Shown here in pieces: positions 1 to 64,000 of a DNA stretch of 64,000 bases. A program made the translations under genes and the position numbers. The DNA is from a virus (lineage: Duplodnaviria > Heunggongvirae > Uroviricota > Caudoviricetes), in IMG/VR virus record IMGVR_UViG_3300014204_000008, positions 34,837-98,836 of that record; one strand, given 5' to 3'. Position 1 is the first letter of the stretch. Every line of letters starts with the position of its first letter. Under the pieces are notes generated by a model. The model did not search any database and had not been told where the DNA came from. It worked only from the letters and a program-made list of their open reading frames with translations.

Positions 1-218
1 CGTTCCTGTTCGTCCCATGTTCGTTGAACGTATCCCTTGGCCACAGCAGTAGAAAAGGATCACCAATGCACGAGTCAAACGCACATTCTTCTCTCAACAC
101 AGCAACCATTCCTTGTCCTCCGCCTATGGAAGACGAAGAACTGGAAGAGCTTCTCGATGAACGAAACTGGTCTCTCTTTGATGGCCAGCCGTTCTCAATG
201 GAGCCAATGCTTGGTTGA
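1..218 (+). CDS. 3' end of a hypothetical protein (partial, open at window start)
   Basis: Frame is open from nt 3 with no stop before the TAG at 216-218. C-terminus is acidic (EDEELEELLDE). A second overlapping frame (37..276) makes this ambiguous. Confidence 0.25.
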   Translation, partial: FLFVPCSLNVSLGHSSRKGSPMHESNAHSSLNTATIPCPPPMEDEELEELLDERNWSLFDGQPFSMEPMLG

Positions 219-295
219 GCGTTCTCGAAGGGGTAGAGGATTTCGATCCTTTACCCCTTCATTTTTCCCTTCCTAACATACGTTCTCTTTGATTA

Positions 296-385
296 GTTAA
301 CTCAACTTGTCAATTCTTAATATATAAGGGGTTTGTACAAAATGGACCCCTTTCAATGTTAGATTTACCTAACATCTAAACTCAT
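296..385 (+). repeat. copy 1 of a 95-bp upstream repeat (ACTTGTCAATTCTTAAT ... GGGGTTTGTACAAAATGGACCCCTTTCAA ... CATCTAAAC)
   Basis: Near-identical to 858-940. Contains hairpin GGGGT ... ACCCC. Confidence 0.6.
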
Positions 386-860
386 GAAAAACAACCAATC
401 TACCTACTACGAAATCCATTGTCCGCAGCTTCCTGCGGAAATCACGATCGAATCACTTCGTCTTGCGAAGAAACTCACACAAGCATTCGAAGGAGGTAAT
501 CATACGTATCGACTATTCCGTTTTTATGTCATCTCAGCGAGAAAAGGCCACTGGAACCTTAATGGATCTCCTGTTGCTGGCTATGAGAATAGACTCTTTG
601 ATAATTTCGAGGATGTTGAGAGAGAAACGATATTCCTCAATCCACATCATGAAAATGGTTTTGATCTAGGAATGGGTTACTTCTTCATGGCGAAGTCATA
701 CATTCCTCCTGTCGAAGAGAAGAAGAAAAAGATCACCTTCGAGAGCGAATTAGATGCAATTCTACGCAAAAAGGTCTTGAATTGTATCGAAAACGTCCGA
801 GATAAGATGCGTGATGAGATCGTCGACCTCCATGAACGATACATGGATGATGTCTACTAA
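384..860 (+). CDS. hypothetical protein (158 aa)
   Basis: ATG start, TAA stop. Preceded by copy 1 of a 95-bp repeat. No recognisable domain. Confidence 0.6.
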   Translation: MKNNQSTYYEIHCPQLPAEITIESLRLAKKLTQAFEGGNHTYRLFRFYVISARKGHWNLNGSPVAGYENRLFDNFEDVERETIFLNPHHENGFDLGMGYFFMAKSYIPPVEEKKKKITFESELDAILRKKVLNCIENVRDKMRDEIVDLHERYMDDVY

Positions 861-940
861 ACTTGTCAATTCTTAATTTATATGGGGTTTGTACAAAATG
901 GACCCCTTTCAAAGTAAAAAGTTCTTTACATCTAAACCTA
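858..940 (+). repeat. copy 2 of the 95-bp upstream repeat
   Basis: Direct repeat of 296-385. Confidence 0.6.
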
Positions 941-1245
941 TGCCAAGACTTGATTTCATGGACGATGATTGTGACATTGAAGGGTTTCCTCTTGAGGGAG
1001 ATACTTTTGACTGCGATAACACCGAAGGATATCCCTTCGCCTGCCATTGTAGAGACCGACAACAGCAAAATATCGATAATGCGATAGATCAGCGAAATAC
1101 ACAGATGGCTCAAAACCCTGTAGATTCGAATGCTTGGATACATATTGCTTCCGGTTTCGCTGCTCACAGCTCCAATCCTGAAGAAATAGCTCATAAGGCT
1201 GATCTCCTCATTATCGAATTCCGCAATCGTTTCCCTTACAGCTAG
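940..1245 (+). CDS. hypothetical Asp/Cys-rich small protein
   Basis: The ORF track starts at TTG 889. ATG 940 sits in the same position relative to copy 2 of the 95-bp repeat (catctaaacNNATG) as ATG 384 does in copy 1. Followed by a terminator. Confidence 0.45.
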   Translation: MPRLDFMDDDCDIEGFPLEGDTFDCDNTEGYPFACHCRDRQQQNIDNAIDQRNTQMAQNPVDSNAWIHIASGFAAHSSNPEEIAHKADLLIIEFRNRFPYS

Positions 1246-1280
1246 TCTAGACACCTCACCATTGTCAAAATTTGGTACCT

Positions 1281-1307
1281 AGGAGAGGTTTTACCTCTCC
1301 TTTTGGT
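1281..1307 (+). terminator. intrinsic terminator (GGAGAGG-TTTTA-CCTCTCC then TTTTGG)
   Basis: GC stem plus T-run directly after the gene ending at 1245. Confidence 0.5.
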
Positions 1308-1771
1308 ATCTGATACCACTTAACCATCTAATAGGCCTTAGAAACGATTCTAGGGCCTCACACACATGATCACTGTATTTGGTTCCTACCCAATATCTCA
1401 TCTCGATTGGAAGATCAATAGTTCATCTCCATGGTGGACTGTACACAAGAAAAGCAAGATTTGGCTCTACTCAGTCAAATTCTCTTGCTGGTTCACGAGA
1501 ACATTGTTTCACGTGAAACATAAACTTCTCTCCTGGAAGGTTCTTATTTTGAGGTAAAGGTTCTAATTCTTTCTCCCCATTCTCCATAATTTATAAATTC
1601 TCATCCATATTCTCCATAGATTCTCATCCATAACTACCTACCTAATTAAACCTTGCCCATTCAACTTTACATCATTCATCTCATGAACGATCTCCATCTC
1701 TTCCTGTCATAGATTCCTAGTGAATTATTAAAATTCACTTATTACTCATTCATTCTTCATTCTTCATCCCT

Positions 1772-2098
1772 ATGTCCGTACAAACTGTTAAGCGTACTAC
1801 CAACCGTGCCTTTATTGGCCGTGCTTGGATTAATCAAATGGCTGATGGAAAGAAAAACCTTTCTGTTCGTCTTGATCGTGACATTGTTCAAATGGCCATC
1901 AAAACCTCTGATGGTTCAATCATTCGTGTGAATCCTCGTGAATTCAAAGGCAATAAGAGCATCGACATGCTTCTCTTCCCTAATTCACGTCGAGAAGGTA
2001 AGAACGATGCTCATTTTCGTCTTTCTGTTTCTCTTCCTGAAGAACCAGTAGAAGAAAAAGTTGTAGAACCGATTGTCGTTGAAGATATTCAACTCTAA
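1772..2098 (+). CDS. hypothetical protein (108 aa)
   Basis: ATG-to-TAA ORF with an acidic C-terminus. Confidence 0.55.
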   Translation: MSVQTVKRTTNRAFIGRAWINQMADGKKNLSVRLDRDIVQMAIKTSDGSIIRVNPREFKGNKSIDMLLFPNSRREGKNDAHFRLSVSLPEEPVEEKVVEPIVVEDIQL

Positions 2099-2168
2099 TC
2101 ACATAGGAGATCACTTCGGTGGTCTCTTTTTAATTAGACACCTAAGTCTAATTATCATTACATTCCTT

Positions 2169-2717
2169 ATGGGCCTCGACATGTATTTAAGCCGACGTAC
2201 CTACGTCAAGCAATGGAACCATATTCCACCAGAAGAACAATTCCTCGTTAAAGTGACTAAAGGTGGAAAAGAAACAAACATTCAAACTTCTCGTATCTCC
2301 AACGTCATTGAAGAAATTGCTTATTGGAGAAAGGCGAATGCTATTCATCACTGGTTTGTTCTTAATGTTCAAAAGGGCGTTGACGACTGTGGTGAATATC
2401 ACGTTACGAGAGAAAATCTTCAAATTCTTCTTGATACCTGTAAAACCATTCTTGATAATAGTGTCATTATCAAAGCAAAGATTCAGAATGGGACAAGATT
2501 CTCTAACGGAGTAGAGACACCCATCATTGAAGATGGTGAAACCATTCAGAATCCTGAATACGCTGAAAGCTTACTTCCAGTTCAAAATGGATTCTTCTTT
2601 GGTTCTACTGCCTACGATCAATACTACGTTGCGGATCTTCGTTATACGGTAGAAAAGCTCACAGCTCTTCTTGAAGAAGAATGGGTAGGTCACATCTACT
2701 ACAATGCTTCTTGGTAA
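2169..2717 (+). CDS. hypothetical protein
   Basis: Track ORF 2073..2717 overlaps the previous gene. Internal ATG 2169 (MGLDMYLSRR) avoids the overlap. Followed by a hairpin at 2731-2769. Confidence 0.5.
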   Translation: MGLDMYLSRRTYVKQWNHIPPEEQFLVKVTKGGKETNIQTSRISNVIEEIAYWRKANAIHHWFVLNVQKGVDDCGEYHVTRENLQILLDTCKTILDNSVIIKAKIQNGTRFSNGVETPIIEDGETIQNPEYAESLLPVQNGFFFGSTAYDQYYVADLRYTVEKLTALLEEEWVGHIYYNASW

Positions 2718-2730
2718 AGATTAATGGTCA

Positions 2731-2769
2731 TCCCTCCTCTCGATTCATTTCCTGAGGAGGGATTCTTTT
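2731..2769 (+). terminator. putative intrinsic terminator (CCCTCCTC ... GAGGAGGG then TTCTTTT)
   Basis: Inverted repeat with a T-rich tail after the stop at 2717. Confidence 0.4.
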
Positions 2770-2782
2770 AACCAATTCTCTT

Positions 2783-3301
2783 ATGTCATTCCAAGTATAC
2801 CAAGAAGAACACGTCTACTTAGCCACAATCGAAGAAATAAAAGAAACTATTTGGTGTCGATTAGGACCATCGAAAATACATGGTATCGGAGTTATTGCTA
2901 TTCAAGACATTCCAAAAGGAACCAGAATACAATACGAATACGAAAAACTTTTTTGGAACTTACCAGATTCCTATTGGCATTTACTACCAAAAGAAATTCT
3001 CCACCTCTGCTTCGATAGAAACATTTTCGAACGCAACAACAACTTCCTTCTTGAAAATCCTAATAGAAACGCACATTTCAGATCATTCATGAACCATTCA
3101 GATCATCCAAATTCTGATGGAAATATCGTAAATAGAGATATCAAAAAAGGAGAAGAGATTACAGAATCCTACCTTCAAATGTGCAAAACGGATTTTCACC
3201 CAACTGCTAAGAAATACTACAAAGCAAACATCTTCGATAAAAAAGATCCAGAAAAAAATCTTTTCGGAAATGAATTCTTAGAAATCCAAAAACCACAATA
3301 A
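2783..3301 (+). CDS. SET-domain protein (putative protein lysine methyltransferase)
   Basis: N-terminal HGIGVIAIQDIPKGTRIQYEYE matches the GxG...IxkGe SET N-region. FMNHSDHPNS matches the NHSCxPN motif. C-terminal GEEITESY resembles the post-SET ELTxDY. Confidence 0.5.
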   Translation: MSFQVYQEEHVYLATIEEIKETIWCRLGPSKIHGIGVIAIQDIPKGTRIQYEYEKLFWNLPDSYWHLLPKEILHLCFDRNIFERNNNFLLENPNRNAHFRSFMNHSDHPNSDGNIVNRDIKKGEEITESYLQMCKTDFHPTAKKYYKANIFDKKDPEKNLFGNEFLEIQKPQ

Positions 3302-3312
3302 CCTTACTCCCT

Positions 3313-3636
3313 ATGCTCTACACAAATTACGCAACTCTTACCCCATTCAAACTCACAGACAACTTTTACGTCGGTCAAAAAATCGTAAGAATCGTAGGAA
3401 GTTTCTTAAACATCTCTAAAGGAGAAATCGCTACAATCAATACAATCTTAGAATCAAGTGGAAATGAGTACATAAGATTAGACGGCTACGGAGAAATCAA
3501 ATTTGATATTCAATACTTCGCTCCTCTTCCAGAAGAAGAATTCAAACCAACAAAACGAACATCAAATCCTCTTGTTGAAAAATACAAGAAAAAAGCACAA
3601 GAAATGCATCAATCTCTCCATTCTACCTATGCCTAA
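3313..3636 (+). CDS. hypothetical protein (107 aa)
   Basis: ATG-to-TAA ORF. Confidence 0.5.
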   Translation: MLYTNYATLTPFKLTDNFYVGQKIVRIVGSFLNISKGEIATINTILESSGNEYIRLDGYGEIKFDIQYFAPLPEEEFKPTKRTSNPLVEKYKKKAQEMHQSLHSTYA

Positions 3637-3796
3637 AGATATCAAATGCCCATACTGCAATCAGATGGGCTACTCTTGCTTCAAAGATGGACGGTTAATG
3701 TTCCAATGTGGCAGCTTCTGGTGTGGCTTTTCTTGTCTTCTCAAACTTCTCGCATCTCACGTTCCCCAGAAAACAATACCAGAACATAAGAAATAG
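3629..3796 (+). CDS. small zinc-ribbon protein (CPYC ... CGSFWC)
   Basis: ATG 3629 overlaps the upstream stop (ATGCCTAA). Two CxxC pairs. Confidence 0.35.
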   Translation: MPKDIKCPYCNQMGYSCFKDGRLMFQCGSFWCGFSCLLKLLASHVPQKTIPEHKK

Positions 3797-3830
3797 TTCC
3801 TTCTAGTCCTGGCATACATTTATTGTGGTC

Positions 3831-3862
3831 AGTTCTTCTGACCAGTTTGTTGTTTTGGAATG
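3831..3862 (+). terminator. intrinsic terminator (GGTCAG-TTCTT-CTGACC then T-rich)
   Basis: Hairpin plus GTTTGTTGTTTT. Confidence 0.45.
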
Positions 3863-3987
3863 ACTCCATTCTTATTCATGATGTCCAAAATCATGAATAC
3901 AAGAATAACAAAGTCATATCCTAACAAAGGGAAGCACTACGGACACCACAAAGCCATCAATAGGCTTTAAAAAACTTTCGTCCAGCT

Positions 3988-4061
3988 TTCCTTCTAAAGA
4001 TCACCATTCTTCCAGAGAGGCATCGGGTCATGCTTCTCTCTTTGATGGTGATCTTTTTTTC
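3988..4061 (+). terminator. nested inverted repeat ending in T7 (AAGATCACCAT ... ATGGTGATCTTTTTTT)
   Basis: 11-bp outer arms enclosing an AGAGAG/CTCTCT hairpin, followed by a T7 run. Confidence 0.4.
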
Positions 4062-4100
4062 ATAACTCGTACCTTCACAATTAACTCTTATCCAAAACGT

Positions 4101-6308
4101 ATGCCAGAAATCATTACTCGCAAACCATTCCCATTCAAGATCGGATCAGATCCTGAATTCTCAGTTCTCTTCAGAGAAAAGAAAATGCACGCACGAGAAA
4201 CATTCCAAGCCCTTCTCGGTGCATACGACAAACGTTACGCAGAAGGTCACATTGGCGTTGATGGATGTGCAGCCACAGGAGAACTTCGACCAAATGCCTC
4301 CAATACCGCAGACGAACACGCAAACAATATCGAAGGGATTTTCAAGAAAAGCTACAAAAATCTCAAAGGATTCAATTTCACAACCATCTCGCTCTACGCT
4401 CCAATCGGAGGTCATATCCATCTCGATCTCACGCCAAAACACAAAGAACTTCCCGTTGAAAACTTCATTCTTCCATTTCTTCTTCCAATTTGGTTGTCCG
4501 AAGATACCATCTCAAGAGAAATTCGAAAGAAAACTGGTTATGGAAAACTTTGGAATTTCAAAAGAGGTGAAGCTTCAACAGAAGTCGCAACACTTGAAGT
4601 ACGAGGTCCATCCGCAGAATGGATGACCACAAAACAATCAACCATCGCCGTTCTTGGTTATCTCGGAACCATCTGGGCCGAAATTGCAAAACGACCAGAA
4701 TTATTCCAACAAGAACTTCGAGAAATCTGCGGAACAACTTCAACCGACGGAGCACAGATCGCTTCAATGCTTACAAGTGACAACAATCTTTACATCGGAA
4801 CTGTCATGCGGAAGCTTCGATCAATTCTTCCTACCTTCGAATTCTATCAAGAATACAAGAAAGAAATTGATCTCATCTTGAATCCAAAGAAATTCAAGAG
4901 ACTCAAAACATTCTACGAATTTTCCGTCTTCCAAGGATGGGACATTGAAAAGAAAGAAAAAAACATTAATCAGAAAAAATTCATCCAAACAGAATCAGAC
5001 GATGCCGTTAACCTAGACGCCATCCAAGAAATTCTTGACAATGACGATGAAAATTCTGAAAAGATCAATTCTTTCTTCTCACATCAATCCATTGCCCACA
5101 ATACAGATCGAAACGTAAAGCTTCTTGACGAAGAACTCTCCAAACGAATCTTCGCAAATGGAATGAAGCCAGAACAAGAATTATTCTTATTCGGTTTACG
5201 AAAAGGTATTGATTCCCCTCTCGTCTTCAATTCGAAACAAGAACTCTTCGAAGGTGCTGAACTCATCAAAACAGAACAAGATCTAGAAACCTTCAAGAAA
5301 ACAGCAGACAAAATGATTGATAAAGCAAAAAAAGCTTGGAAATCATCCATCTACACAATCAAACCATTAGAAGGAATTGTCCTTCGAAAAGCTGATCCTA
5401 TTTTCATTGGTATTCCATTCGAATGGAGAAGGCTACCAATCCAAATTGATCGTTTCTTAAAACTTGCCTGGAAATATCTTCAACCAAAAATCGAAAATCC
5501 AGTCAAAGTAAACAAAGAAACATTAAAAAAAGATCAAGGCGGAGCATTCACTAAAGCTCTTGAGAAACAACAATCACCTCTCAATAGTTCCGCCATCGAC
5601 TCAAGTTCTCAAGGGCTAATCTATGCTAGACGTGGAATTCAAGAATACGAAGAGGAATTGGAAGCAAGACAACGTAGAGACTTAGAAATCCAACTAGCAA
5701 AAGAATTCCCCAATCTTTCTCCACTAGATTCTTGGTTCGAACACATCAAAAAAACTTGTGAACCAATAAAAATACTGATTCCAAGTCCAGGAATCAACGA
5801 AGAAAGACTCCATTTCTTAAATGGATACAAATTGGAAGAACCATACCAAAACGATACAGCCGTAATCATCATCAACCACGATGATCAACTCGCCCGTATC
5901 CAAATCCTAAAGGAGAAATTCAAAGAAAGATGGCCATCACTCGATCTTACAACACGAGAATTAGCATACCTACCAAGAAAAACAATCGAAGTAAGAACCG
6001 TGGGTGATGATGAATTCAATGAATACTTCAAAAAATTCATCACACCATCAGCTCTTTTCCAAGGAAGTGCATTGCACCAAAGAAACAACAAAAACCCTTA
6101 TCAAATTTTCTTCACTCAAAAACATTCTCAAATAATGAGAGAGATTGATAAGGAAGAATTAGAAGAAATCAATAAGGAAATCACAATAGGCAAAAAACTC
6201 CTTGGAACAATTGAAACGCCAACAACACCAACAGAATCAGAACCAGAGTCAGATGACATGATCATTCCTATTCTCAATCATGTCCACGAAGACCAAGTCT
6301 TCTTTTAA
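4101..6308 (+). CDS. large protein (735 aa) with an N-terminal amidoligase-like region
   Basis: The long ORF sits immediately upstream of a class-II glutamine amidotransferase gene. N-terminal features (IGSDPEFSV, GHIGVDGCAATGELRP, GGHIHLDL) recall the Amidoligase_2/GCS2-like fold, which is reported in conserved neighbourhoods with GAT-II. Assigned from memory only. The C-terminal two thirds are helical and acidic. Confidence 0.6.
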   Translation: MPEIITRKPFPFKIGSDPEFSVLFREKKMHARETFQALLGAYDKRYAEGHIGVDGCAATGELRPNASNTADEHANNIEGIFKKSYKNLKGFNFTTISLYAPIGGHIHLDLTPKHKELPVENFILPFLLPIWLSEDTISREIRKKTGYGKLWNFKRGEASTEVATLEVRGPSAEWMTTKQSTIAVLGYLGTIWAEIAKRPELFQQELREICGTTSTDGAQIASMLTSDNNLYIGTVMRKLRSILPTFEFYQEYKKEIDLILNPKKFKRLKTFYEFSVFQGWDIEKKEKNINQKKFIQTESDDAVNLDAIQEILDNDDENSEKINSFFSHQSIAHNTDRNVKLLDEELSKRIFANGMKPEQELFLFGLRKGIDSPLVFNSKQELFEGAELIKTEQDLETFKKTADKMIDKAKKAWKSSIYTIKPLEGIVLRKADPIFIGIPFEWRRLPIQIDRFLKLAWKYLQPKIENPVKVNKETLKKDQGGAFTKALEKQQSPLNSSAIDSSSQGLIYARRGIQEYEEELEARQRRDLEIQLAKEFPNLSPLDSWFEHIKKTCEPIKILIPSPGINEERLHFLNGYKLEEPYQNDTAVIIINHDDQLARIQILKEKFKERWPSLDLTTRELAYLPRKTIEVRTVGDDEFNEYFKKFITPSALFQGSALHQRNNKNPYQIFFTQKHSQIMREIDKEELEEINKEITIGKKLLGTIETPTTPTESEPESDDMIIPILNHVHEDQVFF

Positions 6309-6353
6309 AAAAGACTGAACTCATTCACACAAACTAACCTTAAACATACACCT

Positions 6354-7592
6354 ATGTGTGGAATCATTGCAGCCTTTTCGACAAAAGAAGATGAGAATCC
6401 GATCAATCAAGAAATCATTGATCAATTCGAAGATCAACAATCGAGAGGCACAAAAGGATTTGGAATCATCTCAATCAACCCAGAAAAGCAAATCCAAGTT
6501 TTCAAAGCCTGCGAACCATACAAATTCCTCCTTGATCTCTACTTCCAAAAATCGAAGATGCTTATCGTCCATCACAGGACACCAACATCTTCTCCAAACT
6601 GGATAGAACAAGCACATCCAATTTTCGTCTCAAATCCTGCATTAAACTTTGACTATTATGTCATCCATAATGGCATGATCTCAAATGCAGAATTTCTCCG
6701 TGAAAAGCATGAGAAGGAATACAACTTCCAATACTCAACACTATTCACTGACGAAAAAGATCTAGAAAAATTCAATGACTCAGAATCCTTAGCCATTGAA
6801 TTAGCCATCTACATAGAAGGAATCCAGAAATCAGCACGATTCGGAGGTTCAGCAGCTTTTATCGCATTACAAATCAACAAGAAAACAGGTACAGCTTCAA
6901 AAGTCTTCTACGGAAGAAATGATCGAAATCCATTAAAAATAGCTGCTACTCGTAGATACCGATTCCTCTCAAGCGAAGGAAAAGGTAATGATGTAAAACC
7001 TGGCGTTCTCTACTCCTTCAAACCAGAAGGAGAGATGAAAATCAACAATAGACCACTCATCATTACTACAGAATACAAACCCTATCCTCAATACAATCAA
7101 CCAGTAAATCACACACCTGGTTATAAGCAAGTTGAAGGATTTAAGGTAAAAGAAACAACCAAGCAATCAAACTTCATTAAACACGAAGAAGACGACTTCG
7201 TAAAGAAAACAAAAACAGAAGCCCTCGAAGGATACGATGATTCAAACAATCAAGACACCTTCGACGAATCAGATACATTCTCTGGACCTCATGCACAAGA
7301 ATTTGAAGATATCTTCGATACAACACAAACAAATATCGAAGATCTTATCCTAGAATTCTTTGAAGCAGCACAACGCGTTGAAACATCAGCCCTAGCTGAT
7401 CCAAGAGAAACTGCCGATAAAATGCACGTAATTCTCAAAGAAGCGTCAAGAAAGATCCAAGAGATCCACGATATTGACACGCTCGATCTAATCAACGATG
7501 CCAGATACGAAGACGAACGGGAATTACCATTCGAAGATGAAAAGGTAGAAAAAACAATTCTCACACCAACCATCTTCAGAAAATCCTCCTAA
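6354..7592 (+). CDS. class-II (Ntn) glutamine amidotransferase-like protein
   Basis: Starts MCGIIAAF with the nucleophile Cys at position 2 after Met, then ...HHRTPTSS... and NGMI. The C-terminal half is acidic with no obvious synthetase domain. Confidence 0.65.
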   Translation: MCGIIAAFSTKEDENPINQEIIDQFEDQQSRGTKGFGIISINPEKQIQVFKACEPYKFLLDLYFQKSKMLIVHHRTPTSSPNWIEQAHPIFVSNPALNFDYYVIHNGMISNAEFLREKHEKEYNFQYSTLFTDEKDLEKFNDSESLAIELAIYIEGIQKSARFGGSAAFIALQINKKTGTASKVFYGRNDRNPLKIAATRRYRFLSSEGKGNDVKPGVLYSFKPEGEMKINNRPLIITTEYKPYPQYNQPVNHTPGYKQVEGFKVKETTKQSNFIKHEEDDFVKKTKTEALEGYDDSNNQDTFDESDTFSGPHAQEFEDIFDTTQTNIEDLILEFFEAAQRVETSALADPRETADKMHVILKEASRKIQEIHDIDTLDLINDARYEDERELPFEDEKVEKTILTPTIFRKSS

Positions 7593-7597
7593 AAACT

Positions 7598-8071
7598 ATG
7601 GCAATTCACCTTGCAACACGGCTTCGTCTCGGAAAAATCGTCCGAGCTTGGAAACAAGAATGGTGGACCGACACATGGTACTCACTATCAGAAGCCACAC
7701 GCTTCGATGCAATCAAAGAATTTCTTCTACAAATCTATGTAGAATTTCCTTCACTCGCAACTCGCAATCTTCGAGTAAACCAAGGAAAAAAATACATGGC
7801 TATAAACAGTGTAAAAGAAAACTGGATTGTCATTAATAGAGAAAACGTATCCATGATCTCTTCACTCCATGAATTAGGTCATCTCATTTATGGAGTAGGT
7901 GAAGAACCGGCAACAAGATTTTCCATCTCATTCTTCCGTACCTTCTTCCCAAAAGAATATCTCGCTTTAAAAAGGAATGGAATGACACCACCAAAATGGA
8001 AACATGCCAATCAACTCACCACTAGACCTAAGACCAGTACCACCACAAACAAGAATAAAAGCAGATCCTGA
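7598..8071 (+). CDS. hypothetical protein with an HExxH motif (possible Zn metallopeptidase, SprT-like)
   Basis: SSLHELGHLIYG is the only functional motif. Coupled to the GAT-II gene with a 5-nt gap. Confidence 0.45.
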   Translation: MAIHLATRLRLGKIVRAWKQEWWTDTWYSLSEATRFDAIKEFLLQIYVEFPSLATRNLRVNQGKKYMAINSVKENWIVINRENVSMISSLHELGHLIYGVGEEPATRFSISFFRTFFPKEYLALKRNGMTPPKWKHANQLTTRPKTSTTTNKNKSRS

Positions 8072-8339
8072 AATAGAACTTGATTGCTTCTTCATTGAAA
8101 TACCATCAACTCAACTCATCATCAAAGGCAAATATTGGAAAAACGGAAACGTTCGAGTTGATCTTATTGATCCAAGCACAGGCAAAAAAGAATGCCTTGG
8201 GAAATCCCTAACTCAAGAACACCTCAAAACACTGATTGCTTTCGCGCTAATCCCGCACAAATTCCCACCAAACATTCAAGCCTTCATCAAAAGCTGGAAT
8301 GTCCTATTGTCATACATAACTTCATTACCAACCCTATAA
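8004..8339 (+). CDS. hypothetical protein (uncertain, overlaps previous gene by 68 nt)
   Basis: ATG ORF with no alternative start. Confidence 0.3.
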   Translation: MPINSPLDLRPVPPQTRIKADPEIELDCFFIEIPSTQLIIKGKYWKNGNVRVDLIDPSTGKKECLGKSLTQEHLKTLIAFALIPHKFPPNIQAFIKSWNVLLSYITSLPTL

Positions 8340-8347
8340 ACACGCCT

Positions 8348-8926
8348 ATGTTGAACTACAACGCCATCATCTCTGCACTCCGCTCCGTCGCACGAGACAT
8401 CCTCCGCCTCGAAAAGGTAGCAAATATTCGTAGCGATCGTCACAAGATGACAGTCAGCTATGATAACGAGATCTCTCTCGCTGAGAAATCCGTTACAGAA
8501 GCTGAAGAGAACATCACAACACTCAAGAAAAACCTCGCACGAGCTACATTCACAAAGAGCCAGATCAGCGACGAAGATCCAGACAAGGAGGAAAAGATGA
8601 ACCAAGCTTCAAAAACAGCAGAAAAGATCACATTAGACATCAAGCAAGCAGAAAAGAATCTAGCCATCATCAAGCTTGACGCAGAAAACGAAATCGAGAA
8701 CCTCAAAGCAGAGAAAGCCAAGCTCGAAACTGCCAACGATCTCGCCATCCAGAAAGTTCAGACGGGAGAAACGAAAGTTTGTACTGAAGACCTTGATTCA
8801 AAGACCCAAGAACTCATCAAGGAACTTATTCCAGGACAGCTTTCAGACGTTATCTCCCAAGCAGTTGCTACACCAGTAGCCACTGAAGAGGACACAAAGA
8901 CTTCAAAGAAATCTTCCTCCAAGTAA
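8348..8926 (+). CDS. coiled-coil protein
   Basis: ATG 8348 is the internal start of track ORF 8192. Heptad-rich sequence with a K/S-rich tail. Confidence 0.5.
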   Translation: MLNYNAIISALRSVARDILRLEKVANIRSDRHKMTVSYDNEISLAEKSVTEAEENITTLKKNLARATFTKSQISDEDPDKEEKMNQASKTAEKITLDIKQAEKNLAIIKLDAENEIENLKAEKAKLETANDLAIQKVQTGETKVCTEDLDSKTQELIKELIPGQLSDVISQAVATPVATEEDTKTSKKSSSK

Positions 8927-8960
8927 ACAACTTCATTCCTTCCACTGCTTGTTGTAAAAT

Positions 8961-8998
8961 ACAAAGGAACTATTCCAAAAGGAATAGTTCCTTTTTTT
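8961..8998 (+). terminator. intrinsic terminator (AGGAACTATTCC-AAAA-GGAATAGTTCCT then T7)
   Basis: Perfect 12-bp stem and a T-run 35 nt after the stop. Confidence 0.65.
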
Positions 8999-9277
8999 CT
9001 CATACCAGAACCTCAACCACATCACGTCAAAATTAGTTGAGATTTTCATCTTTTCTATACCCCTATTGCATTATTTTTCTTTTGCATGTTATGATTCCAA
9101 TAAGAGAAAATGCACGAGTTAGAAGGCACTTTTATTCAACTTCTCAACTCATCCATTTTAAAGAAACTCTTCATTCCCTAATTCTCCTGTAAAAAATCAA
9201 ATTTAATTGATTTTCTACGTTGAAATGGCTTTCGAAGATCGAAAAGATAGAAGTCGTTTCTTTCTTCTATTCAAAAA

Positions 9278-9312
9278 AAGACCTCTGACATCTCATTGGT
9301 CTTTTTTGATCT
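9278..9312. terminator. bidirectional terminator (A7-AGACC ... GGTCT-T6) in a strand-switch region
   Basis: A-run, hairpin and T-run between the convergent blocks. Confidence 0.5.
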
Positions 9313-9458
9313 GTTCTAAGGCGTAATTGATGCCAATAAGGAAAAAATTCATTGCTACTGTTTTTTGATCCTCATCTAATTCATCATTCGATGAAAGAAT
9401 TTTCCTTAATTTACGTTTACCTTCTATAGAAATCTTATCTGAAATTCTTTTCATACAC

Positions 9459-9653
9459 CTAATCATCACGTTTTACACGTCTTTTCTTCTGAGCAAAATT
9501 AAAATGATCATTTAGACGTTTTTTGATGAGCTTCAAACGAGTAACGATTGGCATTGTCTCAATCCCAAATGGAATTCGTTTTAAAGCATCCGTAACAACA
9601 TCATGAATAAGTTGCCACTCTTTCTCGTTTCCTACAAAACTATAAACCGTCAT
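9459..9653 (-). CDS. hypothetical small protein (64 aa)
   Basis: ORF only. Confidence 0.3.
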   Translation of the reverse strand: MTVYSFVGNEKEWQLIHDVVTDALKRIPFGIETMPIVTRLKLIKKRLNDHFNFAQKKRRVKRDD

Positions 9654-10039
9654 TTTTTGTCATGCCACCACTCTTTTTGATTATTTTCATTCATAGATTT
9701 TAAGATTACTCCCCTCTTTCCCACCCACTTATCTCGTCTTTAGAATAGATCCCCCGAGGGGAATCCCCGTGACCGCCGAACGGCCACAACAGACAAGCGG
9801 GCAGGAAGGAGTGGGGAACCTCCTTGAGTGGGTTAGACAATCACCTCTACCAAGTCTTCGGCGAGAAGATCAACCATAGAAGGTGCCCACGTGCCAATCG
9901 TGTCATCCGCCCCTCGCATGTCGATATGCGGACGGTACGTAATATCCGTACCTTCTGGCAGGATGTTAATCAGTGGGGCGCGATTCACCTTGAATTGCGA
10001 ACCTTCGACGAGGAAAACGCCTTTTGCGTTCTTATGGGG

Positions 10040-10351
10040 TCATACCTTTCCTGTTAATTCGTTAAGTCTCTCCTCTATCCTAATAAGCCGTTCATCCACG
10101 CGGTCGAGTTCGTCCATGGCGAAATCCTCAAATCGTTCAGTTACGAAATCCATAGTCTCGGTTGCATCTTTTCCATCTATTCTGGCATCATGAAAGGCCT
10201 GATTTACTGCGCGCGTTATCCTCTCGCTCGGCTTCATCCGTTCGAGCTTATCGTCTTCGGGGGCGATTTCTTTTACACCTTCCTTCTTAGGCCATTCACA
10301 ACCCATTTTCCCGCAGAAAGGAGTTCTTATATTTGGCGTACACTTGCACAT
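10040..10351 (-). CDS. hypothetical protein (103 aa, CxC ... CGKMGC N-terminus, acidic)
   Basis: ORF. Its TGA stop is followed in frame by 68 further sense codons (see findings). Confidence 0.45.
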   Translation of the reverse strand: MCKCTPNIRTPFCGKMGCEWPKKEGVKEIAPEDDKLERMKPSERITRAVNQAFHDARIDGKDATETMDFVTERFEDFAMDELDRVDERLIRIEERLNELTGKV

Positions 10352-10355
10352 ATAT

Positions 10356-10778
10356 TTATAGTGTTTTCACATCAATCACCCCTTTTTCGATGAGGTGGAG
10401 GAGTAAGAGGGCGCGAGCGTCTTGTTCGGTATTAGCAACAGTTACGTGAATCCAATCGCCTATTGGTTGTCCACTCGTCGTCTTATTCTGAATACCTAAT
10501 TTTATTCTTCTTTTTTTAACATTCGTATCTTGAATTATCATTGGATACGAATGTTCATTAGGCAGCATCTCTCCCAGTTCCGACGATAGGAAGGCGGAAG
10601 CATTCCATTCGATCTCACCAGACAAGATAGCAAGTTCAATACCGTCTTCTGGTACCTGAACAAGCAATGGTTCTTTGTTAAGGCTGTATTTCCTCCACTC
10701 GAAGCAACTCTCCTGCTTCACTCCCGCTTCTTTCAGCCTGCGGGAGAGTTCGAGCGATGTGACGTGGTTGGTGAGCAT
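10356..10778 (-). CDS. hypothetical protein (140 aa)
   Basis: Tightly packed - strand operon. Confidence 0.5.
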   Translation of the reverse strand: MLTNHVTSLELSRRLKEAGVKQESCFEWRKYSLNKEPLLVQVPEDGIELAILSGEIEWNASAFLSSELGEMLPNEHSYPMIIQDTNVKKRRIKLGIQNKTTSGQPIGDWIHVTVANTEQDARALLLLHLIEKGVIDVKTL

Positions 10779-10782
10779 AGTG

Positions 10783-11157
10783 TTATTTCTTCAACTGCTT
10801 ATATAACTCAGCACAAATGACCCGTGTTACTCCTTGTGCAATTTTCTCCGCCAACAATCGCATCATTTCCAGTTCGCTCGGAATGGTATCTGCCAAACGC
10901 TCCTCAAATGTGTACTCTTTCCCATTCAACGTAAAAGCGATGAAGAAAAGACCAGGTCGACCCATATCATCTATCCCCTGTTTAATAACAATGCCTTTCA
11001 AGAGATTGCCATCAGATACATGCGTCTTTACGATATTCTTCAAAAAACTACTCTTAACTTCATCGTACATATCTACGACGCGGTCTGGTGAGATCGTTTT
11101 TTCGACAACGCGGGTGACTGGTGTTACAGTTGTTGTGTGGTGTGTAGTGTTAAACAT
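10783..11157 (-). CDS. hypothetical protein (124 aa)
   Basis: ORF with a 4-nt gap to the next gene. Confidence 0.5.
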   Translation of the reverse strand: MFNTTHHTTTVTPVTRVVEKTISPDRVVDMYDEVKSSFLKNIVKTHVSDGNLLKGIVIKQGIDDMGRPGLFFIAFTLNGKEYTFEERLADTIPSELEMMRLLAEKIAQGVTRVICAELYKQLKK

Positions 11158-11298
11158 ATCGTTATTTCTTCTCTCTAATTCGGCGGTTTAGTTCGCGGAT
11201 GACAGATTTTTTAGTACGGATATGATCCAAGACGCCTTCATCTAACCCAGAATAAACTACCGCTTCCACCAGCTTCTTCACCGACATTTTTTTGAGGT

Positions 11299-11631
11299 TC
11301 ATATAATCAATTCGTATAAGAAGTTAATCGTAGCCTCATCCTGTTCATGGAGAGGTTTGAGGAGGTTCCACGTTCCGATCAAGTAATAATAGAGATGTCC
11401 TTCGTTACCTATAACAGCCGTAAAAGCTGTAAATCTCTTCAAGAGTTCTATCCATCCGATGTTCTTCGCTTTGTGTTCAATTAGTAAGCAAACATCCGCA
11501 AGCTGAACAGGAGTCTCTGATTCTGTCACGCTTCCATCATCCCAATTTTTCCCGTATTCAATATCTTGCCGAGATGGATTCACTGTAATACAGGCTTCAC
11601 GGATCGCTTCGAGCTTTTGTTGGTGGGTCAT
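11299..11631 (-). CDS. hypothetical protein (110 aa)
   Basis: ORF. Confidence 0.5.
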   Translation of the reverse strand: MTHQQKLEAIREACITVNPSRQDIEYGKNWDDGSVTESETPVQLADVCLLIEHKAKNIGWIELLKRFTAFTAVIGNEGHLYYYLIGTWNLLKPLHEQDEATINFLYELII

Positions 11632-11764
11632 AAGCCGTATAAATCATCGTAAAGTTGTTGAAGCCGATGTATCTTCTCTTTCTGCTCTTCTTTTATATAT
11701 TGGGGGGTGTAAGGATATCGTACCGCCTCTCGTAACTCTTCGATTCTGGCTTGTAGTTCTTCTT

Positions 11765-12124
11765 TCATAACATTTTCATGAGATAAGCCTCTACGTCTTT
11801 CATTCCTTGTTCGGGAGTATTAGGATAAGGAAATACATATTTAAGGGCTATATTTTCTACTACTTCCATCGCTCTTTCATAAATCCCGTGTTCTTTCCAC
11901 CCTTTTTTCTCCGCAATCAATGGAATCACGCGGATGAGTTCAGAGAAGGTGTAAGCCGATATCTTAGTGTCGATATGGTAACTCTCTGCCAAACGATACC
12001 GCTTCGTTAGACGAGTAAGTTGCATTCTTCCAAAACTATGTACCCATCCAAAATACGTCTTCTGCCCCCCGATGATCTCAAAGACCTTACGAGAGAACTC
12101 TAGGGATGTTGTTGGGTTGGACAT
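11765..12124 (-). CDS. hypothetical protein
   Basis: Track ORF 11765..12277 overlaps the upstream gene by 143 nt. Internal ATG 12124 (MSNPTTSLEF) removes the overlap. Confidence 0.4.
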   Translation of the reverse strand: MSNPTTSLEFSRKVFEIIGGQKTYFGWVHSFGRMQLTRLTKRYRLAESYHIDTKISAYTFSELIRVIPLIAEKKGWKEHGIYERAMEVVENIALKYVFPYPNTPEQGMKDVEAYLMKML

Positions 12125-12134
12125 ATGGTTATTT

Positions 12135-12458
12135 TCATAGGGAGGGGTTAGTTTTATACCACTCATTTCTTTCCTTTCTGCCACTTGCAAATGTGAACTC
12201 AATGAATGATAGAGATAAGCGGAATGTTTCTCCTTTTCGTTTTTTACAATGTTTATTTTTGTCGTATTCAATGACACGAGGACTTCTGACTGGTAGGAAT
12301 TGAGATCCCCAAGGACGATATTTATCTCTCTCTTTTACAAGAAACTCGTTTGCTATTTCACACGCTTTTTCTCTTGCGGTTTCGGATTCTGATTCAAAAT
12401 AGACAAATGTTCCGCATCCGTTACGAAAGAATTGTATTTGATAGAATTTCATATTCAT
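12135..12458 (-). CDS. hypothetical protein (107 aa)
   Basis: ORF whose stop overlaps the start of the next gene. Confidence 0.4.
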   Translation of the reverse strand: MNMKFYQIQFFRNGCGTFVYFESESETAREKACEIANEFLVKERDKYRPWGSQFLPVRSPRVIEYDKNKHCKKRKGETFRLSLSFIEFTFASGRKERNEWYKTNPSL

Positions 12459-12949
12459 TCAATCCTCACCTCAACCCCCTTCTCCGCCAATAGCTTTTCC
12501 GCTTCAGCGCGGGAGATGATTTTAGTAAATCCTTTAGGTAGAAGAATATATTTACTTTTAATTGCATCTAGAGACATTGATTCAAAGATAATACCAGAAT
12601 CATTCCTAGCTATAACAAGATGAACTTTCATCTTACATATCGTGCCAGTACCACGATGTTCGACTGTGCGATTAGCAACTTCATCCAATGTAAGAGAATC
12701 GAACGTCTTCTCCGGCTCTACAGGCAAGGCGGCAAAATACGAAATATGCATACATTTCATCCTATCATCTGAAGTCCTAAAAAAGATGCACCGATCATCT
12801 GAATCAAACCCAATAACTTCAAAGATCGTACCTGGTCTTATACCAAAACTATCATTTTTAAGAATAACGCTACTACCTTTCTTCGTTTGTGAAGAAGCTG
12901 GAATAGTACCAGTAAAAGATTGAAGTTTTTCGTGATCTTTATAAATCAT
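12455..12949 (-). CDS. hypothetical protein (164 aa)
   Basis: ORF. Confidence 0.5.
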   Translation of the reverse strand: MIYKDHEKLQSFTGTIPASSQTKKGSSVILKNDSFGIRPGTIFEVIGFDSDDRCIFFRTSDDRMKCMHISYFAALPVEPEKTFDSLTLDEVANRTVEHRGTGTICKMKVHLVIARNDSGIIFESMSLDAIKSKYILLPKGFTKIISRAEAEKLLAEKGVEVRIE

Positions 12950-13071
12950 ATATTTATTCCTAGATAATCAGCGTTATGAATGCGATAGACCAACCAACGA
13001 ATATTCCAAATAGGAATACCATTCCATATGAGAACCAGCGTTTCATCTTTTTCTGATCCATACATGTCGAT

Positions 13072-13326
13072 CTATCTTAGATATTTCGTACCAGAACTCG
13101 TTGAATACGAGATATCAATCATCTTCTTGATAATATCAACGAAATTCTGATCAGCCTCTAGGAAGCTTTTATCTGAATTGATAAGCGTACGGATCTGTTT
13201 CGTCGTATCCTCAATTTGGTCAACCGTTTTAAAAATCAATTCATCCTGCTTACGATTATCGACATAATTCATGACGGTGAGTAAGAGAACGATTCCTAAA
13301 GCGATAGAGAAAATTGCATCTTTCAT
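13072..13326 (-). CDS. small membrane or secreted protein (N-terminal hydrophobic helix)
   Basis: MKDAIFSIALGIVLLLTVMNYV. Confidence 0.4.
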   Translation of the reverse strand: MKDAIFSIALGIVLLLTVMNYVDNRKQDELIFKTVDQIEDTTKQIRTLINSDKSFLEADQNFVDIIKKMIDISYSTSSGTKYLR

Positions 13327-13365
13327 AGATATGATTACTATATTTTTTTATAATTGAATGTATTC

Positions 13366-14592
13366 TTATCCCTTCACGACGCCAAGTGGAGTAAGTTCAA
13401 CGATGATGTCGACAAGATCTTCCTGATTCTTCATGACGACATCAATATCTTTATAAGAACCTGGAGCTTCATCCAAATCCTCTACTCCTCGAATAGCATG
13501 AAGAACGCCCATATCGTCTAACTTCTTCTTCTCCTCTTCGAGGTTAAGTGTCCGCTGAGCTTCTCTGCGACCCATCTTCCGTCCTGCACCATGCGAACAA
13601 GAGTCAAAACTGTCCTTACAGCCCTTTCCACGTACAATATATGACTTAGTACCTTGAGAGCCTGGAATGATCCCTACGGTGCCATTTTGGGCCAATGTAG
13701 CCCCTTTGCGATGGACAAGGACATCCTTTCCGAAGTGATGCTCTAATACAGCATAGTTATGAGCGATATCTATGAATTCAGGAAACAGATCATCCGTACC
13801 ATCTTCATGAACGTGAGATCCTTTACGAAGATCCGATCCGCTTACATCAAAGATATCCTTGATACGATCCATCATCAGCTTACGATTCGCTTTTGCGAAC
13901 TCTACACAGTATTGCATCTCTTTCATGTAATCTTTCCCCTGTTGAGAATCGAGAGGAAGGAAAGCAAGATCCCATTCTTTTGGAACTGCTGAATGCCATT
14001 CCGCATTTAGATTTTTTGCAACTCCATTGTAGTAATCGGCCACTTTCTTCCCTAGATTTCGAGATCCTGAATGGATCATGATCCATATAAAGCCATCAGA
14101 TCCTTTTTGGATCTCTATAAAGTGATTTCCACCACCAAGTGTTCCGAGCTGCTTTAAAGCAGATTTATATTCCGATGAAACGATGTGGAGACCGGAAAAG
14201 TAACATAAATTCCCATTCTCTATCGCAACGCCATGAGGCATCAAAAGCTGATCCTGATCCTGTTCATGATGATTGTGTCCAAGAGGTATTTGTTCACGAA
14301 TCCTCCCCATTATCATCTTCAGCTGATCAATGGAAATTTCTGTTAAGCATGTTCGTACAGCTGTAACGCCACATCCAATATCTGATCCAACTGCATAAGG
14401 AATTACAACATTTTCTGTTGCCAAAACTCCACCGATTGGCATTCCGAATCCCTGATGAGAATCCGGCATGATCGCTACGTGGTGAAAGGCAAACGGAAGA
14501 TTAGCTAGATTCTTAGCCTGTTCTAAAGCCCCATCCTCGATCTCATCGAGCCACATCTTGATGGGTATATTCTCCGTTGAAATGATTTTCAT
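13366..14592 (-). CDS. rtcB: RNA-splicing ligase RtcB
   Basis: DSHQGFGMPIGGV, GGGNHFIEIQ, HSGSRNLG, NYAVLEHHF, SHGAGRKMGR and the full-length metal and GTP-binding residues of the RtcB family. Confidence 0.85.
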   Translation of the reverse strand: MKIISTENIPIKMWLDEIEDGALEQAKNLANLPFAFHHVAIMPDSHQGFGMPIGGVLATENVVIPYAVGSDIGCGVTAVRTCLTEISIDQLKMIMGRIREQIPLGHNHHEQDQDQLLMPHGVAIENGNLCYFSGLHIVSSEYKSALKQLGTLGGGNHFIEIQKGSDGFIWIMIHSGSRNLGKKVADYYNGVAKNLNAEWHSAVPKEWDLAFLPLDSQQGKDYMKEMQYCVEFAKANRKLMMDRIKDIFDVSGSDLRKGSHVHEDGTDDLFPEFIDIAHNYAVLEHHFGKDVLVHRKGATLAQNGTVGIIPGSQGTKSYIVRGKGCKDSFDSCSHGAGRKMGRREAQRTLNLEEEKKKLDDMGVLHAIRGVEDLDEAPGSYKDIDVVMKNQEDLVDIIVELTPLGVVKG

Positions 14593-14597
14593 AGATT

Positions 14598-15053
14598 TTA
14601 TAGATCGTAAAGCGTCTTTATTGCCTTCTCCCGTTCTCGTTTTAATCGGATCTTTTCTTCTTTTCTTAGATTATTAAAAAACTTCGTCCATTTAGAAAAT
14701 GGAGATATCAATCCATAACCACATACTTCATATCTAGGAAAAAATGGGAATATAAGACCCAAATCATCTACCTCACGTATCGTTGGAGCATTATCTGTCT
14801 TGATCTTCCAACAAGATGAATTAGAATTAACCTGTTTAAATACAGGAACGAATCTACCTGTAATACTATAAATAGATGAACTTCTAGCTATACGATATTC
14901 AATACGTGAAAAGAAATCATTCAATTCATTTTCTGGGATGTAGCGACGTTCCTGTTTTGTTCTAGAATAGAAAGCAATGAAACCTGCAATGATTCCAACT
15001 GTAATATATACCGAAAAGAAAAAGGCAAATACGATGCTTAGATTTATGAACAT
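14598..15053 (-). CDS. membrane protein (one N-terminal TM)
   Basis: Hydrophobic N-terminus, K/R-rich tail. Confidence 0.5.
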   Translation of the reverse strand: MFINLSIVFAFFFSVYITVGIIAGFIAFYSRTKQERRYIPENELNDFFSRIEYRIARSSSIYSITGRFVPVFKQVNSNSSCWKIKTDNAPTIREVDDLGLIFPFFPRYEVCGYGLISPFSKWTKFFNNLRKEEKIRLKREREKAIKTLYDL

Positions 15054-15222
15054 ATTTTACCTATTTACACTGCTTGATATGACAAGCACAGAATACAACA
15101 ACGGAAACAAAGTAGATAAACGTAACAAGCTGATATTCGGGAGAATCAGCAACGAGAACAGTAAATGCACAGAAAGAGGACAAGATAAGAAGTATCCAAG
15201 CAAATATTTTCATATATTTCAG

Positions 15223-15387
15223 TTATGGGTAAAGTCGTAATAGTTTGCCTACGAGTTCATTGATGATCGAATAGGCAAAACAGATAATGAATAGGACTAC
15301 ACAGAATAGAAGAAAATATCCAAAGATCTCCCTAAGAAAGAAAATGCACTTATCTTTCCACAGATGGATGATATCTTTAATCTTCAT
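15223..15387 (-). CDS. small hydrophobic protein (possibly leaderless)
   Basis: The track ORF starts inside the promoter. Internal ATG 15387 coincides with the predicted transcription start. Confidence 0.25.
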   Translation of the reverse strand: MKIKDIIHLWKDKCIFFLREIFGYFLLFCVVLFIICFAYSIINELVGKLLRLYP

Positions 15388-15393
15388 AAAGCT

Positions 15394-15422
15394 ATGATAG
15401 CACATTCTGATGCACTTGTCAA
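15394..15422 (-). promoter_or_regulatory. sigma70-type promoter, family copy (-35 TTGACA, 17 nt, -10 TATCAT, TGTGC upstream)
   Basis: Minus strand reads acTTGACAagtgcatcagaatgtgcTATCAT. Confidence 0.55.
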
Positions 15423-15426
15423 GTAC

Positions 15427-15828
15427 CTAATTCATTTGGGAAATTTTAATAATACCGGTGTATAACCCAATTAGAACAGATCCGACTAATGCTATAAGAG
15501 ATAAGAAACAGGTAATATCTTCAGCATCAAGATCCAAATTCCGCACGTTTTGACGCAACATTCGAATATACATTCGAAGCTTGATTATTCTTGATGAGAT
15601 AAATCGCTTGAATAGGAACATCCAAAAATCATATACCCACAAGACAGGAAACTTAGAAAGTTCATACTGTTCTGTAGGAACCCATTCCTTACATCTTCTA
15701 CAACTAACATGATCTAATTTCCTTCTAAGTTTCTTCTGCACGAATGGATGACCAACAAACCTACAAAACCACGGTCCAAAGATCTTACGCATCTTCTTTC
15801 GTAAACGTGCTTTCCAGTGAAGCTTCAT
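15427..15828 (-). CDS. tail-anchored membrane protein (C-terminal TM)
   Basis: Basic N-terminus. C-terminal LSLIALVGSVLIGLYTGII. Confidence 0.5.
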   Translation of the reverse strand: MKLHWKARLRKKMRKIFGPWFCRFVGHPFVQKKLRRKLDHVSCRRCKEWVPTEQYELSKFPVLWVYDFWMFLFKRFISSRIIKLRMYIRMLRQNVRNLDLDAEDITCFLSLIALVGSVLIGLYTGIIKISQMN

Positions 15829-15832
15829 AATT

Positions 15833-16090
15833 CTACGTATCTTTTTTAGAATCAGAAATCGTCACACGAAATAAGAACTCAGGATACTCGTAATTTGGAT
15901 CTAAGGTAAATGAAGAAAGAATCGCCCATTTGATCTCGAAGCAAAGATACAGAACAGCTGTATATGCTTCAAAGGCCCATAGATTTATAACAGAATCAGT
16001 CAGTTCAACCTTAAGCCCGCCAAAAGCATTTTCAGTTATTGTACATGGGAATATTCCCCAAACTCGACCTTTTCTTTCATTGGATTTCAT
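15833..16090 (-). CDS. hypothetical protein (85 aa)
   Basis: ORF. Confidence 0.4.
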   Translation of the reverse strand: MKSNERKGRVWGIFPCTITENAFGGLKVELTDSVINLWAFEAYTAVLYLCFEIKWAILSSFTLDPNYEYPEFLFRVTISDSKKDT

Positions 16091-16096
16091 AGGCTT

Positions 16097-16303
16097 TCAC
16101 GCTTCTATAAGAAGCTGCTTTTTTCGTGATTCTTCTTCACGAACAGCTTCAATCTCCTCAAGACGCTTCTTCACTGACTTTCCAGTACAGCTTCTGCTAC
16201 AACGAGGACAGTAATTTCCTCGAACAATGTAATTCTTATCAGGTTCTACGATCTCAGATCCGCAAGCAACGCAATTCGTTTTGATATTCATTTTATCATT
16301 CAT
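16097..16303 (-). CDS. zinc-ribbon protein (CVACG ... CPRCSRSC)
   Basis: Two CxxC pairs. Confidence 0.45.
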   Translation of the reverse strand: MNDKMNIKTNCVACGSEIVEPDKNYIVRGNYCPRCSRSCTGKSVKKRLEEIEAVREEESRKKQLLIEA

Positions 16304-16314
16304 ATATTAAGTGT

Positions 16315-16830
16315 CTATTTATCTCCAAAATATGCGATGATCTTTTCTACAATTTCTTCCGTAATTCCTGTTGCCCATTCCGTTTTGAAGAAGTGAGACA
16401 TCTGCTCAGGAAGCATATCAGAATCATCATCAAGAATAGCATACTCAACTACTTCAGTATGTTCATCTAACCATGCTTTAATCTCTTTTCCACGTTCACA
16501 CTCTTCCGCTCCTCCTGGAATTGGCATATGAGGTGTCTTTCCATAAAGAGGTGCGACGCGTTTCGATACTTCATCCGTAGATTCATCCCAAAGCCTCCAC
16601 GTTGAGCTGAGAACGACTTTAAGATCTGGAACATTGAGGATGATCTTCCCAACGAGAAACGAAAGATATGGATCAATGCCAATGAAACCAGCTGACGTAC
16701 GCTGAACCGTTCTTTTCGAATTTACAACACCATCTACGTCTAGAAAAAGCACCTTTATTCCTTTTTTCTTTTTGTCATCCATAAGAAATCTATTTATAGA
16801 ATTAGTTTCTCTACCATCTCGTCCATCCAA
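16315..16830 (-). CDS. HAD-superfamily hydrolase (putative nucleotidase or polynucleotide phosphatase)
   Basis: VLFLDVDGVVNS carries the HAD motif I DxDG. LSSTWR and ILDDD supply the downstream motifs. Confidence 0.55.
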   Translation of the reverse strand: MDGRDGRETNSINRFLMDDKKKKGIKVLFLDVDGVVNSKRTVQRTSAGFIGIDPYLSFLVGKIILNVPDLKVVLSSTWRLWDESTDEVSKRVAPLYGKTPHMPIPGGAEECERGKEIKAWLDEHTEVVEYAILDDDSDMLPEQMSHFFKTEWATGITEEIVEKIIAYFGDK

Positions 16831-16864
16831 TGTTGAATAGACGAGGGGCAGAACAACATTGAAC

Positions 16865-17236
16865 TTATTTCGCTGCGTCGAGACTACTTTTGATACTTCT
16901 CAAGAGTGACTTCATATCCTCTTGTTCTTCATGTGTAAATTGATTGTTATCCTCAATGACATTCTGCAAGAAGCGCGCAACAACTAATGGGACGACCACA
17001 AGTGGTACAACGTGCATAAGAATGATCCCAATCAACCTTCCGAAGAATGTTACAGGATAGATGTCTCCATAACCAACCGTCATTGCCGTAACACATGACC
17101 ACCAGATCGAATCCCATAAACTCTTTTTCTCCACAAAGGAGAATGCTATAGAACTCAATACGATGATGGACGCATAGATTACTGTAAGCTCCTTAAATGT
17201 ATCAGTAGCCCTAGCAATAGACTTTTGGAATTTCAT
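16865..17236 (-). CDS. minimal two-TM potassium channel (Kcv-like)
   Basis: 123 aa. TM1, pore helix, the canonical selectivity filter TVGYGD, TM2, and a short cytoplasmic tail. Confidence 0.7.
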   Translation of the reverse strand: MKFQKSIARATDTFKELTVIYASIIVLSSIAFSFVEKKSLWDSIWWSCVTAMTVGYGDIYPVTFFGRLIGIILMHVVPLVVVPLVVARFLQNVIEDNNQFTHEEQEDMKSLLRSIKSSLDAAK

Positions 17237-17237
17237 A

Positions 17238-17801
17238 CTAGAACTTCACCTTTGGAGCTTTCTCCGATCCTACGTCACTCTTAAATAGTGAACGTGGATC
17301 GAAACCGAACAGCTTGGCGAAAATATTCTTAGGAAACCGACGAATGTTCAAGTTATAGTTTGAAGCGGTCGTATTATACTGATCGCGAGCTTTTGCAATA
17401 GAATCTTCAGTCTTGCCAAGATCTGCCTGCAATGACTTTACGTTCTCATTACTTTTAAGCTCAGGATAAGCTTCTGTGATGACAAGGAGACGAGACAGTG
17501 CAGATTCTACATTCCCAGCTGCTGCTGCCTGTTCACTAGAACTCTTTGATCCAGCATAGGCAGAACGTGCATCGGCGATGTCTTTGAAAACCTTTTGTTC
17601 CTGACCCTGCGCGCCCTTTACGGTCTCTACAAGATTCTCGATAAGATCAAGGCGACGCTGATACTGCGTCTCAACCATCGACCATGACTTATCAACTTGG
17701 GTACCACTCTTTACGAGTGAATTGTAATTCCCGACGAGCCAAAGACCCGCAAGAACGAAGAAACCAGCAATGGAGAGAAAAATGATAGTAGCTTTAGACA
17801 T
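17238..17801 (-). CDS. lemA: LemA-family protein
   Basis: N-terminal TM, then NYNSLV ... QVDKSWSMVETQYQRRLDLIENLVETVKGAQGQEQKVFKDIADARS, typical of LemA. Confidence 0.7.
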   Translation of the reverse strand: MSKATIIFLSIAGFFVLAGLWLVGNYNSLVKSGTQVDKSWSMVETQYQRRLDLIENLVETVKGAQGQEQKVFKDIADARSAYAGSKSSSEQAAAAGNVESALSRLLVITEAYPELKSNENVKSLQADLGKTEDSIAKARDQYNTTASNYNLNIRRFPKNIFAKLFGFDPRSLFKSDVGSEKAPKVKF

Positions 17802-18414
17802 ATGACGGTTTTGATGAACGCTTATTGATTAAGTACGCGATACCAGCAATAACACCTCCTAGAAACAGGATCGTGATCACCCAATTAAGAATATACATTG
17901 GATCTGTCCCTTCTTCCTGAACAACCTTTTCGGTTGCTGCTGCGCCATTCTCACCAGGTGTTGAAACAACAGCTTCTCGATGCTGTTGATTCGACATAAT
18001 GAGGTAGAACGGAAGCCAGTCCATGATTCCACTATCTCGATAGTAAACAGTAGAACCTACTGGTGCTGTATATCCTCCACGAAACTTGGGAGCAAAGTCC
18101 TTATCAACGACATAACCCTTATTCGAATATGTCTTACTTCCTACCGTCTTTTTTGAAGGTGACGTTACTGTCTTTGTTGCTGTAGATGGCTTCACTGAAG
18201 GAGCCTTTGGAGGTGTCACTTTTGGAGCAGCTGGTGCGGTAACTGGAGAAGGCTTTGCTACCGGTGTAGGAGTTGTCTTCACCGTAGGAGTAGATGGTCT
18301 CGCTGCTGGTCTTGCAGAACCACCTCGCGCACCTCCGCCCTTAGCACTCACTGAATGAGGAATAAGAAAGACTGACACTAAGAGAATTGAGATAAAAACA
18401 ATGATTTTTTTCAT
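17794..18414 (-). CDS. secreted Pro/Thr-rich protein with a C-terminal membrane anchor
   Basis: Signal peptide MKKIIVFISILLVSVFLIPHSVSA, PT-rich linker, C-terminal TM. Sits where a TPM/YgcG-like partner is usually found next to lemA. Confidence 0.5.
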   Translation of the reverse strand: MKKIIVFISILLVSVFLIPHSVSAKGGGARGGSARPAARPSTPTVKTTPTPVAKPSPVTAPAAPKVTPPKAPSVKPSTATKTVTSPSKKTVGSKTYSNKGYVVDKDFAPKFRGGYTAPVGSTVYYRDSGIMDWLPFYLIMSNQQHREAVVSTPGENGAAATEKVVQEEGTDPMYILNWVITILFLGGVIAGIAYLINKRSSKPSYV

Positions 18415-18420
18415 AATATG

Positions 18421-18624
18421 TTAATTAGGAATTGAAACGATGATTCTACGAACAACGTGTCCTTCGTTTGGTTTTGATTTATAAATACCAGAAACAAATT
18501 CTTCGGCTTTTTGATTGTCATAGAAGACGTACATGAGTTCCTCTTCTCCATCATGATCCTTTTCTCGAAAGACCCCAAACATATAGATCTCTCTTACCGA
18601 TGTGGTTGAACCGGCCATAGGCAT
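18421..18624 (-). CDS. hypothetical small protein
   Basis: ORF. Confidence 0.4.
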   Translation of the reverse strand: MPMAGSTTSVREIYMFGVFREKDHDGEEELMYVFYDNQKAEEFVSGIYKSKPNEGHVVRRIIVSIPN

Positions 18625-18983
18625 TGTTTAATTTTAAGTATTATTAGAGGTGCTAACGCTTTCTGATGCATCCGATTCAGTCACTCTTCCAAGACGACTT
18701 CCTTGCCAAATCCTTCTCAACTCTTCAGGAGATATAATGTCCCTTGTACTGGTACGTAATACTGTCGATGGTCTAGTTGATCTAGTCGGTCTATCACTTG
18801 AAGAAGGTCTAGATGGTATATCACTTGAAGAAGGTGCATAATCCCAACCATCTGACTGTCTTCCTGGACTTGCTTGATAAATAAAAGAATATTGATCAGC
18901 TAACGATCGTAAACCGTATTCTATCGCTTCTCCGTGAGATTCTGGTAAGCCGGAAAAAACGGAGAAAACGCCACAATAAGATT

Positions 18984-19529
18984 TTAAAGATTGTTTGGAA
19001 GTTCTTTTTTTTTTACCTGTTCTTCAAGAAATTTCTCCAACGAACTCCTTTCGATTATTTCGAAGACGTACCGAGAATAGAAAGGGAATGTCGTAATGAA
19101 GTTTCTATTTACATCTACCAGAAAACGATTAACTCTATCCTCGTCGGTACGTTTTTTTAAAGTTCCAATGAATTCAGAGATAAACTTTCGTTTAGCATCC
19201 AAGTCTGAACGAGATTTCAATGGAAGTAAAATATCTAGAGATGGGCCAGGCTTAACAGCATCCTTATTCTCAACGAGAAACTCAGAAACAGATGCAACGA
19301 ACTTCTCAAGGAACAATTCTACGATGTCCGAATTTGACTGAAGATCGAATGAAAAAGCGAAAGGGTACTCCTTTTCATCGAAGATCGGTTTTACCTCAAC
19401 AAGGATATTCCCTTGCATATTGATAAAAGCGAGAAATGGGGTTGGCTCATATGCCGCCTCCACAGAAAGATCATGTGGCACGACAAGTCTACCTGGACTA
19501 AGGGTTAACCATTTATGCTTCATGTTCAT
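18984..19529 (-). CDS. hypothetical protein (181 aa)
   Basis: ORF downstream of promoter copy 19550-19578. Confidence 0.5.
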   Translation of the reverse strand: MNMKHKWLTLSPGRLVVPHDLSVEAAYEPTPFLAFINMQGNILVEVKPIFDEKEYPFAFSFDLQSNSDIVELFLEKFVASVSEFLVENKDAVKPGPSLDILLPLKSRSDLDAKRKFISEFIGTLKKRTDEDRVNRFLVDVNRNFITTFPFYSRYVFEIIERSSLEKFLEEQVKKKELPNNL

Positions 19530-19549
19530 AGGTATTTTTTATTATCTTC

Positions 19550-19578
19550 ATCATAGCATATATCTCGACACTTGTCAA
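19550..19578 (-). promoter_or_regulatory. sigma70-type promoter, family copy
   Basis: Minus strand reads acTTGACAagtgtcgagatatatgcTATGAT. Confidence 0.55.
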
Positions 19579-20384
19579 GTACCTAACTGTGGATATAATA
19601 CCTTGATAAGTCTTTCTTCTAAAGTTCCTGCATTGTGCAGTTGGCGACAACGTTCTCGTGAGATATCCAAGATCGCTGAAATGTCTCTTCTTGAATACAC
19701 CTTCCCATTGATCGTATAGACGTACCTAGATCTGTTTGTCTTTAAACCAACAGGTGGGTTGATAGTCCATTTAAAATTCTTAGGACCTAATGGCTTCGAA
19801 TCATCTTTTTGGATTAAATAAACTCGTTGATACCCTGTAGCTGATCTATCACCAAATGGATATGATTCGAATGTATCATCTGCAAACTGTACGAAATTCC
19901 ACCATTCCTCAGGAAGACGTTTGATGTGCTTAAGATGTGTCCAGAACTTCCAAAAAGCTGTTCCAGAAAGCCCATGTGTTGTTTTCGAATCCGTATTGCC
20001 ACAACCGCAACTTTGGCTTAAACCCCTTATAATGTTAGATTCTCTAAAGTCTCTAATAATTCCGCAATCACATTTACACTTCCAATATGAATAACCTTGA
20101 GAAGAATTTTTTCCTTTTCTCATTCCAGCCCATGCTAAGACGAGAAGTCTTCCAAATCTCTCACCAACCAAATCTGACCGTCTACATCTCTTAAGAGATT
20201 TTAACTTCAAGCAACCACAGCTACGTTTCGTTCTCGTCTCATACGCATACTTTTTGACATTAAGAACTTTTCCACATTCACATCGACATCGAAGATACCC
20301 ATTACGAGTCGCTTCCCGAAGCACTGTTAAATAGGTTTCCATTTTTCGTCTTTCGCGTGTAGGAATAGAAATAATTTTTGTCAT
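19575..20384 (-). CDS. Cys-rich protein with two CxCxCG ... SCGC modules
   Basis: CRCECGKV ... SCGCL and CKCDCGII ... SCGCG. Confidence 0.5.
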   Translation of the reverse strand: MTKIISIPTRERRKMETYLTVLREATRNGYLRCRCECGKVLNVKKYAYETRTKRSCGCLKLKSLKRCRRSDLVGERFGRLLVLAWAGMRKGKNSSQGYSYWKCKCDCGIIRDFRESNIIRGLSQSCGCGNTDSKTTHGLSGTAFWKFWTHLKHIKRLPEEWWNFVQFADDTFESYPFGDRSATGYQRVYLIQKDDSKPLGPKNFKWTINPPVGLKTNRSRYVYTINGKVYSRRDISAILDISRERCRQLHNAGTLEERLIKVLYPQLGT

Positions 20385-20390
20385 ATCATT

Positions 20391-21350
20391 CTATTTCTTA
20401 AGCATCCTCTCTCGAATTCGATAGAATTGCGATTTCTTAATACCGAGATGACCGCAGATCTTCGTAACATCACGAATACCTTTAGAGATGAGATCTTTAA
20501 TACCAGATACACGCTTCTTAAAGATATCGTCATTTCGTTCCTTCATCGTTTTATAAGAAGGAGCAGGCAATGATGCTTGAGTAACAGCATTCATAATTCC
20601 TCCAAAATGTTTTTGATATGTCCCATAAGAAGGAATAAGCCCTGAAACACAATCTGAAATTGATGGGATTCGATTATGCTGACGATAGAAATTCCTAATA
20701 GCATCCAACAACTGATCATCTGTATATCTCCAAGACGACTTCAATGAATGACCTCCAACCTTATTTGGTTCGAAACCGGCTGCTCGTACAGCATTTGTCC
20801 ATGACCCAAACACGCGAACAAACGTGCCTTGCGAAGAATTAAAATCTCTACTCGAAGGCACTCTACCATGTTCGCGATGAAACTCCTTAATTCGGTTTAA
20901 AAGTTGAAGATAACAGGTACCCTTTACATTCTTTGTCTCAAACCGCGTTTCCCAATTCTTCTTCATCTCTTCAGAAATCTTTCTCTTCGTTGCTTCTGTA
21001 TGCGGTGTTGAATGAGACCGAAGATTCGCAAGACATGCATCTTGATGAACATGCACAAGCTTCGCTCGCTCCTGATCAGAAATAAGAATCGTCTTCTTAT
21101 TAAGGCCGACAAGATCTCGATACTGAGCCGTATTCATATTATGCTCTCGATGTATATGATTCGAGAGATTCGGATACCACTCACCACAAAAATGACACTG
21201 AAGATCTCCAGTCTCTTCATCAGCTAATAAGACACCACGAAAACCATAGCCTCTATCGAAAGGCATAAATGGTTCTTTATAGTGGTACAGAGCTACGCTA
21301 CCACTTGGCGCATCTGGATATTCCATGAACTGTTCTCTAACTCTTTTCAT
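20391..21350 (-). CDS. homing-endonuclease-like protein (CHFC ... HxxxH zinc finger, two HNH-associated repeats, C-terminal HTH)
   Basis: Repeats HGRVPSSRDF ... FGSWTNAVRAAGF and HNRIPSISD ... FGGIMNAVTQASL. C-terminal ICGHLGIKKSQFYRIRER. Confidence 0.5.
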   Translation of the reverse strand: MKRVREQFMEYPDAPSGSVALYHYKEPFMPFDRGYGFRGVLLADEETGDLQCHFCGEWYPNLSNHIHREHNMNTAQYRDLVGLNKKTILISDQERAKLVHVHQDACLANLRSHSTPHTEATKRKISEEMKKNWETRFETKNVKGTCYLQLLNRIKEFHREHGRVPSSRDFNSSQGTFVRVFGSWTNAVRAAGFEPNKVGGHSLKSSWRYTDDQLLDAIRNFYRQHNRIPSISDCVSGLIPSYGTYQKHFGGIMNAVTQASLPAPSYKTMKERNDDIFKKRVSGIKDLISKGIRDVTKICGHLGIKKSQFYRIRERMLKK

Positions 21351-21481
21351 ATATTTTAAATTAGATTGCTTATCCTAACTATATACTCGCTTATCCCTAT
21401 CTCTATAAACGGGGCTAGGTGGGAGGGTTAATGGAAGGAACGGAGAGATAGGGATAGGTGAGTATACATACTCACCTATCC

Positions 21482-21650
21482 CTAAGAACCATTACCTAAA
21501 AATCGAATTGAAGTTCCGGTCTTTCTCTTCTTCTTTTGACAATCAGGACAATTCCACGGTCTATTGTTCCTATAAGTAAACGATTCACCACACGTTGTAC
21601 AATTCACTGTCTTCTCTTTTCCTGGAGATCTTTTTCTTGGAGCGCGCATG
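21482..21650 (-). CDS. small zinc-ribbon protein (56 aa, not in ORF track)
   Basis: MRAPRKRSPGKEKTVNCTTCGESFTYRNNRPWNCPDCQKKKRK. Confidence 0.3.
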
Positions 21651-21662
21651 TATTAGTAGAAA

Positions 21663-21920
21663 TTATTCTTCAGAATCATCTCTTGATCGCTTTCTGCGTC
21701 GTCCGGAACTTCTATCCGCATTGTCCATACGTGCTCGAAGTTCTTTTATTCGTGCGATTTCCCTCTTTTTCACGCCATCAATTCTTGCCTTCGTAGCCTG
21801 CTCAACTGACTGAATATCCTTTGGATGAAGCTTCTTATGAGTTTCCTGTCGCTTCTTTTTGTTAAGAACGCTACGTGCAAAATCATTCTTCCACTTCGTT
21901 TTTCTGCGATCTGACTTCAT
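21663..21920 (-). CDS. highly basic small protein (85 aa)
   Basis: K/R-rich. Confidence 0.45.
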   Translation of the reverse strand: MKSDRRKTKWKNDFARSVLNKKKRQETHKKLHPKDIQSVEQATKARIDGVKKREIARIKELRARMDNADRSSGRRRKRSRDDSEE

Positions 21921-21921
21921 A

Positions 21922-22341
21922 TTAGATAATGATAAATGGTTGATTATTATCTTTAAGCTTTGCTTCGAATTCCTCCTTAGTTATTTGAAGATCTTCTTCT
22001 GGACATACAATGTAGAAATACGCACGTTGATTCCCTGTACTTATAAACCACTGACTCCTTTCATAAGGATGGCTAATATCTCCATATCTATCAAAAACAT
22101 TCAGTGGAACTATATTTCTTAAATAGATATCACGAGTATCCATGCGAAATATGGTTCCAACGAGAAAATCATCTGTAAACACTGCTCCAGCATCTTCTCT
22201 TCCAGTAGGAATTCTATAATTATATCTTTCAATGATACCAGCACCGTCTGCATTAGTAATAATCTGAGTACCAGGAACTAATCTTGCTAATGCTCCAGGA
22301 TCACAAAAAAGAAACTTTTCAGATTTACGGTAAATACTCAT
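21922..22341 (-). CDS. hypothetical protein
   Basis: The track start 22353 lies upstream of the predicted TSS. ATG 22341 is 4 nt past the TSS (near leaderless). Confidence 0.5.
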   Translation of the reverse strand: MSIYRKSEKFLFCDPGALARLVPGTQIITNADGAGIIERYNYRIPTGREDAGAVFTDDFLVGTIFRMDTRDIYLRNIVPLNVFDRYGDISHPYERSQWFISTGNQRAYFYIVCPEEDLQITKEEFEAKLKDNNQPFIII

Positions 22342-22351
22342 AGGTAACGAC

Positions 22352-22380
22352 ATCCTAACACATTTCTATCTACTTGTCAA
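22352..22380 (-). promoter_or_regulatory. sigma70-type promoter, family copy
   Basis: Minus strand reads acTTGACAagtagatagaaatgtgtTAGGAT. Confidence 0.5.
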
Positions 22381-22384
22381 GTAT

Positions 22385-24604
22385 CTATTTATCAACAGAT
22401 ACCATCTTCCGTTCTATTGCAGAAAGAACAAGATTTGCGAACGTTGATTCAACAGCTTCTTCGGTACCATCGACGAGCTTCGAGATAACTCGATCTTTCG
22501 ATGAGATAATATTTTTCATAACTTCATCAATCGTTCCTTTTGAAAAAAATTGGTAGACGGAAACTGGATTCTTCTGACCGATACGATGGCATCGTGCTTC
22601 AGCCTGAGAAGCATCAGATGGACACCAGCTAAAATCTAGAAACAATACGATATGTGCATTCGTAAGTGTAATACCTGTATTCGCTGATTTAATCCCACCA
22701 AGAAAGATCTTCTTCTCAGGATCGTTTTGGAATGCTTTTACAATATCTCTACGCTCCTCATCAGCCGTTTCACCTAAGATCGTAACCGCTGAAGATCCAA
22801 AGTATTCACCTAATTGATGGATAGGATCAACAAACGATGAGAAAACGACAATCTTTTCTCCATTTTCGATAACGTCTTCAATAAATGAGATCGCAGATTT
22901 TAACTTTCCAGCAGATGCAATCTGCCGAAGAACGTTGAGCTTCACAAGCTGTTTTGCTTGGAGTGATCGCAACGCCTCTTTCGACGTTTTCTTTTTCTTC
23001 TCAACGAGAAACTTAAAAAGATCTTCTTCGGCCTGGACGTAATCAGCTTTAGCCTCTTCTGATAATTCTACGGGAACAGAGATAAGAGGAAGTTTTTCTG
23101 GAAGGTCGTCTAGAACATCTTCCTTCTTTCGACGTAAGAAGTATGGAGCAATTCTTTTACGCAATTCATCAATATTCGTAGAACCAGAAGAATCCCAACC
23201 GTACATGCCCATATGTCCTCCACAGAACTTTTTAGAAAACGACATCCAGCTTCCCCATTCTTTCGGATGAAGGATGTTCAATGGGACGAACAGCTCCGAT
23301 GGTCTATTCATGACAGGCGTCCCAGACAGAAAGAGAACATGTTCTGATGAACGTGCTAAAAACATCGCTGCTTTTGTACGCCTAGCTGCGAGTGATTTTA
23401 TCATGTGACTTTCATCAAATATGATTGCATCCCATCGAAGAACGGAAATAGGTTCAACGAACTTTCGAAGAAGATCATAGTTCACGATAAAAACATTCTT
23501 TTTCGGATCTCGAAAAACTTTTGATGGCGTCTTGGAATCAATGACAACTGGTTTCAATCTCGTCCACTTCTCAACTTCATCGTACCAGGAATATTTAACC
23601 GTAGCCGGACAAACAACAAGAACACGAGAGAAATTCTCGTGAGCAACGTATGCGAGAGATTGGAGACTCTTACCACAATTATGAACAATAAACCCATTCG
23701 CAATGAAATTCCTATCAGGATCATCCATCACAACATCATAGACATGATGCTTTCCAACACCATCAATAGAGACAATCTCACGAGCAGAACATGCTTCATC
23801 AGAATCTGGAGTAATAGATGATTCCATGAAGACTTCTTCGCCAATAGTCAATGAACTTGCTTCAACCCACTCAACATCATTTCCAAATCTCGCGACAAGA
23901 ACCTTATGATCTGGCGTGAGGATGATGCTCTTCTTCTCTTTCGCAACCTGGACCGTAATACGAATAGCATCTTTCTTCCCCTTGTCTAGAACGTCCATAA
24001 CCTGATTCAAATGAAATGGAAGAACCTTCCCTTCGAGACATGACCGAAGAAAAACCTTCTTTCCATGCCAAGCATCTTTAGAGAATTTCTCATAAAACGA
24101 AGAAAGCTTCATCTCTTCTTTTTTTGCATTCCCAATGAAAACAGAAACGATCGCATCTCCAGAGATACAACCCATTTCGTCCGCTAGGATTGCTCGCCCA
24201 TTCGCATTCAAAAGAAACTCAGTTCCAACGCGTTGATACCCATAGAGTTTCTCACCATTTTTGACATTATTTGGGACAAAATCCGTTTCTTTCTTTTCTT
24301 TCAGATACATAGCCTGATCCTTTCGAACTTCAGCCTCTTGTTGCATCAAATGATTGAGTTTCCATTTATTTCTTACCGTATCCGAAACACTTGTCGTTGG
24401 AAACTTATTCACGATAAGGGCGACAATCTCATACTGAGAAAATCTCCATACCTTGCTCGTTGCATCAAAAGAGAATTCCTTCCAACCATACTTCTCCTTG
24501 ATGAGCCTACAAAAATCCAGAAATACAACTGAAAAAGGGAACTCAAACACTAATTCGTGATAAGCCGTCTTTTCATATCGTATTTCTGGATTTAAGACCG
24601 GCAT
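22385..24604 (-). CDS. SNF2-family helicase interrupted by a mini-intein
   Basis: LYGYQ, ADEMG / CGKSLQ (motif I split), DESH motif II, LSGTP motif III, QAEARCHRIGQ motif VI. Confidence 0.85.
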   Translation of the reverse strand: MPVLNPEIRYEKTAYHELVFEFPFSVVFLDFCRLIKEKYGWKEFSFDATSKVWRFSQYEIVALIVNKFPTTSVSDTVRNKWKLNHLMQQEAEVRKDQAMYLKEKKETDFVPNNVKNGEKLYGYQRVGTEFLLNANGRAILADEMGCISGDAIVSVFIGNAKKEEMKLSSFYEKFSKDAWHGKKVFLRSCLEGKVLPFHLNQVMDVLDKGKKDAIRITVQVAKEKKSIILTPDHKVLVARFGNDVEWVEASSLTIGEEVFMESSITPDSDEACSAREIVSIDGVGKHHVYDVVMDDPDRNFIANGFIVHNCGKSLQSLAYVAHENFSRVLVVCPATVKYSWYDEVEKWTRLKPVVIDSKTPSKVFRDPKKNVFIVNYDLLRKFVEPISVLRWDAIIFDESHMIKSLAARRTKAAMFLARSSEHVLFLSGTPVMNRPSELFVPLNILHPKEWGSWMSFSKKFCGGHMGMYGWDSSGSTNIDELRKRIAPYFLRRKKEDVLDDLPEKLPLISVPVELSEEAKADYVQAEEDLFKFLVEKKKKTSKEALRSLQAKQLVKLNVLRQIASAGKLKSAISFIEDVIENGEKIVVFSSFVDPIHQLGEYFGSSAVTILGETADEERRDIVKAFQNDPEKKIFLGGIKSANTGITLTNAHIVLFLDFSWCPSDASQAEARCHRIGQKNPVSVYQFFSKGTIDEVMKNIISSKDRVISKLVDGTEEAVESTFANLVLSAIERKMVSVDK
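23678..24169 (-). mobile_element. mini-intein (about 164 aa) inside the Walker A motif of the SNF2 helicase
   Basis: CISGDAIV at the N-splice, TPDH block B, VYDVVMDDPDRNFIANGFIVHN at the C-splice followed by +1 Cys. Removal restores DEMGCGKSLQ. Too short to hold a homing endonuclease. Confidence 0.7.
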
Positions 24605-24607
24605 AGA

Positions 24608-24843
24608 CTACTTTTTCAGATCCTTCAAACGCTTATTCGATTTCTTACCATCTTCAATGGAAGATAAGAACTTTTTGACTTTTATACTATCGAAAATCCC
24701 CATACGACCGATCGTATATTCAGGTTTTAGAAGTCCAATAGACACGTAATATTGCAATTTTGTCTTCGGGAGACCAACGTCGAGAGCTATTTCTGCAAGA
24801 GACGTAAGTGATCCTTTAGATGAAGAAGTATTTTTTGACATAG
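24608..24843 (-). CDS. small HTH protein (MerR-like)
   Basis: SLAEIALDVGLPKTKLQYYVSIGLL. Start moved to ATG 24843, downstream of promoter copy 24884-24912. Confidence 0.45.
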
Positions 24844-24883
24844 TTATAATTATCCCAATAACAAAGCCCCAAATCTTGGGTAG

Positions 24884-24912
24884 AGCATAGCATATTTCTA
24901 GATACTTGTCAA
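24884..24912 (-). promoter_or_regulatory. sigma70-type promoter, family copy
   Basis: Minus strand reads agTTGACAagtatctagaaatatgcTATGCT. Confidence 0.55.
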
Positions 24913-24986
24913 CTGATGTATCCACTATTCGACGCACGAGAAAAAATCTGCTATGCTGAATAGCAAACATTCATACTCACAACTAT

Positions 24987-25292
24987 ATGCAAAATGGACA
25001 GGAATTCATGCAGACACCAGAGATTTTCTCTACCAGAGATATCAAACTCGCCTCAACGCTCATGACATTGGGTTTTCCACTCGTCGGAATCGACTACCAG
25101 CGAGAAGGAACGAAGCCTCAAGCTGTTGGATATTTCAAGTTTAAACAGACAGATGCCCTAGAAGATGTGAAGATTGGCCATATGCAAGATCGCTACATGT
25201 TCCGTCGCCTCCTTGAGAACGTAAACGCATTACGTGCCGAGGTGACGAACATGAAATTGAACCCAAATTCCCAACAAAACGAGAGATCCTAA
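24987..25292 (+). CDS. hypothetical protein (101 aa)
   Basis: ORF divergent from the - strand block. Confidence 0.45.
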   Translation: MQNGQEFMQTPEIFSTRDIKLASTLMTLGFPLVGIDYQREGTKPQAVGYFKFKQTDALEDVKIGHMQDRYMFRRLLENVNALRAEVTNMKLNPNSQQNERS

Positions 25293-25296
25293 ACCA

Positions 25297-25330
25297 TTGA
25301 CGGATGTGGAAATCTGTGGTAATGTGTCGC
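25297..25330 (+). promoter_or_regulatory. sigma70-like promoter (TTGACG, 17 nt, TAATGT)
   Basis: cATTGACGgatgtggaaatctgtggTAATGT. Confidence 0.4.
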
Positions 25331-25416
25331 TGTAGAAAAAAAACATTTACGTTGTAGCGTTTAAATGGAAAAGATGATCGTCATCTGCTTGCAAGGATGA
25401 AGATCCCTGACCCGTC

Positions 25417-25461
25417 TCACGCTACAAAGTGAGACGGGTCTTCTTTATCCTAAAAAAACAA
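25417..25461 (+). terminator. intrinsic terminator (GACCCGTCTCAC-GCTACAAA-GTGAGACGGGTC then TTCTTT)
   Basis: Perfect 12-bp GC-rich stem with a T-rich tail. Confidence 0.6.
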
Positions 25462-25490
25462 AAATTACGCTAAGTTAAGCGAAGAATTAT

Positions 25491-26354
25491 ATGGCATCAA
25501 TCAAGTTTCAGAAAGGAAATTTCATTACAGTTCCGAACAAAGCATCACTGAGAGGACTGCCTGCCGCGTTACAAATCGTTTATATGTGGATTTGTGACTA
25601 TGCAGATAATGATGGAAAATGCTTCCCATCATACACTCGATTGGCCGAAGATGCTGGAATCCATAGGGCAACAGCGATCGAAAATATAAAAAAACTCGTA
25701 GAAATAGGCATATTGAAAATAGAAAAGCGAGTCCGCAAAGATGGCGGATACTCAAGTAATGAGTTTACAATTCTATTGAAAGAAACTAAAGCAATTAATC
25801 TTTCAAAAAACGAAATTTGTGATGAAAAAGAACCAGGGGGGGAGTCGTCCTACGCTACTACCCCAGGTCGTCCTACGCTACTACCCCAGGTCGCCACAGA
25901 CGACTACCTATATAAGGAACTATCTATTAACTCAATCCATAAGGAACAAGTGAACCCTATAGTCCCTTCGCTTTCGGTTCCGCCTCCGGCTGCGCCTTCG
26001 TCTCCTCCGAAAGCTCGGAGTGCGAGCGAGAACGAGATGAAGAAAAGATTAGACGATGATGAATTAGAAATTAGCTTTAAGACATTTTGGGATTTGTATC
26101 CTCGTCATGAAGCGCGGAAGGTTGCGTGGACGCGTTGGAAGAAGCTAAACATAAGTGCCAGCGAACTCTCGTTAATTCTTGGGGCTTTGGAAAAGTTCAA
26201 AAGAACAAAGCAGTGGAAGGACAATGGGGGGCAATTCATTCCTCACGCCGCCACATGGCTCAACCAAGAGCGATGGAAAGATGACTTGAAAATTAGAGAT
26301 CCTTTGGGCTTAGAAACAGATTTTTCTAAGTTTGATCAGATTAAAATCAATTAA
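25491..26354 (+). CDS. replication initiator / replisome organiser (winged-HTH N-terminus)
   Basis: FPSYTRLAEDAGIHRATAIENIKKLVEIGIL has DnaD/phage replication protein-like HTH character. Internal 23-bp tandem repeat. Directly upstream of the DnaC-like loader. Confidence 0.55.
   Translation: MASIKFQKGNFITVPNKASLRGLPAALQIVYMWICDYADNDGKCFPSYTRLAEDAGIHRATAIENIKKLVEIGILKIEKRVRKDGGYSSNEFTILLKETKAINLSKNEICDEKEPGGESSYATTPGRPTLLPQVATDDYLYKELSINSIHKEQVNPIVPSLSVPPPAAPSSPPKARSASENEMKKRLDDDELEISFKTFWDLYPRHEARKVAWTRWKKLNISASELSLILGALEKFKRTKQWKDNGGQFIPHAATWLNQERWKDDLKIRDPLGLETDFSKFDQIKIN
25849..25897 (+). repeat. 23-bp perfect tandem direct repeat (GTCGTCCTACGCTACTACCCCAG x2) inside the replication-initiator gene
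   Basis: Seen directly. Unit length is not a multiple of 3. Followed by AT-rich sequence with TAAGGAAC x2. Confidence 0.6.
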
Positions 26355-26358
26355 ATCT

Positions 26359-26931
26359 ATGAAAAATATAGGGGCTAGGTACGCATTAGCAAAACTTGAG
26401 GACGTTCAAGAAAATATCAGAGAACGCTTTAAAAACATAGAAAAAACAAGAAAAGGCTTATTCATCTTCGGTCCGGTCGGTTCTGGAAAGACGCATACGG
26501 CTTGTGCTTTATACAAAAACGCTCGTTTAAAAATACAGAAAAAAACGACTTGGGGCGAAGAAACGGAGGTTATCGTTGAACCGATTTTCTGGAATGTTTC
26601 GGAACTATTCCATGAACTAAGAAGTGATTTTGATCGTCAACAAGGTCAAAAAATGCATATCGAGGATCAAATAATGCAGCATAAAGGAATCTTATTTTTG
26701 GATGATATTGGTTCGGAAAAGGTCTCAGATTGGGTTTTAGAGACGTTTTATCTCATCATCAACAGCCGATACAACGAGATGTCTCCGATTATTTTCACGT
26801 CAAATTTCAACATTGGCGAAATAGCCACTCGACTAGGTGAACGAATTGCATCCCGCATTGTTGAATCTTGTGACATTTTTCGACTGGATGGTGATGACAG
26901 ACGTTTAGGTGCCTCTAGGAATGCATCCTGA
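26359..26931 (+). CDS. DnaC/IstB-like helicase loader ATPase
   Basis: Walker A GPVGSGKTH and Walker B ILFLDDIGSE. Start moved to ATG 26359 (track start is TTG). Confidence 0.7.
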   Translation: MKNIGARYALAKLEDVQENIRERFKNIEKTRKGLFIFGPVGSGKTHTACALYKNARLKIQKKTTWGEETEVIVEPIFWNVSELFHELRSDFDRQQGQKMHIEDQIMQHKGILFLDDIGSEKVSDWVLETFYLIINSRYNEMSPIIFTSNFNIGEIATRLGERIASRIVESCDIFRLDGDDRRLGASRNAS

Positions 26932-27034
26932 GGCCCAAAATTGACTTCTAATGCCTCTTACACCCTATTTAGGTATCAGATAGCCATTTAAGATTTAAGA
27001 CGCCTTAGAAAGGCAAATAGAGGCATAAAACGAT

Positions 27035-27421
27035 ATGACGATAATTGAAGAGAAAATTACGAAGGTTTTGCTAGATCTTCAGCTTAATCCAGAAGACAAG
27101 TTCGGTTTCCGTTCTTTAACAGAAGCAAAAGCCCATAAGCGCAATGATAATGTGAATGAAATTGCTGTATTTAAGTTAAGTCTCCATCTCGAAGAAGCTT
27201 TAGAGACTGGGAATGGAAACCCATTAAAAGTAAAGTCTGCTAGATGTCCAGCATGGAGAGCGGATAACTTCTATGAAGGTCTAGGAAATTCGTACGAACA
27301 CCTTCGTTGTAATCGTTCATGTTTTGTTCTTGAAAAGAATGGGCGCAGGACGAAAAGAATCTTCTGTCCAGCTTGTGGCTATCTCGGTGAATTTTTCTCA
27401 ATTAACATAAAAAAGATGTAA
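27035..27421 (+). CDS. hypothetical protein with C-terminal CPACG zinc ribbon
   Basis: ORF. Confidence 0.45.
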   Translation: MTIIEEKITKVLLDLQLNPEDKFGFRSLTEAKAHKRNDNVNEIAVFKLSLHLEEALETGNGNPLKVKSARCPAWRADNFYEGLGNSYEHLRCNRSCFVLEKNGRRTKRIFCPACGYLGEFFSINIKKM

Positions 27422-27424
27422 TTT

Positions 27425-27602
27425 ATGAAAAAGAAATCACTCAAGAAAAGACAGATGGAGTTAACTTCGATCCAATGTATCGAACGCACGTATGATCTGA
27501 ATGGACGGTGCATTTTTGAAAAAATAGAACTCTATTCGCCTAATAAAAAAGAAGATGATGAAAAAGTCGTAGGTTTCAGAAATAATCATAAGAAAAAATA
27601 GT
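27425..27602 (+). CDS. small basic protein (58 aa, not in ORF track)
   Basis: ATG 4 nt after the previous stop. Confidence 0.3.
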
Positions 27603-27788
27603 ATGCCACGTCATCGACCTTTTGCAGATATTGAGTTCATCAAGTGGGAAACATGCCCAAAGTGGGTACGAGATGGGAAGAAGTACCTTGAGAAGGAAAT
27701 GCCACCATGCTCACATTACGCACCTAACTGCGTTGTTTGTGAAGCGTGGATCGGATTTATGAGGATCGCTTCACTTCTCGAAAAATAA
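27603..27788 (+). CDS. small Cys-rich protein (61 aa)
   Basis: ORF. Confidence 0.35.
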   Translation: MPRHRPFADIEFIKWETCPKWVRDGKKYLEKEMPPCSHYAPNCVVCEAWIGFMRIASLLEK

Positions 27789-27796
27789 TAATAATA

Positions 27797-28696
27797 ATGA
27801 CTATGCCAAAGACCCATGCAACGAAGAAGGTAGAAAAGAATGTATCATATTTCAACCTTCCTGATAGCGTAGAAAAAGCGATATTTGAATATGCAGGAAT
27901 GTCTTTCACCCCAACAGGGATCAATTTCTTCGATAAGACATTCAACGGTGGACTAGAAGATGGAAGTATCTATCTTTTTGTAGGTCCTGCTAAGTCTGGA
28001 AAGTCAACCATTCTTCGAAGTCTTGGATATTCGATCTCGAAAAAGCGTCCAGTAATTTATGCCAACTTCGAGCAGCTCCATCGAAATGTAACGGCAAAAC
28101 TCTATGAGATGTTTACGGGGACAGATCTTCGAGGGATGCTCCAAGATAATGCAGATGGTGTCTGGGAATCTCTCAAGCTCTTTCCAGACGTTCCATTCTA
28201 TCTCGTGAAGTGGACAGATGCGCTTGATAATAAGGCGTTTAATCTAGAAGTAAAAACTCAGTTGCATGAGAACGTCCGTCAGGTCCGTGAAGAGTTTGGC
28301 GTATCTCCAGTTCTCATTTTGGAAAATCTTACAGATATCTACAATGAACGTATGACTGGTTCTGGAGATTCCCTCTATCAGATCGCAGGACAGACGGCAT
28401 TAGATATTAAGAACTTTGCCATCAAGGAAGAGATCCCCGTTCTCCTTGCTCACCATACACCAAAGATTACAGGTATTCGGCCTACGCTTGATGACGTACG
28501 TGATTCAAAGCGTATTGCTGATATTGCTCACAGTGTATTCTGTATGTTCGCTATAGAAGAGATTGATAGTCTTACTGGAACAACCGTTTCTCGTGAACGC
28601 CATGTTGCGTATATCGGAGGACGAGACTATGGTGAGTACCTCCAAGGGTCTGTAACAGTGCTCCCTAAATTAGAAATTGAGATTAAACCTGAATAG
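27797..28696 (+). CDS. DnaB-like / RecA-fold replicative helicase ATPase
   Basis: Walker A LFVGPAKSGKST, Walker B VLILENL, LLAHHTPK. Start moved to ATG 27797. Confidence 0.55.
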   Translation: MTMPKTHATKKVEKNVSYFNLPDSVEKAIFEYAGMSFTPTGINFFDKTFNGGLEDGSIYLFVGPAKSGKSTILRSLGYSISKKRPVIYANFEQLHRNVTAKLYEMFTGTDLRGMLQDNADGVWESLKLFPDVPFYLVKWTDALDNKAFNLEVKTQLHENVRQVREEFGVSPVLILENLTDIYNERMTGSGDSLYQIAGQTALDIKNFAIKEEIPVLLAHHTPKITGIRPTLDDVRDSKRIADIAHSVFCMFAIEEIDSLTGTTVSRERHVAYIGGRDYGEYLQGSVTVLPKLEIEIKPE

Positions 28697-28698
28697 GT

Positions 28699-29799
28699 AT
28701 GCAGAAAGACGAAGCCCTCATGCTCCTTTCCTCGATTGCAAGTTCACGCAATCGAAAAGATGCATATGATCTCTATCAACAAGTGTCTTCACCAAAAGAT
28801 CTTATTGAGGAACAAGTAAAGAAATATCTTGAGGGCTTCGTCATTCCAACGCTCCATGGTTTGGATAAAAAAAGTTCTACTCTTTCATTTGAAAGTCAGA
28901 TCTCTCTTTTCTCGAAACCGATAGAGGTCTCGTGGAAAGAGTGGATGGAGAACTTTCCCCATGGCGTTGTTGAAGTACGTGAAGATAGAACGAACGGAGA
29001 TGTTCTTCTTCAAGGAATCCCGTATAGTGATGCATGGCCACTTGCAAGAAAAGCAGGAGTTTTCTATTCATTAAATGGTTTCTACGACGCTCCAACACCA
29101 GGTCACGTTCTTCGTCGCTCGGAAGATAACGTACGAAGCTACAATGCAATCTGGTCAGACTTTGATGGGGGTCCAGAAAAGAAACATCTCCTTCTATCGA
29201 AGATCATTTCTCTTCCGTTGACGCCAACGTTCGTGATTGAAACGAAGAACGGATATCACATCATCTATCTTCTTGAAAAGTCATATACAGATGGACCAGT
29301 TTGGCAGAATATTCAGAATGGCATTATCGAGTTTACTGATAGCGACAAAGCTTGTCGTAACGCATCAAGAACACTTCGAATGCCCTCTTCTTGGCACTGT
29401 AAAGGACTTTGGAAAGATCCTCAGGAAAATCCCTATCGAGTTGCTCTTATCTGGAAAGGAAAGCAGAAATATAGTCTAGACGATCTTTCCGAATACTATT
29501 CACCAAAACCTAAGAAGAAATATCAAACAAGATACTACGATCAATTTCAACCAAGCCAAGAGATCAAAATGCCGAATCAATTAAATCTTCCTGTAGGAGG
29601 AAGACACTTGGGATTGCTAGAAGAGGCTGGAAGGATATATGCTCATCTTGATCCGTCAAAAGCTCTAGAAGCACGAGAACTTATTAAACGTTGGTACGCA
29701 TCCGCATCTACAGAAGTAAAACCGAACTTCGAAAAAGAAGTTGACGACATCTGTGATTTCGTTGAACGCCAACAATATGGGAGCATTACATCACGTTGA
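28699..29799 (+). CDS. putative DNA primase / primase-polymerase
   Basis: Position between helicase and RecA. SDFDGG acidic motif. Weak family assignment. Confidence 0.45.
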   Translation: MQKDEALMLLSSIASSRNRKDAYDLYQQVSSPKDLIEEQVKKYLEGFVIPTLHGLDKKSSTLSFESQISLFSKPIEVSWKEWMENFPHGVVEVREDRTNGDVLLQGIPYSDAWPLARKAGVFYSLNGFYDAPTPGHVLRRSEDNVRSYNAIWSDFDGGPEKKHLLLSKIISLPLTPTFVIETKNGYHIIYLLEKSYTDGPVWQNIQNGIIEFTDSDKACRNASRTLRMPSSWHCKGLWKDPQENPYRVALIWKGKQKYSLDDLSEYYSPKPKKKYQTRYYDQFQPSQEIKMPNQLNLPVGGRHLGLLEEAGRIYAHLDPSKALEARELIKRWYASASTEVKPNFEKEVDDICDFVERQQYGSITSR

Positions 29800-29800
29800 T

Positions 29801-30037
29801 ATGCCAATAGATAGAAATGACATTATCTCGATCTGTGAAGAGATGAACGTTCCAGAAGAAACGATCTTCGAAATAATTACGTATATTGATTCACACAAGA
29901 ACGATGATCCTAAATCAGTTGATGCGATTTCTCAAACTCAAGGAATAACTCTTGAAGAACAAATCGCCGCAGAAACGGATTGGAAGAAAAAGACAGCATT
30001 AATTGCAATGAAAATATCAAGAGATATTCAAATATAA
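29801..30037 (+). CDS. hypothetical acidic small protein
   Basis: ATG 29801 directly after the primase stop. Confidence 0.4.
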   Translation: MPIDRNDIISICEEMNVPEETIFEIITYIDSHKNDDPKSVDAISQTQGITLEEQIAAETDWKKKTALIAMKISRDIQI

Positions 30038-30041
30038 ATCT

Positions 30042-30212
30042 ATGCCTACCATAAAAATTGGAGATAAGAAACCTACCTGTTCGATAGAAGGTTGTTCTAG
30101 GACATGTCGAAATAAGGGTTTAACTCCTAGCGGAAAAAGAAAATACATGAACATTTGCCCAACGCATTTTTTGAAGAAAAAAAGATTAAAGAATAAGGAA
30201 CAATTAGTATGA
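30042..30212 (+). CDS. small zinc-binding protein (56 aa, not in ORF track)
   Basis: CSIEGCSRTC ... CPTHF. Stop overlaps the recA start (ATGA). Confidence 0.35.
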   Translation: MPTIKIGDKKPTCSIEGCSRTCRNKGLTPSGKRKYMNICPTHFLKKKRLKNKEQLV

Positions 30213-31291
30213 TCAAAAAACAAGCAGCAGAAGGAGCAAAGACGCTTTCAGAAATTCTAAAAGAAGCGAGAAAGAAGTATGGAGAAGGGACGCTCGCTTT
30301 TGCCGATGACTTTGAAAGTCTTAATCTCGAAGTCATCCCTACGAATTGCTATTCGCTTGATGATGTCTTCGGCGTAGGCGGACTTCCACGTGGTCGCATC
30401 ATCGAGATCTTCGGTCAACCGTCAGGAGGGAAAACAGCAATGTGCCTCTACCTCATCGCTCAGGCTCAGAAGGAAGGAAAGACAGCGGCATTTATTGATG
30501 CCGAATATTCTTATTCAAGCGATTATGCACAGAAGCTCGGTGTAGATACGAAAGAGCTTGTCTATATGCGACCAGAGACGGGTGAGGATGTCTTTGACGT
30601 TGTAGAGGATCTTGTGAAGTCAGGAGAGGTCGCGATCATTATCGTCGATTCAACTGCTGCTCTCATTCCAGCTTCTGAAGCAGAGGGGGAGATTTCTGAT
30701 TCGACAATCGCTCTTCAAGCCAGACTTCTCGGCAAAGGTCTTCGGCGGATGATTCCGTTCGTCTCCAAGACGAATACGACTGTCATATTCATCTCGCAGA
30801 CACGAGATCGTATTGGCGGATACGGACCAACGAAAGAATCTACCGGTGGGAATGCTCTCAAGTTCTTTGCTTCTGTAAGACTTGAAGTGAATAAATTGAA
30901 AGGCATTGAATCAGATGGAGCTTTGATTGGTAACCGTCTTAAAATCAAGGCTGTGAAAAATAAAGTAGCACCTCCGTTCAGAGAAGCAGAAATCGAACTT
31001 TACTTTGAGAGAGGTATTGATCAGATTCTCGATCTTATTGATTATGCAGAACGTTATGAAATCATCGAAAAAGCAGGCCACACGTACAGCTTCGAAGGCG
31101 AAAAAATCGGGGTTGGTAAAGAAAATGCCTGCAAAGAAGTCTCAGAAAACCAAGATCTCCAGAAAAAAATTAGAACCAAAGTCGAAGCGTTTAGATCTAA
31201 AAAAGACCCATCGGAAAATAAAGGAGAAAGCAAAGAAGGAAAGCGTTCCAGAGCAACCGATCAAGATCAAAAACGCGAAGACGCGTCTTGA
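30209..31291 (+). CDS. recA: RecA recombinase
   Basis: GRIIEIFGQPSGGKTA Walker A, AAFIDAEYSY, IIIVDS, FISQTRDRIGGYGPTKESTGGNALKFFASVRLEV. Confidence 0.85.
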   Translation: MIKKQAAEGAKTLSEILKEARKKYGEGTLAFADDFESLNLEVIPTNCYSLDDVFGVGGLPRGRIIEIFGQPSGGKTAMCLYLIAQAQKEGKTAAFIDAEYSYSSDYAQKLGVDTKELVYMRPETGEDVFDVVEDLVKSGEVAIIIVDSTAALIPASEAEGEISDSTIALQARLLGKGLRRMIPFVSKTNTTVIFISQTRDRIGGYGPTKESTGGNALKFFASVRLEVNKLKGIESDGALIGNRLKIKAVKNKVAPPFREAEIELYFERGIDQILDLIDYAERYEIIEKAGHTYSFEGEKIGVGKENACKEVSENQDLQKKIRTKVEAFRSKKDPSENKGESKEGKRSRATDQDQKREDAS

Positions 31292-31298
31292 TTCTCAC

Positions 31299-31847
31299 GT
31301 GTTTGCAATCAAAGAAGTTCTAGATGAACATCTTAAGAAAGAAGGTACGCTACAAGGTGTAGGGAATCATATATTCTTTATATCGACACGAAAGAATACG
31401 ATAGAAGAGATTATTGCATCAGCGCATATTTCTTTTGAAGAAGATGCTACGAAGACAGTAAAGAAGTTCGCATTCGATGCTGCAAAACTTAGAACGAATA
31501 TCCCTGTAGGTTTCTGTTTCCTATTCGAATCTTCTGTTCAGGTAAAGGATAAGAAAACGAATGGTGTAAAAATCTTACCACACACAATCTGCATTTCAGC
31601 TCAAACGTTAGATGGGCAATCACGTTTTGAAATGCTTGAAGAAGACGGTGACCATCTCGTGCATGTTCCAACGGAAGTTATGCCAGAGACCTTGAATGGA
31701 AAATGGGTAATCGTTCCAACGGATGAGGAAATGAAATCTTTCACAGAAAAGAATATCCCTGCGTATCAAGATAAGTTTCTGAAAACGATTGTAGACGAAT
31801 ACTTGTTTTATAAATTGTTTTCAACTGTTGGGATAGTTACCAACTAA
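31299..31847 (+). CDS. hypothetical protein (start uncertain)
   Basis: The track ORF starts at 31005 inside recA. GTG 31299 is the first plausible start after the recA stop. Confidence 0.35.
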   Translation: MFAIKEVLDEHLKKEGTLQGVGNHIFFISTRKNTIEEIIASAHISFEEDATKTVKKFAFDAAKLRTNIPVGFCFLFESSVQVKDKKTNGVKILPHTICISAQTLDGQSRFEMLEEDGDHLVHVPTEVMPETLNGKWVIVPTDEEMKSFTEKNIPAYQDKFLKTIVDEYLFYKLFSTVGIVTN

Positions 31848-31853
31848 AAACAC

Positions 31854-31882
31854 TTGACAAGTTCATAAAATTGTGCTATGCT
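31854..31882 (+). promoter_or_regulatory. sigma70-type promoter, family copy
   Basis: cacTTGACAagttcataaaattgtgcTATGCT. Confidence 0.6.
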
Positions 31883-31929
31883 AACGTAGCACTCGAACTT
31901 TCAAAAAAGCGCACTAACCGTATACGACT

Positions 31930-32553
31930 ATGAGTGACATTAACATCTTCGAAGAAGGAGTAAAGCCAACGGGTGAATGGATTAAGCTTGCAAATGTAGG
32001 TGACCGTTTTCAGGGTACTTATATTGGGAAGTTTAAGTCTGTTGACCAGAAGTATCATACCGAACAGATCGTCTATAAATTCATTAAGGATCGAAAGCTC
32101 TATTTCTGGGGTGTTCGGGCAACAAAGGTGCCTGTCCACAAGCAGATGAGTGCCGTGAATCCTGGTCAAATTGTAGGCGTGGTTTTTACGAAAGAACTTG
32201 CTCCAGAGAAAGGACAGAATCCTACAAAGATCTATGAGATCTTTTCAAAGGCTGATGCCATCGAAGAGGGTTGGGAGAAACTAGCTGCTGAATACAGAGG
32301 TGTCGGAGCTTATGATCCTGATTCACAGGATTTTGAGGAAGACGCACTTGCGCCTGCTGAAGATCCATTCTCTTCAACGCCAAGTGCTCAACCTCAGGTA
32401 CCAACAGATGACCTTTTGAAAGAGATTAATATGATCTCTCGTCTCAAATTCCTTGCTGATTCGCAAGAAGAGATAAAGCAAAAGGTAGAAGAATTTACAG
32501 GTTTAGCTTTCATCCCTGGGAACTTTCCAGAGATTCTAAGCAAGCTTAAATAG
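31930..32553 (+). CDS. hypothetical protein (207 aa, acidic C-terminal half)
   Basis: ORF downstream of the promoter. Confidence 0.5.
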   Translation: MSDINIFEEGVKPTGEWIKLANVGDRFQGTYIGKFKSVDQKYHTEQIVYKFIKDRKLYFWGVRATKVPVHKQMSAVNPGQIVGVVFTKELAPEKGQNPTKIYEIFSKADAIEEGWEKLAAEYRGVGAYDPDSQDFEEDALAPAEDPFSSTPSAQPQVPTDDLLKEINMISRLKFLADSQEEIKQKVEEFTGLAFIPGNFPEILSKLK

Positions 32554-32597
32554 GAAGACTTAAAAAGAAAACGCGCTTTGTTGAAAGATCGAGCATA

Positions 32598-33095
32598 ATG
32601 AATATTACTATGAAAATTACCATTGTTAGAAACGATGTTCCAGTTACCATCGAGATGGATGCATCCGAAGTAACAGATATCTCATCCTTCCTAGAAACGA
32701 TTAGCAATCCATCTCCTCGGTCACGTTTCTTGGATAAGACGAGAACGATTGATGTGAAATCTGTTTTAAGGAAAATGTCTCCGATTAAGAGTGAAAGGGC
32801 TGAAATTGAAGTATCAAATTCTTGGAATGATGACGATATTTCTACTATTGTCGATGGTATCTTAGAAGGGAAACGTCCGAATGAAATTGCAAATGATAAG
32901 AAGCTTACGTCACGTCATCCTTTCAGTAGCATTACTTGGCACGTCTATCAGGCAGCAGCTCCTGGGAAGGATCGCACAAAGTTCCAGATCCAGGTTTCGA
33001 AATTCTTAGCTGAAAAATTTCAGGGAACTCGAAATGAGCTTCATGAAAAATATCGAGAATTTCGCATTGCAAGCCGAGAGAAAAACGTATCTTAA
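32598..33095 (+). CDS. hypothetical protein (165 aa)
   Basis: ORF. Confidence 0.5.
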   Translation: MNITMKITIVRNDVPVTIEMDASEVTDISSFLETISNPSPRSRFLDKTRTIDVKSVLRKMSPIKSERAEIEVSNSWNDDDISTIVDGILEGKRPNEIANDKKLTSRHPFSSITWHVYQAAAPGKDRTKFQIQVSKFLAEKFQGTRNELHEKYREFRIASREKNVS

Positions 33096-33123
33096 GTAAT
33101 TAAGTCGTTAAAACGAAATACCC

Positions 33124-34191
33124 ATGAAAATCGGAATCGTAGGAGATTTGCATTTCAAAGATTCTTTAAGCTTTTCATTTAGCGTTAAAGATCATAGAGA
33201 AAAAGAAAAGCAAGATGTGCTTCAGACGATCATCTCGTCTCTTGCCGACTGCGATTCCGTTGTTTTCATGGGAGATCAACTTGATACGAAGCAGAGTTCT
33301 CCGCACGTTATTAAAGACTTCATTACGTTTATCGAAGCATTTCATGACAAACAATTATTCTTTCTTGCCGGTAATCATGAAAAATGGGGAGATGGGAGAT
33401 CTGCTATAGATTTTTTACGTGAAGTGAAGAACAAGCAATGGCACGTTATTTCAAATTCTATTTTAAGAACTTTTATAGATGGAAAACGTTTTGTATTTCT
33501 ACCATATTTCACACCTTCTGAATTAGAACGAAGATGGGGTGGCCAAGATAAGCAAGAGAATGTTGAACGTATTCTTGCAGAATTGCATGGAGAGTTTCTC
33601 TTTGCACATCATGCAATTAGTGGTGTTGAAACGTATGAAGGACAAACAGATCTCTTTAAAGAGATTGTTCTTCCAATGGAAAAACTTCTTGAAAAGATTC
33701 CAATCGTATTCGCTGGTCATATTCATAAACCAGGTGTTTATACCTTCGGATCTAAATTTTGTTGTATGACTGGATCAATATTTACCAAGAACGTTGGTGA
33801 GGATGAGAAATTCGTATGGAAACTTGATATAGATTCAAAACAATTGGAAAGAGTTCAGCTCCCCGTTCGTCCAATAAAGCGAATTTCTTCAGAACATCTT
33901 TCAGCATCTGAACTTGAAGAAATGCTCGAAAGCTGTCCATCAGATAGTATCTTGCGAATTATAAATACGAATCCAGAACTTTCATTCGAAAATATCTTAA
34001 AGAAGACAAAACAGTTTGACGGTGTTAGTATCAAGAATGAGTTTGTAAAGATACGTAAACAGATTCAGATTGATGAAGATGAGTTTCATCAAAAAGATAT
34101 TCCAGGTCTTCTAAGAATATTCGCAAAAATAAGGAACTTACCTGAAGAAGATGTTCTTCAAGGCTTCGATCTCATCCCGAATACCGTATGA
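33124..34191 (+). CDS. sbcD: SbcD/Mre11-family nuclease
   Basis: Calcineurin-like phosphoesterase motifs GDLHF, GDQLD, GNHE, GHIH. Confidence 0.8.
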   Translation: MKIGIVGDLHFKDSLSFSFSVKDHREKEKQDVLQTIISSLADCDSVVFMGDQLDTKQSSPHVIKDFITFIEAFHDKQLFFLAGNHEKWGDGRSAIDFLREVKNKQWHVISNSILRTFIDGKRFVFLPYFTPSELERRWGGQDKQENVERILAELHGEFLFAHHAISGVETYEGQTDLFKEIVLPMEKLLEKIPIVFAGHIHKPGVYTFGSKFCCMTGSIFTKNVGEDEKFVWKLDIDSKQLERVQLPVRPIKRISSEHLSASELEEMLESCPSDSILRIINTNPELSFENILKKTKQFDGVSIKNEFVKIRKQIQIDEDEFHQKDIPGLLRIFAKIRNLPEEDVLQGFDLIPNTV

Positions 34192-34751
34192 AATATATCT
34201 CTATTGGTTTAGATCTTTCGTTATGTCGAACAGGTATATCTATTATTGAAAGAGACGGTGTTTCAAAAAAAGAAGCTATTGAAACGTCTATCGTCACTTC
34301 AAAACCACCTGAAGAAAAATCTTATGCAACAGAAGCTCTTCGATTACTAGAAATAGCATCTTCTATTCTTAAGGTTGAAGAAAGGTTTGATTTTAAGAAA
34401 GTAAAAGTCTTATTTGTCCTCGAAGGCTTTGCTTACCTCGCACATAATACTTCAGCCGTATTTCAATTAGCTGGTCTTAGTTATCTTATACGGACATCTC
34501 TTGCTAAGAGGTCAATTCCATTTGTCGTAGTACAGCCAACGACATTGAAAAAGTTCATCACTGGAAAAGGAAATTCTCCAAAGGACATTGTTATGATGGA
34601 CATCCTTCGACTCTATGATAGGAGGATCATAGATAATAACGAAGCCGACGCTTTTGGACTTGCTCGAATTGGGATGGATCTTATGCAAGGTTCTAAGAAA
34701 TTGTTAAAACATCAAGAAGAAGTCCTTACACTCTTAAGATCACAACTATGA
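34188..34751 (+). CDS. RuvC-like Holliday-junction resolvase
   Basis: IGLDLSLCRTGISII matches GIDPG.R.TG. VLEGF carries the catalytic Glu. GKGNSPKD and NEADAFGLARIG match the C-terminal DA..A motif. Confidence 0.5.
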   Translation: MKYISIGLDLSLCRTGISIIERDGVSKKEAIETSIVTSKPPEEKSYATEALRLLEIASSILKVEERFDFKKVKVLFVLEGFAYLAHNTSAVFQLAGLSYLIRTSLAKRSIPFVVVQPTTLKKFITGKGNSPKDIVMMDILRLYDRRIIDNNEADAFGLARIGMDLMQGSKKLLKHQEEVLTLLRSQL

Positions 34752-35029
34752 ACTCCCCAAATTCTATTAAAGGTCTCTTTCCACTCCCATGTCCACATTG
34801 TGGAGTGATGAACTATGCAGCATTAGAAACTCAGATTCCATCAATCCAAAAGATCTATTCTCAGGAAGAGATTGATATGGCAAAAGAGGAAGTCATGAAT
34901 AGGATTAGAACAAAGAATCTTTCAGAAGAAATCTTATGGAGTATCTCACAAAAGATTTCTGATAAGGATACGTTATTTGCTCCTGAAGACGTTGATAATG
35001 TTGTTGAACAGCTTCTTGCAGAGGTTTAA
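34748..35029 (+). CDS. small protein with CPHCG motif
   Basis: ORF. Confidence 0.45.
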   Translation: MNSPNSIKGLFPLPCPHCGVMNYAALETQIPSIQKIYSQEEIDMAKEEVMNRIRTKNLSEEILWSISQKISDKDTLFAPEDVDNVVEQLLAEV

Positions 35030-35038
35030 TCTCATCAC

Positions 35039-37132
35039 ATGATCTTATTAGTTTCTCTTGAGTTGAAAGGATTCTTGAGTCACAAAGATACGAAAATATC
35101 TTTTGAACCTCAAGAACGTCTTTTGATTGATGGAGAAATAGGAGCTGGAAAGACTTCGATCATAGAGGCGATCGAATGGATTCTATACGAGAAGGCTAGG
35201 AATAAGACTGTTATCAATTTCGATGAAGATAAAGTTACTGGTATTCTTACTTTAAAGAATGGAGATGTCTTCATTAGAATCACCAGATCTTTAACAAAGG
35301 ATCGTGCAGGGACTTTATCTGTTCAAGAGTCTGATTCGATTGATGGGAAGTTTATCTCGATAGGCGTATCGGGAAAGAAAAATCTTCAAGCATGGATAGA
35401 ACGTGATTTTCTTTCTTGTCCGTATGAATTATTCATTAATTCAATCATCTATCCTCAACATTCACGAGAATCGTTCGTCTCACTTTCCGCATCACAAAGG
35501 AAGAGCCTCCTTCTCCAAATGTCTGGCTTAGATGATCTTAGTTCCTATTATGTAAAAGCATCTGATGAAATCAAGAAGCGTTTAACAGAAATATCTTCAC
35601 TCGTTGTAGAGAAACAGTCGATAGATTCTTCTCTAAAACGTCTTCCGATCCTTGAAGAAGAACTAGAGAAAACGAAAAAGAAACTATCAGAAGCTGAAGA
35701 TACTCTTCTTCAAAAGAAGACATTGCTAGATGAAAGAAGAGCATTAATGGTACCATTTAAAAGCGTTAGAAATGAGTATAAAATCATTTCTGATAAGCTT
35801 TTAAGACAACGAAGTTCGTTGAATATCATTGAATCAAGGATTTCTAAACTGAATGAGGAAAAGAGCCTTAAAGCAACGAAACAGGACATCAATTCTTTAT
35901 TATCAGAATTAGAAACGATTGATTCTCAGTTGCATAAGATTCAAAAGAAAATAAATGAATCGAATCTCCTTGAACAAGAAATCCGATTAATTGTTTCTTC
36001 TAAACCAAATGAAATTCCATATGCAGACTCTATATTAAAAGCCCAAGAAGAACTTCAAAAGATCAGAGAAGAACATACATCGAAATGTATTCTTCGTGAC
36101 GAATGTTTAAACTTCAAAGAACTTCTTACGACGAAAACCTCGTATATTGAAGAAATGATCAAGGACAGGTCTGAGCTTCTCTTCAACCAGGAAGAAAGAA
36201 AAAAAGAATATACTGAACGACTTGAAGCTCTCCTCCAAAAGAAAATCCAATACGAATCAGTGACGATTGAATACTCTTCATTGTTAAAAAAGAAGACAGA
36301 ACTTGAAGATATTAAGAAAGTATTTCTTGAAAATGAACAATCGTATAAAGAATTGCTAGAATTCAATCTCAAACGCGATGCAACATTCGAGCAAATCGAG
36401 GAGCTAGAGAAAGAACTCATTCATCTAGAAGAAACAGCTTTCGATGAAAAGCAATTCGAATCTATTCGACAAGAGATAGAAATACTTGAAAAGGAAATTC
36501 AAGAACTCGAAGTTAGTATTCGTCTCTTTTCTACAAAGATTGGTGAGTTAGGCGGTACGATGAAGATGATCACTGAGATGAAAGAAAGAGGGATACTTAT
36601 CGAATCTTCTATCGAAGAAAAACGTTCTGAATGTAGAAAACTTGGATACGTCAAAGATGCTTTCGGTGCAAATGGAATTCAAACAATCGCTATTGAGCTT
36701 CTTCTACCGAAGATCGAGCGAAGTGCAAATGAGATCCTATCACAACTATCGGACTTTTCTATCGGATTCGAAACTCAGAAATCCTCTCTAGACGGAGATA
36801 CAACAATTGAGGGTCTCTTTATCAACATTACAAACCCAGAAGGAAAGGTATCTGACTTTTCGTCATTTTCTGGCGGAGAACGTCTAGCTATCACGATAGC
36901 CATTTCTGAGGCTTTTGCTTCCATCCAGAAGATAGGATTTCGGGTCATCGACGAACTCTTCGTTGGTCTAGACGCGAAAAGCATCCCAAGCTTTATCGAA
37001 ACGTTGCAGAAGATTCAGGGAAGATTCGATCAAATGCTTTGCATATCGCACCTTCAAGAGGTTAAAAATGAATTTGAGAAGAAGATATACGTTGAAAAGC
37101 TTCATGGAATCTCATCCGTAACCTGTGTATAA
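35039..37132 (+). CDS. sbcC: SbcC/Rad50-family ATPase
   Basis: Walker A GEIGAGKTS, long coiled coil, signature FSGGERLAITIAISEA, Walker B VIDELFVGLD. Confidence 0.8.
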   Translation: MILLVSLELKGFLSHKDTKISFEPQERLLIDGEIGAGKTSIIEAIEWILYEKARNKTVINFDEDKVTGILTLKNGDVFIRITRSLTKDRAGTLSVQESDSIDGKFISIGVSGKKNLQAWIERDFLSCPYELFINSIIYPQHSRESFVSLSASQRKSLLLQMSGLDDLSSYYVKASDEIKKRLTEISSLVVEKQSIDSSLKRLPILEEELEKTKKKLSEAEDTLLQKKTLLDERRALMVPFKSVRNEYKIISDKLLRQRSSLNIIESRISKLNEEKSLKATKQDINSLLSELETIDSQLHKIQKKINESNLLEQEIRLIVSSKPNEIPYADSILKAQEELQKIREEHTSKCILRDECLNFKELLTTKTSYIEEMIKDRSELLFNQEERKKEYTERLEALLQKKIQYESVTIEYSSLLKKKTELEDIKKVFLENEQSYKELLEFNLKRDATFEQIEELEKELIHLEETAFDEKQFESIRQEIEILEKEIQELEVSIRLFSTKIGELGGTMKMITEMKERGILIESSIEEKRSECRKLGYVKDAFGANGIQTIAIELLLPKIERSANEILSQLSDFSIGFETQKSSLDGDTTIEGLFINITNPEGKVSDFSSFSGGERLAITIAISEAFASIQKIGFRVIDELFVGLDAKSIPSFIETLQKIQGRFDQMLCISHLQEVKNEFEKKIYVEKLHGISSVTCV

Positions 37133-37139
37133 GTACCAC

Positions 37140-37168
37140 TTGACAAGTATCGAGAAATGTGTTATAGT
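37140..37168 (+). promoter_or_regulatory. sigma70-type promoter, family copy
   Basis: cacTTGACAagtatcgagaaatgtgtTATAGT. Confidence 0.6.
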
Positions 37169-37190
37169 GGGTTAACAATAAAGAACACAT

Positions 37191-37589
37191 ATGCCAATCG
37201 ACATTGATGAACAGATTGATTTTCAAGACCAGGTATACTATGAAGAATATGGAAGTATCCTTCATCGTCTGGAAACTGAACCGATGAGTGCTGAAGAAGT
37301 AGGTAAGATTATCATGAAGTTTGCTCAGTATTTTTCAGAATACAATATTCGATTGACGGCTTCTGAGCGGAGGATGGCCCTCGTTGCAGAAGAGATCGAA
37401 AATCGACGTGATGAGAACAATAAGCCAATTACATCCGCGAAGGCAAAAGTCTTCCTTGATGCGACAGCTGAAGCTTCTCAACGCGATATCATCAAGACCC
37501 ACCTTCAGAATGTTGAGAACTGTATTGCAGCTCTCAAATCACTTCAAAAGGGTCTTCTGAACGAATTCCATCAGATGTCGTCAACATAA
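37191..37589 (+). CDS. hypothetical protein (132 aa)
   Basis: ORF. Confidence 0.5.
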   Translation: MPIDIDEQIDFQDQVYYEEYGSILHRLETEPMSAEEVGKIIMKFAQYFSEYNIRLTASERRMALVAEEIENRRDENNKPITSAKAKVFLDATAEASQRDIIKTHLQNVENCIAALKSLQKGLLNEFHQMSST

Positions 37590-37625
37590 CAAACTGGTCA
37601 AAGATCATTCATTCGTAAGCAAACT

Positions 37626-37832
37626 ATGAATAGCATCCTCAGCTTCTTTCGCAACATTCTCTTAAATGAGAATGACAGACTTCTCCAAAAAATGGGTATT
37701 GAATCTCGGAAAGGGATTCCTACATTTCTAGGAAAAGCAATTGCAAATGAACTAGCTTTCCGTGAGAATCGTGCAAACGTTATCGCGATCGCTAATTCAT
37801 TCAAGGAATCAACCAAGAAGAAAAAAGATTAA
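37626..37832 (+). CDS. hypothetical small protein
   Basis: ORF. Confidence 0.35.
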   Translation: MNSILSFFRNILLNENDRLLQKMGIESRKGIPTFLGKAIANELAFRENRANVIAIANSFKESTKKKKD

Positions 37833-37848
37833 TTAACAATGAAAATGT

Positions 37849-38415
37849 ATGTCTACGTGCTGTGCAAAAGAGTGTGAGTTGAAGAAAAATGGCGACATCA
37901 ATATTGGAGAAACTGTTTCTTGGCATAATCGCCAGAATGGTTATTCTGGGACTGGTATTGTTGTGACGGGCAAGTGTAGATCAGAAGATGGGGTAATAAA
38001 ATGGCTCATCAAGGTTACTAACGATGGTTTCAAAATTTCTGGCAAGTCTCCCGAAGCTAAGGATGCTCTCGTCTACTGGGGGGTGAAGAAGGGTTCTGGT
38101 CCTTATCAATGGGCAACATTCGTCGAGACCCACGACGGACGTTACATTGGAAATATTAATTTATTAATGAACAAAACTATGCCAAGCGCATCAAGTGTCA
38201 ACGTAGACGTTCTCTCATTCCTTCGTAACTCCGAACTTACGGATGACGACAAGCTCCTGATCGAACTCGGTCTTGAAGATCCAACGCACGTACCAACGGC
38301 GAAGGGTATCCAGATCGCACAGGAATTGATCTACCGTGACAAGCGGGCTGAGATCATCACGATCGCTCAGAAGTTGAAGGCAGAACAGGACAAGGAGAAG
38401 GAATCTTCAAACTAG
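37849..38415 (+). CDS. hypothetical protein (188 aa)
   Basis: ORF. Confidence 0.5.
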   Translation: MSTCCAKECELKKNGDINIGETVSWHNRQNGYSGTGIVVTGKCRSEDGVIKWLIKVTNDGFKISGKSPEAKDALVYWGVKKGSGPYQWATFVETHDGRYIGNINLLMNKTMPSASSVNVDVLSFLRNSELTDDDKLLIELGLEDPTHVPTAKGIQIAQELIYRDKRAEIITIAQKLKAEQDKEKESSN

Positions 38416-38422
38416 TCAAAAA

Positions 38423-38468
38423 AACAGGTAGATCAGGATAGAAAGATATCTATCCTGATCTACCTGTT
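38423..38468. repeat. perfect 19-bp inverted repeat (AACAGGTAGATCAGGATAG ... CTATCCTGATCTACCTGTT)
   Basis: Seen directly. No T-run on the + side. A7 on the 5' side. Confidence 0.6.
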
Positions 38469-38494
38469 AGGTAGTCCATGCTATAATTAGTTAT

Positions 38495-38935
38495 ATGAAT
38501 TATGAATCGCATGGTAAACGGGATACGAAAATCTACCAGTGTTGGCATAACATGAAAAGCAGATGTACGAACAAAAAACATCCACAATATAAACATTACG
38601 GAGGCCGAGGTATATTCGTATGTAAGGAATGGGTATCGTTTCGTAACTTTTTCTCAGACATGGGTGATAGACCTGAGGGTATGACTCTAGAAAGAAAAGA
38701 TAATAATAAAGGATATTCAAAGGATAATTGTAAATGGGCTACCGCAAAAGAACAGGCAAATAACCGTCGTTCAAATAGACTGATTCCATTTAATGGAAAG
38801 AGATTGAGTCTATCTGAATGGGCAAAGAATCTATGCATTGATAAGTCAGCCTTACGTCTTCGTCTAAAAAAGTGGACAGTAGAAAGAGCACTTACTGAGT
38901 CGTCAAAACGATTTAGTATAAAAAACAATCTGTGA
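38495..38935 (+). CDS. HNH-type homing-endonuclease-like protein (phage WxxMxxRC ... YGGRGI ... NCKWAT family)
   Basis: YQCWHNMKSRCTN ... YKHYGGRGIFVCKEW ... LERKDNNKGYSKDNCKWATAKEQANNRR. Confidence 0.5.
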   Translation: MNYESHGKRDTKIYQCWHNMKSRCTNKKHPQYKHYGGRGIFVCKEWVSFRNFFSDMGDRPEGMTLERKDNNKGYSKDNCKWATAKEQANNRRSNRLIPFNGKRLSLSEWAKNLCIDKSALRLRLKKWTVERALTESSKRFSIKNNL

Positions 38936-39384
38936 ACCTCATCATGAAGTCACTGTTATCTTTCTTCATAACTTGTTCCAGTCTGTTCGTTTCTATAACA
39001 AATACTACTGACATTGCACCGCCAGTTGTAGAAACGCCACCGATACAAGTTAGAGAAGAAGAAAAACCTGATCCTATCATGGTGGTTTCTCGCAGAGTTT
39101 CTGCCTATACATCAAGAGAAGAAGAAACGGATTCAACCCCGTGTTTGGCTGCAAATGGAGAAGATATATGTGTTCTTTACTACGAATACGATTCTCTCAC
39201 ATGTGCAGCTAATTTTGTTCCATTTGGAACGATCTTGGATATTCCAGGATATGGAACATGTGTTGTAAGAGATCGTATGGCAAAGAGTAGATGGAACATG
39301 GTAGATATCTACTTCGGACTTGAACTCGATAAGGCGTTAGAATGGGGTGTCAGGACAGTAGATGTTTCAATCAAAGAACCTTAA
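38932..39384 (+). CDS. secreted 3D-domain protein (MltA-like cell-wall binding or lytic domain)
   Basis: Signal peptide, then VSAYTS ... CAANFVPFGTILDIPGYGTCVVRDRMAKSRWNMVDIYF, typical of 3D domains. Confidence 0.55.
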   Translation: MNLIMKSLLSFFITCSSLFVSITNTTDIAPPVVETPPIQVREEEKPDPIMVVSRRVSAYTSREEETDSTPCLAANGEDICVLYYEYDSLTCAANFVPFGTILDIPGYGTCVVRDRMAKSRWNMVDIYFGLELDKALEWGVRTVDVSIKEP

Positions 39385-39385
39385 C

Positions 39386-39715
39386 ATCTTAAGAAGAAGA
39401 ACATGTCTAAGAGGTGGAAGGATTGAGGTCGGCGTGTACCTTAAACACGGTCACTGGCCAGTGGCTTCACCGATGGTACTAATGTACCGATCTACTATCA
39501 CTTAAATTGTTGATGGATCACAAGCCGAAAGGCGATCCATTGATCGTGATTGCTCATTGCAAAACCCTTAACCTCTAAGAAACGAAAGAGGAAATTGGAA
39601 ATCTTTATACACGACACTTGGTATGATCCAGACGTGGGGACCTAGTGTGCGGAACACCCGAAATGCTAAATTTGAAGAAACGAAATCCTACTTACCGAAT
39701 CCTTGCTTCTTAGAC
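39386..39715. repeat. ORF-free structured segment bounded by about 25-bp imperfect inverted repeats
   Basis: Left arm CTTAAGAAGAAGAACATGTCTAAG. Right arm CTTAGACATATTCTTAATCTTAAG. Interior has GAAA-loop hairpins. Confidence 0.45.
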
Positions 39716-39744
39716 ATATTCTTAATCTTAAGAATCCTAATACT

Positions 39745-40056
39745 ATGAAAATCGCCGAAGGACTTTTGCTGCGTAAGCAGCTCGAAGCAAAAGTGAAGCA
39801 GTTGGAACCTTTAAAGCTTAATGGCGAAAACGGTGTTTACGACACAAAGGTCGTACGTCGTAAGGTTTCAGAAGATGTTGATGAGGTCACTCTCCAAAGT
39901 CCTCGTGTCGACATCAAGACTCTTACGAAGGAATACGATGTGTATGCCTCCCGTCTCCGTCGTCTTGATTCAGCAATTCAGAAAGCAAACTGGCAGTTTG
40001 ATCTTGATTTCAGTGAAGAGGTTGAAGTGGTAACATCTGAGGTTGCAACTTCGTAA
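39745..40056 (+). CDS. hypothetical protein
   Basis: ATG 39745 (track start is TTG 39703). Confidence 0.45.
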   Translation: MKIAEGLLLRKQLEAKVKQLEPLKLNGENGVYDTKVVRRKVSEDVDEVTLQSPRVDIKTLTKEYDVYASRLRRLDSAIQKANWQFDLDFSEEVEVVTSEVATS

Positions 40057-40333
40057 ATTCCAGTTTATGGATACGGAAAAGAAGGTGATAAGGCGTGGTG
40101 ATATTTTCAGAGATTCGAAAAAAGAGGAATGGTTTAGAGTTATTGGTATTCTTAGAGAAGGCGGAGAAACAATATTTTTCACAACCATTCCTAGGAAGAC
40201 AGGAGATCTGAAAGAGGAAGATGATTTTCATTCAATCGTTACACTCACCGGTCTCTTGAAAGAAAGATATATTCCTATTGGAAATTTTTATGAAAAAGAG
40301 AATGAAAGAAGAGTTCTCTTTTCTAGAGATTAG
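40043..40333 (+). CDS. hypothetical protein (96 aa)
   Basis: ORF. Confidence 0.4.
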   Translation: MQLRKFQFMDTEKKVIRRGDIFRDSKKEEWFRVIGILREGGETIFFTTIPRKTGDLKEEDDFHSIVTLTGLLKERYIPIGNFYEKENERRVLFSRD

Positions 40334-40351
40334 GGATATAGCTATCTGCTC

Positions 40352-40428
40352 TCTGACGTAGTTCAGCTGGATAGAACAGAGGACTTCTAAGCCTTTAGAC
40401 ATCGGTTCGAACCCGATCGTCAGAACCA
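40352..40428 (+). tRNA. tRNA-Arg (anticodon UCU), CCA encoded
   Basis: 7-bp acceptor TCTGACG/CGTCAGA, D-arm GTTC-AGCTGGATA-GAAC, loop CTTCTAA, T-arm ATCGG-TTCGAAC-CCGAT, ACCA end. Confidence 0.6.
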
Positions 40429-40502
40429 TGGAGTTTATGTCAGTTATTCTCCTATAAAAATATTGATACGGGTTTGGCAGGAACGTATAAAAACTGTCCC
40501 AT

Positions 40503-40576
40503 CGCGGAATGGAGAAATGGCATCTCGTCAGTTTCATAAGCTGAAGTTTCCAGTTCAAATCTGGATTCCGCATCCA
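40503..40576 (+). tRNA. tRNA-Met (anticodon CAU), C1:A72 mismatch, CCA encoded
   Basis: D-arm GAGA-AATGGCA-TCTC, anticodon arm TCAGT-TTCATAA-GCTGA, T-arm TCCAG-TTCAAAT-CTGGA. Could instead be an Ile(LAU) or initiator-type tRNA. Confidence 0.6.
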
Positions 40577-40577
40577 G

Positions 40578-40665
40578 GCAAGCGTATACTGCTAAGGAGG
40601 CAGCGCAGACTGTAAATCTGTTGTCTTAAATGACTCGCTCGGATCGTTCCCGAGAGCTTGCACCA
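40578..40665 (+). tRNA. tRNA-Tyr (anticodon GUA), class II with long variable arm, CCA encoded
   Basis: Anticodon arm GCAGA-CTGTAAA-TCTGT, variable hairpin, T-arm CTCGG-ATCGTTC-CCGAG. Four nt between acceptor and D-stem is unusual. Confidence 0.45.
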
Positions 40666-40666
40666 A

Positions 40667-41024
40667 GGGTCTGATCATATTTCGATAGGTTGCTCATTGA
40701 AAAATTGCAGGACAAGCTGTAGTAACTTGTTAAAAGGCTACGAAATTGTAATTGCCAAAGCTATTGAAAGTCTGAAGTCGTTCTACACTTCGGTGTTTCG
40801 AACCCCTTCATTCGTTGCGTCATTCGTCTAACGAACTGATGCCCGATCATCATGATTTGTTTGTAGGTCATGAATGATCGTCACTTATACAAACTGGTGG
40901 AGAACACAAATCTCACGCTCTGAATGTAGGTACATAGCAGCTCTTGCTTTAAGGAGCTAATCCTGTGAATGAAATTTTTCATATATCAGCCTATACACGG
41001 GAGAATCACCCGTCAGATCCACCA
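40667..41024 (+). ncRNA. ssrA: tmRNA (ssrA), about 358 nt
   Basis: 5' GGGTCTGATCATATTTCGATAGG aligns with the E. coli tmRNA 5' end GGGGCUGAUUCUGGAUUCGACGGG. 3' ACGGGAGAATCACCCGTCAGATCCACCA aligns with GCGGGUUCAACUCCCGCCAGCUCCACCA. Acceptor GGGTCTG/CAGATCC carries the G3:U70 alanine identity pair. A-rich tract, TAA, TT, then GCC is a resume-codon context like E. coli UAG-UC-GCA. Confidence 0.65.
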
Positions 41025-41027
41025 GAG

Positions 41028-41102
41028 AGGAATGTAGCTCAACGGTAGAGCAATTCGCTTATATCGAATAGGTCGTGGGATCGTCACCCACCATTCCTAC
41101 CA
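41028..41102 (+). tRNA. tRNA-Ile (anticodon UAU), CCA encoded
   Basis: Acceptor AGGAATG/CATTCCT, D-arm GCTC-AACGGTA-GAGC, anticodon arm ATTCG-CTTATAT-CGAAT, T-arm GTGGG-ATCGTCA-CCCAC. Confidence 0.55.
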
Positions 41103-41103
41103 T

Positions 41104-41191
41104 CGGCCTGTGATGAAATGGTATACATGGGAGGCTTAGACCCTCTTGCCCTTTATTGGGTTTGCAAGTTCGAATCTTGCCAGACCGACCA
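41104..41191 (+). tRNA. tRNA-Leu (anticodon UAG), class II, CCA encoded
   Basis: Acceptor CGGCCTG/CAGACCG (one mismatch), anticodon arm GGAGG-CTTAGAC-CCTCT, long variable arm, T-arm GCAAG-TTCGAAT-CTTGC. Confidence 0.55.
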
Positions 41192-41321
41192 TCGAAATTT
41201 AAAACATTTCGTATCAACATATGCTTCGTTTTTTGGAAATTCTCTTCGGTCTAGCAGTCGTGACCGCTTGGGTAATACTTCTCGTGAAATATCTTAAATC
41301 GGAAAAGAAGAAAAAATAACT

Positions 41322-42128
41322 ATGAACAAGATTAATCTTATCATTTCTGGTGTCATTGCATTTGCACTTTTAAGCATCATAATGATCCTAAATCCATTTG
41401 CACAGGTTTCAGCTGGTGAGCGTGGAGTTGTTCTAACATGGGGTGCTGCCGGAGATCAGGTTCTTACAGAAGGCCTCCACATGGTCACACCAATCGCTCA
41501 ACATGTTCAGATTGTAGATATTCGAGTTCAGAAGGAACAGGTAGATGTTGCAGCAGCTTCAAAAGATCTCCAGACAGTGAATTCAACAGTTGCTATTAAC
41601 TTTCATCCAGATCCAAGTAAGGTAAACATTCTTTGGAAGACCATTGGTAGTGATTATTCATCTCGAATCATCTCTCCAGTCGTTCAGGAAGGCGTTAAGG
41701 CTGTCACAGCCCGTTATACGGCAGAAGAACTCATTACGAAGCGAGAAGAGGTTCGTGACGGTATCAAGAATATTCTCACTGAACGTTTGAGCTTGAGTAA
41801 CATCCTTATTGATGATTTCTCTATCATGAACTTCTCCTTCTCTAAGGGATTCAATGATGCGATTGAAGCGAAACAGACAGCTGTACAAGATGCATTAACG
41901 GCAGAAAATAAGTTGCGACAAATCAAGGTTGAAGCCGAACAGCGTGTTGCCACAGCTCAGGCAGAAGCTCAAGCTATCAAACTTCAGAGTGATGCCGCGA
42001 ACAATGACAAGTATATCAATTTGAAAGCCCTTGAAGTTCAACTTGAAGCAGTCCATAAATGGAATGGTGTCTTGCCAACACAGATGACACCGAATGGAGC
42101 AGTTCCTTTCCTGAATCTTACGAAATAG
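41322..42128 (+). CDS. SPFH/Band-7 (stomatin/prohibitin-like) membrane protein
   Basis: N-terminal TM, ERGVVLTWG ... GLHMVTP ... IVDIRVQ, then a long coiled-coil tail with AQAEAQAIKLQ, typical of SPFH. Confidence 0.7.
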   Translation: MNKINLIISGVIAFALLSIIMILNPFAQVSAGERGVVLTWGAAGDQVLTEGLHMVTPIAQHVQIVDIRVQKEQVDVAAASKDLQTVNSTVAINFHPDPSKVNILWKTIGSDYSSRIISPVVQEGVKAVTARYTAEELITKREEVRDGIKNILTERLSLSNILIDDFSIMNFSFSKGFNDAIEAKQTAVQDALTAENKLRQIKVEAEQRVATAQAEAQAIKLQSDAANNDKYINLKALEVQLEAVHKWNGVLPTQMTPNGAVPFLNLTK

Positions 42129-42221
42129 GTACTTCATCGTATATGGTAAAAGCAAAACTTTCTCGTCTAAAGACAACCACTGCGTAATCACCGTCACCTA
42201 AGACGGAATTGATTATGCGCC

Positions 42222-42440
42222 ATGAACACTTCAAAAGCTCGAATCAATCCATTCTATCCTAAACAGCACTTTACCCGTAAGGATCGTCGAAAGAATTACG
42301 ATAATGCTGACTATCTGTGGATGATAGGGACGGGTTGGCGTAAAGACTTAAAATGCGCAACTGCCCGTAAGTCTAGGAGAAGAAAGATCGCAGATGAGAC
42401 ACCTTATAAAAAGCTTGTAGATCCATGGGCCTTTGATTGA
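42222..42440 (+). CDS. small basic protein (72 aa)
   Basis: ORF. Confidence 0.35.
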   Translation: MNTSKARINPFYPKQHFTRKDRRKNYDNADYLWMIGTGWRKDLKCATARKSRRRKIADETPYKKLVDPWAFD

Positions 42441-42958
42441 ACCTATTGGAGATGACGTTAGATCACTATGGTGGTCTTCCGTCTATGATAGATGATCTGA
42501 AATGACTTCTTTTCATCTATCATAGACGGAAACACGATGTTTCCGTCATTCGTCTTCGTGGACAATAAGCGTATAAAGATTGAACATGTTGAAGGGAACG
42601 ACCTCGGTCTTCCTGTGTAGACACTATCGAGCTTTGCTTATTACGAATCTTAGACACAAAAGTTCCATAGACTGATAAATCTCCCTGGAGATTTCGCAAG
42701 ATAGGTCGAATGGTCAGGAAAATCAAAGATTAAGTAGCGGATAGAGAAACGGGCATCATTTCCCCTTAAAAGGAATGCCTACTCTATTGGTAAAATCACT
42801 GGTAACTCTTTTACGTGTATGGATGTGATATCGTGTACACGTAAGTGATCTTAATCTTTCTTTCCTTGAGGTGATGAGAACATAACCGTTCCCCTTTTGG
42901 TGGAGCCTCTGTTAATCAATTCATCTCTTCAAGGAAGGAAGCACTGGAGGACTAATTC

Positions 42959-43069
42959 ATGAAAAATATTTCTATGACTTCCAAAAAGAAGCCAGCAGCC
43001 AAGACTTCCAAGAAGCCTACAAAGGTTGCAAAGAAGGTCGTGAAGACGACAAAGAAGGCATCAAAGTAG
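42959..43069 (+). CDS. Lys-rich 36-aa peptide with a strong RBS (GGAGGACTAATTCATG)
   Basis: MKNISMTSKKKPAAKTSKKPTKVAKKVVKTTKKASK. Embedded in the large noncoding region. Confidence 0.3.
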   Translation: MKNISMTSKKKPAAKTSKKPTKVAKKVVKTTKKASK

Positions 43070-43750
43070 GTTCCAGAGGATGATCTTTTGATCATGCAGG
43101 GCCTTTCGGTCCCTATACGGGACTTCCCTGAGAGTGTATGAAATTAGGGATATGATACACAGGTGAGTTCCTTTAAAGGGAAGAGATTAGTTCATGGGGT
43201 ACGTCCCTGCGGTTTCAAATTGGAACGTATTTTCCAGTGGAGTTTACAAATCAGGTGTAAGTCGATTTTCCTAGGAGCGGATCGACATCTTTAAAACCGA
43301 GTCCCCCATGAACTAATCTCTCTCGCCTCTAAGGAGCAATGAAAAGTCTAATGCTCGGAGCGTCGAAAGACGTGGATTGCCTTGCCACGGGGTGTCCGAG
43401 AATGATGTCAAATCATGGGGTGAGCGACCATTACTCTTTAGAGGTGGGATAGGATCTCCAGTCGTTGTAACACGCAGGGTGAGATCGCTATTCCAGCGAG
43501 ATAAAAAGTCGTCCTTATCAAGATGCTAGTGACCCTTAAATAAGAATCTGCTGACCAACGCTTACACTAGCCGTTGTAATGGTCGGCTCTCGCCTTGGAA
43601 CGATAATGTTGTTCAATGATATTGTGAAAGTAACTGCTTTCCCTGCCTATCAAAAGAACAGCCCCCCATTTTCGTTCCAAGGCGGATGGAGAATGAAGCC
43701 GTTCTTCAACCGTTGGCGATAGCGTTTATAAAAACGTGAGCTGTAGAGGA

Positions 43751-43890
43751 TTGAGTGGCGAAATTGGCAGACGCTGAAAGTCGAGCAATCGGCAAAGCTA
43801 GACGACTGATACGATCTCATTGCGTATCTAACTAGAAATAGTTGTCGGAGGACTAGCGTAACTGTGAGTTCAAATCTCACCTCAATCTTC
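43751..43890 (+). tRNA. tRNA-Leu-like gene with an insertion of about 55 nt (possible intron or tRNA-like structure)
   Basis: 5' GATTGAG-TG-GCGAAATTGGCAGACGC closely matches the tRNA-Leu acceptor and D-arm. 3' GTGAG-TTCAAAT-CTCAC plus CTCAATC completes a perfect 7-bp acceptor. The anticodon region between them does not fold canonically. Confidence 0.35.
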
Positions 43891-44139
43891 TTTCGCCTCA
43901 TGCTTCGGAGGATGTGTAATCAGCACAAGCTGGTGACCTTTCCCCCCTTCCGAAGCAGTAGGCGGGATCGGGAGCCTGATACCCGTGAGCGAGTACATAC
44001 TAGTCAGAGATACTACGGGGAGGTGCTTAACTTCCCGTTATACCAAGTCTACCCTCGCACGGGTTACGAAAGGACAAGGGGTATCTCTCTCGTTCGAAGA
44101 AGTAATGATAACAATTCAAACCGTTGCCAGGGCTGAATG

Positions 44140-44205
44140 TTGCAACTCAAGCATAGGAGCCGAAAGGCTTGACTGATGAGCGAAAGCGAAACGAGAAATC
44201 GTATC
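44140..44205 (+). ncRNA. hammerhead-ribozyme-like core
   Basis: CTGATGA-GC-GAAA-GC-GAAAC, then ACGA-GAAA-TCGT-A (stem III-like hairpin with an NUH site). Preceded by hairpin TCAAGC ... GCTTGA. Stem arrangement is not fully consistent with a canonical hammerhead. Confidence 0.3.
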
Positions 44206-44415
44206 TAAGAGTCCATATTCCTATGTTCAGTGATGGACGGTGTAGCCCAAAAAAAGAATTGTTTGATAGTTATTATTACTTTTTCGAACGGGATACCTCA
44301 TACGTTCCCTAAACATGTTGAGTGTTAGAGAAGTTGCAACTTCTCTCTCGCTTTCTGCTTTAATATGAATATACCTGGCGTTATATGCATAATGTGGCAG
44401 AAAGCGGGTAAACCT

Positions 44416-44790
44416 ATGAAATCTAGATCCACTCGACCAAAGAGAAGTAAAACCTTCCCTCAACTCCTTTCGAAGAAGAAAGTTTCTAAACGCCTTAATA
44501 GGCATGTTGCATCAAAACTCCGTCGTAGGATCTACGTTGAACAGGCTGGAAAATGTTTCTACTGCGGTTGCGAATGTATCCCTACAGATAACAAAAAGAT
44601 AAGATTTGAAGACCAACCAGATAATCTTTTTACCATTGACCACATCTTTCCAATATCAGCCGGTGGAAGCAATCGCTATGCGAACTTATTAGGTAGCTGT
44701 AGGAAGTGCAATGAAGAAAAAGGAAAAACGACAGATTTGGCGACATTTCTTCTCAAGAAGAAAGAAGAAAGGTCGACCCTTGACAAGTGA
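44416..44790 (+). CDS. HNH endonuclease
   Basis: CFYCGCEC ... DHIFPISAGGSN ... CRKCNEEKG is the canonical HNH motif. Start ATG 44416 or 44365. Confidence 0.6.
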   Translation: MKSRSTRPKRSKTFPQLLSKKKVSKRLNRHVASKLRRRIYVEQAGKCFYCGCECIPTDNKKIRFEDQPDNLFTIDHIFPISAGGSNRYANLLGSCRKCNEEKGKTTDLATFLLKKKEERSTLDK

Positions 44791-44808
44791 CGAAAAATAT
44801 GCTATGAT
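44780..44808 (+). promoter_or_regulatory. sigma70-type promoter, family copy (inside the 3' end of the HNH gene)
   Basis: cccTTGACAagtgacgaaaaatatgcTATGAT. Confidence 0.5.
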
Positions 44809-44867
44809 CTCTTTGCTCTCTGCACTGGGCAGTCCACCTGTCCGCTCATACACGAGTAGCGGAGAAG

Positions 44868-44905
44868 AGAACTTATCCCTTGGCTTAATTGCTGAGGGAT
44901 TTGTT
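44868..44905 (+). terminator. intrinsic terminator (ATCCCT ... AGGGAT then TTGTTTTTT)
   Basis: Hairpin plus T-run about 60 nt downstream of the promoter, convergent with the end of the giant - strand gene. Confidence 0.45.
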
Positions 44906-47900
44906 TTTTATGAACGAGTTGATGGCTCCGAAATACTTCTCAACGATTGGTTCGATCTGAGTGATAATACCCATGTAGCGATAAACATCCTCTTCGCGCT
45001 TTGCCCCTTCATAGCTTGAATAGTTCCTATTCATATCAGGTCTCGTGACAAGGTGGTATCCAATACGAAGGAGCTGATCTTCTGAGAGACCACTTCCATT
45101 TATCATATAGTCTTCAAAGACTTTATCCATGATCTTTTCAGATTCTCCAGCAAGTTTACCGGTTTCCATATTGTAGTCTCTACTGAACTCTTTCTCATCA
45201 AAAACTTCACCCTTCTCTTGGGCGGCTCTTCGCGCCTTATCCATGACAACGGAACGCGCTTTACGTCGCGCTTGGCGAGAAGCGTTGATGTTCGCGGCCA
45301 TCTTTACAATGTGAGATTCAGGCGTGCCAGAAGTAATCTTAAAGAAGTCCTCACCTTTTTCTTCAATAAGTGATTTCTTTACTTCCTGTGCCGCAAAAAG
45401 GTCTGCGGCGTTCTGGGCCTTGATATCTGTACGCTCAATTGGTTTTAAACCTCTGAACTGATCCAGTATCTCAAAGAATGGCGTCAACTTCCCATCGGCT
45501 GCATTGATTCGATCATTGAGGTTAAAGATTTTCTCTAAAGAATACACGAGATCAGATGTCGATTCCAGGGTATTCTTTTCTTCGTCGACGAGTTGAAATG
45601 CCGTCTGGAAGTCTCGAAGCTCTTTAGAAATCTTCAGGATCTCCTTCTTCGTCGTAACTCCAAAAAGATGTGAGATGAGAACTTGGTTCGCATCCTGAAG
45701 ACCTGTTTCCTTCAATCGACGTTCAAAGTCTCCATAGGTAACACCATCAACGGTCTCCTGTGCCAATTGACCAACGAAACGCGGATCGTTCTTCATATTC
45801 GAAGCAACAGGAAGATTCGAATCTCTTACTTGAGAGAGAATGCGACCTATTCCTTGTGCCTGACCAACGCCTTTCCCAGAATTCACTGCGGCATTTACCG
45901 TATAGCGAACACCTTGATCAGTCATTTCGATTGGCTTCTCTCCAGCTCCTTCTCCGAATTTCGTAAGAGGATCAAGAACAATATCTTTATCACTCTTACG
46001 CTGTGTTTCAATATAGTCAGCGTATTCCTCAGGAATGCCTCTCCCCTGGAGTTCATGCCCCTTCCCATAGATAGGGAAGACTTCATAAGCATCTCCATCA
46101 AAGTCGAACTCTTTTCGGACATATCCATCATATGCAGAAGTGATAATCGTGCCTTTTTTCACCTTCATTCCAAAGTCCTCAGCAATAACAACGTCTGCTT
46201 TTGCAAGAGCCGTAAGTCTCGTGATAGGTTGGCGAATGGAAACAACACTCGTTGGTTTTCCGATGCGCTCCCAGTCTGCACGAGAAAGCATGATTTCATT
46301 TGGCTTCAGATAGAGGTTCTTTGCCTGTTCCTTAAGGAACGTTTTTCCATAATCACTTAGACGGTTTGCCTTATCAGCGTCTTCAAGAACATCTACAATT
46401 CTATAGATATCTGCTTGATCGTCTAAGAGGTATCGAGCGTCTTTCTCTGAAAGAACGCTGTCACCAAATAACTCATTGAAATGAGTTCGTAACGTTCCTA
46501 CTTTGTCCTTTACTTCTTTTGACTTTGCGAATGTCACGAGTTCTGCGACATGAGCGAAGTGACCAAGGTCTTCTTTCTTTGGATGATTTGCAACTTCAGA
46601 AATCTTCAAAGCCCCTTTTGAAGCAAGATCTGGTTGAACGTAATTGTAGGTAGATTCTCCTAAGAATCTTCCTGACATGATCTTTGATTGGAAAGCTTTT
46701 GCGATATTCTCTTCAAGTTTCTTTTCAATAAACATGTCTGGCGTATCCGAGCGACTGAGGAGCTGATTCATCTTCTCCCAATCTGCACTATCAATTTCTC
46801 CAACAAGGTCTATACCAAATTTCTCTTTGAATTTCGTATTAGCCTCTCGAATAACCTCACGTATCGGTGTCCCGTTTTTCTTTGCTTCTCGAATCGAGGA
46901 GAAGAGATCTGTGTAATCCTTGATTGGTTCTGAGAAGCGTTCCGTGAAAGCTTTATTTACAACAGGATCATTTGAAGCTCGTGAGTAGATAGAAGCAGCA
47001 GCCTTTGGCTTTGTAACCGCTTTCTTTGGGACAACCTTTGCGTGCCAAGATGAAGAAGGCGTCGTGCCTCCAACAATCCCATCTCCCATATCTTCAAGAA
47101 GTCCTAACCCAATTTTAACATTCTCTGAAGAGCCAACGATCGAGAACTTATCAAGAGGTTTCCCAATACGTCGTTCGAAAGAACGTTGCATGTGCTCAGG
47201 CATTGGATAGAATTGACCTTTGATGATTGCTGTTCCACTTCCAGTGTTCCAGACAAGGTTAGATTTGATATATCCAAGAGATGGGTCAGAATTCATTGCC
47301 TTCAAGAGAAGTTTAAATCCTTCTTCGGGAATGAAGTTCGCTCCATCCATAATATCTTTTCCATTAATCCCATCAAGAACCTTTGTACGCTTCACACTTT
47401 CCGTTGGGAGTTGGAGCATGTTCTCATCGACAAGCCCAAGTTCTCCCATTTTCTTTCCTGGAAAAACGAAGAGTGGCATCTGAACTTCATTCCCCTTTTC
47501 ATCTCGAAGATCGAGTTTTGGTTCAGAAAAGTTGAGAATGCTTGTACGCTTGTTGAGCTTACCGAAATTCGAAGCTGTTTTCTGATCAAGACCTACGACA
47601 TTCTGATAGAAAGAAACTCTAAATCGCTCACTTGGCGTCATCTTTTCAGCACCTTCGCCCGTATACATGTTTGCAAGCTTCTCGTTGTATTTTACCAAAA
47701 TCGTATTCTTAATGTTGTTTCCAGCAATACCAATAACCACGTAACTGTCCTTTTCAGCACGTCCACTATTAACGATATCAAGAACTGCTTGATAGGCATC
47801 ATCTGATTTTGTTTCAACCAAGCCATCTGTCTCATAACGCTTCAATTCAATCTTTCCAATATCTGGATTTCTTGATGTGAAGTCTTCAATGAGTCTATCT

Positions 47901-50900
47901 GTAGGACTCTTTGATTTCATGGTTAACGTTTCAACATCTTCTTGGATTTTACCGTTCTTTACTTGGAAGGCTTCACGTGGTTTCGCATCAATAATTCTTC
48001 GAAGAAGAACTTTAAAATCATTCTTCGTAGCCTCATTTGAAAAGAGTGATGGGAGTTCAACATCGTACTTTTCAGAAAAGTCTTTTGTACTCGTTTCCAT
48101 TGATTCGATAAGCTCGTCCATTGCTTTATGAGAATCTCCGCCATTCTTCTCTCGAAGCTGCTGTAATCTCTTTTGGATATTCTCTCTGGAAAAACTATTC
48201 TTTCTTTCTTCAAGAGCAGATATCGTTTTCCCGAAATGGGACAACTGTTCACGCTGGTCCTCTGTAAGAGTTCTATTCCCGTTCTCAGAAAAGAACTTGT
48301 TACGCAAGTCATTACGCTTTGCAATGATCTCTTTCTGCTTAGAAGAGAAAACAATGGTAGAGAGTTCTAATTTTCCATTCTTAAGTGTACGAGCATCGCT
48401 TGGAGATGTAAGTGATACGTCTTGCGTATCAAATGGTCTATTCGTTGTAAGCTCATCAGAAAGAGCAATCCTTTCCTCTACGGTAGGATTTCGTACAAGT
48501 TCAACGCCAAGAGATTCTGCTGCTTTCTTTTCAACAGGGGTCTGAACAAAAGATTCTTCATTTCGTGTGACAATCTCTGCTTCACCCTTTTCAGGAACGT
48601 ATTTAACATTCTTTCCTTCCTTGATTGCGGAAAGCTGATCTCGTACCTCCAAAGGTAAAGATTCAGGGATGTTTTCCTTCGTTTTCGGTTCTATCTGCTG
48701 TCTAACTGGTTCTTGTACCTTAGGTGGTTCCTCTATAGGAACTATGCGTGGCTCCGCGACAGTTTGCTTAACTTGAGGCTCTGATACCATCTGTGAGGCT
48801 CTAGGAGCCTCTATGACAGGTTCTTGTGGCAAAATTGGCGTCTGTACCTCTTGTTTAATTAGAAGGCTCTCAGTGGCCATTTTAGGCGTTTCAGGTGGTA
48901 TTGTGGTATCTGATACTATTTCAGGAACAGGAAGGCTCTCAGGGGCCATTTTGGCCTCTACAGGAGCTTCTACTGGGACATCTGAAGGCTTTTGAATAGC
49001 TGTCTCTTTAACAGTTCTCTTAGACCCAAGAAGTGGAAGATCGAGAAAATGACCAAGAAGAGGGCTTTGAACGAATTCAGAGGTACGAAGAATACCGCTT
49101 ACAATTCTTGCCTGATCAGAAATTGCTTGAATGTTTGCCGTTCCAGAAGAGATGCCATCTTCGAGTACCGAAAGAAGATCACGGAGAGAGACTGAATCTC
49201 CCTTAGCGATGATCTCTCCAGCTCTTTCTGGTGACAGAATTTCTCCGTAACGTTTTGAGATCTTTGAGACAAGATCATCAGCACTCTTACTTCCAGCAGC
49301 TTCAGAGAAGAATGAGAAAACTTCTTCACCGTCTTTTATCCTTTGGATGAATGCTTCAGAATATTCTTCTGGGTTATTAAAAACCTTATCGAGCATCTCA
49401 TATGAAGGCTCGATGTCCATCTTCTGTTTTAATGTATCTACGAAACGTTTTGAATCCTCAGGTCCAGTAAGAGCACGAGCACGTGCCATAAGTTCCATCG
49501 GTGAATGAACCTCTGAACCAGACTTTGTTCCTTCGAATAGTTGCTGAGTCTTCGAAATGCCATCTTCGGTAATAGCAATTTTAAACCAACGTTTTCCTTC
49601 CTCTGCACCCATTTCTCGAATATCTCCAACCATGGCACCAACGTTTTGGTCATCCATCCATCTTGAAAGAGTATCCTTGTCTAAGTTGAGCTGTTCTCCT
49701 TGATAGTTCTTCCAGCGATCATCTTTTGTTCCTAAGGAACCAACAAGTTCTTCCGTTTTCTCATTCATTCGATCGAGGACTTTCTTTGATGGCATCATCC
49801 CAACCTTCACCCAAGAAACAGTTCCATCGACTTCCTTATGTGGAACATAAACAGAAATGACTGAATCTGGGTTAGATTCAATATCTTTTGTTGCACGTTC
49901 TTCAGGTGTGTACTGGCTTCGACGTAGAGTTTCTTTTGTTCCCTGACCAGGAGATCTTATTAAGAGTGCTCTTGTTCCACGATTTCCGTTTACCTTTGCG
50001 TCTTGAAGAAGTTGCCACTGGCGTTCAGTCATGCTCCATTCTCCACCAGTCGTTTGGAATACACCTGTAGGACTGTCGACTGGAACGATGGACGGATCTG
50101 CTGAACGTGTTGCCGTTGAATCAACATTTTCAAAGAAGATATTCTTTGCTTCATTTGCCGTTAAACGAAGTGACGGATCGGCAGTAGCCTGGCCATTATT
50201 TAACATTCTTTGAAGAAGAACGCTCCATGACTGGAGATCCTGTAAAAGCATCCTATCAGATTCAACAGGATTCTTCGTTGTTGATTCCAAGAATCGAAGT
50301 GATGTATCAAGTTGTCTTGTCACTAAAGACAAATCCTCTTCACTCCAAATAGGGTTTCCATTTTTATCTACATTCTTTTCTGCCGTTTCTTTCCATTTAT
50401 TCGTCCCTTCAATCCGCAATTTAACCAAAGCTTCTGAAGAAAGATCCTTCCCAGCGTAATATTCAGTTGGTTTAAAGTTTTCGAATTTACCAGGATTTGG
50501 GAACATCTCTGGATTAACAGCATGAAGATTTACGGCAGCAGCGAACTTCATTCGGTCATCAAGTCTAACAAGAAGTTGATTCTGGAGAGATGCTTGTTTC
50601 TCTGCGTAAACCGTCTTCATTGCCTGTTGAACGAATGGTGATTTTTCAATAATATCACGTTCTGAAGCTGAAAACGTTGGCTTTGTTCCAGCATCAGCCA
50701 CTTTAGCTTGCTTAATATATTTTCCTACAACATCCACACCTTTTTCACGGGTTCTAATTTCTTTCGTATGTCCTAGACCATGAAGAGCTGTAAGCATCAA
50801 AGCATTCTGAAGAATGCCCATGACATCTCCTTCAGAAGATTCATCCTTCATATTGAATCCCTGCTCCATCGAAGCCAAAACAGCACCTTTGCCAAAGACC

Positions 50901-52729
50901 TTCATGTAACCAGGAATGTTATGTGCATCCATTCCAAAAGCAGCACCATTAACAGAGTCCCACATAACTCTATTCATCGTTGCTCCAAGAGAGCGGTCAT
51001 CTTGTTGATGGAGAAGCCCGTGAACAACCATGAGTCCAATATTTTCCATTTGAGCATTCCACTTCAAAGCTCGCATCGTGTCTCCAAACGCTTCACCAAT
51101 CATTGGAACTTTAGCCGTCTTCACATCAGTCCAAGCCCATGGAGCTGCTTCAAAAATACGAGCCGTTGGTCCTGGTTTCTCGACAGCAGCTACAGCCGCC
51201 TTTGCTGCTTTTAAGGTATTACGAGCTGCAACATTTCCTATAGGGGATGAACCAAATTTCTCAAATGCCTTTTGCTTTAATCCTGCAGCAACGGCACTGA
51301 TGCCAATTGGTCCTTTTGCAGCAGCTTCTCCGATACTCTTCGTAATTCTTCCTATTTTTGTAGGTTCAATAAATTCAGCTGCTTTGCCAAGTTTTGTTGC
51401 ATAACCTACTTTCGTAGCAACCTTTGCTAGTCCACCAGTGACGATAAACGAAGCAAGAAAACCGAGCGTTGATCCTACGGCGTTTCCAACTTGTCCTGCG
51501 ATTTTATTCTGTTCAGCGTATTGGCTTTTCCAATATGGAGCATCGCTTGCTTTTGCAGCTTCTTCCCAATTTGTAGAACCTAATTTTCCATATCCAAAAG
51601 TAAGTTCTGTCCCAAAGCCACGAGTAGCTTCAGATAGAAAAGGTGTGACAACGGGCTTCTGACCGAAAATAGGTAAGGATTCTACCTTCTTAGACATCCA
51701 GTCGCCCACAATCTTTCCCGCAGCACCCATTTCTTTCGGGACTTGTTTCAATGTTTCGAAAAATGATGGCTGCTTATATGTTTTCCAAGCTTTCCAAGCA
51801 TTTGCAGCCTGTTCAATGGAAATAACTCCAGTATCATCTGGAGTAGATAAGTCGGTATCTGAATAGTTTTTCCAATCCGTGAGTGCAAGCTGGGCTTCAC
51901 CTAATTGAATCGGATCTACACCATACTTTTTAAGTTCTTCTGGATTGTCTCTAGACGCTCTCCAAAGTGTATATGGAACAGATTGAATCTTCGTTTTCTT
52001 CTCATGCTCCTGGTTCGTGAGGAGCTGCATGTTCGAGATATCGTCTGCTCCACCCATTGAAAGCGGAAGTGCATGGTCAACTTGATAAAGTGCTGGATCT
52101 CTTCCTTGTAAAACCTTTGCTTTTATACTCGCAGCCTGAGAAGCGTTTCGAATAGTATGGATCAAGCCACCTGGTTGAGATGGATCTGTAAGGTAATAGG
52201 CTCCACTAGCCTGGGAAATTGGATTTCCCTGATTATCAACATTCGAAGACGGGACTTCTCTTACTTGAGCTTGATCTGTTGGATTCACCCAACCTAATCC
52301 TGGATTCGCAGGAGCAATATCCATTGGACCTTCTTGTCTTCCGGCTTGAAACTGAGAGAGTGGTTGTTGTGATCCTGGGAAAGATGAAGGGGCGATGTTT
52401 TGACCAGTCTCGAATGCCACTGGAGTAAGTTGATCAAAACGAGTTGAAGGATCTTCCGCTGGCGGCGTAAAACTCGATTTCATTCCAGCATTAAAAGATG
52501 GAGTAGGGACTGTACTCATCTTTGTTCTTTGTTGTGCAACAAGAACTTTCAATGCTGCTAACAGTTGTTTTGAATCAGGAATACCGTAAGACTGGTCCTT
52601 TGCCTTTTGGGAAGGGACAACATTAGCCAATCTCGCCTTCTCTTTTGCCGTTAATTTCTGGCGAGAAGAGTACGATGTATTTTGAGTTATATTAGCCATG
52701 TTAGAAGGAATACATGAAAGAATTTCCAA
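44885..52729 (-). CDS. giant virion-associated protein (2614 aa), putative tape-measure or ejected polyvalent protein, with N-terminal HNH-like motif
   Basis: Single uninterrupted ORF. YQVDHALPLSMGGADDISNMQLLTNQEH (His-Me finger-like) near residue 215. Gly/Ala-rich amphipathic segments (GLAKVATKVGYATKLGKAAE ...). PQ/PE-rich low-complexity linker. Large helical C-terminal region. Last gene of the tail operon. Confidence 0.75.
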   Translation of the reverse strand: MEILSCIPSNMANITQNTSYSSRQKLTAKEKARLANVVPSQKAKDQSYGIPDSKQLLAALKVLVAQQRTKMSTVPTPSFNAGMKSSFTPPAEDPSTRFDQLTPVAFETGQNIAPSSFPGSQQPLSQFQAGRQEGPMDIAPANPGLGWVNPTDQAQVREVPSSNVDNQGNPISQASGAYYLTDPSQPGGLIHTIRNASQAASIKAKVLQGRDPALYQVDHALPLSMGGADDISNMQLLTNQEHEKKTKIQSVPYTLWRASRDNPEELKKYGVDPIQLGEAQLALTDWKNYSDTDLSTPDDTGVISIEQAANAWKAWKTYKQPSFFETLKQVPKEMGAAGKIVGDWMSKKVESLPIFGQKPVVTPFLSEATRGFGTELTFGYGKLGSTNWEEAAKASDAPYWKSQYAEQNKIAGQVGNAVGSTLGFLASFIVTGGLAKVATKVGYATKLGKAAEFIEPTKIGRITKSIGEAAAKGPIGISAVAAGLKQKAFEKFGSSPIGNVAARNTLKAAKAAVAAVEKPGPTARIFEAAPWAWTDVKTAKVPMIGEAFGDTMRALKWNAQMENIGLMVVHGLLHQQDDRSLGATMNRVMWDSVNGAAFGMDAHNIPGYMKVFGKGAVLASMEQGFNMKDESSEGDVMGILQNALMLTALHGLGHTKEIRTREKGVDVVGKYIKQAKVADAGTKPTFSASERDIIEKSPFVQQAMKTVYAEKQASLQNQLLVRLDDRMKFAAAVNLHAVNPEMFPNPGKFENFKPTEYYAGKDLSSEALVKLRIEGTNKWKETAEKNVDKNGNPIWSEEDLSLVTRQLDTSLRFLESTTKNPVESDRMLLQDLQSWSVLLQRMLNNGQATADPSLRLTANEAKNIFFENVDSTATRSADPSIVPVDSPTGVFQTTGGEWSMTERQWQLLQDAKVNGNRGTRALLIRSPGQGTKETLRRSQYTPEERATKDIESNPDSVISVYVPHKEVDGTVSWVKVGMMPSKKVLDRMNEKTEELVGSLGTKDDRWKNYQGEQLNLDKDTLSRWMDDQNVGAMVGDIREMGAEEGKRWFKIAITEDGISKTQQLFEGTKSGSEVHSPMELMARARALTGPEDSKRFVDTLKQKMDIEPSYEMLDKVFNNPEEYSEAFIQRIKDGEEVFSFFSEAAGSKSADDLVSKISKRYGEILSPERAGEIIAKGDSVSLRDLLSVLEDGISSGTANIQAISDQARIVSGILRTSEFVQSPLLGHFLDLPLLGSKRTVKETAIQKPSDVPVEAPVEAKMAPESLPVPEIVSDTTIPPETPKMATESLLIKQEVQTPILPQEPVIEAPRASQMVSEPQVKQTVAEPRIVPIEEPPKVQEPVRQQIEPKTKENIPESLPLEVRDQLSAIKEGKNVKYVPEKGEAEIVTRNEESFVQTPVEKKAAESLGVELVRNPTVEERIALSDELTTNRPFDTQDVSLTSPSDARTLKNGKLELSTIVFSSKQKEIIAKRNDLRNKFFSENGNRTLTEDQREQLSHFGKTISALEERKNSFSRENIQKRLQQLREKNGGDSHKAMDELIESMETSTKDFSEKYDVELPSLFSNEATKNDFKVLLRRIIDAKPREAFQVKNGKIQEDVETLTMKSKSPTDRLIEDFTSRNPDIGKIELKRYETDGLVETKSDDAYQAVLDIVNSGRAEKDSYVVIGIAGNNIKNTILVKYNEKLANMYTGEGAEKMTPSERFRVSFYQNVVGLDQKTASNFGKLNKRTSILNFSEPKLDLRDEKGNEVQMPLFVFPGKKMGELGLVDENMLQLPTESVKRTKVLDGINGKDIMDGANFIPEEGFKLLLKAMNSDPSLGYIKSNLVWNTGSGTAIIKGQFYPMPEHMQRSFERRIGKPLDKFSIVGSSENVKIGLGLLEDMGDGIVGGTTPSSSWHAKVVPKKAVTKPKAAASIYSRASNDPVVNKAFTERFSEPIKDYTDLFSSIREAKKNGTPIREVIREANTKFKEKFGIDLVGEIDSADWEKMNQLLSRSDTPDMFIEKKLEENIAKAFQSKIMSGRFLGESTYNYVQPDLASKGALKISEVANHPKKEDLGHFAHVAELVTFAKSKEVKDKVGTLRTHFNELFGDSVLSEKDARYLLDDQADIYRIVDVLEDADKANRLSDYGKTFLKEQAKNLYLKPNEIMLSRADWERIGKPTSVVSIRQPITRLTALAKADVVIAEDFGMKVKKGTIITSAYDGYVRKEFDFDGDAYEVFPIYGKGHELQGRGIPEEYADYIETQRKSDKDIVLDPLTKFGEGAGEKPIEMTDQGVRYTVNAAVNSGKGVGQAQGIGRILSQVRDSNLPVASNMKNDPRFVGQLAQETVDGVTYGDFERRLKETGLQDANQVLISHLFGVTTKKEILKISKELRDFQTAFQLVDEEKNTLESTSDLVYSLEKIFNLNDRINAADGKLTPFFEILDQFRGLKPIERTDIKAQNAADLFAAQEVKKSLIEEKGEDFFKITSGTPESHIVKMAANINASRQARRKARSVVMDKARRAAQEKGEVFDEKEFSRDYNMETGKLAGESEKIMDKVFEDYMINGSGLSEDQLLRIGYHLVTRPDMNRNYSSYEGAKREEDVYRYMGIITQIEPIVEKYFGAINSFIKNKSLSN

Positions 52730-54974
52730 TCATTGAGCCTAACCACTGGGCTGTCATCTGATTGATAGGCGTCGCTCTTACAGCTTCAGCGTTTCTCTTC
52801 AAAGCTTCCCATGAATACGAGAGAAGTTTCGTATCTGTTACACCATTCTTCTTAGCGATATCCATAAACTTCTGCTTATCCTGATCCGAGAACGTCGATC
52901 GAGAGGAAACGACCTTTTTTAATGCAGAAGAGATCGCTTCCCAATTTGAAGCTACAGAATCACCGAAGACAGATTTCACGCTTTCGGTAAGAGGCGTCTT
53001 CATCGTCTCAAGGAAAGATAATTCTTGGTTGATATCTCCTAAACGAGGATCGGCAGGATTTGCTTTTTCAAGTTCTGTTGCCGCTGCTTTCAAATCAGTA
53101 GAACGTTTACTAATCGAATTAGCGTAGCGTTCAGCGAGAGCGAGCTTATCTACAGGCTTATTCTCATCATAAGGAGCTTGGAGCGAAGAGGCCATCGTTG
53201 CCTGCATGAGGTAGTAGACGGCTTTAGGATTGCTTGGAGCGTATTGTTTGATAAGAGAGGTAATATCATCAAATCCAGGATTCCATCCCGTGCCAGTATC
53301 AACGGTTTTTTGAAGCTGGTTAACGACTTTCCAATCTTCATCGCCAAGATTTGTTCCAGAGGTTTCAGTTGTATATTTCAAGATCTCAGCTTGAGTCTTA
53401 AATAGTTCAAGTTGATTCTTTAAGTTCTCAGCTTCGTTCTGAGAATAAAGAGCTGGTTTCTGATAGTTTTCTCCGATCATACTAACGAGAGATGTCCAAT
53501 CTTCTTGTCCTTGGGCTACAGCAACATTCAATTCTTGTGTCTTAAGATCAATGTCACTCTTCATTTGAGCCATCTGTGTATTTCGCTGATCTATCGCATT
53601 ATTGAGATATGATGCATATCGAGAAACAGTCTTTCCTTTCATCGAAGTAAGGTAGTTCTTGTAGCTCGTCATCATTTGACCAAAGACAGGTGCATCCATT
53701 GGCATGGATGCCATCTTCTTATTTGTATCATCGAGAAGGCCATCTATACCTTTCAAAAATTCATCTTGGGCAACGATATAATCACGAGCATCTGTCTTGA
53801 ATTTTGGATTCTCGATAGCCATCTGATTATAACCAGTAAGCATCTGATCCAGACCCATCTGTTTCTTCTTAAGATCAATGAGAGCCTGTGTATGCTGTGT
53901 AGCTGTTGAACCAAGTGGTTTTTGAACACCTGGAAACACTTTCTGCCATTCAGCATCTTCCATCCCAGATATCGTATTTAAAACTTTCATTTGATATTGA
54001 GTCTGGGAAAGTCCCTGGTTAGAAGGATCGTAGATATTTAAACCAGGGATAGCATTAAGATCCCATTGTGAACCTATTGGTTGAGAGCCAGAAGATGAAG
54101 TATCCATTTCAGATCCTTCTGGGTATTGAATCTCAGAATATGAAGACGACGAAGATCCTGAAGCTTGGCTCGGTATCGTTGGACCATAAACAGGACCTTG
54201 TGGTGCTGTTGGTTTCTGAGGTTCTTGATACGGAGTAAGACCGGGAGAAGCTAACGCCTTATCAAGCTCAACCGTTGGACCAGACGGAGGATTTAACGTT
54301 CTAGCGAATGTAGGATCAATCTCTTGTGTTTGAGGAGCAGTTTGTTGAGACCCAGAAGGAAGAAACGGATTCGTAATTGGCTTAGAGAGATCTGTTCCAA
54401 ACAGGGTAGATCCTAGAGAGTTCTTTGCGTAATTTGTAACGGCATTTCCTAAATAACTTGCAGCAGGCAAAAGAGACTTTGTGGCATAGCCACTAAGGTC
54501 TGTATAAGCATTCTTGGCTGCTGTTCCAAGAGAGTTAAAACCTGCATTTACGACATTACCAATTGCAGGAAGAATCCCAGGGAATCCTCCTTGTCCATCC
54601 TGTTTCGATTGATTGAGCCAAGGCAAAACTTGATTAACATAAAGCGGACTTGGTTGCTGAACTCCATAACCAGGACCTCCTTGACCATCTTGAGCAACTT
54701 TACGCTTTGGAGCTGGTTTTGCGTAATGGAGAGTAGGAGTATGATTTGGAATCAACGAAAGAATATCCGTTTTATTATATTTCTGCGGGGCTGGTGTAGG
54801 CGCAGACGAAGATCTAGGTTGGATACGTCCAAAAAGAGAAAGGACAGACTTAGCCTTCGCTCTTTGCGTAGAACCGATCGGTGCATTCCAAGCATCCTGA
54901 ACAAGTTTAGAGAGTTCAGGATTCTTCATGATAAGTTCTATCGCCTTGGATTTGATGGCTGAGTCTTCCGACAT
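52701..54974 (-). CDS. large helical virion protein (757 aa), possible tape-measure or internal protein
   Basis: N/G/S-rich segments followed by extended helical and coiled-coil sequence. Overlaps the giant gene by 29 nt. Confidence 0.6.
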   Translation of the reverse strand: MSEDSAIKSKAIELIMKNPELSKLVQDAWNAPIGSTQRAKAKSVLSLFGRIQPRSSSAPTPAPQKYNKTDILSLIPNHTPTLHYAKPAPKRKVAQDGQGGPGYGVQQPSPLYVNQVLPWLNQSKQDGQGGFPGILPAIGNVVNAGFNSLGTAAKNAYTDLSGYATKSLLPAASYLGNAVTNYAKNSLGSTLFGTDLSKPITNPFLPSGSQQTAPQTQEIDPTFARTLNPPSGPTVELDKALASPGLTPYQEPQKPTAPQGPVYGPTIPSQASGSSSSSYSEIQYPEGSEMDTSSSGSQPIGSQWDLNAIPGLNIYDPSNQGLSQTQYQMKVLNTISGMEDAEWQKVFPGVQKPLGSTATQHTQALIDLKKKQMGLDQMLTGYNQMAIENPKFKTDARDYIVAQDEFLKGIDGLLDDTNKKMASMPMDAPVFGQMMTSYKNYLTSMKGKTVSRYASYLNNAIDQRNTQMAQMKSDIDLKTQELNVAVAQGQEDWTSLVSMIGENYQKPALYSQNEAENLKNQLELFKTQAEILKYTTETSGTNLGDEDWKVVNQLQKTVDTGTGWNPGFDDITSLIKQYAPSNPKAVYYLMQATMASSLQAPYDENKPVDKLALAERYANSISKRSTDLKAAATELEKANPADPRLGDINQELSFLETMKTPLTESVKSVFGDSVASNWEAISSALKKVVSSRSTFSDQDKQKFMDIAKKNGVTDTKLLSYSWEALKRNAEAVRATPINQMTAQWLGSMIGNSFMYSF

Positions 54975-54976
54975 AC

Positions 54977-56026
54977 TTATATTGGTTTCTTTTGATTTAA
55001 AAAGATATTTGGGTTTATGTACTTCCCATACGCATCACGAACTCGATAATCAAGATGAGAACCTGTACCACCAGATGTGGAATAGGTACTTCCGGAGTTT
55101 CCCATTTCGCCGATTAACTGACCTTTCTTTACAGTATCTCCTACCTTTACCCATTCACTGTTAAGATGACTGAAACGATGTTTATTTCCACTAGAATCTT
55201 GAATTGTTATATTGTTTCCGAAACCAGCATCGCCTTGTTTCCTTCCAGTTTCTTCAGCAATGACTTTGCCTTCCACAAATGAAGGGATCTTTGTTCCAAT
55301 CTTATTCGCGATATCTATTGCTGGGTGTGAAGCTTCATACCTCGTCGAATCTCCAAATCTTGTTGTAACCGTACCTAAAGAGGTTGAAGGAGTTTCCATT
55401 GAGGATTGTGGACCAGAAATACTTGATTGTGAACTAGAAGTTGTTCCTAATCTCTCTAAGGCCTTATTGAATACGTTACCAGGAGCTACGCGACGTGATA
55501 CTTCTTTTCCTCTATACATCAGCTTAGAAGGATTCTCGTTAGACATCTGTGCTACTTGAACCTGACTAGCCGTAGGCGCGGCTATGGTTTCTGTAGGAAG
55601 ATTACGATACTTATTATACATCGAAACAACATTTTTGACGTACTTTGGTACAGAAGTACCTGTAACATCTTTTGACATGTTGTTCGCGACAGGTCTCCCA
55701 GAAAACCATACCGAGGCGACATCTGCTGGATTCTTGTATTGTTGAAACGACGAACTCATCTTAAATCTCGCTACGGCATCTTGGATTGCTGGATTCTTTA
55801 AGAATTCATTTACGGTATACGATCTCCCTAAAGCTTGTTTTGTCCAACTAGGAATATTTGCAGCCATGACTTGATACTTACCATATGCTCTATCTCCAGA
55901 AGCAGTCTTAGGCCCTATAGCTCCGTAATTTCCTCCAGATTCCTGTTGAGCTATCGCTTTCATGATAGCAGAAATAGCATCAAATGATTTTGGTGCCTTT
56001 TGCTGCGATGAAAGATTGTTTTCCAT
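54977..56026 (-). CDS. tail-associated lysin: lytic transglycosylase (SLT-like) plus M23 peptidase
   Basis: N-terminal QQESGGNYGAIGP ... AYGKYQVM matches the SLT catalytic Glu and GLMQ-like motif. C-terminal HPAIDIA ... GNSGSTYSTSGGTGSHLDYRV matches the M23 HxxxD ... HxH motifs. Confidence 0.7.
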   Translation of the reverse strand: MENNLSSQQKAPKSFDAISAIMKAIAQQESGGNYGAIGPKTASGDRAYGKYQVMAANIPSWTKQALGRSYTVNEFLKNPAIQDAVARFKMSSSFQQYKNPADVASVWFSGRPVANNMSKDVTGTSVPKYVKNVVSMYNKYRNLPTETIAAPTASQVQVAQMSNENPSKLMYRGKEVSRRVAPGNVFNKALERLGTTSSSQSSISGPQSSMETPSTSLGTVTTRFGDSTRYEASHPAIDIANKIGTKIPSFVEGKVIAEETGRKQGDAGFGNNITIQDSSGNKHRFSHLNSEWVKVGDTVKKGQLIGEMGNSGSTYSTSGGTGSHLDYRVRDAYGKYINPNIFLNQKKPI

Positions 56027-56029
56027 GTA

Positions 56030-58402
56030 TTAAGAAGCTTTATTCGTCCAGCCGCGCTTAGACCAATAATTGTTGTAATCTAATGTTGAAACTTCCATTT
56101 GAGAATCACTATTCGGATAGAAGATTTTTGTCTTTGCCGATGGATCTATCGTTGTTGCTGAAGTCGTAGAAGTAGACGATGTTGTCGAGGTTGGCTTATA
56201 GACACTATCAGCTATTTTCCCAGCAGCATCGGCAACAGACGTATCGACAGAACTCTTTGCTTGGTTTAATGGGGTTTCGAACCTATTCTGGTCAGAGAAG
56301 TAATCAACCGAAGTCGGATCTGGAGGTGTATATGCTGCAAAGAGTTTGTCGTTTGCTATTTGACTCTCTTCTTGGACTCTACCTTGTTGATAGTTGAGAC
56401 GAGCTAGTTCATTTTTACCCTTATTCTGTTGATAGGTTGAATAGATGGATGATCGAATATTTCCATTTTCATCCAAGATCGAATTTCGAAGTGCTTCTGC
56501 TTGCTGACGAGCCATCCATTCTGGGGTACCTGGATAATCCTCCATCATCTTCTTCGTCATGGTTTCTACATCAAATTGTGATACGACATCCGCATTAGGA
56601 CGTAAACCCCATTTGACAGATTTCCATTCAGATTCTGGAAGACCAGATGCTTTATCCTGTTCAAGAAGTTTTTGAATTTCTTCAGCAGAAGCAAAGTTCA
56701 AGTAGTAATTCTGCATCTCCTTCTCTGCTGTCGAGGTACTAACATCCCTTGTTACCGCATTATCTTTACGAATACCTTGGAGATAGCGATCGTACGTTTC
56801 ATTAAAGATACCAGATCCGGCTAACCCAGCTCCTGAAGCCTGTTTTTCGAGATTGATCAACTGATTCCAGGCCTTAGAAGCATCATTTTCTAAAGTAATT
56901 CCGAGATTTTTCTTAACTTCATCCCTGTAGTTATTCCAATTTGTCTCGGCTATCTGCTTATCGCGTTCCGTCGTAGCGGAAAGTTGCTGATCTATGATGT
57001 CATGATACGTTGAACGAAGAGCGTCCATCTTTGTTTTAAAATCTGGAGAATTCAACATATCCTCCAATGTACCCTGCTGGAAGTAATCTGTATTCGTCGT
57101 CGCAAGGAGAAGATCTTCTGCTACATTCTTTGGAATAGAAAGATACGGATTTGAAGTTGCTGTCTTATAGGTATCAGTCTTCATGTAATCCGTCTTCGAC
57201 TTCGTAGAGTCTATGACGTTAACGTTTGCTAAATCCGTTCTACCTGACTTTACAAGAGCCGTCTTAATCACTTCTTGAGAAACATCTTGTCCACCATAAC
57301 CTCCATAAGCAACAGCATTGATAAGCTTCGCAAGAAGGACTGGATCATTCCAGGCTGTCGTAAGTTGTTGAGCATTCACACCTGATAATGTTCCATTCGC
57401 ACTTAAAGAATCCATCTTATTCTTGATCATCTTTAAGACACCTATAGCCTCTGCTGTAGATTCATCATTCTGTTCTTTTCCATAGCTCTGTCTTAGAAGC
57501 GATGGGTTGAAATCCTCATTTTTAATTGTCCCACTAGATTCAACGCCATAATCAGGACCGAGTAGAACATAATTCTTTAAAGATCCAGCTTCGAGTTCTC
57601 TTGGATCGAATGAGTTGATACTGTTCCAAGCCTCAGGGCCAGCATAGGCATTAAAAGCCTCTTCATTTAAGAAAGGACGAAGAGATTTTGTAGTCGGATC
57701 TACGAGCCAAACTGTTGTTTGGTCTCCAGGGAGAGAACCATTCGGATCAGAACTGAACTTCACATACGTCTTATCTAGTATACCAGTGCCTAAAGGCGAT
57801 GTAGGAGTAGAAACTGGAGCCGTAGGTGTGTTTACTGTCGATTGTTGTGTTTGCTGTGTCTGTTGAGATGCCGTAGCAATAGGAGCGCGTGTATCCTGAA
57901 AACCGCTACTTACGAATCTTTGTAAAGTAGCCTGATCAGGAATATAGGTCGTACTTGAACCATCCCAAGCATAAAGTCGTCCATTATCTGAAAGAATTTG
58001 CTTAGAAGATTGGGAAGATGGAGTTTGTTGAGAAGGTGAGGTGGATCGAGACTGACCATTCCCAACCACACTAGAATACGCTGCCCGTGTATCTTTGAAA
58101 CCGAGCTGATTAACGTATCTTACTAATGTAGCCTGGTCTGGTATATATGTTGCGCTTTTCCCATCCCAAGCATATAAACGTCCATTATCTGAAAGAATTT
58201 GCTTCTGTTGTGTCTGCTGCTGCGTTGGTGCTTGTGGGGTCTGAACCTGATTTACTGGAGGTGTTTGAGGTTGATTCGGTGCAGCATTTGTTGAAACAAT
58301 TGAATACTTCCCGTTTGGAGCAAGTGAGTAGACAGAATTCCAAGCCTCTTGAGAGACGGTGAGCTGATTTCCATTTCTATCTTGGATAGTAACATTTGCC
58401 AT
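56030..58402 (-). CDS. tail protein (790 aa) with two tandem 40-aa repeats and Q/T-rich linkers
   Basis: KQILSDNGRLYAWDGKSATYIPDQATLVRYVNQLGFKDTRA and KQILSDNGRLYAWDGSSTTYIPDQATLQRFVSSGFQDTRAP. Confidence 0.6.
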   Translation of the reverse strand: MANVTIQDRNGNQLTVSQEAWNSVYSLAPNGKYSIVSTNAAPNQPQTPPVNQVQTPQAPTQQQTQQKQILSDNGRLYAWDGKSATYIPDQATLVRYVNQLGFKDTRAAYSSVVGNGQSRSTSPSQQTPSSQSSKQILSDNGRLYAWDGSSTTYIPDQATLQRFVSSGFQDTRAPIATASQQTQQTQQSTVNTPTAPVSTPTSPLGTGILDKTYVKFSSDPNGSLPGDQTTVWLVDPTTKSLRPFLNEEAFNAYAGPEAWNSINSFDPRELEAGSLKNYVLLGPDYGVESSGTIKNEDFNPSLLRQSYGKEQNDESTAEAIGVLKMIKNKMDSLSANGTLSGVNAQQLTTAWNDPVLLAKLINAVAYGGYGGQDVSQEVIKTALVKSGRTDLANVNVIDSTKSKTDYMKTDTYKTATSNPYLSIPKNVAEDLLLATTNTDYFQQGTLEDMLNSPDFKTKMDALRSTYHDIIDQQLSATTERDKQIAETNWNNYRDEVKKNLGITLENDASKAWNQLINLEKQASGAGLAGSGIFNETYDRYLQGIRKDNAVTRDVSTSTAEKEMQNYYLNFASAEEIQKLLEQDKASGLPESEWKSVKWGLRPNADVVSQFDVETMTKKMMEDYPGTPEWMARQQAEALRNSILDENGNIRSSIYSTYQQNKGKNELARLNYQQGRVQEESQIANDKLFAAYTPPDPTSVDYFSDQNRFETPLNQAKSSVDTSVADAAGKIADSVYKPTSTTSSTSTTSATTIDPSAKTKIFYPNSDSQMEVSTLDYNNYWSKRGWTNKAS

Positions 58403-58422
58403 ATGTATATTTTACCGTTTTT

Positions 58423-59886
58423 CTATAATGAAGTCCAACTTGTACCGCCTGTACAGTATGCTGGTGGGTTACCAGAACGAAGACAGAAATCTCCATCAGT
58501 TCCAGTTAGATTACCATTCGGATCTGTTGCATCAGCAGCATACCAAATAGTATTAGCATCACTATTGATATTAATAATAGGTCTGAAATGAGCAGTTCCT
58601 GATGCAGCAAATCTTGAAATACGCAAAGCTGCAGCTGAAGCTGTCATATCATTATTTGTATGTTCTATCGTTACTGCTTGAGATGCTGCTGAATGAACGA
58701 CATAAATAGAACGATCTGACGATGACCCAGAATCTATACGTAATCCGTTATCAGTTCCGTTATTTACAATATAAATTCCTTTTCCTTCTCCTGAAGTTAT
58801 GATATTTAAAGTATCTCCTAATCCTGCATTGTCGATTCTTGCTACCTGGCTAGCAGCACTAGCACTTGTTTCATTCAAATGAAGCAAATACTCAGAAGCT
58901 GAAACGGCTAAATTTCTTGAGATAGAAAGTCCTTTTTGCTGATCACCAGTGTAACTAGAATCGAGATCGAGGAACATTACGGCTCTATCTCCAAAGGCAG
59001 CATTTGTCGTTCCGACGGAGAACATGACATGCCCAGTCCTGTCATAGAGACCAATAGAGTTTGCTTGAAAATCAGTTCCTATATCAGCACTCGTTATCAA
59101 TGCTCTCGCACCGCTTGAAGCTGTCTGTAAGATTCCTCCAGTAATCGTAGAACCAGTGATCGTTCCAGAAAAAGAAGCGTCACCAGTGACTGCATCAATA
59201 GCAAAGGTGACGACACCAGAAGATGCTCCAACAATTCCTCCTCGATAGATAGCTACACCTGTACCACTTGTTACTACACCACTACCATTCCATGTGATGT
59301 CACCTGTACGGACGGCACCAGCATAGTCTGTCGTGCCGAAGCTGAAGTCCTTCAAAATCGTTTGTGCTGTTGAATTAAGGACAACGGCTCCTGAAGCATT
59401 TATAAGATTTCCAGCATACTCAAGAGATCCAGTTGCGATATTGAACTTCAGTTTCGTTGTATCTAAAGCTCCGCCAAAATAAATTCCTTCTGGTCCAATA
59501 TAGTATCCAGCATTTGCTGTATCCGTGAAACTTGTCTTTTGATACGAGATAGATCCACCGGTAAGAGTCAAATTTGATGCTTCAATAACACCACTCTTTG
59601 CATCAATCATGAATCCTCTTGTTTTCGGAAGATAGTTTGTAGAACGCATGACATTACTAAGAAAGAGATCTTTTATCTCAGCTCCGCTTGTGATGGTATT
59701 TGAAGAAGATTCATTTGAAGATACGGTATTTTCTGATGAAATACCTCCAGATACAGAAAAAGCATCACTTTGAGTACGGCTTAAATAATCATCATATGGA
59801 GATTCCAATGTTGAGTAATTAAGTTCTACGGCTTTTCCATTTGCATCTGTAGTAAATGACATATTATTCTGTAGATTCCTTATCAT
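58423..59886 (-). CDS. tail fibre / tailspike-like protein (487 aa)
   Basis: G/S/T/N-rich beta-repeat composition typical of fibres. Position in tail module. Confidence 0.55.
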   Translation of the reverse strand: MIRNLQNNMSFTTDANGKAVELNYSTLESPYDDYLSRTQSDAFSVSGGISSENTVSSNESSSNTITSGAEIKDLFLSNVMRSTNYLPKTRGFMIDAKSGVIEASNLTLTGGSISYQKTSFTDTANAGYYIGPEGIYFGGALDTTKLKFNIATGSLEYAGNLINASGAVVLNSTAQTILKDFSFGTTDYAGAVRTGDITWNGSGVVTSGTGVAIYRGGIVGASSGVVTFAIDAVTGDASFSGTITGSTITGGILQTASSGARALITSADIGTDFQANSIGLYDRTGHVMFSVGTTNAAFGDRAVMFLDLDSSYTGDQQKGLSISRNLAVSASEYLLHLNETSASAASQVARIDNAGLGDTLNIITSGEGKGIYIVNNGTDNGLRIDSGSSSDRSIYVVHSAASQAVTIEHTNNDMTASAAALRISRFAASGTAHFRPIININSDANTIWYAADATDPNGNLTGTDGDFCLRSGNPPAYCTGGTSWTSL

Positions 59887-61657
59887 TTACCTCATGATTT
59901 GTAGGCGTCGAATAGATACTGAATCCAGCAAGAACCGTCTTCTGAGAACTGTCTTTACGGAAAGAGATCCCTAATCTTCTACAAGTAGGAGGTGTATCAA
60001 AATCAGTTGATTTGCCATGAATCTTTATAATTGAAACACCTTTATTCGCTTCCTTATTACATGAATACCAGTTTCCACCATCTAGAGATGTAAAGACTTT
60101 TACCCCAACCCCACGAAGAGTTTCTACGGCAATTTCTACAGGATGAGATATCTTTTCAAATTTACCAGACAGTGGAGGAAGAAGAAAATCGACTCTAAAT
60201 GGAATAGCACTCCCATTGTCCGTAGTACCAGAAAGATATTCAAGAACAAGCGCAGAAGATTCATCGTTTCCAATCATCAACTTATCCGTATCAAGTGTAT
60301 CCACAAACGTGCAGAAGTGCTTTATAGACACTCCTGTATGGGTAAACCAGAGATTGAAAATCGTATTAAACTCTAGAGTAACCTTCGATAATGTCATTTC
60401 AGTAGATCCATCATCTCTATAGAGCGTAACATCTCCTATATAACAAAAGATGCTATTACCTTTTTTCCCCATCGCAGCAGCTTCTTTTCCAGCTTTTGTT
60501 GCTCCGTTCAGATATCTTTCAATCTTGTTTGAAATTAACTTCGGAGTTGTCCCATCAGTAACGTATATTCCATTATATCCAAGAAAATAAAGTCCTCCGA
60601 AATGTTTCACATAACCATTCTTTGAAACACATCCAATATTCATATCAAAATGATCTAGAGAAACATCATCCCAACTTGCCATTGAAGTCTTATTCGAGAT
60701 AATCAATTTATTGCCTATTACTTCAAGCATCGTTAATGGACTTCCATCAGAACTTTGAAGAGAAAATGTCCCATATTCACGTTCTTCTGTTCCTGTCGTA
60801 GAGGAATTTTTCGGCCAACGAAATATTTTTTCTCCTGTATATGTCCCAGAAATCCATAACTCATCTGCGGACATGATTGTCGTTTGACCGGCCTCAAAAA
60901 CCGTGGTTCCCACGATTGTATCCTCAGTCAAAGAAGAGACGGTAAAGACAGCAATCTTTGTTCCTGCTCTATAGATATCGTATGTATTTGCCCCAGCAAC
61001 GTCATAAACATACATGGTATCGGTCAACGTAATCGTCGTATACGGAGAAACGGGATCTCCACTAACAAGACAAACAAGCCCGAGTGGCAAAGAAGATCGC
61101 ACGACTTTTGTTGAATTTCTCGTAGATCCAACAAGAAAATCTCCTAGAAACAGTCTGCCTTTATAGGTTGTTATTAAAGAAGCATTTGGTGAGTTGTAAA
61201 GTGAACCTGACACCGTTGTAGAATCGGTTACTGTCGTTCCATCTGAACCTGAAATCATCCTATTTTGATCATTGTAATTAACAAGGTAGAGATTGCCTTC
61301 AGCTACAGTGCTTTTAAAACACCCTGTTGCTAAAGAAGTTCCTTCTCCTGAAAGGATCGACCACGTATTAGAATTTTTCCAATAAATAGATGTCGTTGCT
61401 CCAACAGTAGCTATTCGATAAAGACCTTTTCCTGATTTTGCAGAAAAAGAAAAGAGTCCATATTCTTCTGTAGCACTTATATTGTTTCCAACAGCTGTAG
61501 AACCGTCCCTAGAAGTAAGAAGTCCAATCTTTTCTTGCCGAACATTCTCAGAATGGACAATTTCTCCTTTACGTACGAGATTCGGAGAAACAGAAGAATT
61601 GATACCTTCAAAATAAGGTACCTCGTAACGCTTGATAGTATTATTGATTCCTTGCAT
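59864..61657 (-). CDS. tail/baseplate structural protein (597 aa)
   Basis: Position and composition. Overlaps the downstream gene by 23 nt. Confidence 0.55.
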   Translation of the reverse strand: MQGINNTIKRYEVPYFEGINSSVSPNLVRKGEIVHSENVRQEKIGLLTSRDGSTAVGNNISATEEYGLFSFSAKSGKGLYRIATVGATTSIYWKNSNTWSILSGEGTSLATGCFKSTVAEGNLYLVNYNDQNRMISGSDGTTVTDSTTVSGSLYNSPNASLITTYKGRLFLGDFLVGSTRNSTKVVRSSLPLGLVCLVSGDPVSPYTTITLTDTMYVYDVAGANTYDIYRAGTKIAVFTVSSLTEDTIVGTTVFEAGQTTIMSADELWISGTYTGEKIFRWPKNSSTTGTEEREYGTFSLQSSDGSPLTMLEVIGNKLIISNKTSMASWDDVSLDHFDMNIGCVSKNGYVKHFGGLYFLGYNGIYVTDGTTPKLISNKIERYLNGATKAGKEAAAMGKKGNSIFCYIGDVTLYRDDGSTEMTLSKVTLEFNTIFNLWFTHTGVSIKHFCTFVDTLDTDKLMIGNDESSALVLEYLSGTTDNGSAIPFRVDFLLPPLSGKFEKISHPVEIAVETLRGVGVKVFTSLDGGNWYSCNKEANKGVSIIKIHGKSTDFDTPPTCRRLGISFRKDSSQKTVLAGFSIYSTPTNHEVNDKESTE

Positions 61658-61662
61658 AGCTT

Positions 61663-62796
61663 TTAGACCCAGCTACTCTTCTCAATACCCCAACTATCTA
61701 ACGTATCGGATCGTTTAATAGATACCTCCTTCATACTATTTATCCCTTCGTTAAACAGCTGTCTCGATTGGCCCATTCGCCCATCTTGAAGCTTCTCATA
61801 TGCCTTTGATAGAGCATAATCACGTACTGCGTAGAACGAAGAGTTTGGAAGTGCTAGGATATCAGAATAGGAATCCAAAACGTCTGCTTGAAGTCTGCAA
61901 CGATATTTATATGTAGCACTTGAAATCGGAGTAGGCACGAAGCCGACATAACTTACACCGGCAGACATTCTTAAATAGTATTTTGTATCACTTGCACCAG
62001 AAGAGAGATATTCTGGGATATCTCTTATAGCTATCTCTTCTATTCTATTCGTCGATGCCGTGTTCGATGCATCGTATGTTCTTAAATAGACGAGGTCACT
62101 GAAACGGTCAGAAAGTGCATATTCCTGAGTTCCAGAAACCACTGAGAGTGTTAATTCGTCTGAAACAGTTATCTCCCTCGTAACCAGGTTGAGCTTATCT
62201 GTTGTTATATCATAGCCCTCCTGTATCCAACCAAGCATGTCATCCTCACTAATAATCTTGCGTTCAGAATCACTTAGCGTAGAGAACACCTTTGAAATCA
62301 ATGTAGAGACTGAATCTCCTGAAAAACCTTCATACGGAACAGGATTTGATTCATCTGATGCTGTTGAAGTCGTCGAATTGAAGAATGTGAACCATCCATA
62401 ACCAGTATCATTTGAAGCATCTGAACCTATAGAATAGATTTCAGCAGGATTAACGTTTACATACCCAATAAGTTCGGAAGTAGCGAATACAGCCGTTGCT
62501 GTATGATAGAATTTAACTCTGTTATATGGGATGATTGTGACTTTTGAACTCTCCGTATGGGCAAACTTTGAAGCAGTATCTAGAGTAAGTGTATGCGTCG
62601 ATCCTGTTACTGTACTTACTTTTATGATTTCAGCAGTTTCACTTCCGATTCCCTCAAGTAGAATATAGCAATTATCCGTAAAAGATGTGGAATTTGTTAC
62701 AACGATTGATGTAACGCCAGCTGAATAATTCGTATATAAATACGAGAACTGGGCATCTTGGGTCAACATTCTGTTGTCAGCCTTGATAGTAAACAT
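61663..62796 (-). CDS. tail structural protein (377 aa)
   Basis: Position in module. Confidence 0.55.
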   Translation of the reverse strand: MFTIKADNRMLTQDAQFSYLYTNYSAGVTSIVVTNSTSFTDNCYILLEGIGSETAEIIKVSTVTGSTHTLTLDTASKFAHTESSKVTIIPYNRVKFYHTATAVFATSELIGYVNVNPAEIYSIGSDASNDTGYGWFTFFNSTTSTASDESNPVPYEGFSGDSVSTLISKVFSTLSDSERKIISEDDMLGWIQEGYDITTDKLNLVTREITVSDELTLSVVSGTQEYALSDRFSDLVYLRTYDASNTASTNRIEEIAIRDIPEYLSSGASDTKYYLRMSAGVSYVGFVPTPISSATYKYRCRLQADVLDSYSDILALPNSSFYAVRDYALSKAYEKLQDGRMGQSRQLFNEGINSMKEVSIKRSDTLDSWGIEKSSWV

Positions 62797-62808
62797 AGTT
62801 GTTCTGTA

Positions 62809-63969
62809 TTAGCGAATATCAGCACGTGGCATCTTAATAGACATCTTCAACGCTGTTTTCTTCATCATTATACCACGAATTACAGGTATTTGTGGAGAAG
62901 GTGAAAGAGATGAACTTGGTGAGTAAGACGGAGAATTGGAAGGAGATTCTGACGATGAAGGTGAATTGCTAGAACTTGGAGATAGGGATGAACTTGGAGA
63001 TGGAGATTGAGACGATGAGGGCGAAAGAGATGGTGAATTTGAAGGGCTATTTGATGACGATGGACTATCAGACTCTGATGGGCTAGAACTTGGAGATAAT
63101 GAAGCTGATGGTGAAAGTGACGGAGAATTCGAAGATGAAACACTAGAACTTGGCGATTGGCTAGAACTTGGAGATGGTGATTCTGAAGCAGATGGTGAAA
63201 GTGATGGACTATTTGAAGGACTTTCTGAACTTGAAGGTGAAAGTGAAGGGGAGTTTGAAGGACTGTTTGACGATGAAGGAGAATTGACTGTATATGTAAT
63301 CTTGACAACGCCATTCCCTCCATAACCTCCTGAAGTAGGTGTTGTAGAATAGTTCGATGCTCCTGCTCCTCCTCCATAATATTTACCATTTTCTCCAGTT
63401 ATTGAAGGAGTAGCATCACCTCCACCACCATGATAATCACTTGGACCTAATTGTTCTACAGGCATTGCGCCTCTAGCGTATCCATAAGAACCAAAGGTAG
63501 ATCCGTCATTTCCATTTGAAACATATCCAGCTCCGCCTCCACCAGATCCAGGAGCATTTGAAGGTATGTATCCAGGAGATCCACCGGTTCCTCCTGAATA
63601 TTTTGTATCCCCTACACTTGCTGATGCTTGACCACCTTGGCCTCCAACAGCACTAGAATTACCTGATCCACCCTTAGCCATTACCGTTGAAGCATCTATG
63701 AAATAAGAATCACCTCCAGCACCGCCATTTGTTGTTGTTACTCCATTTCCACCTTGTCCTACGTAAACGGTGTAAGAATTACCATATGAAACGGATATGG
63801 TATTTTTCTTAGAATAGGCTCCACCGCCACCTCCACCCATTCCAGCTCTATCATTTAATTGTGATCCTGCTCCACCACCACCTCCAATACATTCAACGCT
63901 AACCTCAGTCACCCACATTGGACAGACCCATGTATTGCTTCCAGGAGTTGTAAATATTTCGTATGCCAT
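62809..63969 (-). CDS. Gly-rich fibre-like protein with a Ser/Pro-rich repetitive C-terminal tail
   Basis: N-terminal GGGGAGS ... GMGGGGGGAY ... GQGGNG. About 150 aa of SPSNSPSLSPSSSES-type repeats. C-terminal basic tail. Confidence 0.6.
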   Translation of the reverse strand: MAYEIFTTPGSNTWVCPMWVTEVSVECIGGGGGAGSQLNDRAGMGGGGGGAYSKKNTISVSYGNSYTVYVGQGGNGVTTTNGGAGGDSYFIDASTVMAKGGSGNSSAVGGQGGQASASVGDTKYSGGTGGSPGYIPSNAPGSGGGGAGYVSNGNDGSTFGSYGYARGAMPVEQLGPSDYHGGGGDATPSITGENGKYYGGGAGASNYSTTPTSGGYGGNGVVKITYTVNSPSSSNSPSNSPSLSPSSSESPSNSPSLSPSASESPSPSSSQSPSSSVSSSNSPSLSPSASLSPSSSPSESDSPSSSNSPSNSPSLSPSSSQSPSPSSSLSPSSSNSPSSSESPSNSPSYSPSSSLSPSPQIPVIRGIMMKKTALKMSIKMPRADIR

Positions 63970-64000
63970 ATTAATTCGTTCCCTTGTACTTAATCCTGAA

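Follow-up and report, generated by a model that had tools for sequence, protein, structure and literature searches.

A five-gene phage unit that combines a predicted COOH-NH2 ligase, a class-II glutamine-amidotransferase-like hydrolase and a putative minimal zincin

The window, that is the whole stretch of 64,000 nucleotides (64 kb) that was analysed, belongs to a phage contig of about 99 kb (98.9 kb), about 35 kb of which lie outside it. The nearest genome matches are bins of CPR bacteria, and the contig is possibly that of a phage of CPR bacteria. The cluster described here is located in a non-structural region of the phage genome and has the following features:

3826..3844, plus strand: terminator-like hairpin, 7-bp stem, 3' of the upstream gene (consensus scan; weak evidence alone)
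4101..6308, plus strand: PF14395-type ligase, 735 aa (ORF listing)
6354..7592, plus strand: GAT-II-like hydrolase, 412 aa, N-terminus MCGIIAAF (ORF listing)
7598..8071, plus strand: HExxH protein, 157 aa, contains SSLHELGHLIYG (ORF listing)
8004..8339, plus strand: gene 4 ('F7'), small conserved protein of about 100-110 aa (homologues at the same position)
8348..8926, plus strand: gene 5 ('F4'), conserved coiled-coil protein, 192 aa (homologue alignment)
8963..8994, no strand assigned: bidirectional terminator-like hairpin, 14-bp stem, T-runs on both strands (consensus scan)

The ORF listing agreed with the initial annotation of the first three genes in the 735-aa size of the first product, the MCGIIAAF start of the second product, the HELGH sequence of the third and the gaps of 45 nt between ligase and GAT-II genes (6309-6353) and 5 nt between GAT-II and HExxH genes (7593-7597). 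The extent given there, three genes, was too short, since the conserved unit comprises five to six genes, with two small genes added 3' of the triad. In the window the unit consists of five genes (4101-8926) between two terminator-like hairpins. The hairpin at 3826-3844, with about 250 non-coding nt after it, probably marks the 5' boundary of the transcription unit; the one at 8963-8994, where the genes change from the plus to the minus strand, probably marks its 3' boundary. Gene 4 has homologues at the same position in L001, L005, L006, L009 and other related loci and no Pfam match; translation from its first ATG would make it overlap the 3' end of the HExxH gene, which is not conserved. Gene 5 corresponds to 192 aa from Met53 of the ORF 8192-8926 and aligns with homologues in L001 and L005-L008 from MLNYNAIISALRS onward. 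Homologues of this protein were found by HMM in about 14 related loci, again with no Pfam match.

Viral, metagenome and MAG collections supplied 23 distinct related loci for the analysis of gene-neighbourhood conservation that the initial annotation had proposed. The GAT-II gene lay directly 3' of the ligase gene in 23/23 loci, with gaps of −13 to +58 nt and often with overlapping stop and start codons, and the HExxH gene came next in 22 of the 23. Because the order is kept in 22 to 23 of 23 related loci, the arrangement is not a matter of chance. A zincin-seeded search revealed L084, which has Amidoligase_2 (PF12224) and MC-start Ntn proteins in two successive ligase-GAT pairs, and L091, which has Amidoligase_2 without an MC-start Ntn protein. 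In these other phage contigs the zincin gene adjoins Amidoligase_2 genes, an independent link to amidoligases; the zincin tracks two different amidoligase families. Genes of the Peptidase_C26 (gamma-glutamyl hydrolase) family adjoin the GAT-II gene in L005, L009, L025/L026 and L034, which suggests gamma-glutamyl chemistry.

The usual companions of the triad are a Zn-ribbon/acidic protein and two small proteins. The Zn-ribbon protein carries a poly-acidic stretch and is a possible substrate or adaptor; its gene occurs with the triad in about 17 loci, 5' of the ligase gene in some and 3' of the zincin gene in others, but the window has no detectable Zn-ribbon/acidic protein. The C-termini of the small linked proteins F5, F7 and F4 are not conserved and do not show the conserved Gln, Glu or Gly end that would mark a Pup- or ubiquitin-like tag.

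The 735-aa protein matches PF14395 (COOH-NH2_lig, phiEco32-like type 2) over residues 14-191 (33.9 bits, cut-off 25, E = 2.4e-8), and PF14395 is present in 25/25 ligase homologues. The test for a GCS2/GS-like fold was positive: the protein falls into the GCS2/PafA/glutamine-synthetase superfamily, with YbdK and gamma-glutamylcysteine ligases among the closest folds. The amidoligase-like N-terminus proposed in the initial annotation therefore stands, together with the GS/GCS2-like fold on which that proposal depended. The family then suggested for the check, Amidoligase_2 (PF12224), does not: a Pfam HMM scan of the ligase gave no match to it at E ≤ 1, a negative result that is meaningful because the same tool finds PF12224 in proteins of L084 and L091. 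An Amidoligase_2 identity was thus ruled out, the family being PF14395.

Residues 14-200 of the ligase form the GCS2/GS-fold catalytic domain. Residues 201-495 comprise a helical region and an alpha/beta region conserved in the family, including a basic conserved extra domain (residues 330-495, pI 9.6), and the extension from about residue 496 to 735 is found in the window protein alone. Ligases are about 30% identical across the related loci. An alignment of 44 sequences shows no variation at D17, E19, D54, E61, R63, H105, H107, R142, E166 and R168, and these acidic, His and Arg residues are likely to serve in metal and nucleotide binding, with a presumptive role for each of them. In GCS2/PafA/glutamine-synthetase enzymes, ATP activates a carboxylate, which is then coupled to an amine. 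From its sequence, protein 1 is predicted to be an ATP-dependent amide-bond ligase.

In the second protein, residues 1-235 constitute the catalytic domain, and the tail (residues 236-412) is acidic (pI 4.5), helical and variable; it matches no family and lacks homologues in the other loci. A fused synthase or acceptor domain, as in PurF, GlmS, AsnB or GltB, is absent. More than 281 homologues show about 50% identity over the N-domain. Among 34 aligned homologues, C2, R31-G32, H73-H74-R75-x-P77-T78-S79, H105-N106-G107 and N141-D142-S143-E144 are invariant or nearly so; C2 is present in 32/34, and the two exceptions resemble mis-called starts. The family profile aligned to the PurF N-terminus from the PDB (hmmsearch, E = 2.6e-7) at Cys1, HxRxPT and HNG, with R31-G32, HHR75xPT78 and HN106G107 as equivalents of Arg26, Arg73, Thr76 and Asn101-Gly102. 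The invariant NDSE motif lies outside this alignment; by motif and position, D142 would be the equivalent of PurF Asp127. The NCBIfam model of the GlmS N-terminus matches the window protein (E = 1.3e-7), which scores 20.3 bits against Pfam GATase_6, under the cut-off of 27, and PF13522 is recorded for many of the homologues. Comparison of the family with LUZ24 gp19 gave an hhalign probability of 95%. The initial reading of the MCG start as a GAT-II nucleophile of the Ntn type is borne out by the 34-homologue alignment, in which the Cys and the class-II GATase glutamine-site motifs, and with them the Ntn active site, are kept. These motifs mark protein 2 as a class-II (Cys-Ntn) hydrolase of the glutamine-amidotransferase type that stands alone, without a synthase domain. 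Its pocket appears to fit glutamine or a gamma-glutamyl amide, and would be equally compatible with a true ammonia-supplying glutaminase.

The HELGH motif of the third protein (residues 91-95, nt 7868-7882) lies on helix 86-98 of the predicted model (pLDDT 87.7). In 58 zincin-family sequences H91, E92 and H95 are invariant, as is E102, while C106 and H129 are near-invariant; the last three are all candidate third ligands. The last 28 or so residues are not conserved. The family has at least 120 clusters at 50% identity, with proteins of about 140 aa. The window protein gave no match in Pfam, PHROGs or NCBIfam families and none in BFVD at E ≤ 0.001; at E ≤ 0.01 none of the 58 family members matched a Pfam family of peptidases, and a lone match to RabGAP-TBC was spurious. 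The HELGH protein picked out by the initial annotation thus belongs to a real family in which the motif is invariant, with a zincin-like predicted fold. Set apart by its sequence, it appears to found a previously undescribed family of minimal zincin-like proteins, and the predicted minimal zincin-like fold points to a putative small zinc hydrolase. In its predicted model it resembles the M32 carboxypeptidase core, the minigluzincins (selecase, proabylysin), IrrE/ImmA/CapP and SprT/Spartan in having the HExxH helix on a small beta-sheet and a following helix that bears a conserved Glu, and it shares with M32 the local match S-I-x-S-x-x-H-E-x-G-H-x-L-Y. Unlike these minimal zincins, it has its candidate third ligand Glu102 just 7 residues after the second His and an N-terminal Y-P-T...W-K motif specific to its family.

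The window locus is a variant of the phiEco32/LUZ24-type predicted amidoligase system in which only COOH-NH2_lig and GAT-II are kept. Such phage systems were predicted in 2009 (Iyer, Abhiman, Burroughs, Aravind; PMID 20023723), and the LUZ24 cluster is annotated as gp16-gp22 (NC_010325). Both clusters lie in a non-structural region of a tailed phage and place a PF14395 COOH-NH2 ligase, with the GGHIH...YG...E-x-R core in common, beside a GATase-like protein of class II whose N-terminal residue is Cys. LUZ24, however, combines a short ligase of 266 aa with Amidoligase_2, a RimK-like ATP-grasp protein and a gamma-glutamyl cyclotransferase, none of which was detected in the window, whereas window-type ligases have 500-735 aa with an extra conserved region and are linked instead to the zincin, the Zn-ribbon/acidic protein and two small proteins. 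The window GAT ends in its acidic helical tail, LUZ24 gp19 in a C-terminal region of about 300 aa. LUZ24 gp17, gp18, gp21 and gp22 had no match in window ORFs of at least 40 codons, counted from stop to stop, by single-sequence phmmer, which is weak here, and no Amidoligase_2, ATP-grasp or GGCT/AIG2 Pfam domain was present in about 48 scanned window ORFs.

Sequence identity of the window ligase is 10-14% with PafA/Dop and about 12% with YbdK/GCS2 and gamma-glutamylcysteine ligases. Compared with the latter, it has D-P-E for the usual E-x-E first-strand motif of YbdK/GCS2, 300-500 additional residues and a phage context with dedicated hydrolases. Unlike actinobacterial pupylation, the window locus has no proteasome context, its deamidase/hydrolase candidate is an Ntn GAT-II protein rather than a PafA paralogue, and F5, F7 and F4 include no Pup-like tag that ends in a conserved GGQ/GGE. 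EgtA/EgtC, GmaS/MgsA and PuuA/PuuD are pairs of a GS-like ligase and a GATase-like hydrolase in gamma-glutamyl pathways. They share with the window the pairing of a GS-superfamily ligase with an enzyme that has a glutamine/gamma-glutamyl pocket; they belong to cellular small-molecule pathways, and the likeness is at the level of logic, not of sequence orthology. In MurT/GatD (PMC3267633), an ATP-dependent ligase subunit and a glutaminase subunit are likewise encoded side by side, but the fold of MurT is that of Mur ligases and GatD belongs to the class-I GATases, as opposed to the GCS2 fold and class II in the window.

We tentatively favour a co-transcribed phage module that makes and processes an amide or isopeptide bond, by gamma-glutamyl-type tagging and trimming; this reading falls somewhat short of being probable. 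The ligase would link the gamma-carboxyl of a glutamate-type unit with an amine of its target, which the conserved basic domain 330-495 would recognise. The target would most likely be a protein, possible candidates being the Zn-ribbon/acidic partner and host proteins, and the GAT-II enzyme and the zincin may mature, edit or remove the modification. Such a mechanism follows the logic of the EgtA/EgtC, GmaS/MgsA and PuuA/PuuD pairs and of the 2009 phage amidoligase prediction; a 2023 paper still calls the function of related phage systems unknown (PMC10580990). The gamma-glutamyl cyclotransferase and the RimK-like ATP-grasp protein of the sister LUZ24 cluster were counted as gamma-glutamyl context. 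Against this reading count the tag-unlike C-termini of the small linked proteins, the lack of a detectable Zn-ribbon/acidic protein in the window and a glutamine pocket that would suit a glutaminase equally well. Peptide tagging or metabolite synthesis, as suggested in the initial annotation, stays at the level of prediction. A more specific form, which we consider unlikely, is that phages, perhaps those of CPR bacteria, possess a self-contained system that conjugates proteins in the manner of pupylation. Here a PafA/Dop-fold ligase with its own recognition domain would place a glutamyl-linked mark on a host target or on the Zn-ribbon/acidic partner; the free-standing GAT-II Ntn hydrolase would be the deamidase or eraser, and the minimal zincin the processing peptidase.

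The main rival to gamma-glutamyl tagging, somewhat unlikely in our estimate, is a glutamine-dependent amidotransferase of two subunits, with the ligase as synthase and the GAT-II protein as glutaminase. The GAT-II subunit would hydrolyse glutamine, and the ammonia would convert a ligase-activated acyl-phosphate to a carboxamide on a peptidoglycan precursor (as for MurT/GatD) or on a protein or peptide carboxylate, with the zincin creating or trimming the substrate. The PurF-aligned glutamine-site motifs are invariant and NDSE suits the remaining Asp; no acceptor domain is fused to the GAT, whose gene always lies directly 3' of a ligase gene. This strict one-to-one pairing, with two successive pairs in L084, resembles that of complex subunits and would favour an amidotransferase. 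A ligase with a separate glutaminase that amidates the cell wall has a precedent in MurT/GatD (PMC3267633), and according to parts of the secondary literature (PMC10580990, PMC11318856) the 2009 phiEco32 prediction was one of cell-wall modification. However, the LUZ24 gamma-glutamyl cyclotransferase and the Peptidase_C26 genes of related loci suit gamma-glutamyl intermediates better, and the Amidase_3 similarity is weak, with no Zn ligands conserved there. We also know of no GS/GCS2-fold enzyme that uses a glutaminase subunit.

As an auxiliary metabolic unit, the module might instead produce or recycle a gamma-glutamyl compound or amide of small size (a glutathione-like peptide, gamma-glutamyl-polyamine, glutamine or asparagine) and would aid infection of a metabolically reduced host. 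This is quite unlikely: YbdK and gamma-glutamylcysteine ligases are among the closest ligase folds, the nearest genome matches are in bins of CPR bacteria, whose metabolism is reduced, and related phage genes are annotated as nitrogen-metabolism AMGs (PMC10945688, PMC10580990), but such AMG labels are annotation-level claims, no other metabolic genes are linked, and the roughly 300 extra conserved ligase residues and the zincin, Zn-ribbon and coiled-coil partners are macromolecule-directed features. Participation in DNA or nucleotide hypermodification, with extension or amidation of a base-appended group, appears very unlikely. Lee et al. (PMC8989533) found amidoligase/glutamine-amidotransferase-domain genes beside the thymidine-hypermodification genes 5-HMUDK and aGPT-Pplase in viral contigs from metagenomes, and the basic extra ligase domain (pI 9.6) and the non-structural location would fit; yet about 48 scanned window ORFs contained no 5-HMUDK, aGPT-Pplase, dUMP hydroxymethylase, TET/JBP or DpdA-type gene, nor did Pfam reveal any among 12 flanking genes of six related loci, most flanking genes of related loci being clustered by similarity only. 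Functionally unrelated neighbours in a phage early region with fortuitous motifs, as might be supposed from the sub-threshold GATase_6 score and the HExxH protein without family match, were effectively ruled out by the synteny statistics, order and orientation being kept in 22-23/23 divergent loci at about 30% ligase identity; the invariance of the motifs in families of 44, 34 and 58 sequences and fold predictions that concur with the motifs also speak against them.

Amidoligase and GAT-II pairs are annotated in many phages (LUZ24-like, phiEco32, OM43 and Pseudoalteromonas phages). The literature found reports no substrate or product for them, and either calls their function unknown or repeats the 2009 prediction. 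With five to six genes in strict synteny, the window-type variant is compact; it adds a third, previously undescribed enzyme family, the zincin of about 140 aa, and brings a candidate protein partner, the Zn-ribbon protein with its acidic stretch. Reconstitution is easier with these properties, which may also indicate that the target is a protein and not a metabolite. If the pupylation-like reading holds, prokaryotic viruses would provide a fourth system, assembled independently, in which isopeptide marks are written, erased and processed. A connection with phages of CPR bacteria, which is possible, would make the system more interesting, and a new mark on protein, cell wall or DNA, should that be the product, would represent new chemistry in phage-host conflict.

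Three plus-strand open reading frames encode a 735-residue protein, a protein that begins MCGIIAAF and a small HExxH protein, and the ORF listing reproduced their coordinates and intergenic gaps (45 nt between the first and second, 5 nt between the second and third) exactly as they had been claimed in the initial annotation. Two further genes of conserved families, F7 and F4, complete a five-gene unit that is flanked by terminator-like hairpins:

3826-3844: terminator-like hairpin, flanking the unit on one side
4101-6308, plus strand: ligase, 735 aa
6354-7592, plus strand: class-II glutamine amidotransferase-like protein (GAT), 412 aa, begins MCGIIAAF
7598-8071, plus strand: zincin (HExxH protein), 157 aa, contains SSLHELGHLIYG
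8004-8339: F7, family of proteins of ~100 aa
8348-8926: F4, family of coiled-coil proteins of ~150 aa
8963-8994: terminator-like hairpin, bidirectional, 14-bp stem, flanking the unit on the other side

Residues 14-191 of the first protein matched Pfam PF14395, "phage phiEco32-like COOH.NH2 ligase type 2", at 33.9 bits against a cut-off of 25. The amidoligase-like N-terminus noted earlier is therefore that of a carboxylate-amine ligase, but its family is PF14395; Amidoligase_2 (PF12224) was rejected, as Pfam gave no such match. Only 25 homologues were retrieved among 5.8 billion proteins, at ~30% identity and all carrying PF14395. With lengths of 416-672 aa they leave the window protein as the longest family member found. 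An alignment of 44 sequences revealed invariant G15, D17, P18 and E19; G52, D54 and G55; E61, R63 and P64; G103, G104, H105 and H107; R142; Y147 and G148; E166 and R168; W174; and E194. Conservation in this alignment extends to about residue 490 (N334, D336, G365, G437, P439, R443), and residues 1-490 are also the confident part of the AlphaFold model. The C-terminal ~235 residues were modelled with low confidence, and none of the related loci encodes a homologue of them. In two ligase homologues from NCBI records, P0006 and P0007, this unique extension is replaced by long Cys-rich C-terminal repeats (CxCxCPxC...), additional Zn-binding modules. A similarity to Amidase_3 seen in the ligase model had no assignable residue range and is kept as a lead. 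The protein collection lists the window ligase from a 98.9-kb contig, and a 52.5-kb Logan contig was also found to encode it. Protein 1 is a predicted GCS2/GS-fold carboxylate-amine ligase.

The second protein belongs to a far larger family, with more than 281 homologues at ~50% identity across residues 1-235. Invariant or nearly so are C2, R31-G32, H73-H74-R75-x-P77-T78-S79, H105-N106-G107 and N141-D142-S143-E144. Compared with PDB sequences, the family profile matched three PurF structures at their N-termini (best E 2.6e-7), in an alignment that covers the catalytic Cys1, the H-x-R-x-P-T segment and H-N-G, and NCBIfam placed the protein with the GlmS N-terminus (E 1.3e-7). Pfam GATase_6 scored 20.3 bits, below its cut-off of 27, and is on record for many homologues. 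The GAT-II-type assignment of the MCG protein is borne out by the conserved Cys and glutamine-site motifs together with the PurF matches. In PurF and GlmS such residues build the oxyanion hole and hold glutamine by its alpha-carboxylate and alpha-amino group. Since the GAT keeps them, its pocket should, judging from these residues, accept glutamine or a gamma-glutamyl amide. The remainder, residues 236-412, is a helical tail that is both acidic (pI 4.5) and variable, and no synthase domain is present in the 412 aa. Protein 2 is thus a predicted stand-alone class-II GATase-like Ntn hydrolase.

For the third protein, a word-indexed protein search returned only the query itself. Exhaustive phmmer against 1.84 billion representatives yielded at least 120 relatives, nearly all of 130-170 aa. 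An alignment of 58 family sequences has invariant W18, S85, H91, E92, H95, E102, F117 and L124 and near-invariant Y5, P6, C106 and H129. Besides the HExxH helix and a helix that begins at E102, the model (pLDDT 87.7) showed two more helices and a three-stranded sheet. Against PDB sequences, the profile matched nothing but one local motif, S-I-x-S-x-x-H-E-x-G-H-x-L-Y, in an M32 enzyme, and BFVD gave weak IrrE- and SprT-like similarities with nothing stronger. The protein matched no Pfam, PHROG or NCBIfam model, and none of 58 family members matched a relevant Pfam family. The HExxH of the small HELGH protein is invariant, and the protein itself is the predicted founder of an undescribed minimal zincin family.

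With the GAT alignment as seed, related loci were collected from viral, metagenome and genome collections, and their ORFs were scored by family HMMs; a narrowed HExxH alignment served as a second seed. The GAT-seeded search gave 23 distinct loci with a long-form ligase. The GAT lies immediately 3' of the ligase in all 23 (gaps of -13 to +58 nt) and the zincin follows next in 22, L106 being the exception; an independent zincin-seeded search regained the same triads. F7 and F4 are usually found downstream of the triad. F5 is a Zn-ribbon protein that combines a poly-acidic stretch with a conserved E-Y-G loop; its gene, which either precedes the ligase or follows the zincin, is present in ~17 loci and was not detected in the window by the F5 HMM. 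A 55-aa ORF at 3629-3796 on the plus strand (MPKDIKCPYCNQMGYSCFKDGRLMFQCGSFWCG...), negative with the same HMM, has a start that resembles the F5 proteins upstream of the ligase elsewhere and may be a degenerate F5 remnant. The structural reading of the initial annotation is supported, with three corrections: the ligase family is PF14395, the zincin family is new, and the triad, linked as proposed, is part of a conserved unit of five to six genes.

The zincin also occurs apart from PF14395. On a 140-kb viral contig (L084, 21-6459), two successive pairs of a ligase and an MC-starting Ntn protein are followed by three small ORFs and then the zincin. Both ligases carry multiple N-terminal CxxC Zn-ribbons; the second is an Amidoligase_2 (E 3.8e-9), and the first has similar motifs and no Pfam match. 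In L084 the accessory zincin stays the same and the amidoligase family differs. In L091 and its duplicate L092 an Amidoligase_2 gene precedes the zincin, and one locus, L093, has neither arrangement. These identifications rest on the Pfam matches, since comparing the L084 and L091 proteins with the family profiles by hhalign was uninformative (probability <4%). Found with PF14395 ligases as well as with Amidoligase_2, the zincin therefore accompanies two distinct amidoligase families. More distant GAT relatives (30-39% identity, on 22-50-kb contigs) are each paired with a short PF14395 ligase, and the zincin is absent there.

Several loci from the long- and short-ligase subgroups (L005, L009, L025/L026 and L034) carry, within a few kb of the GAT, a Peptidase_C26 (gamma-glutamyl hydrolase family) or class-I GATase-like gene (E 9e-23 and 3e-22); none was found in the window:

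L005, 2926-3795
L009, 4850-5704
L025, 6785-7618
L034, 5687-6406

Among 50,697 GenBank phage records, megablast with the region and tblastn with the ligase gave no match, the GAT gave a single weak one (a 2-kb E. coli phage fragment, 30% identity), and no cultured relative was found. The known point of comparison is the LUZ24 gp16-gp22 cluster, which comprises a 266-aa COOH.NH2 ligase, a hypothetical protein, an Amidoligase_2, a 510-aa GATase, a RimK-like ATP-grasp protein and a gamma-glutamyl cyclotransferase (GGCT). The GAT family is related to LUZ24 gp19 (hhalign 95%), whereas the ligase has only its core in common with gp16 (hhalign 46%). A phmmer comparison of the LUZ24 proteins with the window ORFs was insensitive, as it returned no match even for gp16 and gp19. 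Amidoligase_2, ATP-grasp and GGCT genes were not detected among the window ORFs scanned, and the window therefore carries a distinct variant of the phiEco32/LUZ24 class. Klebsiella CfmP, an ATP-grasp enzyme, was set aside as a comparison. The module is a new variant of an experimentally uncharacterised phage amidoligase-type system known from its genes. For such systems, later papers describe the 2009 proposal of Iyer et al. as modification of the cell wall or synthesis of secondary metabolites, and they regard the role as still to be explored (PMC10580990, PMC11318856).

The window as a whole is a tailed-phage genome fragment with a block of tail or virion structural genes, an SNF2-type helicase, SbcC, RecA, RuvC, RtcB and four tRNAs (40352-41191, plus strand; Arg-TCT, Met-CAT, Ile-TAT, Leu-TAG). 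Some 800 nt 5' of the ligase gene, a SET-domain protein (2783-3301, plus strand; PF00856, E 3.8e-9, over the cut-off) is possibly a protein lysine methyltransferase of the phage early region; its gene is not conserved in related loci. RtcB RNA ligase (13366-14592, minus strand; PF01139 on record) and a HAD_SAK_2 "Swiss Army Knife RNA repair" protein (16315-16830, minus strand; E 1.3e-25) suggest a phage RNA-repair module, and a protein that clusters with this RtcB (blastp family F8) is encoded upstream of the triad in L005. LemA (17238-17801, minus strand; E 2.4e-51) and SPFH/Band-7 (41322-42128, plus strand; E 3.1e-31) proteins belong to membrane-associated families unusual in phage genomes. 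A 2614-aa ORF (44885-52729, minus strand) and its large minus-strand neighbours (52701-54974 and 56030-58402) had no PHROG match at E 1e-5, and a 349-aa protein (54977-56026) matched PHROGs of phage metallo-endopeptidases/peptidases, several of these with an endolysin or tape-measure annotation; these genes make up a structural or injection module in a phage lineage that is poorly sampled. GC skew is constantly negative (-0.10 to -0.20) over positions 1-26000 despite a coding-strand switch at ~9 kb, and its change of sign near 26 kb may mark a replication-related boundary.

In the genome collection, close GAT relatives were confined to L174 and L175, contigs binned as Candidatus Paceibacterota and Candidatus Shapirobacteria MAGs (CPR/Patescibacteria). 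Records of L001 and several other loci are labelled "Hain_H..", several with the tag "01um", which we read as Hainich groundwater size-fraction samples. The triad-carrying phages of ~90-100 kb may infect CPR bacteria.

These comparisons support the assignments of the three enzymes and show that their catalytic motifs are conserved and their genes strictly linked; for their joint activity we tentatively favour gamma-glutamyl ligation. The ligase would perform a gamma-glutamyl-type ligation onto a macromolecular amine, and the Ntn hydrolase and the zincin would mature or remove the mark. This reading is preferred because gamma-glutamyl ligases and PafA/Dop are the nearest fold matches, because the GAT pocket fits gamma-glutamyl amides, and because related or sister clusters repeatedly contain three other types of enzyme directed at gamma-glutamyl groups (C26 hydrolase, GGCT and RimK-like ligase). 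Where a GS-like ligase is known to be paired with a GATase-like hydrolase, the two act in this way, and the large extra conserved domain of the ligase and its association with the Zn-ribbon/acidic protein likewise speak for it. A Pup-like tag was rejected, as the C-termini of the linked small proteins vary.

The main rival, that ligase and GAT form a two-subunit glutamine-dependent amidotransferase, draws on their strictly one-to-one adjacency and on a GAT without an acceptor domain; we consider it less probable than gamma-glutamyl ligation. Amidoligase and amidotransferase genes have been described next to thymidine-hypermodification genes (Lee et al., PMC8989533), but no thymidine-hypermodification marker gene was found among the window ORFs, the part of the genome examined, and DNA hypermodification is less likely still, as is a role in small-molecule metabolism. 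With its function at the level of prediction, the module offers a clean, reconstitutable unit together with a new enzyme family.

What the first reader, a model, noticed from the sequence alone, without database searches (positions are those of the whole stretch)
16865..18414. Membrane module: minimal K+ channel, LemA and a secreted PT-rich anchored protein
The 123-aa protein has the exact TVGYGD selectivity filter flanked by two TM helices. That makes it a Kcv-sized potassium channel, which is very unusual for a bacteriophage. It is transcribed with a LemA-family protein (overlapping or adjacent stops and starts) and with a signal-peptide protein whose C-terminus is a TM anchor, the position a TPM/YgcG-like partner normally occupies next to lemA. 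A phage-delivered K+ channel could depolarise or repolarise the host membrane. Possible roles are superinfection exclusion, lysis timing, or countering membrane-targeting abortive-infection systems.
Basis: partly seen in the sequence, partly recalled or inferred. Interest (0 to 1): 0.7.

Follow-up and report, generated by a model that had tools for sequence, protein, structure and literature searches.

The report
Phage K+ channel–LemA–anchor protein cassette
A tailed phage carries a tightly coupled three-gene cassette (a small KcsA-like potassium channel, a LemA protein and a previously undescribed anchored envelope protein) that recurs intact in many unrelated uncultured phages, so the channel, which is not new for phages, probably works with two partners nobody has described.

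Summary
Three minus-strand ORFs lie at exactly the stated coordinates: a 206-aa PT-rich protein, a 187-aa LemA and a 123-aa K+ channel with a TVGYGD filter. Their stops and starts overlap or abut.

The channel call is solid (Pfam, PDB profile, AF2 pLDDT 89.8, KcsA superposition). It is not "very unusual" for phages: PHROG 14690 and Greiner et al. 2018 already list such channels, with no function tested.

The PT-rich protein is not TPM/YgcG-like. It matches no family library or solved fold. Its family has only 59 cluster representatives among 1.84 billion proteins, all looked up being metagenomic. It also lies upstream of lemA, whereas TPM partners lie downstream.

The new result is synteny. 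PT→LemA holds in 16 of 16 informative loci, and the channel follows in 12 of 13, across phages whose flanking genes are otherwise unrelated. Predicted topology puts the LemA domain and the PT ectodomain on the periplasmic face.

Some PT homologs carry 1–3 tandem Hint domains at the conserved KGGG site.

I read this as a three-part inner-membrane module that sets a K+ conductance in the infected cell. The physiological role remains inferred.

The parts
17794..18414 (-). Gene 1: the 206-aa 'PT-family' protein, a type-I membrane protein of a previously undescribed family.
   Evidence: ORF. It has no Pfam, PHROG, NCBIfam or PADLOC family. The family has 59 representatives among 1.84e9 proteins. 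The 10 representatives looked up occur only in JGI, Logan or ENA metagenome assemblies. It is absent from 50,697 deposited phage records. In every informative locus it lies immediately upstream of LemA.
18343..18414 (-). Signal-peptide-like leader (residues 1-24, MKKIIVFISILLVSVFLIPHSVSA), with a predicted cleavage VSA|K.
   Evidence: Read from the sequence. An AxA-type site followed by K/R-G-G-G is conserved across subclade A of the family. AF2 gives a helix at residues 2-16 followed by a low-confidence stretch. Cleavage is inferred by rule of thumb and was not tested.
18133..18342 (-). Predicted mature N-terminus KGGG, followed by a basic Pro/Thr/Ser/Lys-rich disordered spacer of about 70 aa (residues 25-94).
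   Evidence: The G26 column is invariant in the 8-sequence alignment. AF2 pLDDT is 47-63 over residues 21-60. This same site hosts 1-3 tandem Hint domains in homologs.
17902..18132 (-). Conserved small beta-rich ectodomain (residues ~95-171; motifs P.F.GGY..P.GS.VYY, D(W/Y)LP(F/W)).
17815..17901 (-). C-terminal TM anchor helix (residues 172-200, hydrophobic core 178-196), followed by the short basic tail NKRSSKPSYV.
   Evidence: AF2 helix 172-200. Across 12 homologs the N-flank is acidic (net 0 to -5) and the C-flank is basic (+1 to +4), which places the C-terminus in the cytoplasm.
17238..17801 (-). Gene 2: LemA family protein, 187 aa. The N-terminal TM is residues 6-24 (17730..17786). The LemA domain is residues 39-187 (17241..17687).
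   Evidence: Pfam LemA at E 2.4e-51, covering the full 149-position profile. The NCBIfam MamQ match is partial (96.6 bits against a cutoff of 250). The basic N-flank, +5 in N-extended homologs, indicates an N-in/C-out topology, in line with published predictions for LemA and MamQ (PMC3905215). Its ATG overlaps the PT stop codon.
16865..17236 (-). Gene 3: 2-TM K+ channel pore subunit, 123 aa.
   Evidence: Pfam Ion_trans_2 at 1.1e-14. PHROG 14690 at 9e-39 over positions 2-119 of 122. The PDB profile search is led by LmK 4H33 at 1.2e-14, with KvAP, Kv, NaK and KcsA below it. AF2 pLDDT is 89.8. Foldseek gives KcsA at rmsd 2.3-2.5 A over 89 columns. BLASTP against KcsA gives 35% identity over 80 aa, E 2e-14.
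17063..17080 (-). Selectivity filter T53-V-G-Y-G-D58, preceded by the pore helix (residues 40-51, 17084..17119) with the WW aromatic pair.
   Evidence: The DNA reads ACG GTT GGT TAT GGA GAC. G55, Y56, G57 and D58 are invariant in 28 family members. The region aligns column for column with KcsA TVGYGD.
16871..16933 (-). Cytoplasmic C-terminal helix of the channel (residues 102-122), which begins inside the conserved F-T-H-E-E-Q motif (residues 100-105; F100 and T101 lie just upstream, at 16934..16939).
   Evidence: AF2 helix 102-122 with pLDDT 90-97. F100, E104 and Q105 are invariant and T101 is nearly invariant across the family, including the solo bacterial homologs.

Best explanation
The region is a self-contained, translationally coupled three-gene cassette of a tailed phage. 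During infection it places three proteins in the host cytoplasmic membrane.

1. A KcsA-like 2-TM K+ channel subunit, expected to form a tetramer. Its N-terminal helix and its conserved C-terminal helix lie in the cytoplasm.
2. A LemA protein, with an N-in TM helix and its helical bundle on the periplasmic side.
3. A member of a new family. It has a cleavable leader, a mature N-terminus KGGG, a basic disordered PT-rich spacer of about 70 aa, a small beta-rich ectodomain, a TM anchor and a short basic cytoplasmic tail.

PT and LemA form an obligate pair, and the channel is their usual third member.

My inferred mechanism has two parts. First, PT-LemA form a periplasm-facing accessory or scaffold complex that positions, stabilises or regulates the channel. 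This would be analogous to the single-pass auxiliary subunits of eukaryotic K+ channels. Second, the channel gives the infected cell a K+-selective conductance that ties membrane potential to the K+ gradient, and so controls K+ content and turgor. That would keep potential-dependent phage processes running and guard against premature depolarisation, which is what triggers holins and what many abortive-infection effectors cause.

Shown here: the gene structure, the folds and families, the predicted topology and the conserved synteny.
Inferred: the physical complex, the direction of K+ flux and the physiological benefit.

My sub-confidences are:
- functional K+ channel, about 0.85
- the three genes are one functional unit, about 0.75
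- PT-LemA act on the channel, about 0.45
- a role in clamping membrane potential or K+ homeostasis, about 0.3
For: Channel identity:
- Pfam, PHROG, PDB profile, AF2 and Foldseek all agree.
- The pore aligns with KcsA. It has the WW pair and TVGYGD, and Val replaces KcsA Glu71 (V49 is near-invariant).

Coupling within the window:
- There is an 8-nt stop/start overlap between PT and LemA, and a 1-nt gap between LemA and the channel.

Synteny:
- PT->LemA holds in 16 of 16 distinct loci with enough sequence.
- The channel lies within 2 kb downstream in 12 of 13.
- Mean identities within the triads are only 46% (PT), 55% (LemA) and 42% (channel).
- No other flanking gene family is shared by more than two loci.
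- The order survives insertions: an HNH endonuclease (L009), small ORFs (L008, L020), and a lipoprotein plus GSP_synth (L012).
- The distance matrices of the three proteins correlate: LemA-channel r=0.55 (Mantel p~0.001) and PT-channel r=0.35 (p~0.004).

Topology:
- Charge flanks put the LemA domain and the PT ectodomain on the same, outer face. This agrees with literature predictions for LemA and MamQ.

Theme of membrane-stress partners:
- Where the channel lacks LemA, it sits next to SPFH/Band_7 (L005) or DUF1190 plus GSP_synth (Aeromonas phage LAh_8).
- lemA, a TPM-domain gene and ygiC are co-induced under envelope stress in Flavobacterium (PMC13236525).

Genomic position:
- The cassette lies among early or auxiliary genes (RtcB, HAD, HNH, SNF2 helicase), not in a lysis or structural block.
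Against: - There is no experimental evidence that any phage K+ channel conducts; Greiner et al. call the function speculative.
- The units are separable. L187 has PT-LemA without a channel, although its relative L020 has one.
- At least nine phage loci, and all the close bacterial homologs I examined, carry the channel without LemA or PT.
- Triad-linked channels do not form a single clade in a (weak) NJ tree.
- The channel's conserved motifs (N-terminal ATDTFKEL, C-terminal FTHEEQ) are cytoplasmic and are also present in solo homologs. There is therefore no channel feature specific to the partnership, and any contact would have to be through TM helices or the short outer loops.
- The mirror-tree correlations may simply reflect co-inheritance.
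- PT subclade B lacks a recognisable signal peptide, so the outside location of its ectodomain is uncertain.
- The host and the external K+ concentration are unknown, so the direction of K+ flux cannot be deduced.
Confidence: 0.4

Rival explanations
1. Two independent functions that merely travel together. On this view PT-LemA is an envelope or membrane-stress (or membrane-remodelling) pair in its own right. The K+ channel is a separate auxiliary gene for K+ uptake or homeostasis. They are co-located only because membrane-protein genes are co-expressed.
For: L187 keeps PT-LemA without the channel. Many phages and bacteria carry the channel alone. Unrelated genes can sit between the members. 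LemA pairs with other partners elsewhere, namely TPM proteins and a 245-aa two-TM protein. The channel has no partner-specific motif.
Against: The channel follows in 12 of 13 informative PT-LemA loci, despite complete turnover of the flanks and only 25-60% channel identity. The start/stop junctions are overlapping or abutting. Both LemA and K+ channels are rare in phages (38 and 40 of 50,697 records), so repeated chance adjacency is implausible.
Confidence: 0.25
2. A superinfection-exclusion or anti-competitor module. The envelope-facing PT-LemA pair blocks or senses an incoming phage. The channel then alters the membrane potential or K+ flux that the competitor's DNA entry requires.
For: All three proteins are in the envelope and lie among early or auxiliary genes. 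The long, basic spacer could reach the cell wall. T4 and T5 DNA entry is linked to K+ conductance according to Greiner et al..
Against: There is no similarity to known exclusion or defence proteins (PADLOC gave no hit). No sensing domain was identified. Nothing in the data distinguishes this role from general membrane homeostasis.
Confidence: 0.15
3. A lysis-timing device. The channel or its partners would act like a holin, antiholin or pinholin regulator, setting the moment at which the membrane depolarises.
For: Holin triggering depends on membrane potential (established knowledge). The proteins are small membrane proteins.
Against: The cassette is not next to an endolysin or a lysis block in the window or in any related locus. 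The only peptidoglycan hydrolase seen (SLT+M23, 54977-56026) lies in the structural region about 37 kb away. A K+-selective pore is not a holin-type lesion.
Confidence: 0.08
4. One reading: a classical LemA/TPM(YgcG)-type system in which the PT-rich protein is the TPM-like partner, together with a virion-delivered, Kcv-like channel that depolarises the host at entry.
For: The LemA call is correct. The PT protein shares the general 'leader + ectodomain + TM' layout and Gly/Ser-rich low complexity with TPM partners. PHROG 1383, which the LemA protein matches, is labelled 'virion structural protein'.
Confidence: 0.03

Closest known systems
2-TM K+ channels of cultured phages (PHROG 14690): Mycobacterium phages Myrna and Phabba, Acinetobacter phage ME3, Pseudomonas phage ventosus, Streptomyces phage BillNye, Aeromonas phages LAh_6/8/9. 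Catalogued by Greiner et al. 2018 (PMC6163359).
   Same: They have the same size (117-124 aa), the same architecture and a G-Y-G-D filter. They are 31-47% identical to the window protein and match the PHROG profile over its full length. As here, the closest cellular relatives were noted to be Acidobacteria.
   Different: Neither of the two neighbourhoods I opened (Aeromonas LAh_8 and Pseudomonas ventosus) has LemA or the PT gene next to the channel. The other cultured phages' neighbourhoods were not opened, but the PT family is absent from all 50,697 deposited phage records. The searched papers report no functional data and no partner proteins for these channels.
KcsA (Streptomyces lividans) and LmK (Listeria Lmo2059, PDB 4H33): prokaryotic 2-TM K+ channels.
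   Same: They share the pore helix with a WW pair, the TVGYGD filter, the inner helix and a C-terminal cytoplasmic helix. Identity to KcsA is 35% over 80 aa. The AF2 model superposes on KcsA at 2.3-2.5 A.
   Different: The position of KcsA Glu71 is Val here. The inner helix carries two conserved prolines instead of the glycine hinge. The N-terminal ATDTFKEL and C-terminal FTHEEQ motifs are specific to this family. That an E71 substitution removes C-type inactivation in KcsA is from my own knowledge and was not tested here.
Kcv channels of chloroviruses and other algal viruses.
   Same: They are virus-encoded, minimal, pore-only K+ channels, thought to manipulate host membrane potential and K+ (PMC6163359, PMC9405923).
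   Different: Kcv proteins are 79-156 aa, and are packaged in an internal virion membrane and act at entry. From my own knowledge they mostly lack cytoplasmic helices. A tailed phage has no such membrane, so this protein must act from within the infected cell. Sequence similarity is closer to bacterial channels.
Bacterial lemA-ygcG(TPM)-DUF477(TPM) operons, and the LemA->TPM pair in uncultured megaphage LR745206.
   Same: LemA is paired and co-transcribed with a single-pass envelope protein that has a leader, an ectodomain, a TM helix and Gly/Ser-rich low complexity.
   Different: In those cases the partner lies downstream of lemA and has a TPM domain. Here the partner lies upstream, has no TPM sequence or fold, and its Gly-rich segment is at the mature N-terminus rather than at the C-terminal tail. 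The downstream slot is taken by a K+ channel.
MamQ, the magnetosome LemA-family protein.
   Same: It has the same family and the same predicted topology: cytoplasmic N-terminus, one TM helix, and the helical domain on the luminal/periplasmic side. In 2016 it was described as the only LemA member tied to a cellular process, magnetosome membrane formation (PMC3905215, PMC4902198).
   Different: The window LemA scores 96.6 bits against the MamQ equivalog cutoff of 250, so it is not a MamQ. There is no magnetosome context.
Single-pass auxiliary subunits of eukaryotic channels (KCNE, DPP6 with Kv4; TPM-domain MOLO-1 with nicotinic receptors). This is a functional analogy recalled from memory.
   Same: The idea is the same: a pore-forming tetramer accompanied by single-pass membrane proteins with extracellular domains. 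Kv4.2-DPP6 complexes happen to top the Foldseek list for the channel model.
   Different: There is no homology. The analogy is an inference from conserved synteny and shared topology only, and no interaction has been shown.
Bacterial intein-like (BIL) and pretoxin-HINT domains.
   Same: Homologs of the PT protein carry 1-3 Hint domains (Pfam PT-HINT and Hint_2, above their thresholds). Each starts with Cys and ends in His-Asn.
   Different: The window copy has no Hint domain. In the homologs the residue after each Hint is Lys rather than Cys, Ser or Thr. The domains are tandemly repeated at one site of a small envelope protein, and each is flanked by K-G-G. I found no description of this arrangement.

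Membership tests
K+ channel pore (Pfam Ion_trans_2 / KcsA-type 2-TM) | Signature selectivity filter T-[VI]-G-[YF]-G-D | tested here: met
   TVGYGD at residues 53-58. G-Y-G-D is invariant in 28 relatives. The motif aligns column for column with the KcsA filter.
K+ channel pore (Pfam Ion_trans_2 / KcsA-type 2-TM) | Profile match above the curated threshold | tested here: met
   Ion_trans_2 scores 54.5 bits against a cutoff of 22.5, E 1.1e-14. The family profile hits 262 PDB K+ channel sequences.
K+ channel pore (Pfam Ion_trans_2 / KcsA-type 2-TM) | Outer helix, pore helix, filter and inner helix fold | tested here: met
   AF2 pLDDT is 89.8, with helices at 2-36, 40-51 and 64-93. Foldseek gives KcsA at rmsd 2.3-2.5 A over 89 columns, probability 1.00.
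K+ channel pore (Pfam Ion_trans_2 / KcsA-type 2-TM) | Tetrameric assembly and K+-selective conduction | not testable with these tools
   This needs electrophysiology or complementation of a K+-uptake mutant.
Phage K+ channel family PHROG 14690 | Full-length profile match | tested here: met
   E 9e-39, residues 5-122 on profile positions 2-119 of 122.
Kcv-type viral channels | Pore-only protein with essentially no cytoplasmic domains | tested here: not met
   The protein is 123 aa, with a cytoplasmic N-terminal helix segment and a 21-residue C-terminal helix. It is more similar to KcsA and LmK.
Kcv-type viral channels | Carried in a virion membrane and acting at entry | not testable with these tools
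   The window has tailed-phage structural genes (SU10 adaptor, tail-fibre-like), and such virions lack an internal membrane (established knowledge). Virion proteomics would settle the point.
LemA family (PF04011) | Profile match above threshold over the whole domain | tested here: met
   173.9 bits against a cutoff of 26.2, profile positions 1-149 of 149.
LemA family (PF04011) | A single N-terminal TM helix followed by the helical domain | tested here: met
   The hydrophobic segment is residues 6-24, and the N-flank is basic across 12 homologs.
MamQ (NCBIfam NF040966 equivalog) | Score above the equivalog cutoff | tested here: not met
   96.6 bits against a cutoff of 250.
TPM/YgcG-type LemA partner (PF04536) | TPM_phosphatase domain by sequence | tested here: not met
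   No Pfam hit for the window protein at E<=0.1, nor for 8 family members at E<=1.
TPM/YgcG-type LemA partner (PF04536) | TPM alpha/beta fold | tested here: not met
TPM/YgcG-type LemA partner (PF04536) | Gene located downstream of lemA | tested here: not met
   The classical order is lemA->ygcG->DUF477 and lemA->TPM. Here the PT gene is upstream of lemA in all 16 informative loci.
Intein / Hint domain (for the PT-family protein) | Hint domain present | tested here: not met
   The window copy has none. Homologs L020, L174, P0076, P0100, P0101, P0105, P0107 and P0109 have 1-3.
Canonical intein (for the Hint domains in homologs) | A Cys, Ser or Thr nucleophile at the +1 position after the C-terminal His-Asn | tested here: not met
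   Every Hint is followed by Lys-Gly. These domains therefore resemble BIL/PT-HINT domains. Autoprocessing was not tested.
Known anti-phage defence systems (PADLOC-DB) | A match to any defence-system protein model | tested here: not met
   No family at E<=0.01 for the three proteins or for the adjacent HAD protein.

The most novel reading that the evidence does not exclude
PT and LemA are true auxiliary subunits of the phage K+ channel, acting from the periplasmic side. On this reading the PT protein is an inner-membrane-to-cell-wall tether. Its processed N-terminus (Lys-Gly-Gly-Gly) is exposed by signal peptidase in some phages and by Hint-domain autoproteolysis in others. That N-terminus would be the attachment point, possibly covalent, at the end of a spacer of about 70 residues that is long enough to reach the wall. 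The module would then couple envelope geometry or tension to K+ flux and turgor in the infected cell. It would also give the widespread but functionally obscure LemA family its first mechanistic role as an ion-channel partner.
Probability: 0.1. Interest if true: 0.85.

Novelty: new variant of a known kind. Interest (0 to 1): 0.58.

Why it matters
Phage K+ channels have been listed in databases and in one survey, but nobody knows what they do. Finding that one lineage of them is locked in a conserved cassette with two envelope proteins turns a lone annotation into a testable three-component system.

It matters in several ways:
- **LemA:** this is a very widespread bacterial family. A 2016 paper (PMC4902198) stated that only the magnetosome member MamQ had been tied to a process. 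The cassette gives LemA a concrete hypothesis: a partner or regulator of an ion channel at the outer face of the inner membrane.
- **New protein family:** the PT family has no recognisable fold relatives and a conserved processed N-terminus.
- **Unusual Hint usage:** the family exposes one to three tandem, non-canonical Hint domains at a single site.
- **Phage biology:** control of host membrane potential, K+ and turgor bears on lysis timing, superinfection and resistance to membrane-targeting abortive infection.
- **Channel biophysics:** a 123-aa channel with natural single-pass partners would be a compact model for regulation by auxiliary subunits.

Tried and rejected
- **Near-identical DNA in deposited phages:** none found.
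- **PT protein related to the 245-aa LemA-adjacent protein of Enterococcus Schiekvirus phages:** hhalign probability 1.9%.
- **HAD gene downstream of the channel as part of the module:** this was suggested by the HAD-like gene next to LemA in Enterococcus phages. It is not conserved in any other triad locus, and the two HADs are not significantly similar.
- **The 67-aa ORF six bases upstream of the PT gene as part of the module:** no homolog in other loci.
- **Defence-system membership:** none.
- **LemA next to the channel in bacterial genomes:** none among the 80 loci returned by the genome scan. The closest bacterial homologs, in Acidobacteriota, are solo genes in ordinary chromosomal contexts.
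- **Triad-linked channels as one clade:** not supported by a weak NJ tree.
- **Fold search of the PT model in AFDB:** the library was unavailable. The BFVD search gave nothing.
- **Literature on phage K+ channels with partners, or on LemA mechanism:** only the Greiner 2018 catalogue, the MamQ papers and a transcriptome mention were found. One search was wasted on a loose query.
- **First pattern scan for PT homologs in viral contigs:** too narrow, yielding one locus. The broader alignment worked.
- **Host or source clue from cluster metadata:** none. The 10 representatives looked up are all metagenomic, and the few names they carry ('CobN') are evidently spurious.
Full report
**What is there**

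- a 206-aa Pro/Thr-rich protein (18414..17794);
- a 187-aa protein (17801..17238);
- a 123-aa protein (17236..16865).

The stop codon of the first overlaps the ATG of the second by 8 nt (ATGTCTAA). The TAG of the second is separated from the ATG of the third by a single base. Consensus scans find no promoter-like site, and only weak terminator-like matches at chance level, inside the block. The whole stretch from about 24.6 kb to 11.8 kb is transcribed leftward.

The window is a phage:
- PHROG hits to helicase, SbcC and RtcB;
- an SU10-type adaptor, a phiEco32-like COOH-NH2 ligase and a tail-fibre-like glycine-rich protein;
- RecA/UvsX, DnaB-like, replication initiator and SbcD genes;
- four tRNAs and a tmRNA.

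It has no close DNA relative among 50,697 deposited phages. The same cassette is found on a 52.5-kb Logan contig and a JGI contig, and the longest contig on record with these proteins is 98.9 kb.

**The channel**

- The 123-aa protein matches Pfam Ion_trans_2 well above threshold.
- A profile of 28 relatives hits 262 solved K+ channel sequences, led by the Listeria 2-TM channel LmK.
- The AF2 model is confident (pLDDT 89.8). It shows an N-terminal helix running into TM1 (residues 2-36), a pore helix (40-51), the filter, TM2 (64-93) and a C-terminal helix (102-122).
- The model superposes on KcsA at 2.3-2.5 A.
- A direct alignment with KcsA (35% identity, E 2e-14) shows the WW pair and TVGYGD in register. 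Val stands at the position of KcsA Glu71, and that Val is near-invariant in the family.
- The family also conserves an N-terminal ATDTFKEL motif, two prolines in TM2 and an invariant F-T-H-E-E-Q at the start of the C-terminal helix. All of these are cytoplasmic or intramembrane.

I regard the claim 'K+ channel pore subunit' as established at the level sequence analysis can reach. Conduction itself is untested.

**It is not a novelty for phages**

PHROG 14690 is a 122-position family of exactly such proteins, which the window protein matches at E 9e-39. Forty deposited phage records carry relatives at 31-47% identity, from Aeromonas, Pseudomonas, Streptomyces, Acinetobacter, Mycobacterium and other hosts. 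Greiner et al. 2018 list these phage channels explicitly. They note an Acidobacteria protein as the closest cellular relative of the Myrna channel, and call any function speculative (PMC6163359). My genome scan agrees: the closest cellular homologs (49-55% identity) are solo genes in ordinary chromosomal contexts of Acidobacteriota MAGs.

**LemA**

The middle protein is a full-length LemA. It is not a MamQ equivalog. Charge flanks across 12 homologs indicate an N-in/C-out topology. These include three lineages with an extra N-terminal domain of 75-90 residues whose TM-proximal flank has a net charge of +5 in the two measured. Published predictions for LemA and MamQ say the same (PMC3905215). 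In 2016 MamQ was described as the only LemA member linked to a cellular process (PMC4902198).

**The PT-rich protein**

It matches nothing in Pfam, PHROGs, NCBIfam or PADLOC. An exhaustive HMMER search of 1.84 billion representatives, using a profile of its conserved half, finds only 59 proteins. The 10 representatives I looked up come only from metagenome assemblies, and none occurs in deposited phage genomes.

The family layout, from N- to C-terminus, is:
- a Sec-type leader ending AxA;
- a mature N-terminus K/R-G-G-G-G;
- a basic Ser/Thr/Pro-rich disordered spacer;
- a conserved ectodomain of about 75 residues;
- a TM helix;
- a short basic tail.

**The main new result: conserved synteny**

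I started from channel homologs and, independently, from PT homologs.
- LemA lies immediately downstream of the PT gene in all 16 distinct loci that have enough sequence.
- The channel follows within 2 kb in 12 of the 13 loci that have room.
- Mean pairwise identities among the triads are only 46% (PT), 55% (LemA) and 42% (channel).
- No other flanking gene family is shared by more than two loci.
- The order survives insertion of an HNH endonuclease (L009), small ORFs (L008, L020), and a lipoprotein plus a GSP_synth enzyme (L012, Pfam E 5.8e-141).
- The distance matrices of the three proteins are correlated, with LemA-channel r=0.55 and Mantel p about 0.001. This fits inheritance as a unit but does not prove contact.

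The exception is L187. It has PT-LemA and no channel, although its relative L020 has the channel. At least nine phage loci have the channel without LemA or PT. PT-LemA is therefore the obligate pair and the channel a frequent third member.

Both LemA and K+ channels are rare in deposited phages, at 38 and 40 of 50,697 records respectively. The PT family is absent from every deposited phage genome, so none of them carries the triad.

**How it most likely works**

Predicted topology puts the LemA bundle and the PT ectodomain on the periplasmic face. The channel's conserved motifs face the cytoplasm.

I infer a three-part inner-membrane module, expressed in the infected cell. PT-LemA would act as an envelope-side scaffold or regulator, and the channel would provide a K+-selective conductance. 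Such a conductance ties membrane potential to the K+ gradient and controls K+ content and turgor. I propose that it buffers the infected cell against depolarisation.

Circumstantial support comes from the channel's alternative neighbours in other phages, which are also membrane-stress-type families:
- SPFH/Band_7 in L005;
- DUF1190 plus GSP_synth in Aeromonas phage LAh_8.

In addition, lemA, a TPM-domain gene and ygiC are co-induced under envelope stress in Flavobacterium (PMC13236525). The cassette also sits among early or auxiliary genes, not in a lysis block.

The rivals are independent co-located functions, superinfection exclusion and lysis timing. Present data cannot exclude them.

**An unexpected feature of the PT family**

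At least eight homologs carry one, two or three tandem Hint domains inserted exactly at the K-G-G-G site. They are L020, L174, P0076, P0100, P0101, P0105, P0107 and P0109, and their PT-HINT and Hint_2 matches exceed the Pfam thresholds, with up to three stretches.

Each Hint begins with Cys and ends in His-Asn, and each is followed by Lys-Gly rather than a Cys, Ser or Thr nucleophile. These are therefore not canonical inteins. Signal-peptidase cleavage (AxA|KGGG) and Hint C-terminal cleavage (HN|KGGG) would both expose the same N-terminus, which argues that the mature K-G-G-G end matters.

One subclade has neither a hydrophobic leader nor, in some members, a Hint domain. How its ectodomain would be exported is unexplained.

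**Verdict**

It overstates the rarity of phage K+ channels, and it is wrong about a TPM-like partner.
- The interest lies in the conserved PT-LemA-channel cassette and the new PT family, not in the channel alone.

Noticed in passing
Homologs of window 17794-18414: L020:3103-4107, L174:3657-5474, and proteins P0076, P0100, P0101, P0105, P0107, P0109: One to three tandem Hint domains (Pfam PT-HINT and Hint_2, above threshold) are inserted exactly at the conserved K-G-G-G site of the PT-family protein. Each starts with Cys and ends in His-Asn, and each is followed by Lys-Gly rather than a Cys, Ser or Thr nucleophile. Signal peptidase and Hint cleavage would both expose the same K-G-G-G N-terminus.
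   Followed up: partly
window 42440-44365: An ORF-poor stretch of about 1.9 kb, in the window's highest-GC part, lies just downstream of the tRNA/tmRNA cluster and the SPFH gene. It contains many long-range inverted repeats. Folding 43070-44000 (+) gives a z-score of -7.2 against shuffles. No Rfam family matches at E<=0.1. It is a candidate large structured RNA; the strand and extent were not established.
   Followed up: partly
window 40667-41024 (+): A phage-encoded tmRNA (Rfam RF00023, 63.8 bits, E 1.4e-22) lies inside the tRNA cluster (tRNA-Arg, Met, Ile and Leu at 40352-41191). ARAGORN did not report it.
   Followed up: no
window 41322-42128 (+): The same phage also encodes an SPFH/Band_7 membrane-scaffold protein (Pfam E 3.1e-31) with no NfeD-like neighbour. 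In locus L005 a Band_7 gene directly follows a channel homolog instead of LemA and PT.
   Followed up: partly
L012:3533-5007 and L001 (Aeromonas phage LAh_8) 2998-4939: The channel is repeatedly linked to a GSP_synth (YgiC/YjfC-like) enzyme plus a small lipoprotein or DUF1190 protein. In L012 this pair sits between LemA and the channel. In the Aeromonas phage it lies directly downstream of the channel.
   Followed up: partly
L019:4214-4999, L185:2427-3278, L183:4368-5210: Some LemA proteins of the cassette carry a conserved N-terminal extension of 75-90 residues, rich in Cys and His in L019 and L185, ahead of the TM helix. It has no Pfam match. Its basic TM-proximal flank supports an N-in topology for LemA.
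   Followed up: partly
window 22385-24604 (-): The SNF2-family helicase has an insertion of about 150 residues within the SNF2 domain that matches Intein_splicing (E 8.5e-07, below the curated threshold). It is a probable mini-intein.
   Followed up: no
window 44885-52729 (-): A 2614-aa ORF has no Pfam or PHROG match. Two ORFs further on, beyond a 757-aa ORF that also has no family match, lies an SLT+M23 peptidoglycan hydrolase (54977-56026). The giant ORF is presumably a virion or ejection protein.
   Followed up: no
L016:2384-6131: In this viral contig the channel homolog sits among genes that look, by eye, like TerD, TerC and vWA-type tellurite-resistance-cluster proteins. Family searches were not run on them.
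   Followed up: no
L189 (CAKLQH020000003.1, 'Acinetobacter phage MD-2021a'): This 240-kb 'phage' record carries gltD, ppdD and a classical lemA-ygcG-DUF477 operon, and looks like bacterial chromosome rather than phage.
   Followed up: no
L090, L092, L095 (Pyrinomonadaceae and Chloracidobacterium MAGs): The closest cellular homologs of the channel (51-55% identity in these three loci, with the same N- and C-terminal motifs) are solo chromosomal genes in Acidobacteriota. This echoes the remark by Greiner et al. about the Myrna channel, and is a weak hint about the gene's origin or the host range.
   Followed up: partly
window 13366-14592 and 16315-16782 (-): An RtcB RNA ligase and a HAD_SAK_2 ('Swiss Army Knife RNA repair') phosphatase lie just downstream of the cassette, which suggests a phage tRNA/RNA-repair set. 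L012 also carries an RtcB near its cassette.
   Followed up: no

What the first reader, a model, noticed from the sequence alone, without database searches (positions are those of the whole stretch)
23678..24169. Mini-intein inserted in the Walker A P-loop of the SNF2 helicase
The helicase motif I reads ADEMG-[164 aa]-CGKSLQ. The insert begins with Cys, contains TPDH (block B), and ends VYDVVMDDPDRNFIANGFIVHN followed by Cys. These are all the hallmarks of a Hint-domain intein. It is too short to carry a homing endonuclease, so it is a degenerated mini-intein fixed in an essential motif.
Basis: seen in the sequence. Interest (0 to 1): 0.6.

Follow-up and report, generated by a model that had tools for sequence, protein, structure and literature searches.

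The report
Mini-intein splitting a phage helicase P-loop
A 164-residue self-splicing protein element (a mini-intein that has lost its homing endonuclease) interrupts the ATP-binding loop of a phage SNF2 helicase; the call is correct, but this is an ordinary new example of a well-known kind of selfish element.

Summary
On the minus strand, window 24169..23678 encodes 164 aa (Cys1 ... His-Asn164) followed by Cys+1. It lies inside a 739-aa SNF2 helicase ORF (22385..24604) and splits motif I as ADEMG|intein|CGKS. Pfam Intein_splicing and TIGR01445 both score above their curated cut-offs. An AlphaFold model (pLDDT 91.7) matches solved mini-inteins; the 50 best PDB matches listed are all inteins, Hedgehog or BIL domains. 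Removing the insert gives a 575-aa protein, within the 536-602 aa range typical of intein-free homologues, and it aligns without a gap across motif I of the Sulfolobus SWI2/SNF2 core. Of the 120 best homologues, 29 (the window's protein included) carry an intein at this exact site. The long ones (250-321 aa) hold an in-frame HNH endonuclease where the window's intein has only a 14-residue linker. Several short ones keep HNH fragments, and their closest relatives are HNH-bearing. The mini-intein therefore most likely arose by endonuclease loss. All class-1 catalytic residues are intact, so it probably still splices, but this was not tested. Inteins in SNF2 helicases, in P-loops and in phages are all documented. 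Verdict: a new member of a known kind, of low-to-moderate interest.

The parts
22385..24604 (-). Precursor ORF, 739 aa: SNF2-family helicase (SNF2-rel_dom + Helicase_C) with an intein in motif I
   Evidence: ORF; PF00176 E 1.9e-33, PF00271 E 8.3e-15; phrog_62 DNA helicase, E 6e-107
24170..24604 (-). N-extein, residues 1-145, ending ...ILADEMG (first half of Walker A; Gly at -1)
   Evidence: the alignment with 120 homologues puts the break after the conserved D-[ED]-M-G
23678..24169 (-). Class-1 mini-intein, 164 aa (Cys1 ... His163-Asn164), HINT fold, no endonuclease domain
   Evidence: AlphaFold2 model pLDDT 91.7 / pTM 0.87; Foldseek top hits are Ssp DnaB, Mtu RecA and Npu DnaB mini-inteins, TM 0.74-0.89
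24167..24169 (-). Block A nucleophile, Cys1
   Evidence: Invariant in 29/29 allelic inteins
23906..23917 (-). Block B TPDH (Thr85, His88)
   Evidence: Thr and His are invariant in 29/29 allelic inteins
23780..23821 (-). Linker SSITPDSDEACSAR (intein residues 117-130), at the position where allelic inteins carry a zinc-ribbon + HNH endonuclease; probably what is left after endonuclease loss
   Evidence: Alignment of 29 allelic inteins; lowest model confidence falls here (pLDDT block means 83 and 74); HNH_3 confirmed in relatives
23678..23743 (-). Blocks F and G: VYDVVMDDPDRNFIANGFIVHN (Asp145, His163, Asn164)
   Evidence: Asp145 and Asn164 invariant, His163 in 28/29; TIGR01443 intein_Cterm 20.2 bits against a cut-off of 15.6 on the whole protein
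23675..23677 (-). Cys+1, first residue of the C-extein and nucleophile for trans-thioesterification; becomes the x of G-x-G-K-S after splicing
   Evidence: the other 28 intein-bearing alleles have Cys (26) or Ser (2) here, whereas intein-free homologues mostly have Leu, Thr, Ser, Val or Ile
22385..23677 (-). C-extein, residues 310-739 plus stop: CGKS (rest of Walker A), DESH (23405..23416), SGTP (23315..23326), QAEARCHRIGQ motif VI (22574..22606)
   Evidence: the spliced sequence aligns gaplessly with the Sulfolobus SWI2/SNF2 core 1z63 (E 3.5e-45)

Best explanation
The region is a class-1 mini-intein inside Walker A (motif I) of a phage SNF2-family helicase, between Gly145 and Cys310 of the precursor. 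The 739-aa precursor cannot bind ATP, because its P-loop is split by a 164-residue HINT domain. The inferred canonical pathway runs as follows. Cys1 makes an N-to-S acyl shift at the Gly(-1)-Cys1 bond, assisted by block B Thr85/His88. Cys+1 attacks that thioester to form the branched intermediate. Asn164, assisted by His163 and block F Asp145, cyclises to release the intein. An S-to-N shift then leaves a 575-aa helicase with the contiguous P-loop ADEMGCGKS. The element most likely descends from an HNH-endonuclease-bearing intein that homed into this site in a group of roughly 90-100 kb uncultivated phages. It then lost the endonuclease, leaving a 14-residue linker. Without an endonuclease it can no longer home. 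It persists because only exact deletion would restore the gene, and because splicing keeps its cost low. Shown here: the anatomy, the fold, the restoration of the P-loop on removal, the site-specific allelic family, and the endonuclease deletion series. Inferred: splicing activity, the direction of endonuclease loss for this particular copy, and its immobility.
For: Intein identity:
- PF14890 and TIGR01445 score above their curated cut-offs.
- PDB sequence hits are inteins.
- The model is confident (pLDDT 91.7), and its 50 best listed PDB matches are all inteins, Hedgehog or BIL HINT domains.

Extein restoration:
- 739 - 164 = 575 aa. Intein-free homologues with no other large insert or N-terminal extension are 536-602 aa and read G-x-G-K-[TS] with no insert.
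- The spliced sequence aligns without a gap over motif I of 1z63.
- Motifs II, III and VI are present.

Catalytic competence:
- Cys1, Thr85, His88, Asp145 and Asn164 are invariant in 29 allelic inteins whose mean column identity is about 34% in the 19-sequence alignment. His163 is present in 28/29 and the +1 nucleophile in 29/29.

Endonuclease loss:
- Allelic inteins of 250-321 aa carry a CxxC zinc ribbon plus HNH_3 (49 bits in P0010) at the window intein's linker.
- P0086 keeps a sub-threshold HNH fragment. P0097, P0104 and P0012 keep zinc-ribbon or HNH pieces.
- Most mini-inteins are closest to HNH-bearing ones: P0104-P0108 82%, P0002-P0010 66%, P0086-P0081 62%.
- No alternative-frame or antisense ORF longer than 60 aa exists in the intein DNA.

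Long residence:
- Intein GC is 0.400 against 0.405 for the extein and 0.403 for the window. Codon usage lies within the extein's range.
- It is the most divergent allele, at 42% identity to its nearest relative.

Phage context.
Against: Splicing was not tested, and a fully conserved active site does not guarantee activity in the native extein context. No close relative is available (at most 48% extein identity). Neither the time of endonuclease loss nor population-level fixation can therefore be addressed. The alternative that this lineage never had an endonuclease is not formally excluded for this copy. The linker shows no statistically recognisable HNH or zinc-ribbon remnant.
Confidence: 0.9

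Rival explanations
1. It is a native SNF2 insertion domain, or another non-splicing Hint-like module, that stays in the mature helicase.
For: SNF2 ATPases often carry lineage-specific insertions. The Pfam score is only just above the cut-off (36.6 against 35.8).
Against: The insert splits G|xGK[ST], which must be contiguous to bind the nucleotide phosphates. Intein-free homologues have zero residues at this point. The insert has every splice-junction residue plus a +1 Cys. The predicted fold is that of solved inteins. Allelic copies carry a homing endonuclease, which marks a mobile element rather than a host domain.
Confidence: 0.01
2. It is a dead intein. The element no longer splices, so the helicase gene is effectively a pseudogene, or yields only cleavage products.
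For: Inactive inteins are known, for example the Arthrobacter Arth_1007 intein (title of PMC3196547, listed). No experiment was done here. The allele is highly divergent.
Against: The ORF is intact across 739 codons. All catalytic residues are conserved. All extein helicase motifs are intact, which would not be expected if the gene had been non-functional for a long time.
Confidence: 0.06
3. It is a mini-intein that is still mobile, mobilised in trans by a free-standing homing-endonuclease-like protein encoded nearby ('collaborative homing'), rather than an immobile relic.
For: A 319-aa ORF about 1 kb downstream (20391..21350, minus strand) has two 'homing endonuclease associated' HNH_repeat units and a MucR/Ros-type zinc finger. 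A related phage has a weak free-standing HNH_3 gene about 3.5 kb from its helicase gene.
Against: No nuclease domain was detected in the 319-aa ORF, in Pfam or in PDB sequences. Nothing links it to the P-loop target site. The intein's strong divergence and fully host-like base composition argue against recent mobility.
Confidence: 0.03

Closest known systems
Class-1 mini-inteins in P-loops of replication and recombination ATPases (DnaB site b, MCM site a, RFC-S site a; solved examples Ssp DnaB and Npu DnaB mini-inteins, Mtu RecA intein splicing domain)
   Same: It has a HINT fold with TM 0.74-0.89 to these structures. It shares the Cys1 / TxxH / HN / +1 nucleophile chemistry. [quoted passage not shown] (PMC4760082).
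   Different: The host protein is different (an SF2 SNF2 helicase). The exact break is G|xGK[ST], before the variable residue, whereas the 'classic' P-loop site lies between Lys and Thr/Ser (PMC5050341). Sequence identity to solved inteins is only 11-23%.
Deinococcus radiodurans Snf2 intein, and the 'HepA/SNF2' inteins counted among the top 15 bacterial intein hosts
   Same: Both are inteins in an SNF2-family helicase. Splicing of the Dra Snf2 intein was shown experimentally (Southworth and Perler 2002, as cited in PMC11219805). Fifteen HepA/SNF2 inteins are listed in PMC4760082. Two mycobacteriophage helicases 'related to HepA' carry inteins (PMC5050341).
   Different: Dra Snf2 is a class-3 intein (title of Brace et al. 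2010, cited in PMC5222942), and the actinophage helicase inteins are also reported as class 3. The window's intein is class 1, with Cys1. I could not retrieve the Dra insertion site, so whether the two share a site is unknown.
In-frame HNH-endonuclease inteins of phages and their decayed mini-intein derivatives
   Same: The allelic relatives of this intein carry in-frame HNH_3 endonucleases. This non-canonical architecture has been reported mostly from phages, together with decaying endonucleases and mini-inteins (bioRxiv 10.1101/2025.01.02.630785).
   Different: The window's copy has no HNH left. No full-length homologue of this intein exists in 50,697 GenBank phage records. The family was seen here only in metagenomic phage-like contigs.

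Membership tests
Intein (HINT-domain protein-splicing element), class 1 | Sequence match to curated intein splicing-domain models above their thresholds | tested here: met
   PF14890 36.6 bits against 35.8. TIGR01445 25.1 against 24.5 on the insert. TIGR01443 20.2 against 15.6 on the whole protein.
Intein (HINT-domain protein-splicing element), class 1 | HINT (Hedgehog/intein) fold | tested here: met
   AlphaFold2 model pLDDT 91.7, pTM 0.87. Foldseek against PDB: the 50 best listed hits are all inteins, Hedgehog or BIL domains, with best E 3.9e-10. This is a predicted structure, not a solved one.
Intein (HINT-domain protein-splicing element), class 1 | Class-1 catalytic residues: Cys/Ser1 (block A), TxxH (block B), block F Asp, penultimate His and terminal Asn (block G), Cys/Ser/Thr at +1 | tested here: met
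   Cys1, Thr85-Pro-Asp-His88, Asp145, His163-Asn164 and Cys+1 are all present and conserved across 29 alleles.
Intein (HINT-domain protein-splicing element), class 1 | In-frame insertion in a host protein whose homologues lack it, and whose conserved sequence is restored by precise removal | tested here: met
   Intein-free homologues have no residues at the site. The spliced sequence aligns gaplessly over motif I of 1z63.
Intein (HINT-domain protein-splicing element), class 1 | Actual protein splicing (excision plus extein ligation) | not testable with these tools
   This needs expression and SDS-PAGE or mass spectrometry.
Mini-intein (no homing endonuclease) | No endonuclease domain between the N- and C-terminal splicing lobes, in frame or in another frame or strand | tested here: met
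   164 aa in total with a 14-aa linker. No HNH or LAGLIDADG Pfam hit at E <= 1. No alternative ORF longer than 60 aa over the intein DNA.
Mini-intein derived by endonuclease loss ('degenerated') | Closest relatives at the same insertion site carry an endonuclease at the position of the linker | tested here: met
   Its nearest alleles (P0010, P0081, P0004; 41-42% identity) are HNH-bearing. A deletion series is seen in other alleles. Direction for this copy is inferred, because no rooted phylogeny was made.
SNF2-family (SF2) helicase/translocase as host protein | SNF2-related N-lobe plus Helicase_C lobe with motifs I, II (DExH), III and VI | tested here: met
   PF00176 E 1.9e-33 and PF00271 E 8.3e-15. 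GCGKS, DESH, SGTP and QAEARCHRIGQ are located. Best PDB match is the Sulfolobus SWI2/SNF2 core, E 3.5e-45.

The most novel reading that the evidence does not exclude
The endonuclease-less intein may be retained because it acts as a post-translational switch. Its catalytic Cys1 and Cys+1, and possibly the internal Cys44 and Cys127, would make splicing sensitive to redox state or zinc. The phage SNF2 helicase would then be activated only under particular intracellular conditions during infection, as proposed for the mycobacterial DnaB P-loop intein. A second point concerns the family this copy belongs to. The allelic inteins at G|CGK[ST] form a natural series of full HNH, decaying HNH and mini forms in uncultivated phages of about 90-100 kb. 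That series may be an uncatalogued intein allele family in which the whole homing cycle could be studied.
Probability: 0.1. Interest if true: 0.5.

Novelty: new member of a known kind. Interest (0 to 1): 0.25.

Why it matters
For annotation, the gene should be called an intein-containing SNF2 helicase with a 575-aa mature product, not a 739-aa helicase with an unusual domain. For biology, it adds one more case to the established rule that inteins concentrate in the P-loops of replication and recombination ATPases. The comparison set is more useful than the single copy. Within one phage helicase family the same site holds empty alleles, HNH-bearing inteins, partly deleted endonucleases and several independently minimised mini-inteins. 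At least four other sites in the same gene are also invaded. That gives a compact natural dataset for the gain, decay and loss stages of the homing cycle. It is also a source of small, divergent class-1 mini-inteins (144-195 aa) with a Gly(-1)/Cys(+1) junction that could be screened for protein engineering.

Tried and rejected
- **Intein-only database search.** The search of the 5.8-billion-protein database returned nothing at E <= 1e-3, because the query is too short and divergent for a database of that size. Allelic inteins were recovered through the full-length helicase search instead.
- **Possible shared intein in GenBank phages.** Several tblastn hits started inside the intein's C-terminal part. 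I checked RM378 and THSA-485A and both are intein-free, so the alignments had simply run on. LR756508.1 does carry an intein, but at a different site (GK|T) and with a LAGLIDADG-type insert.
- **Intein against the 50,697 GenBank phage records.** This found only generic block F/G matches to inteins in ThyX and DnaE genes.
- **Foreign composition as a sign of recent transfer.** Intein GC, GC3 and codon usage are indistinguishable from the extein and the window.
- **Hidden out-of-frame or antisense endonuclease.** None was found.
- **Second intein of this family in the window.** A profile built from alignment A1 hit only this gene. The RtcB and RecA genes, both frequent intein hosts, are uninterrupted.
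- **Insertion site of the Deinococcus Snf2 intein.** The papers are not held in the library, and the supplement of PMC4760082 is not held either.
- **Nuclease in the neighbouring HNH_repeat protein.** No nuclease domain was found.

Full report
**1. Observation**

The only long ORF across the flagged interval is on the minus strand, 22385..24604, 739 aa. The reverse complement of 23678..24169 translates to 164 residues with no stop: CISGDAIV...ILTPDHKV...HHVYDVVMDDPDRNFIANGFIVHN. The plus-strand reading is broken by stops.

In the precursor the insert occupies residues 146-309. It is flanked by ...ILADEMG on the N side and CGKSLQ... on the C side. The only missing detail was the strand.

**2. 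What it is**

The host protein is an SNF2-family helicase. It matches SNF2-rel_dom (E 1.9e-33), Helicase_C (E 8.3e-15) and PHROG 62 'DNA helicase' (E 6e-107).

The evidence that the insert is an intein is as follows:
- Scanned alone, it matches Pfam Intein_splicing at 36.6 bits (curated cut-off 35.8, E 4.9e-9).
- It matches NCBIfam intein_Nterm at 25.1 bits (cut-off 24.5). The C-terminal model passes its cut-off on the whole protein.
- Its best matches among solved-structure sequences are inteins: Spl DnaX mini-intein (E 4.6e-6), PolB16, KlbA and Pho RadA.
- An AlphaFold2 model built on an alignment of 19 allelic inteins is confident (mean pLDDT 91.7, pTM 0.87, nearly all beta strand).
- A Foldseek search of the PDB with that model returned 65 matches at E <= 0.001. 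The 50 best listed are all inteins, Hedgehog autoprocessing domains or BIL domains. They are led by the Ssp DnaB, Mtu RecA and Npu DnaB mini-inteins, with TM-scores of 0.74-0.89.

**3.

Removing residues 146-309 leaves 575 aa.

I aligned the 120 best homologues from the 5.8-billion-protein search. The intein-free ones without other large inserts or N-terminal extensions are 536-602 aa. They read D-[ED/x]-x-G-[L/T/S/V/I/C]-G-K-[T/S] with no residue at the break.

The conceptually spliced protein aligns without a gap through motif I of the Sulfolobus solfataricus SWI2/SNF2 ATPase core (lademgCGKSlqslA against LADDMGLGKTLQTIA; 1z63, E 3.5e-45). It retains DESH, SGTP and QAEARCHRIGQ.

The insert is therefore not a native SNF2 domain. 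It interrupts the nucleotide-binding loop and must be removed for the enzyme to work.

**4. An allelic family, and the fate of the endonuclease**

Of the 120 homologues, 29 (the window's protein included) carry an insert at this exact position, 152-321 aa long. All 29 start with Cys and end with Asn; 28 have the terminal His-Asn pair and one has Lys-Asn. All are followed by a +1 nucleophile: Cys in 27 and Ser in 2.

Cys1, Thr85, His88, Asp145 and Asn164 are invariant and His163 is present in 28/29. Mean column identity is only about 34% in the 19-sequence alignment.

The 19 long alleles (250-321 aa) contain an extra module between the two splicing lobes. The typical module is a CxxC...CxxC zinc ribbon followed by an HNH motif. 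I confirmed it as Pfam HNH_3 at 49.1 bits in P0010 and 24.0 bits in P0004 (precomputed).

In the window's intein that position holds only the 14-residue linker SSITPDSDEACSAR (window 23780..23821). It is the least confident part of the model.

Other short alleles are caught part-way through the loss:
- P0086 keeps a sub-threshold HNH fragment (16 bits).
- P0097, P0104 and P0012 keep zinc-ribbon or HNH pieces.

Most mini-inteins are most similar, over the splicing lobes, to HNH-bearing alleles rather than to each other: P0104-P0108 82%, P0002-P0010 66%, P0086-P0081 62%, P0012-P0015 54%. This implies several independent endonuclease losses.

The window's copy is closest to HNH-bearing alleles too, but only at 41-42%. 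It is the most divergent member.

Its GC (0.400) and GC3 match the extein (0.405) and the window (0.403). Its codon usage lies within the spread of extein segments. No alternative-frame or antisense ORF longer than 60 aa lies over it, so a hidden endonuclease of the kind described in actinophages is excluded.

The splicing machinery itself shows no sign of decay. 'Fixed' cannot be assessed from one sequence.

**5. Context**

The window is from an uncultivated tailed phage. The exact protein occurs on contigs of 98.9 and 52.5 kb.

The window encodes:
- RtcB, RecA, an SbcCD-like pair, a DnaD-like HTH_36 initiator with an IstB-like loader, and a phiEco32-type COOH-NH2 ligase.
- An SU10-type adaptor, tail-fibre-like and M23/SLT proteins, and four tRNAs.

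Related helicases sit on phage-like contigs of about 83-101 kb. One contig with an HNH-intein allele and one with an empty allele were inspected; the former also carries the HTH_36 initiator-like gene upstream of the helicase.

IMG/VR viral contigs add further alleles at the same site. L007-L011 are mini-inteins of 144-171 aa, and L015, L043, L044 and L057 continue into zinc-ribbon/HNH sequence. No full-length relative exists among 50,697 GenBank phage records.

**6. Mechanism**

The anatomy is that of a canonical class-1 intein, so the standard four-step pathway is the best-supported mechanism:
1. N-S acyl shift at Gly(-1)-Cys1.
2. Trans-thioesterification to Cys+1.
3. Asn164 cyclisation.
4. 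S-N shift.

The product is a 575-aa helicase with the P-loop G-C-G-K-S. The variable P-loop position tolerates Cys: two intein-free homologues (P0045, P0112) naturally read GCGKT. Splicing itself was not tested and cannot be tested with these tools.

**7. Comparison with what is known**

- Inteins cluster in P-loops of replication and recombination ATPases. SNF2/HepA is among the 15 most frequent bacterial intein hosts (PMC4760082).
- A Deinococcus Snf2 intein was shown to splice, but it is class 3.
- Mycobacteriophage HepA-like helicases carry inteins, and the 'classic' P-loop site is between Lys and Thr (PMC5050341).
- In-frame HNH inteins, decaying endonucleases and mini-inteins are described in phages.

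The present element is a new and divergent class-1 member, at a break point one turn earlier in the P-loop (G|xGK). It is a new member of a known kind, not a new mechanism.

**8. Verdict**

Novelty is low, at the level of a new member of a known kind. Interest is about 0.25. Most of the value lies in the comparative series, which spans empty, HNH-bearing, decaying and mini alleles plus several other invaded sites in the same helicase family.

Noticed in passing
Homologues P0058, P0007, P0008, P0054, P0027, P0082, P0040, P0083, P0095; locus L004 639..3464 (LR756508.1): The same phage SNF2 helicase family is invaded at five or more other points besides G|CGK. These are GK|T of the same P-loop (P0058, where Pfam reports a LAGLIDADG domain, and a 484-kb uncultured phage), DE|C in Walker B, just after DExH, and two sites further downstream. 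Some proteins carry two inteins (1163-1257 aa).
   Followed up: partly
Homologues P0045 and P0112: These are intein-free helicases whose P-loop reads GCGKT, with the Cys that intein-bearing alleles need at +1. They may be footprints of precise intein loss, or alleles pre-adapted for invasion.
   Followed up: no
window 20391..21350 (-): A 319-aa ORF about 1 kb downstream of the helicase gene has a MucR/Ros-type zinc finger (CHFC...HIHREH) and two 'homing endonuclease associated' HNH_repeat units. No nuclease domain and no PDB relative were detected. It may be a decayed free-standing homing endonuclease or a DNA-binding regulator.
   Followed up: partly
window 44885..52729 (-) and 52701..54974, 56030..58402, 58423..59886 (-): A 2614-aa ORF and three neighbouring large ORFs (757, 790 and 487 aa) have no Pfam hits at E <= 0.001 and no PHROG hits at E <= 1e-5. 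They lie beside an M23/SLT lysin-like protein, an SU10-type adaptor and a tail-fibre-like protein. They are presumably giant virion or ejected proteins of unknown type.
   Followed up: partly
window 40352..41191 (+): A cluster of four tRNA genes: Arg-TCT, Met-CAT, Ile-TAT and Leu-TAG.
   Followed up: no
window 4101..7592 (+) and 13366..14592 (-): A phiEco32-type COOH-NH2 ligase (735 aa) lies next to a weak glutamine-amidotransferase-like ORF. A complete, uninterrupted RtcB RNA ligase is also present. RtcB and the RecA at 30209..31291 are frequent intein hosts elsewhere, but both are intein-free here.
   Followed up: partly
Homologue P0013: An allelic 186-aa intein ends ...ITVKN followed by Ser+1, with Lys in place of the penultimate His. 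It is the only one of the 29 alleles that departs from the block G consensus.
   Followed up: no
Homologues P0038 and P0083: Helicases of this phage family are deposited under Candidatus Dojkabacteria (on a 92.6-kb contig) and Candidatus Roizmanbacteria MAGs. They could be phage contigs binned into CPR genomes, or a hint at the host range.
   Followed up: no
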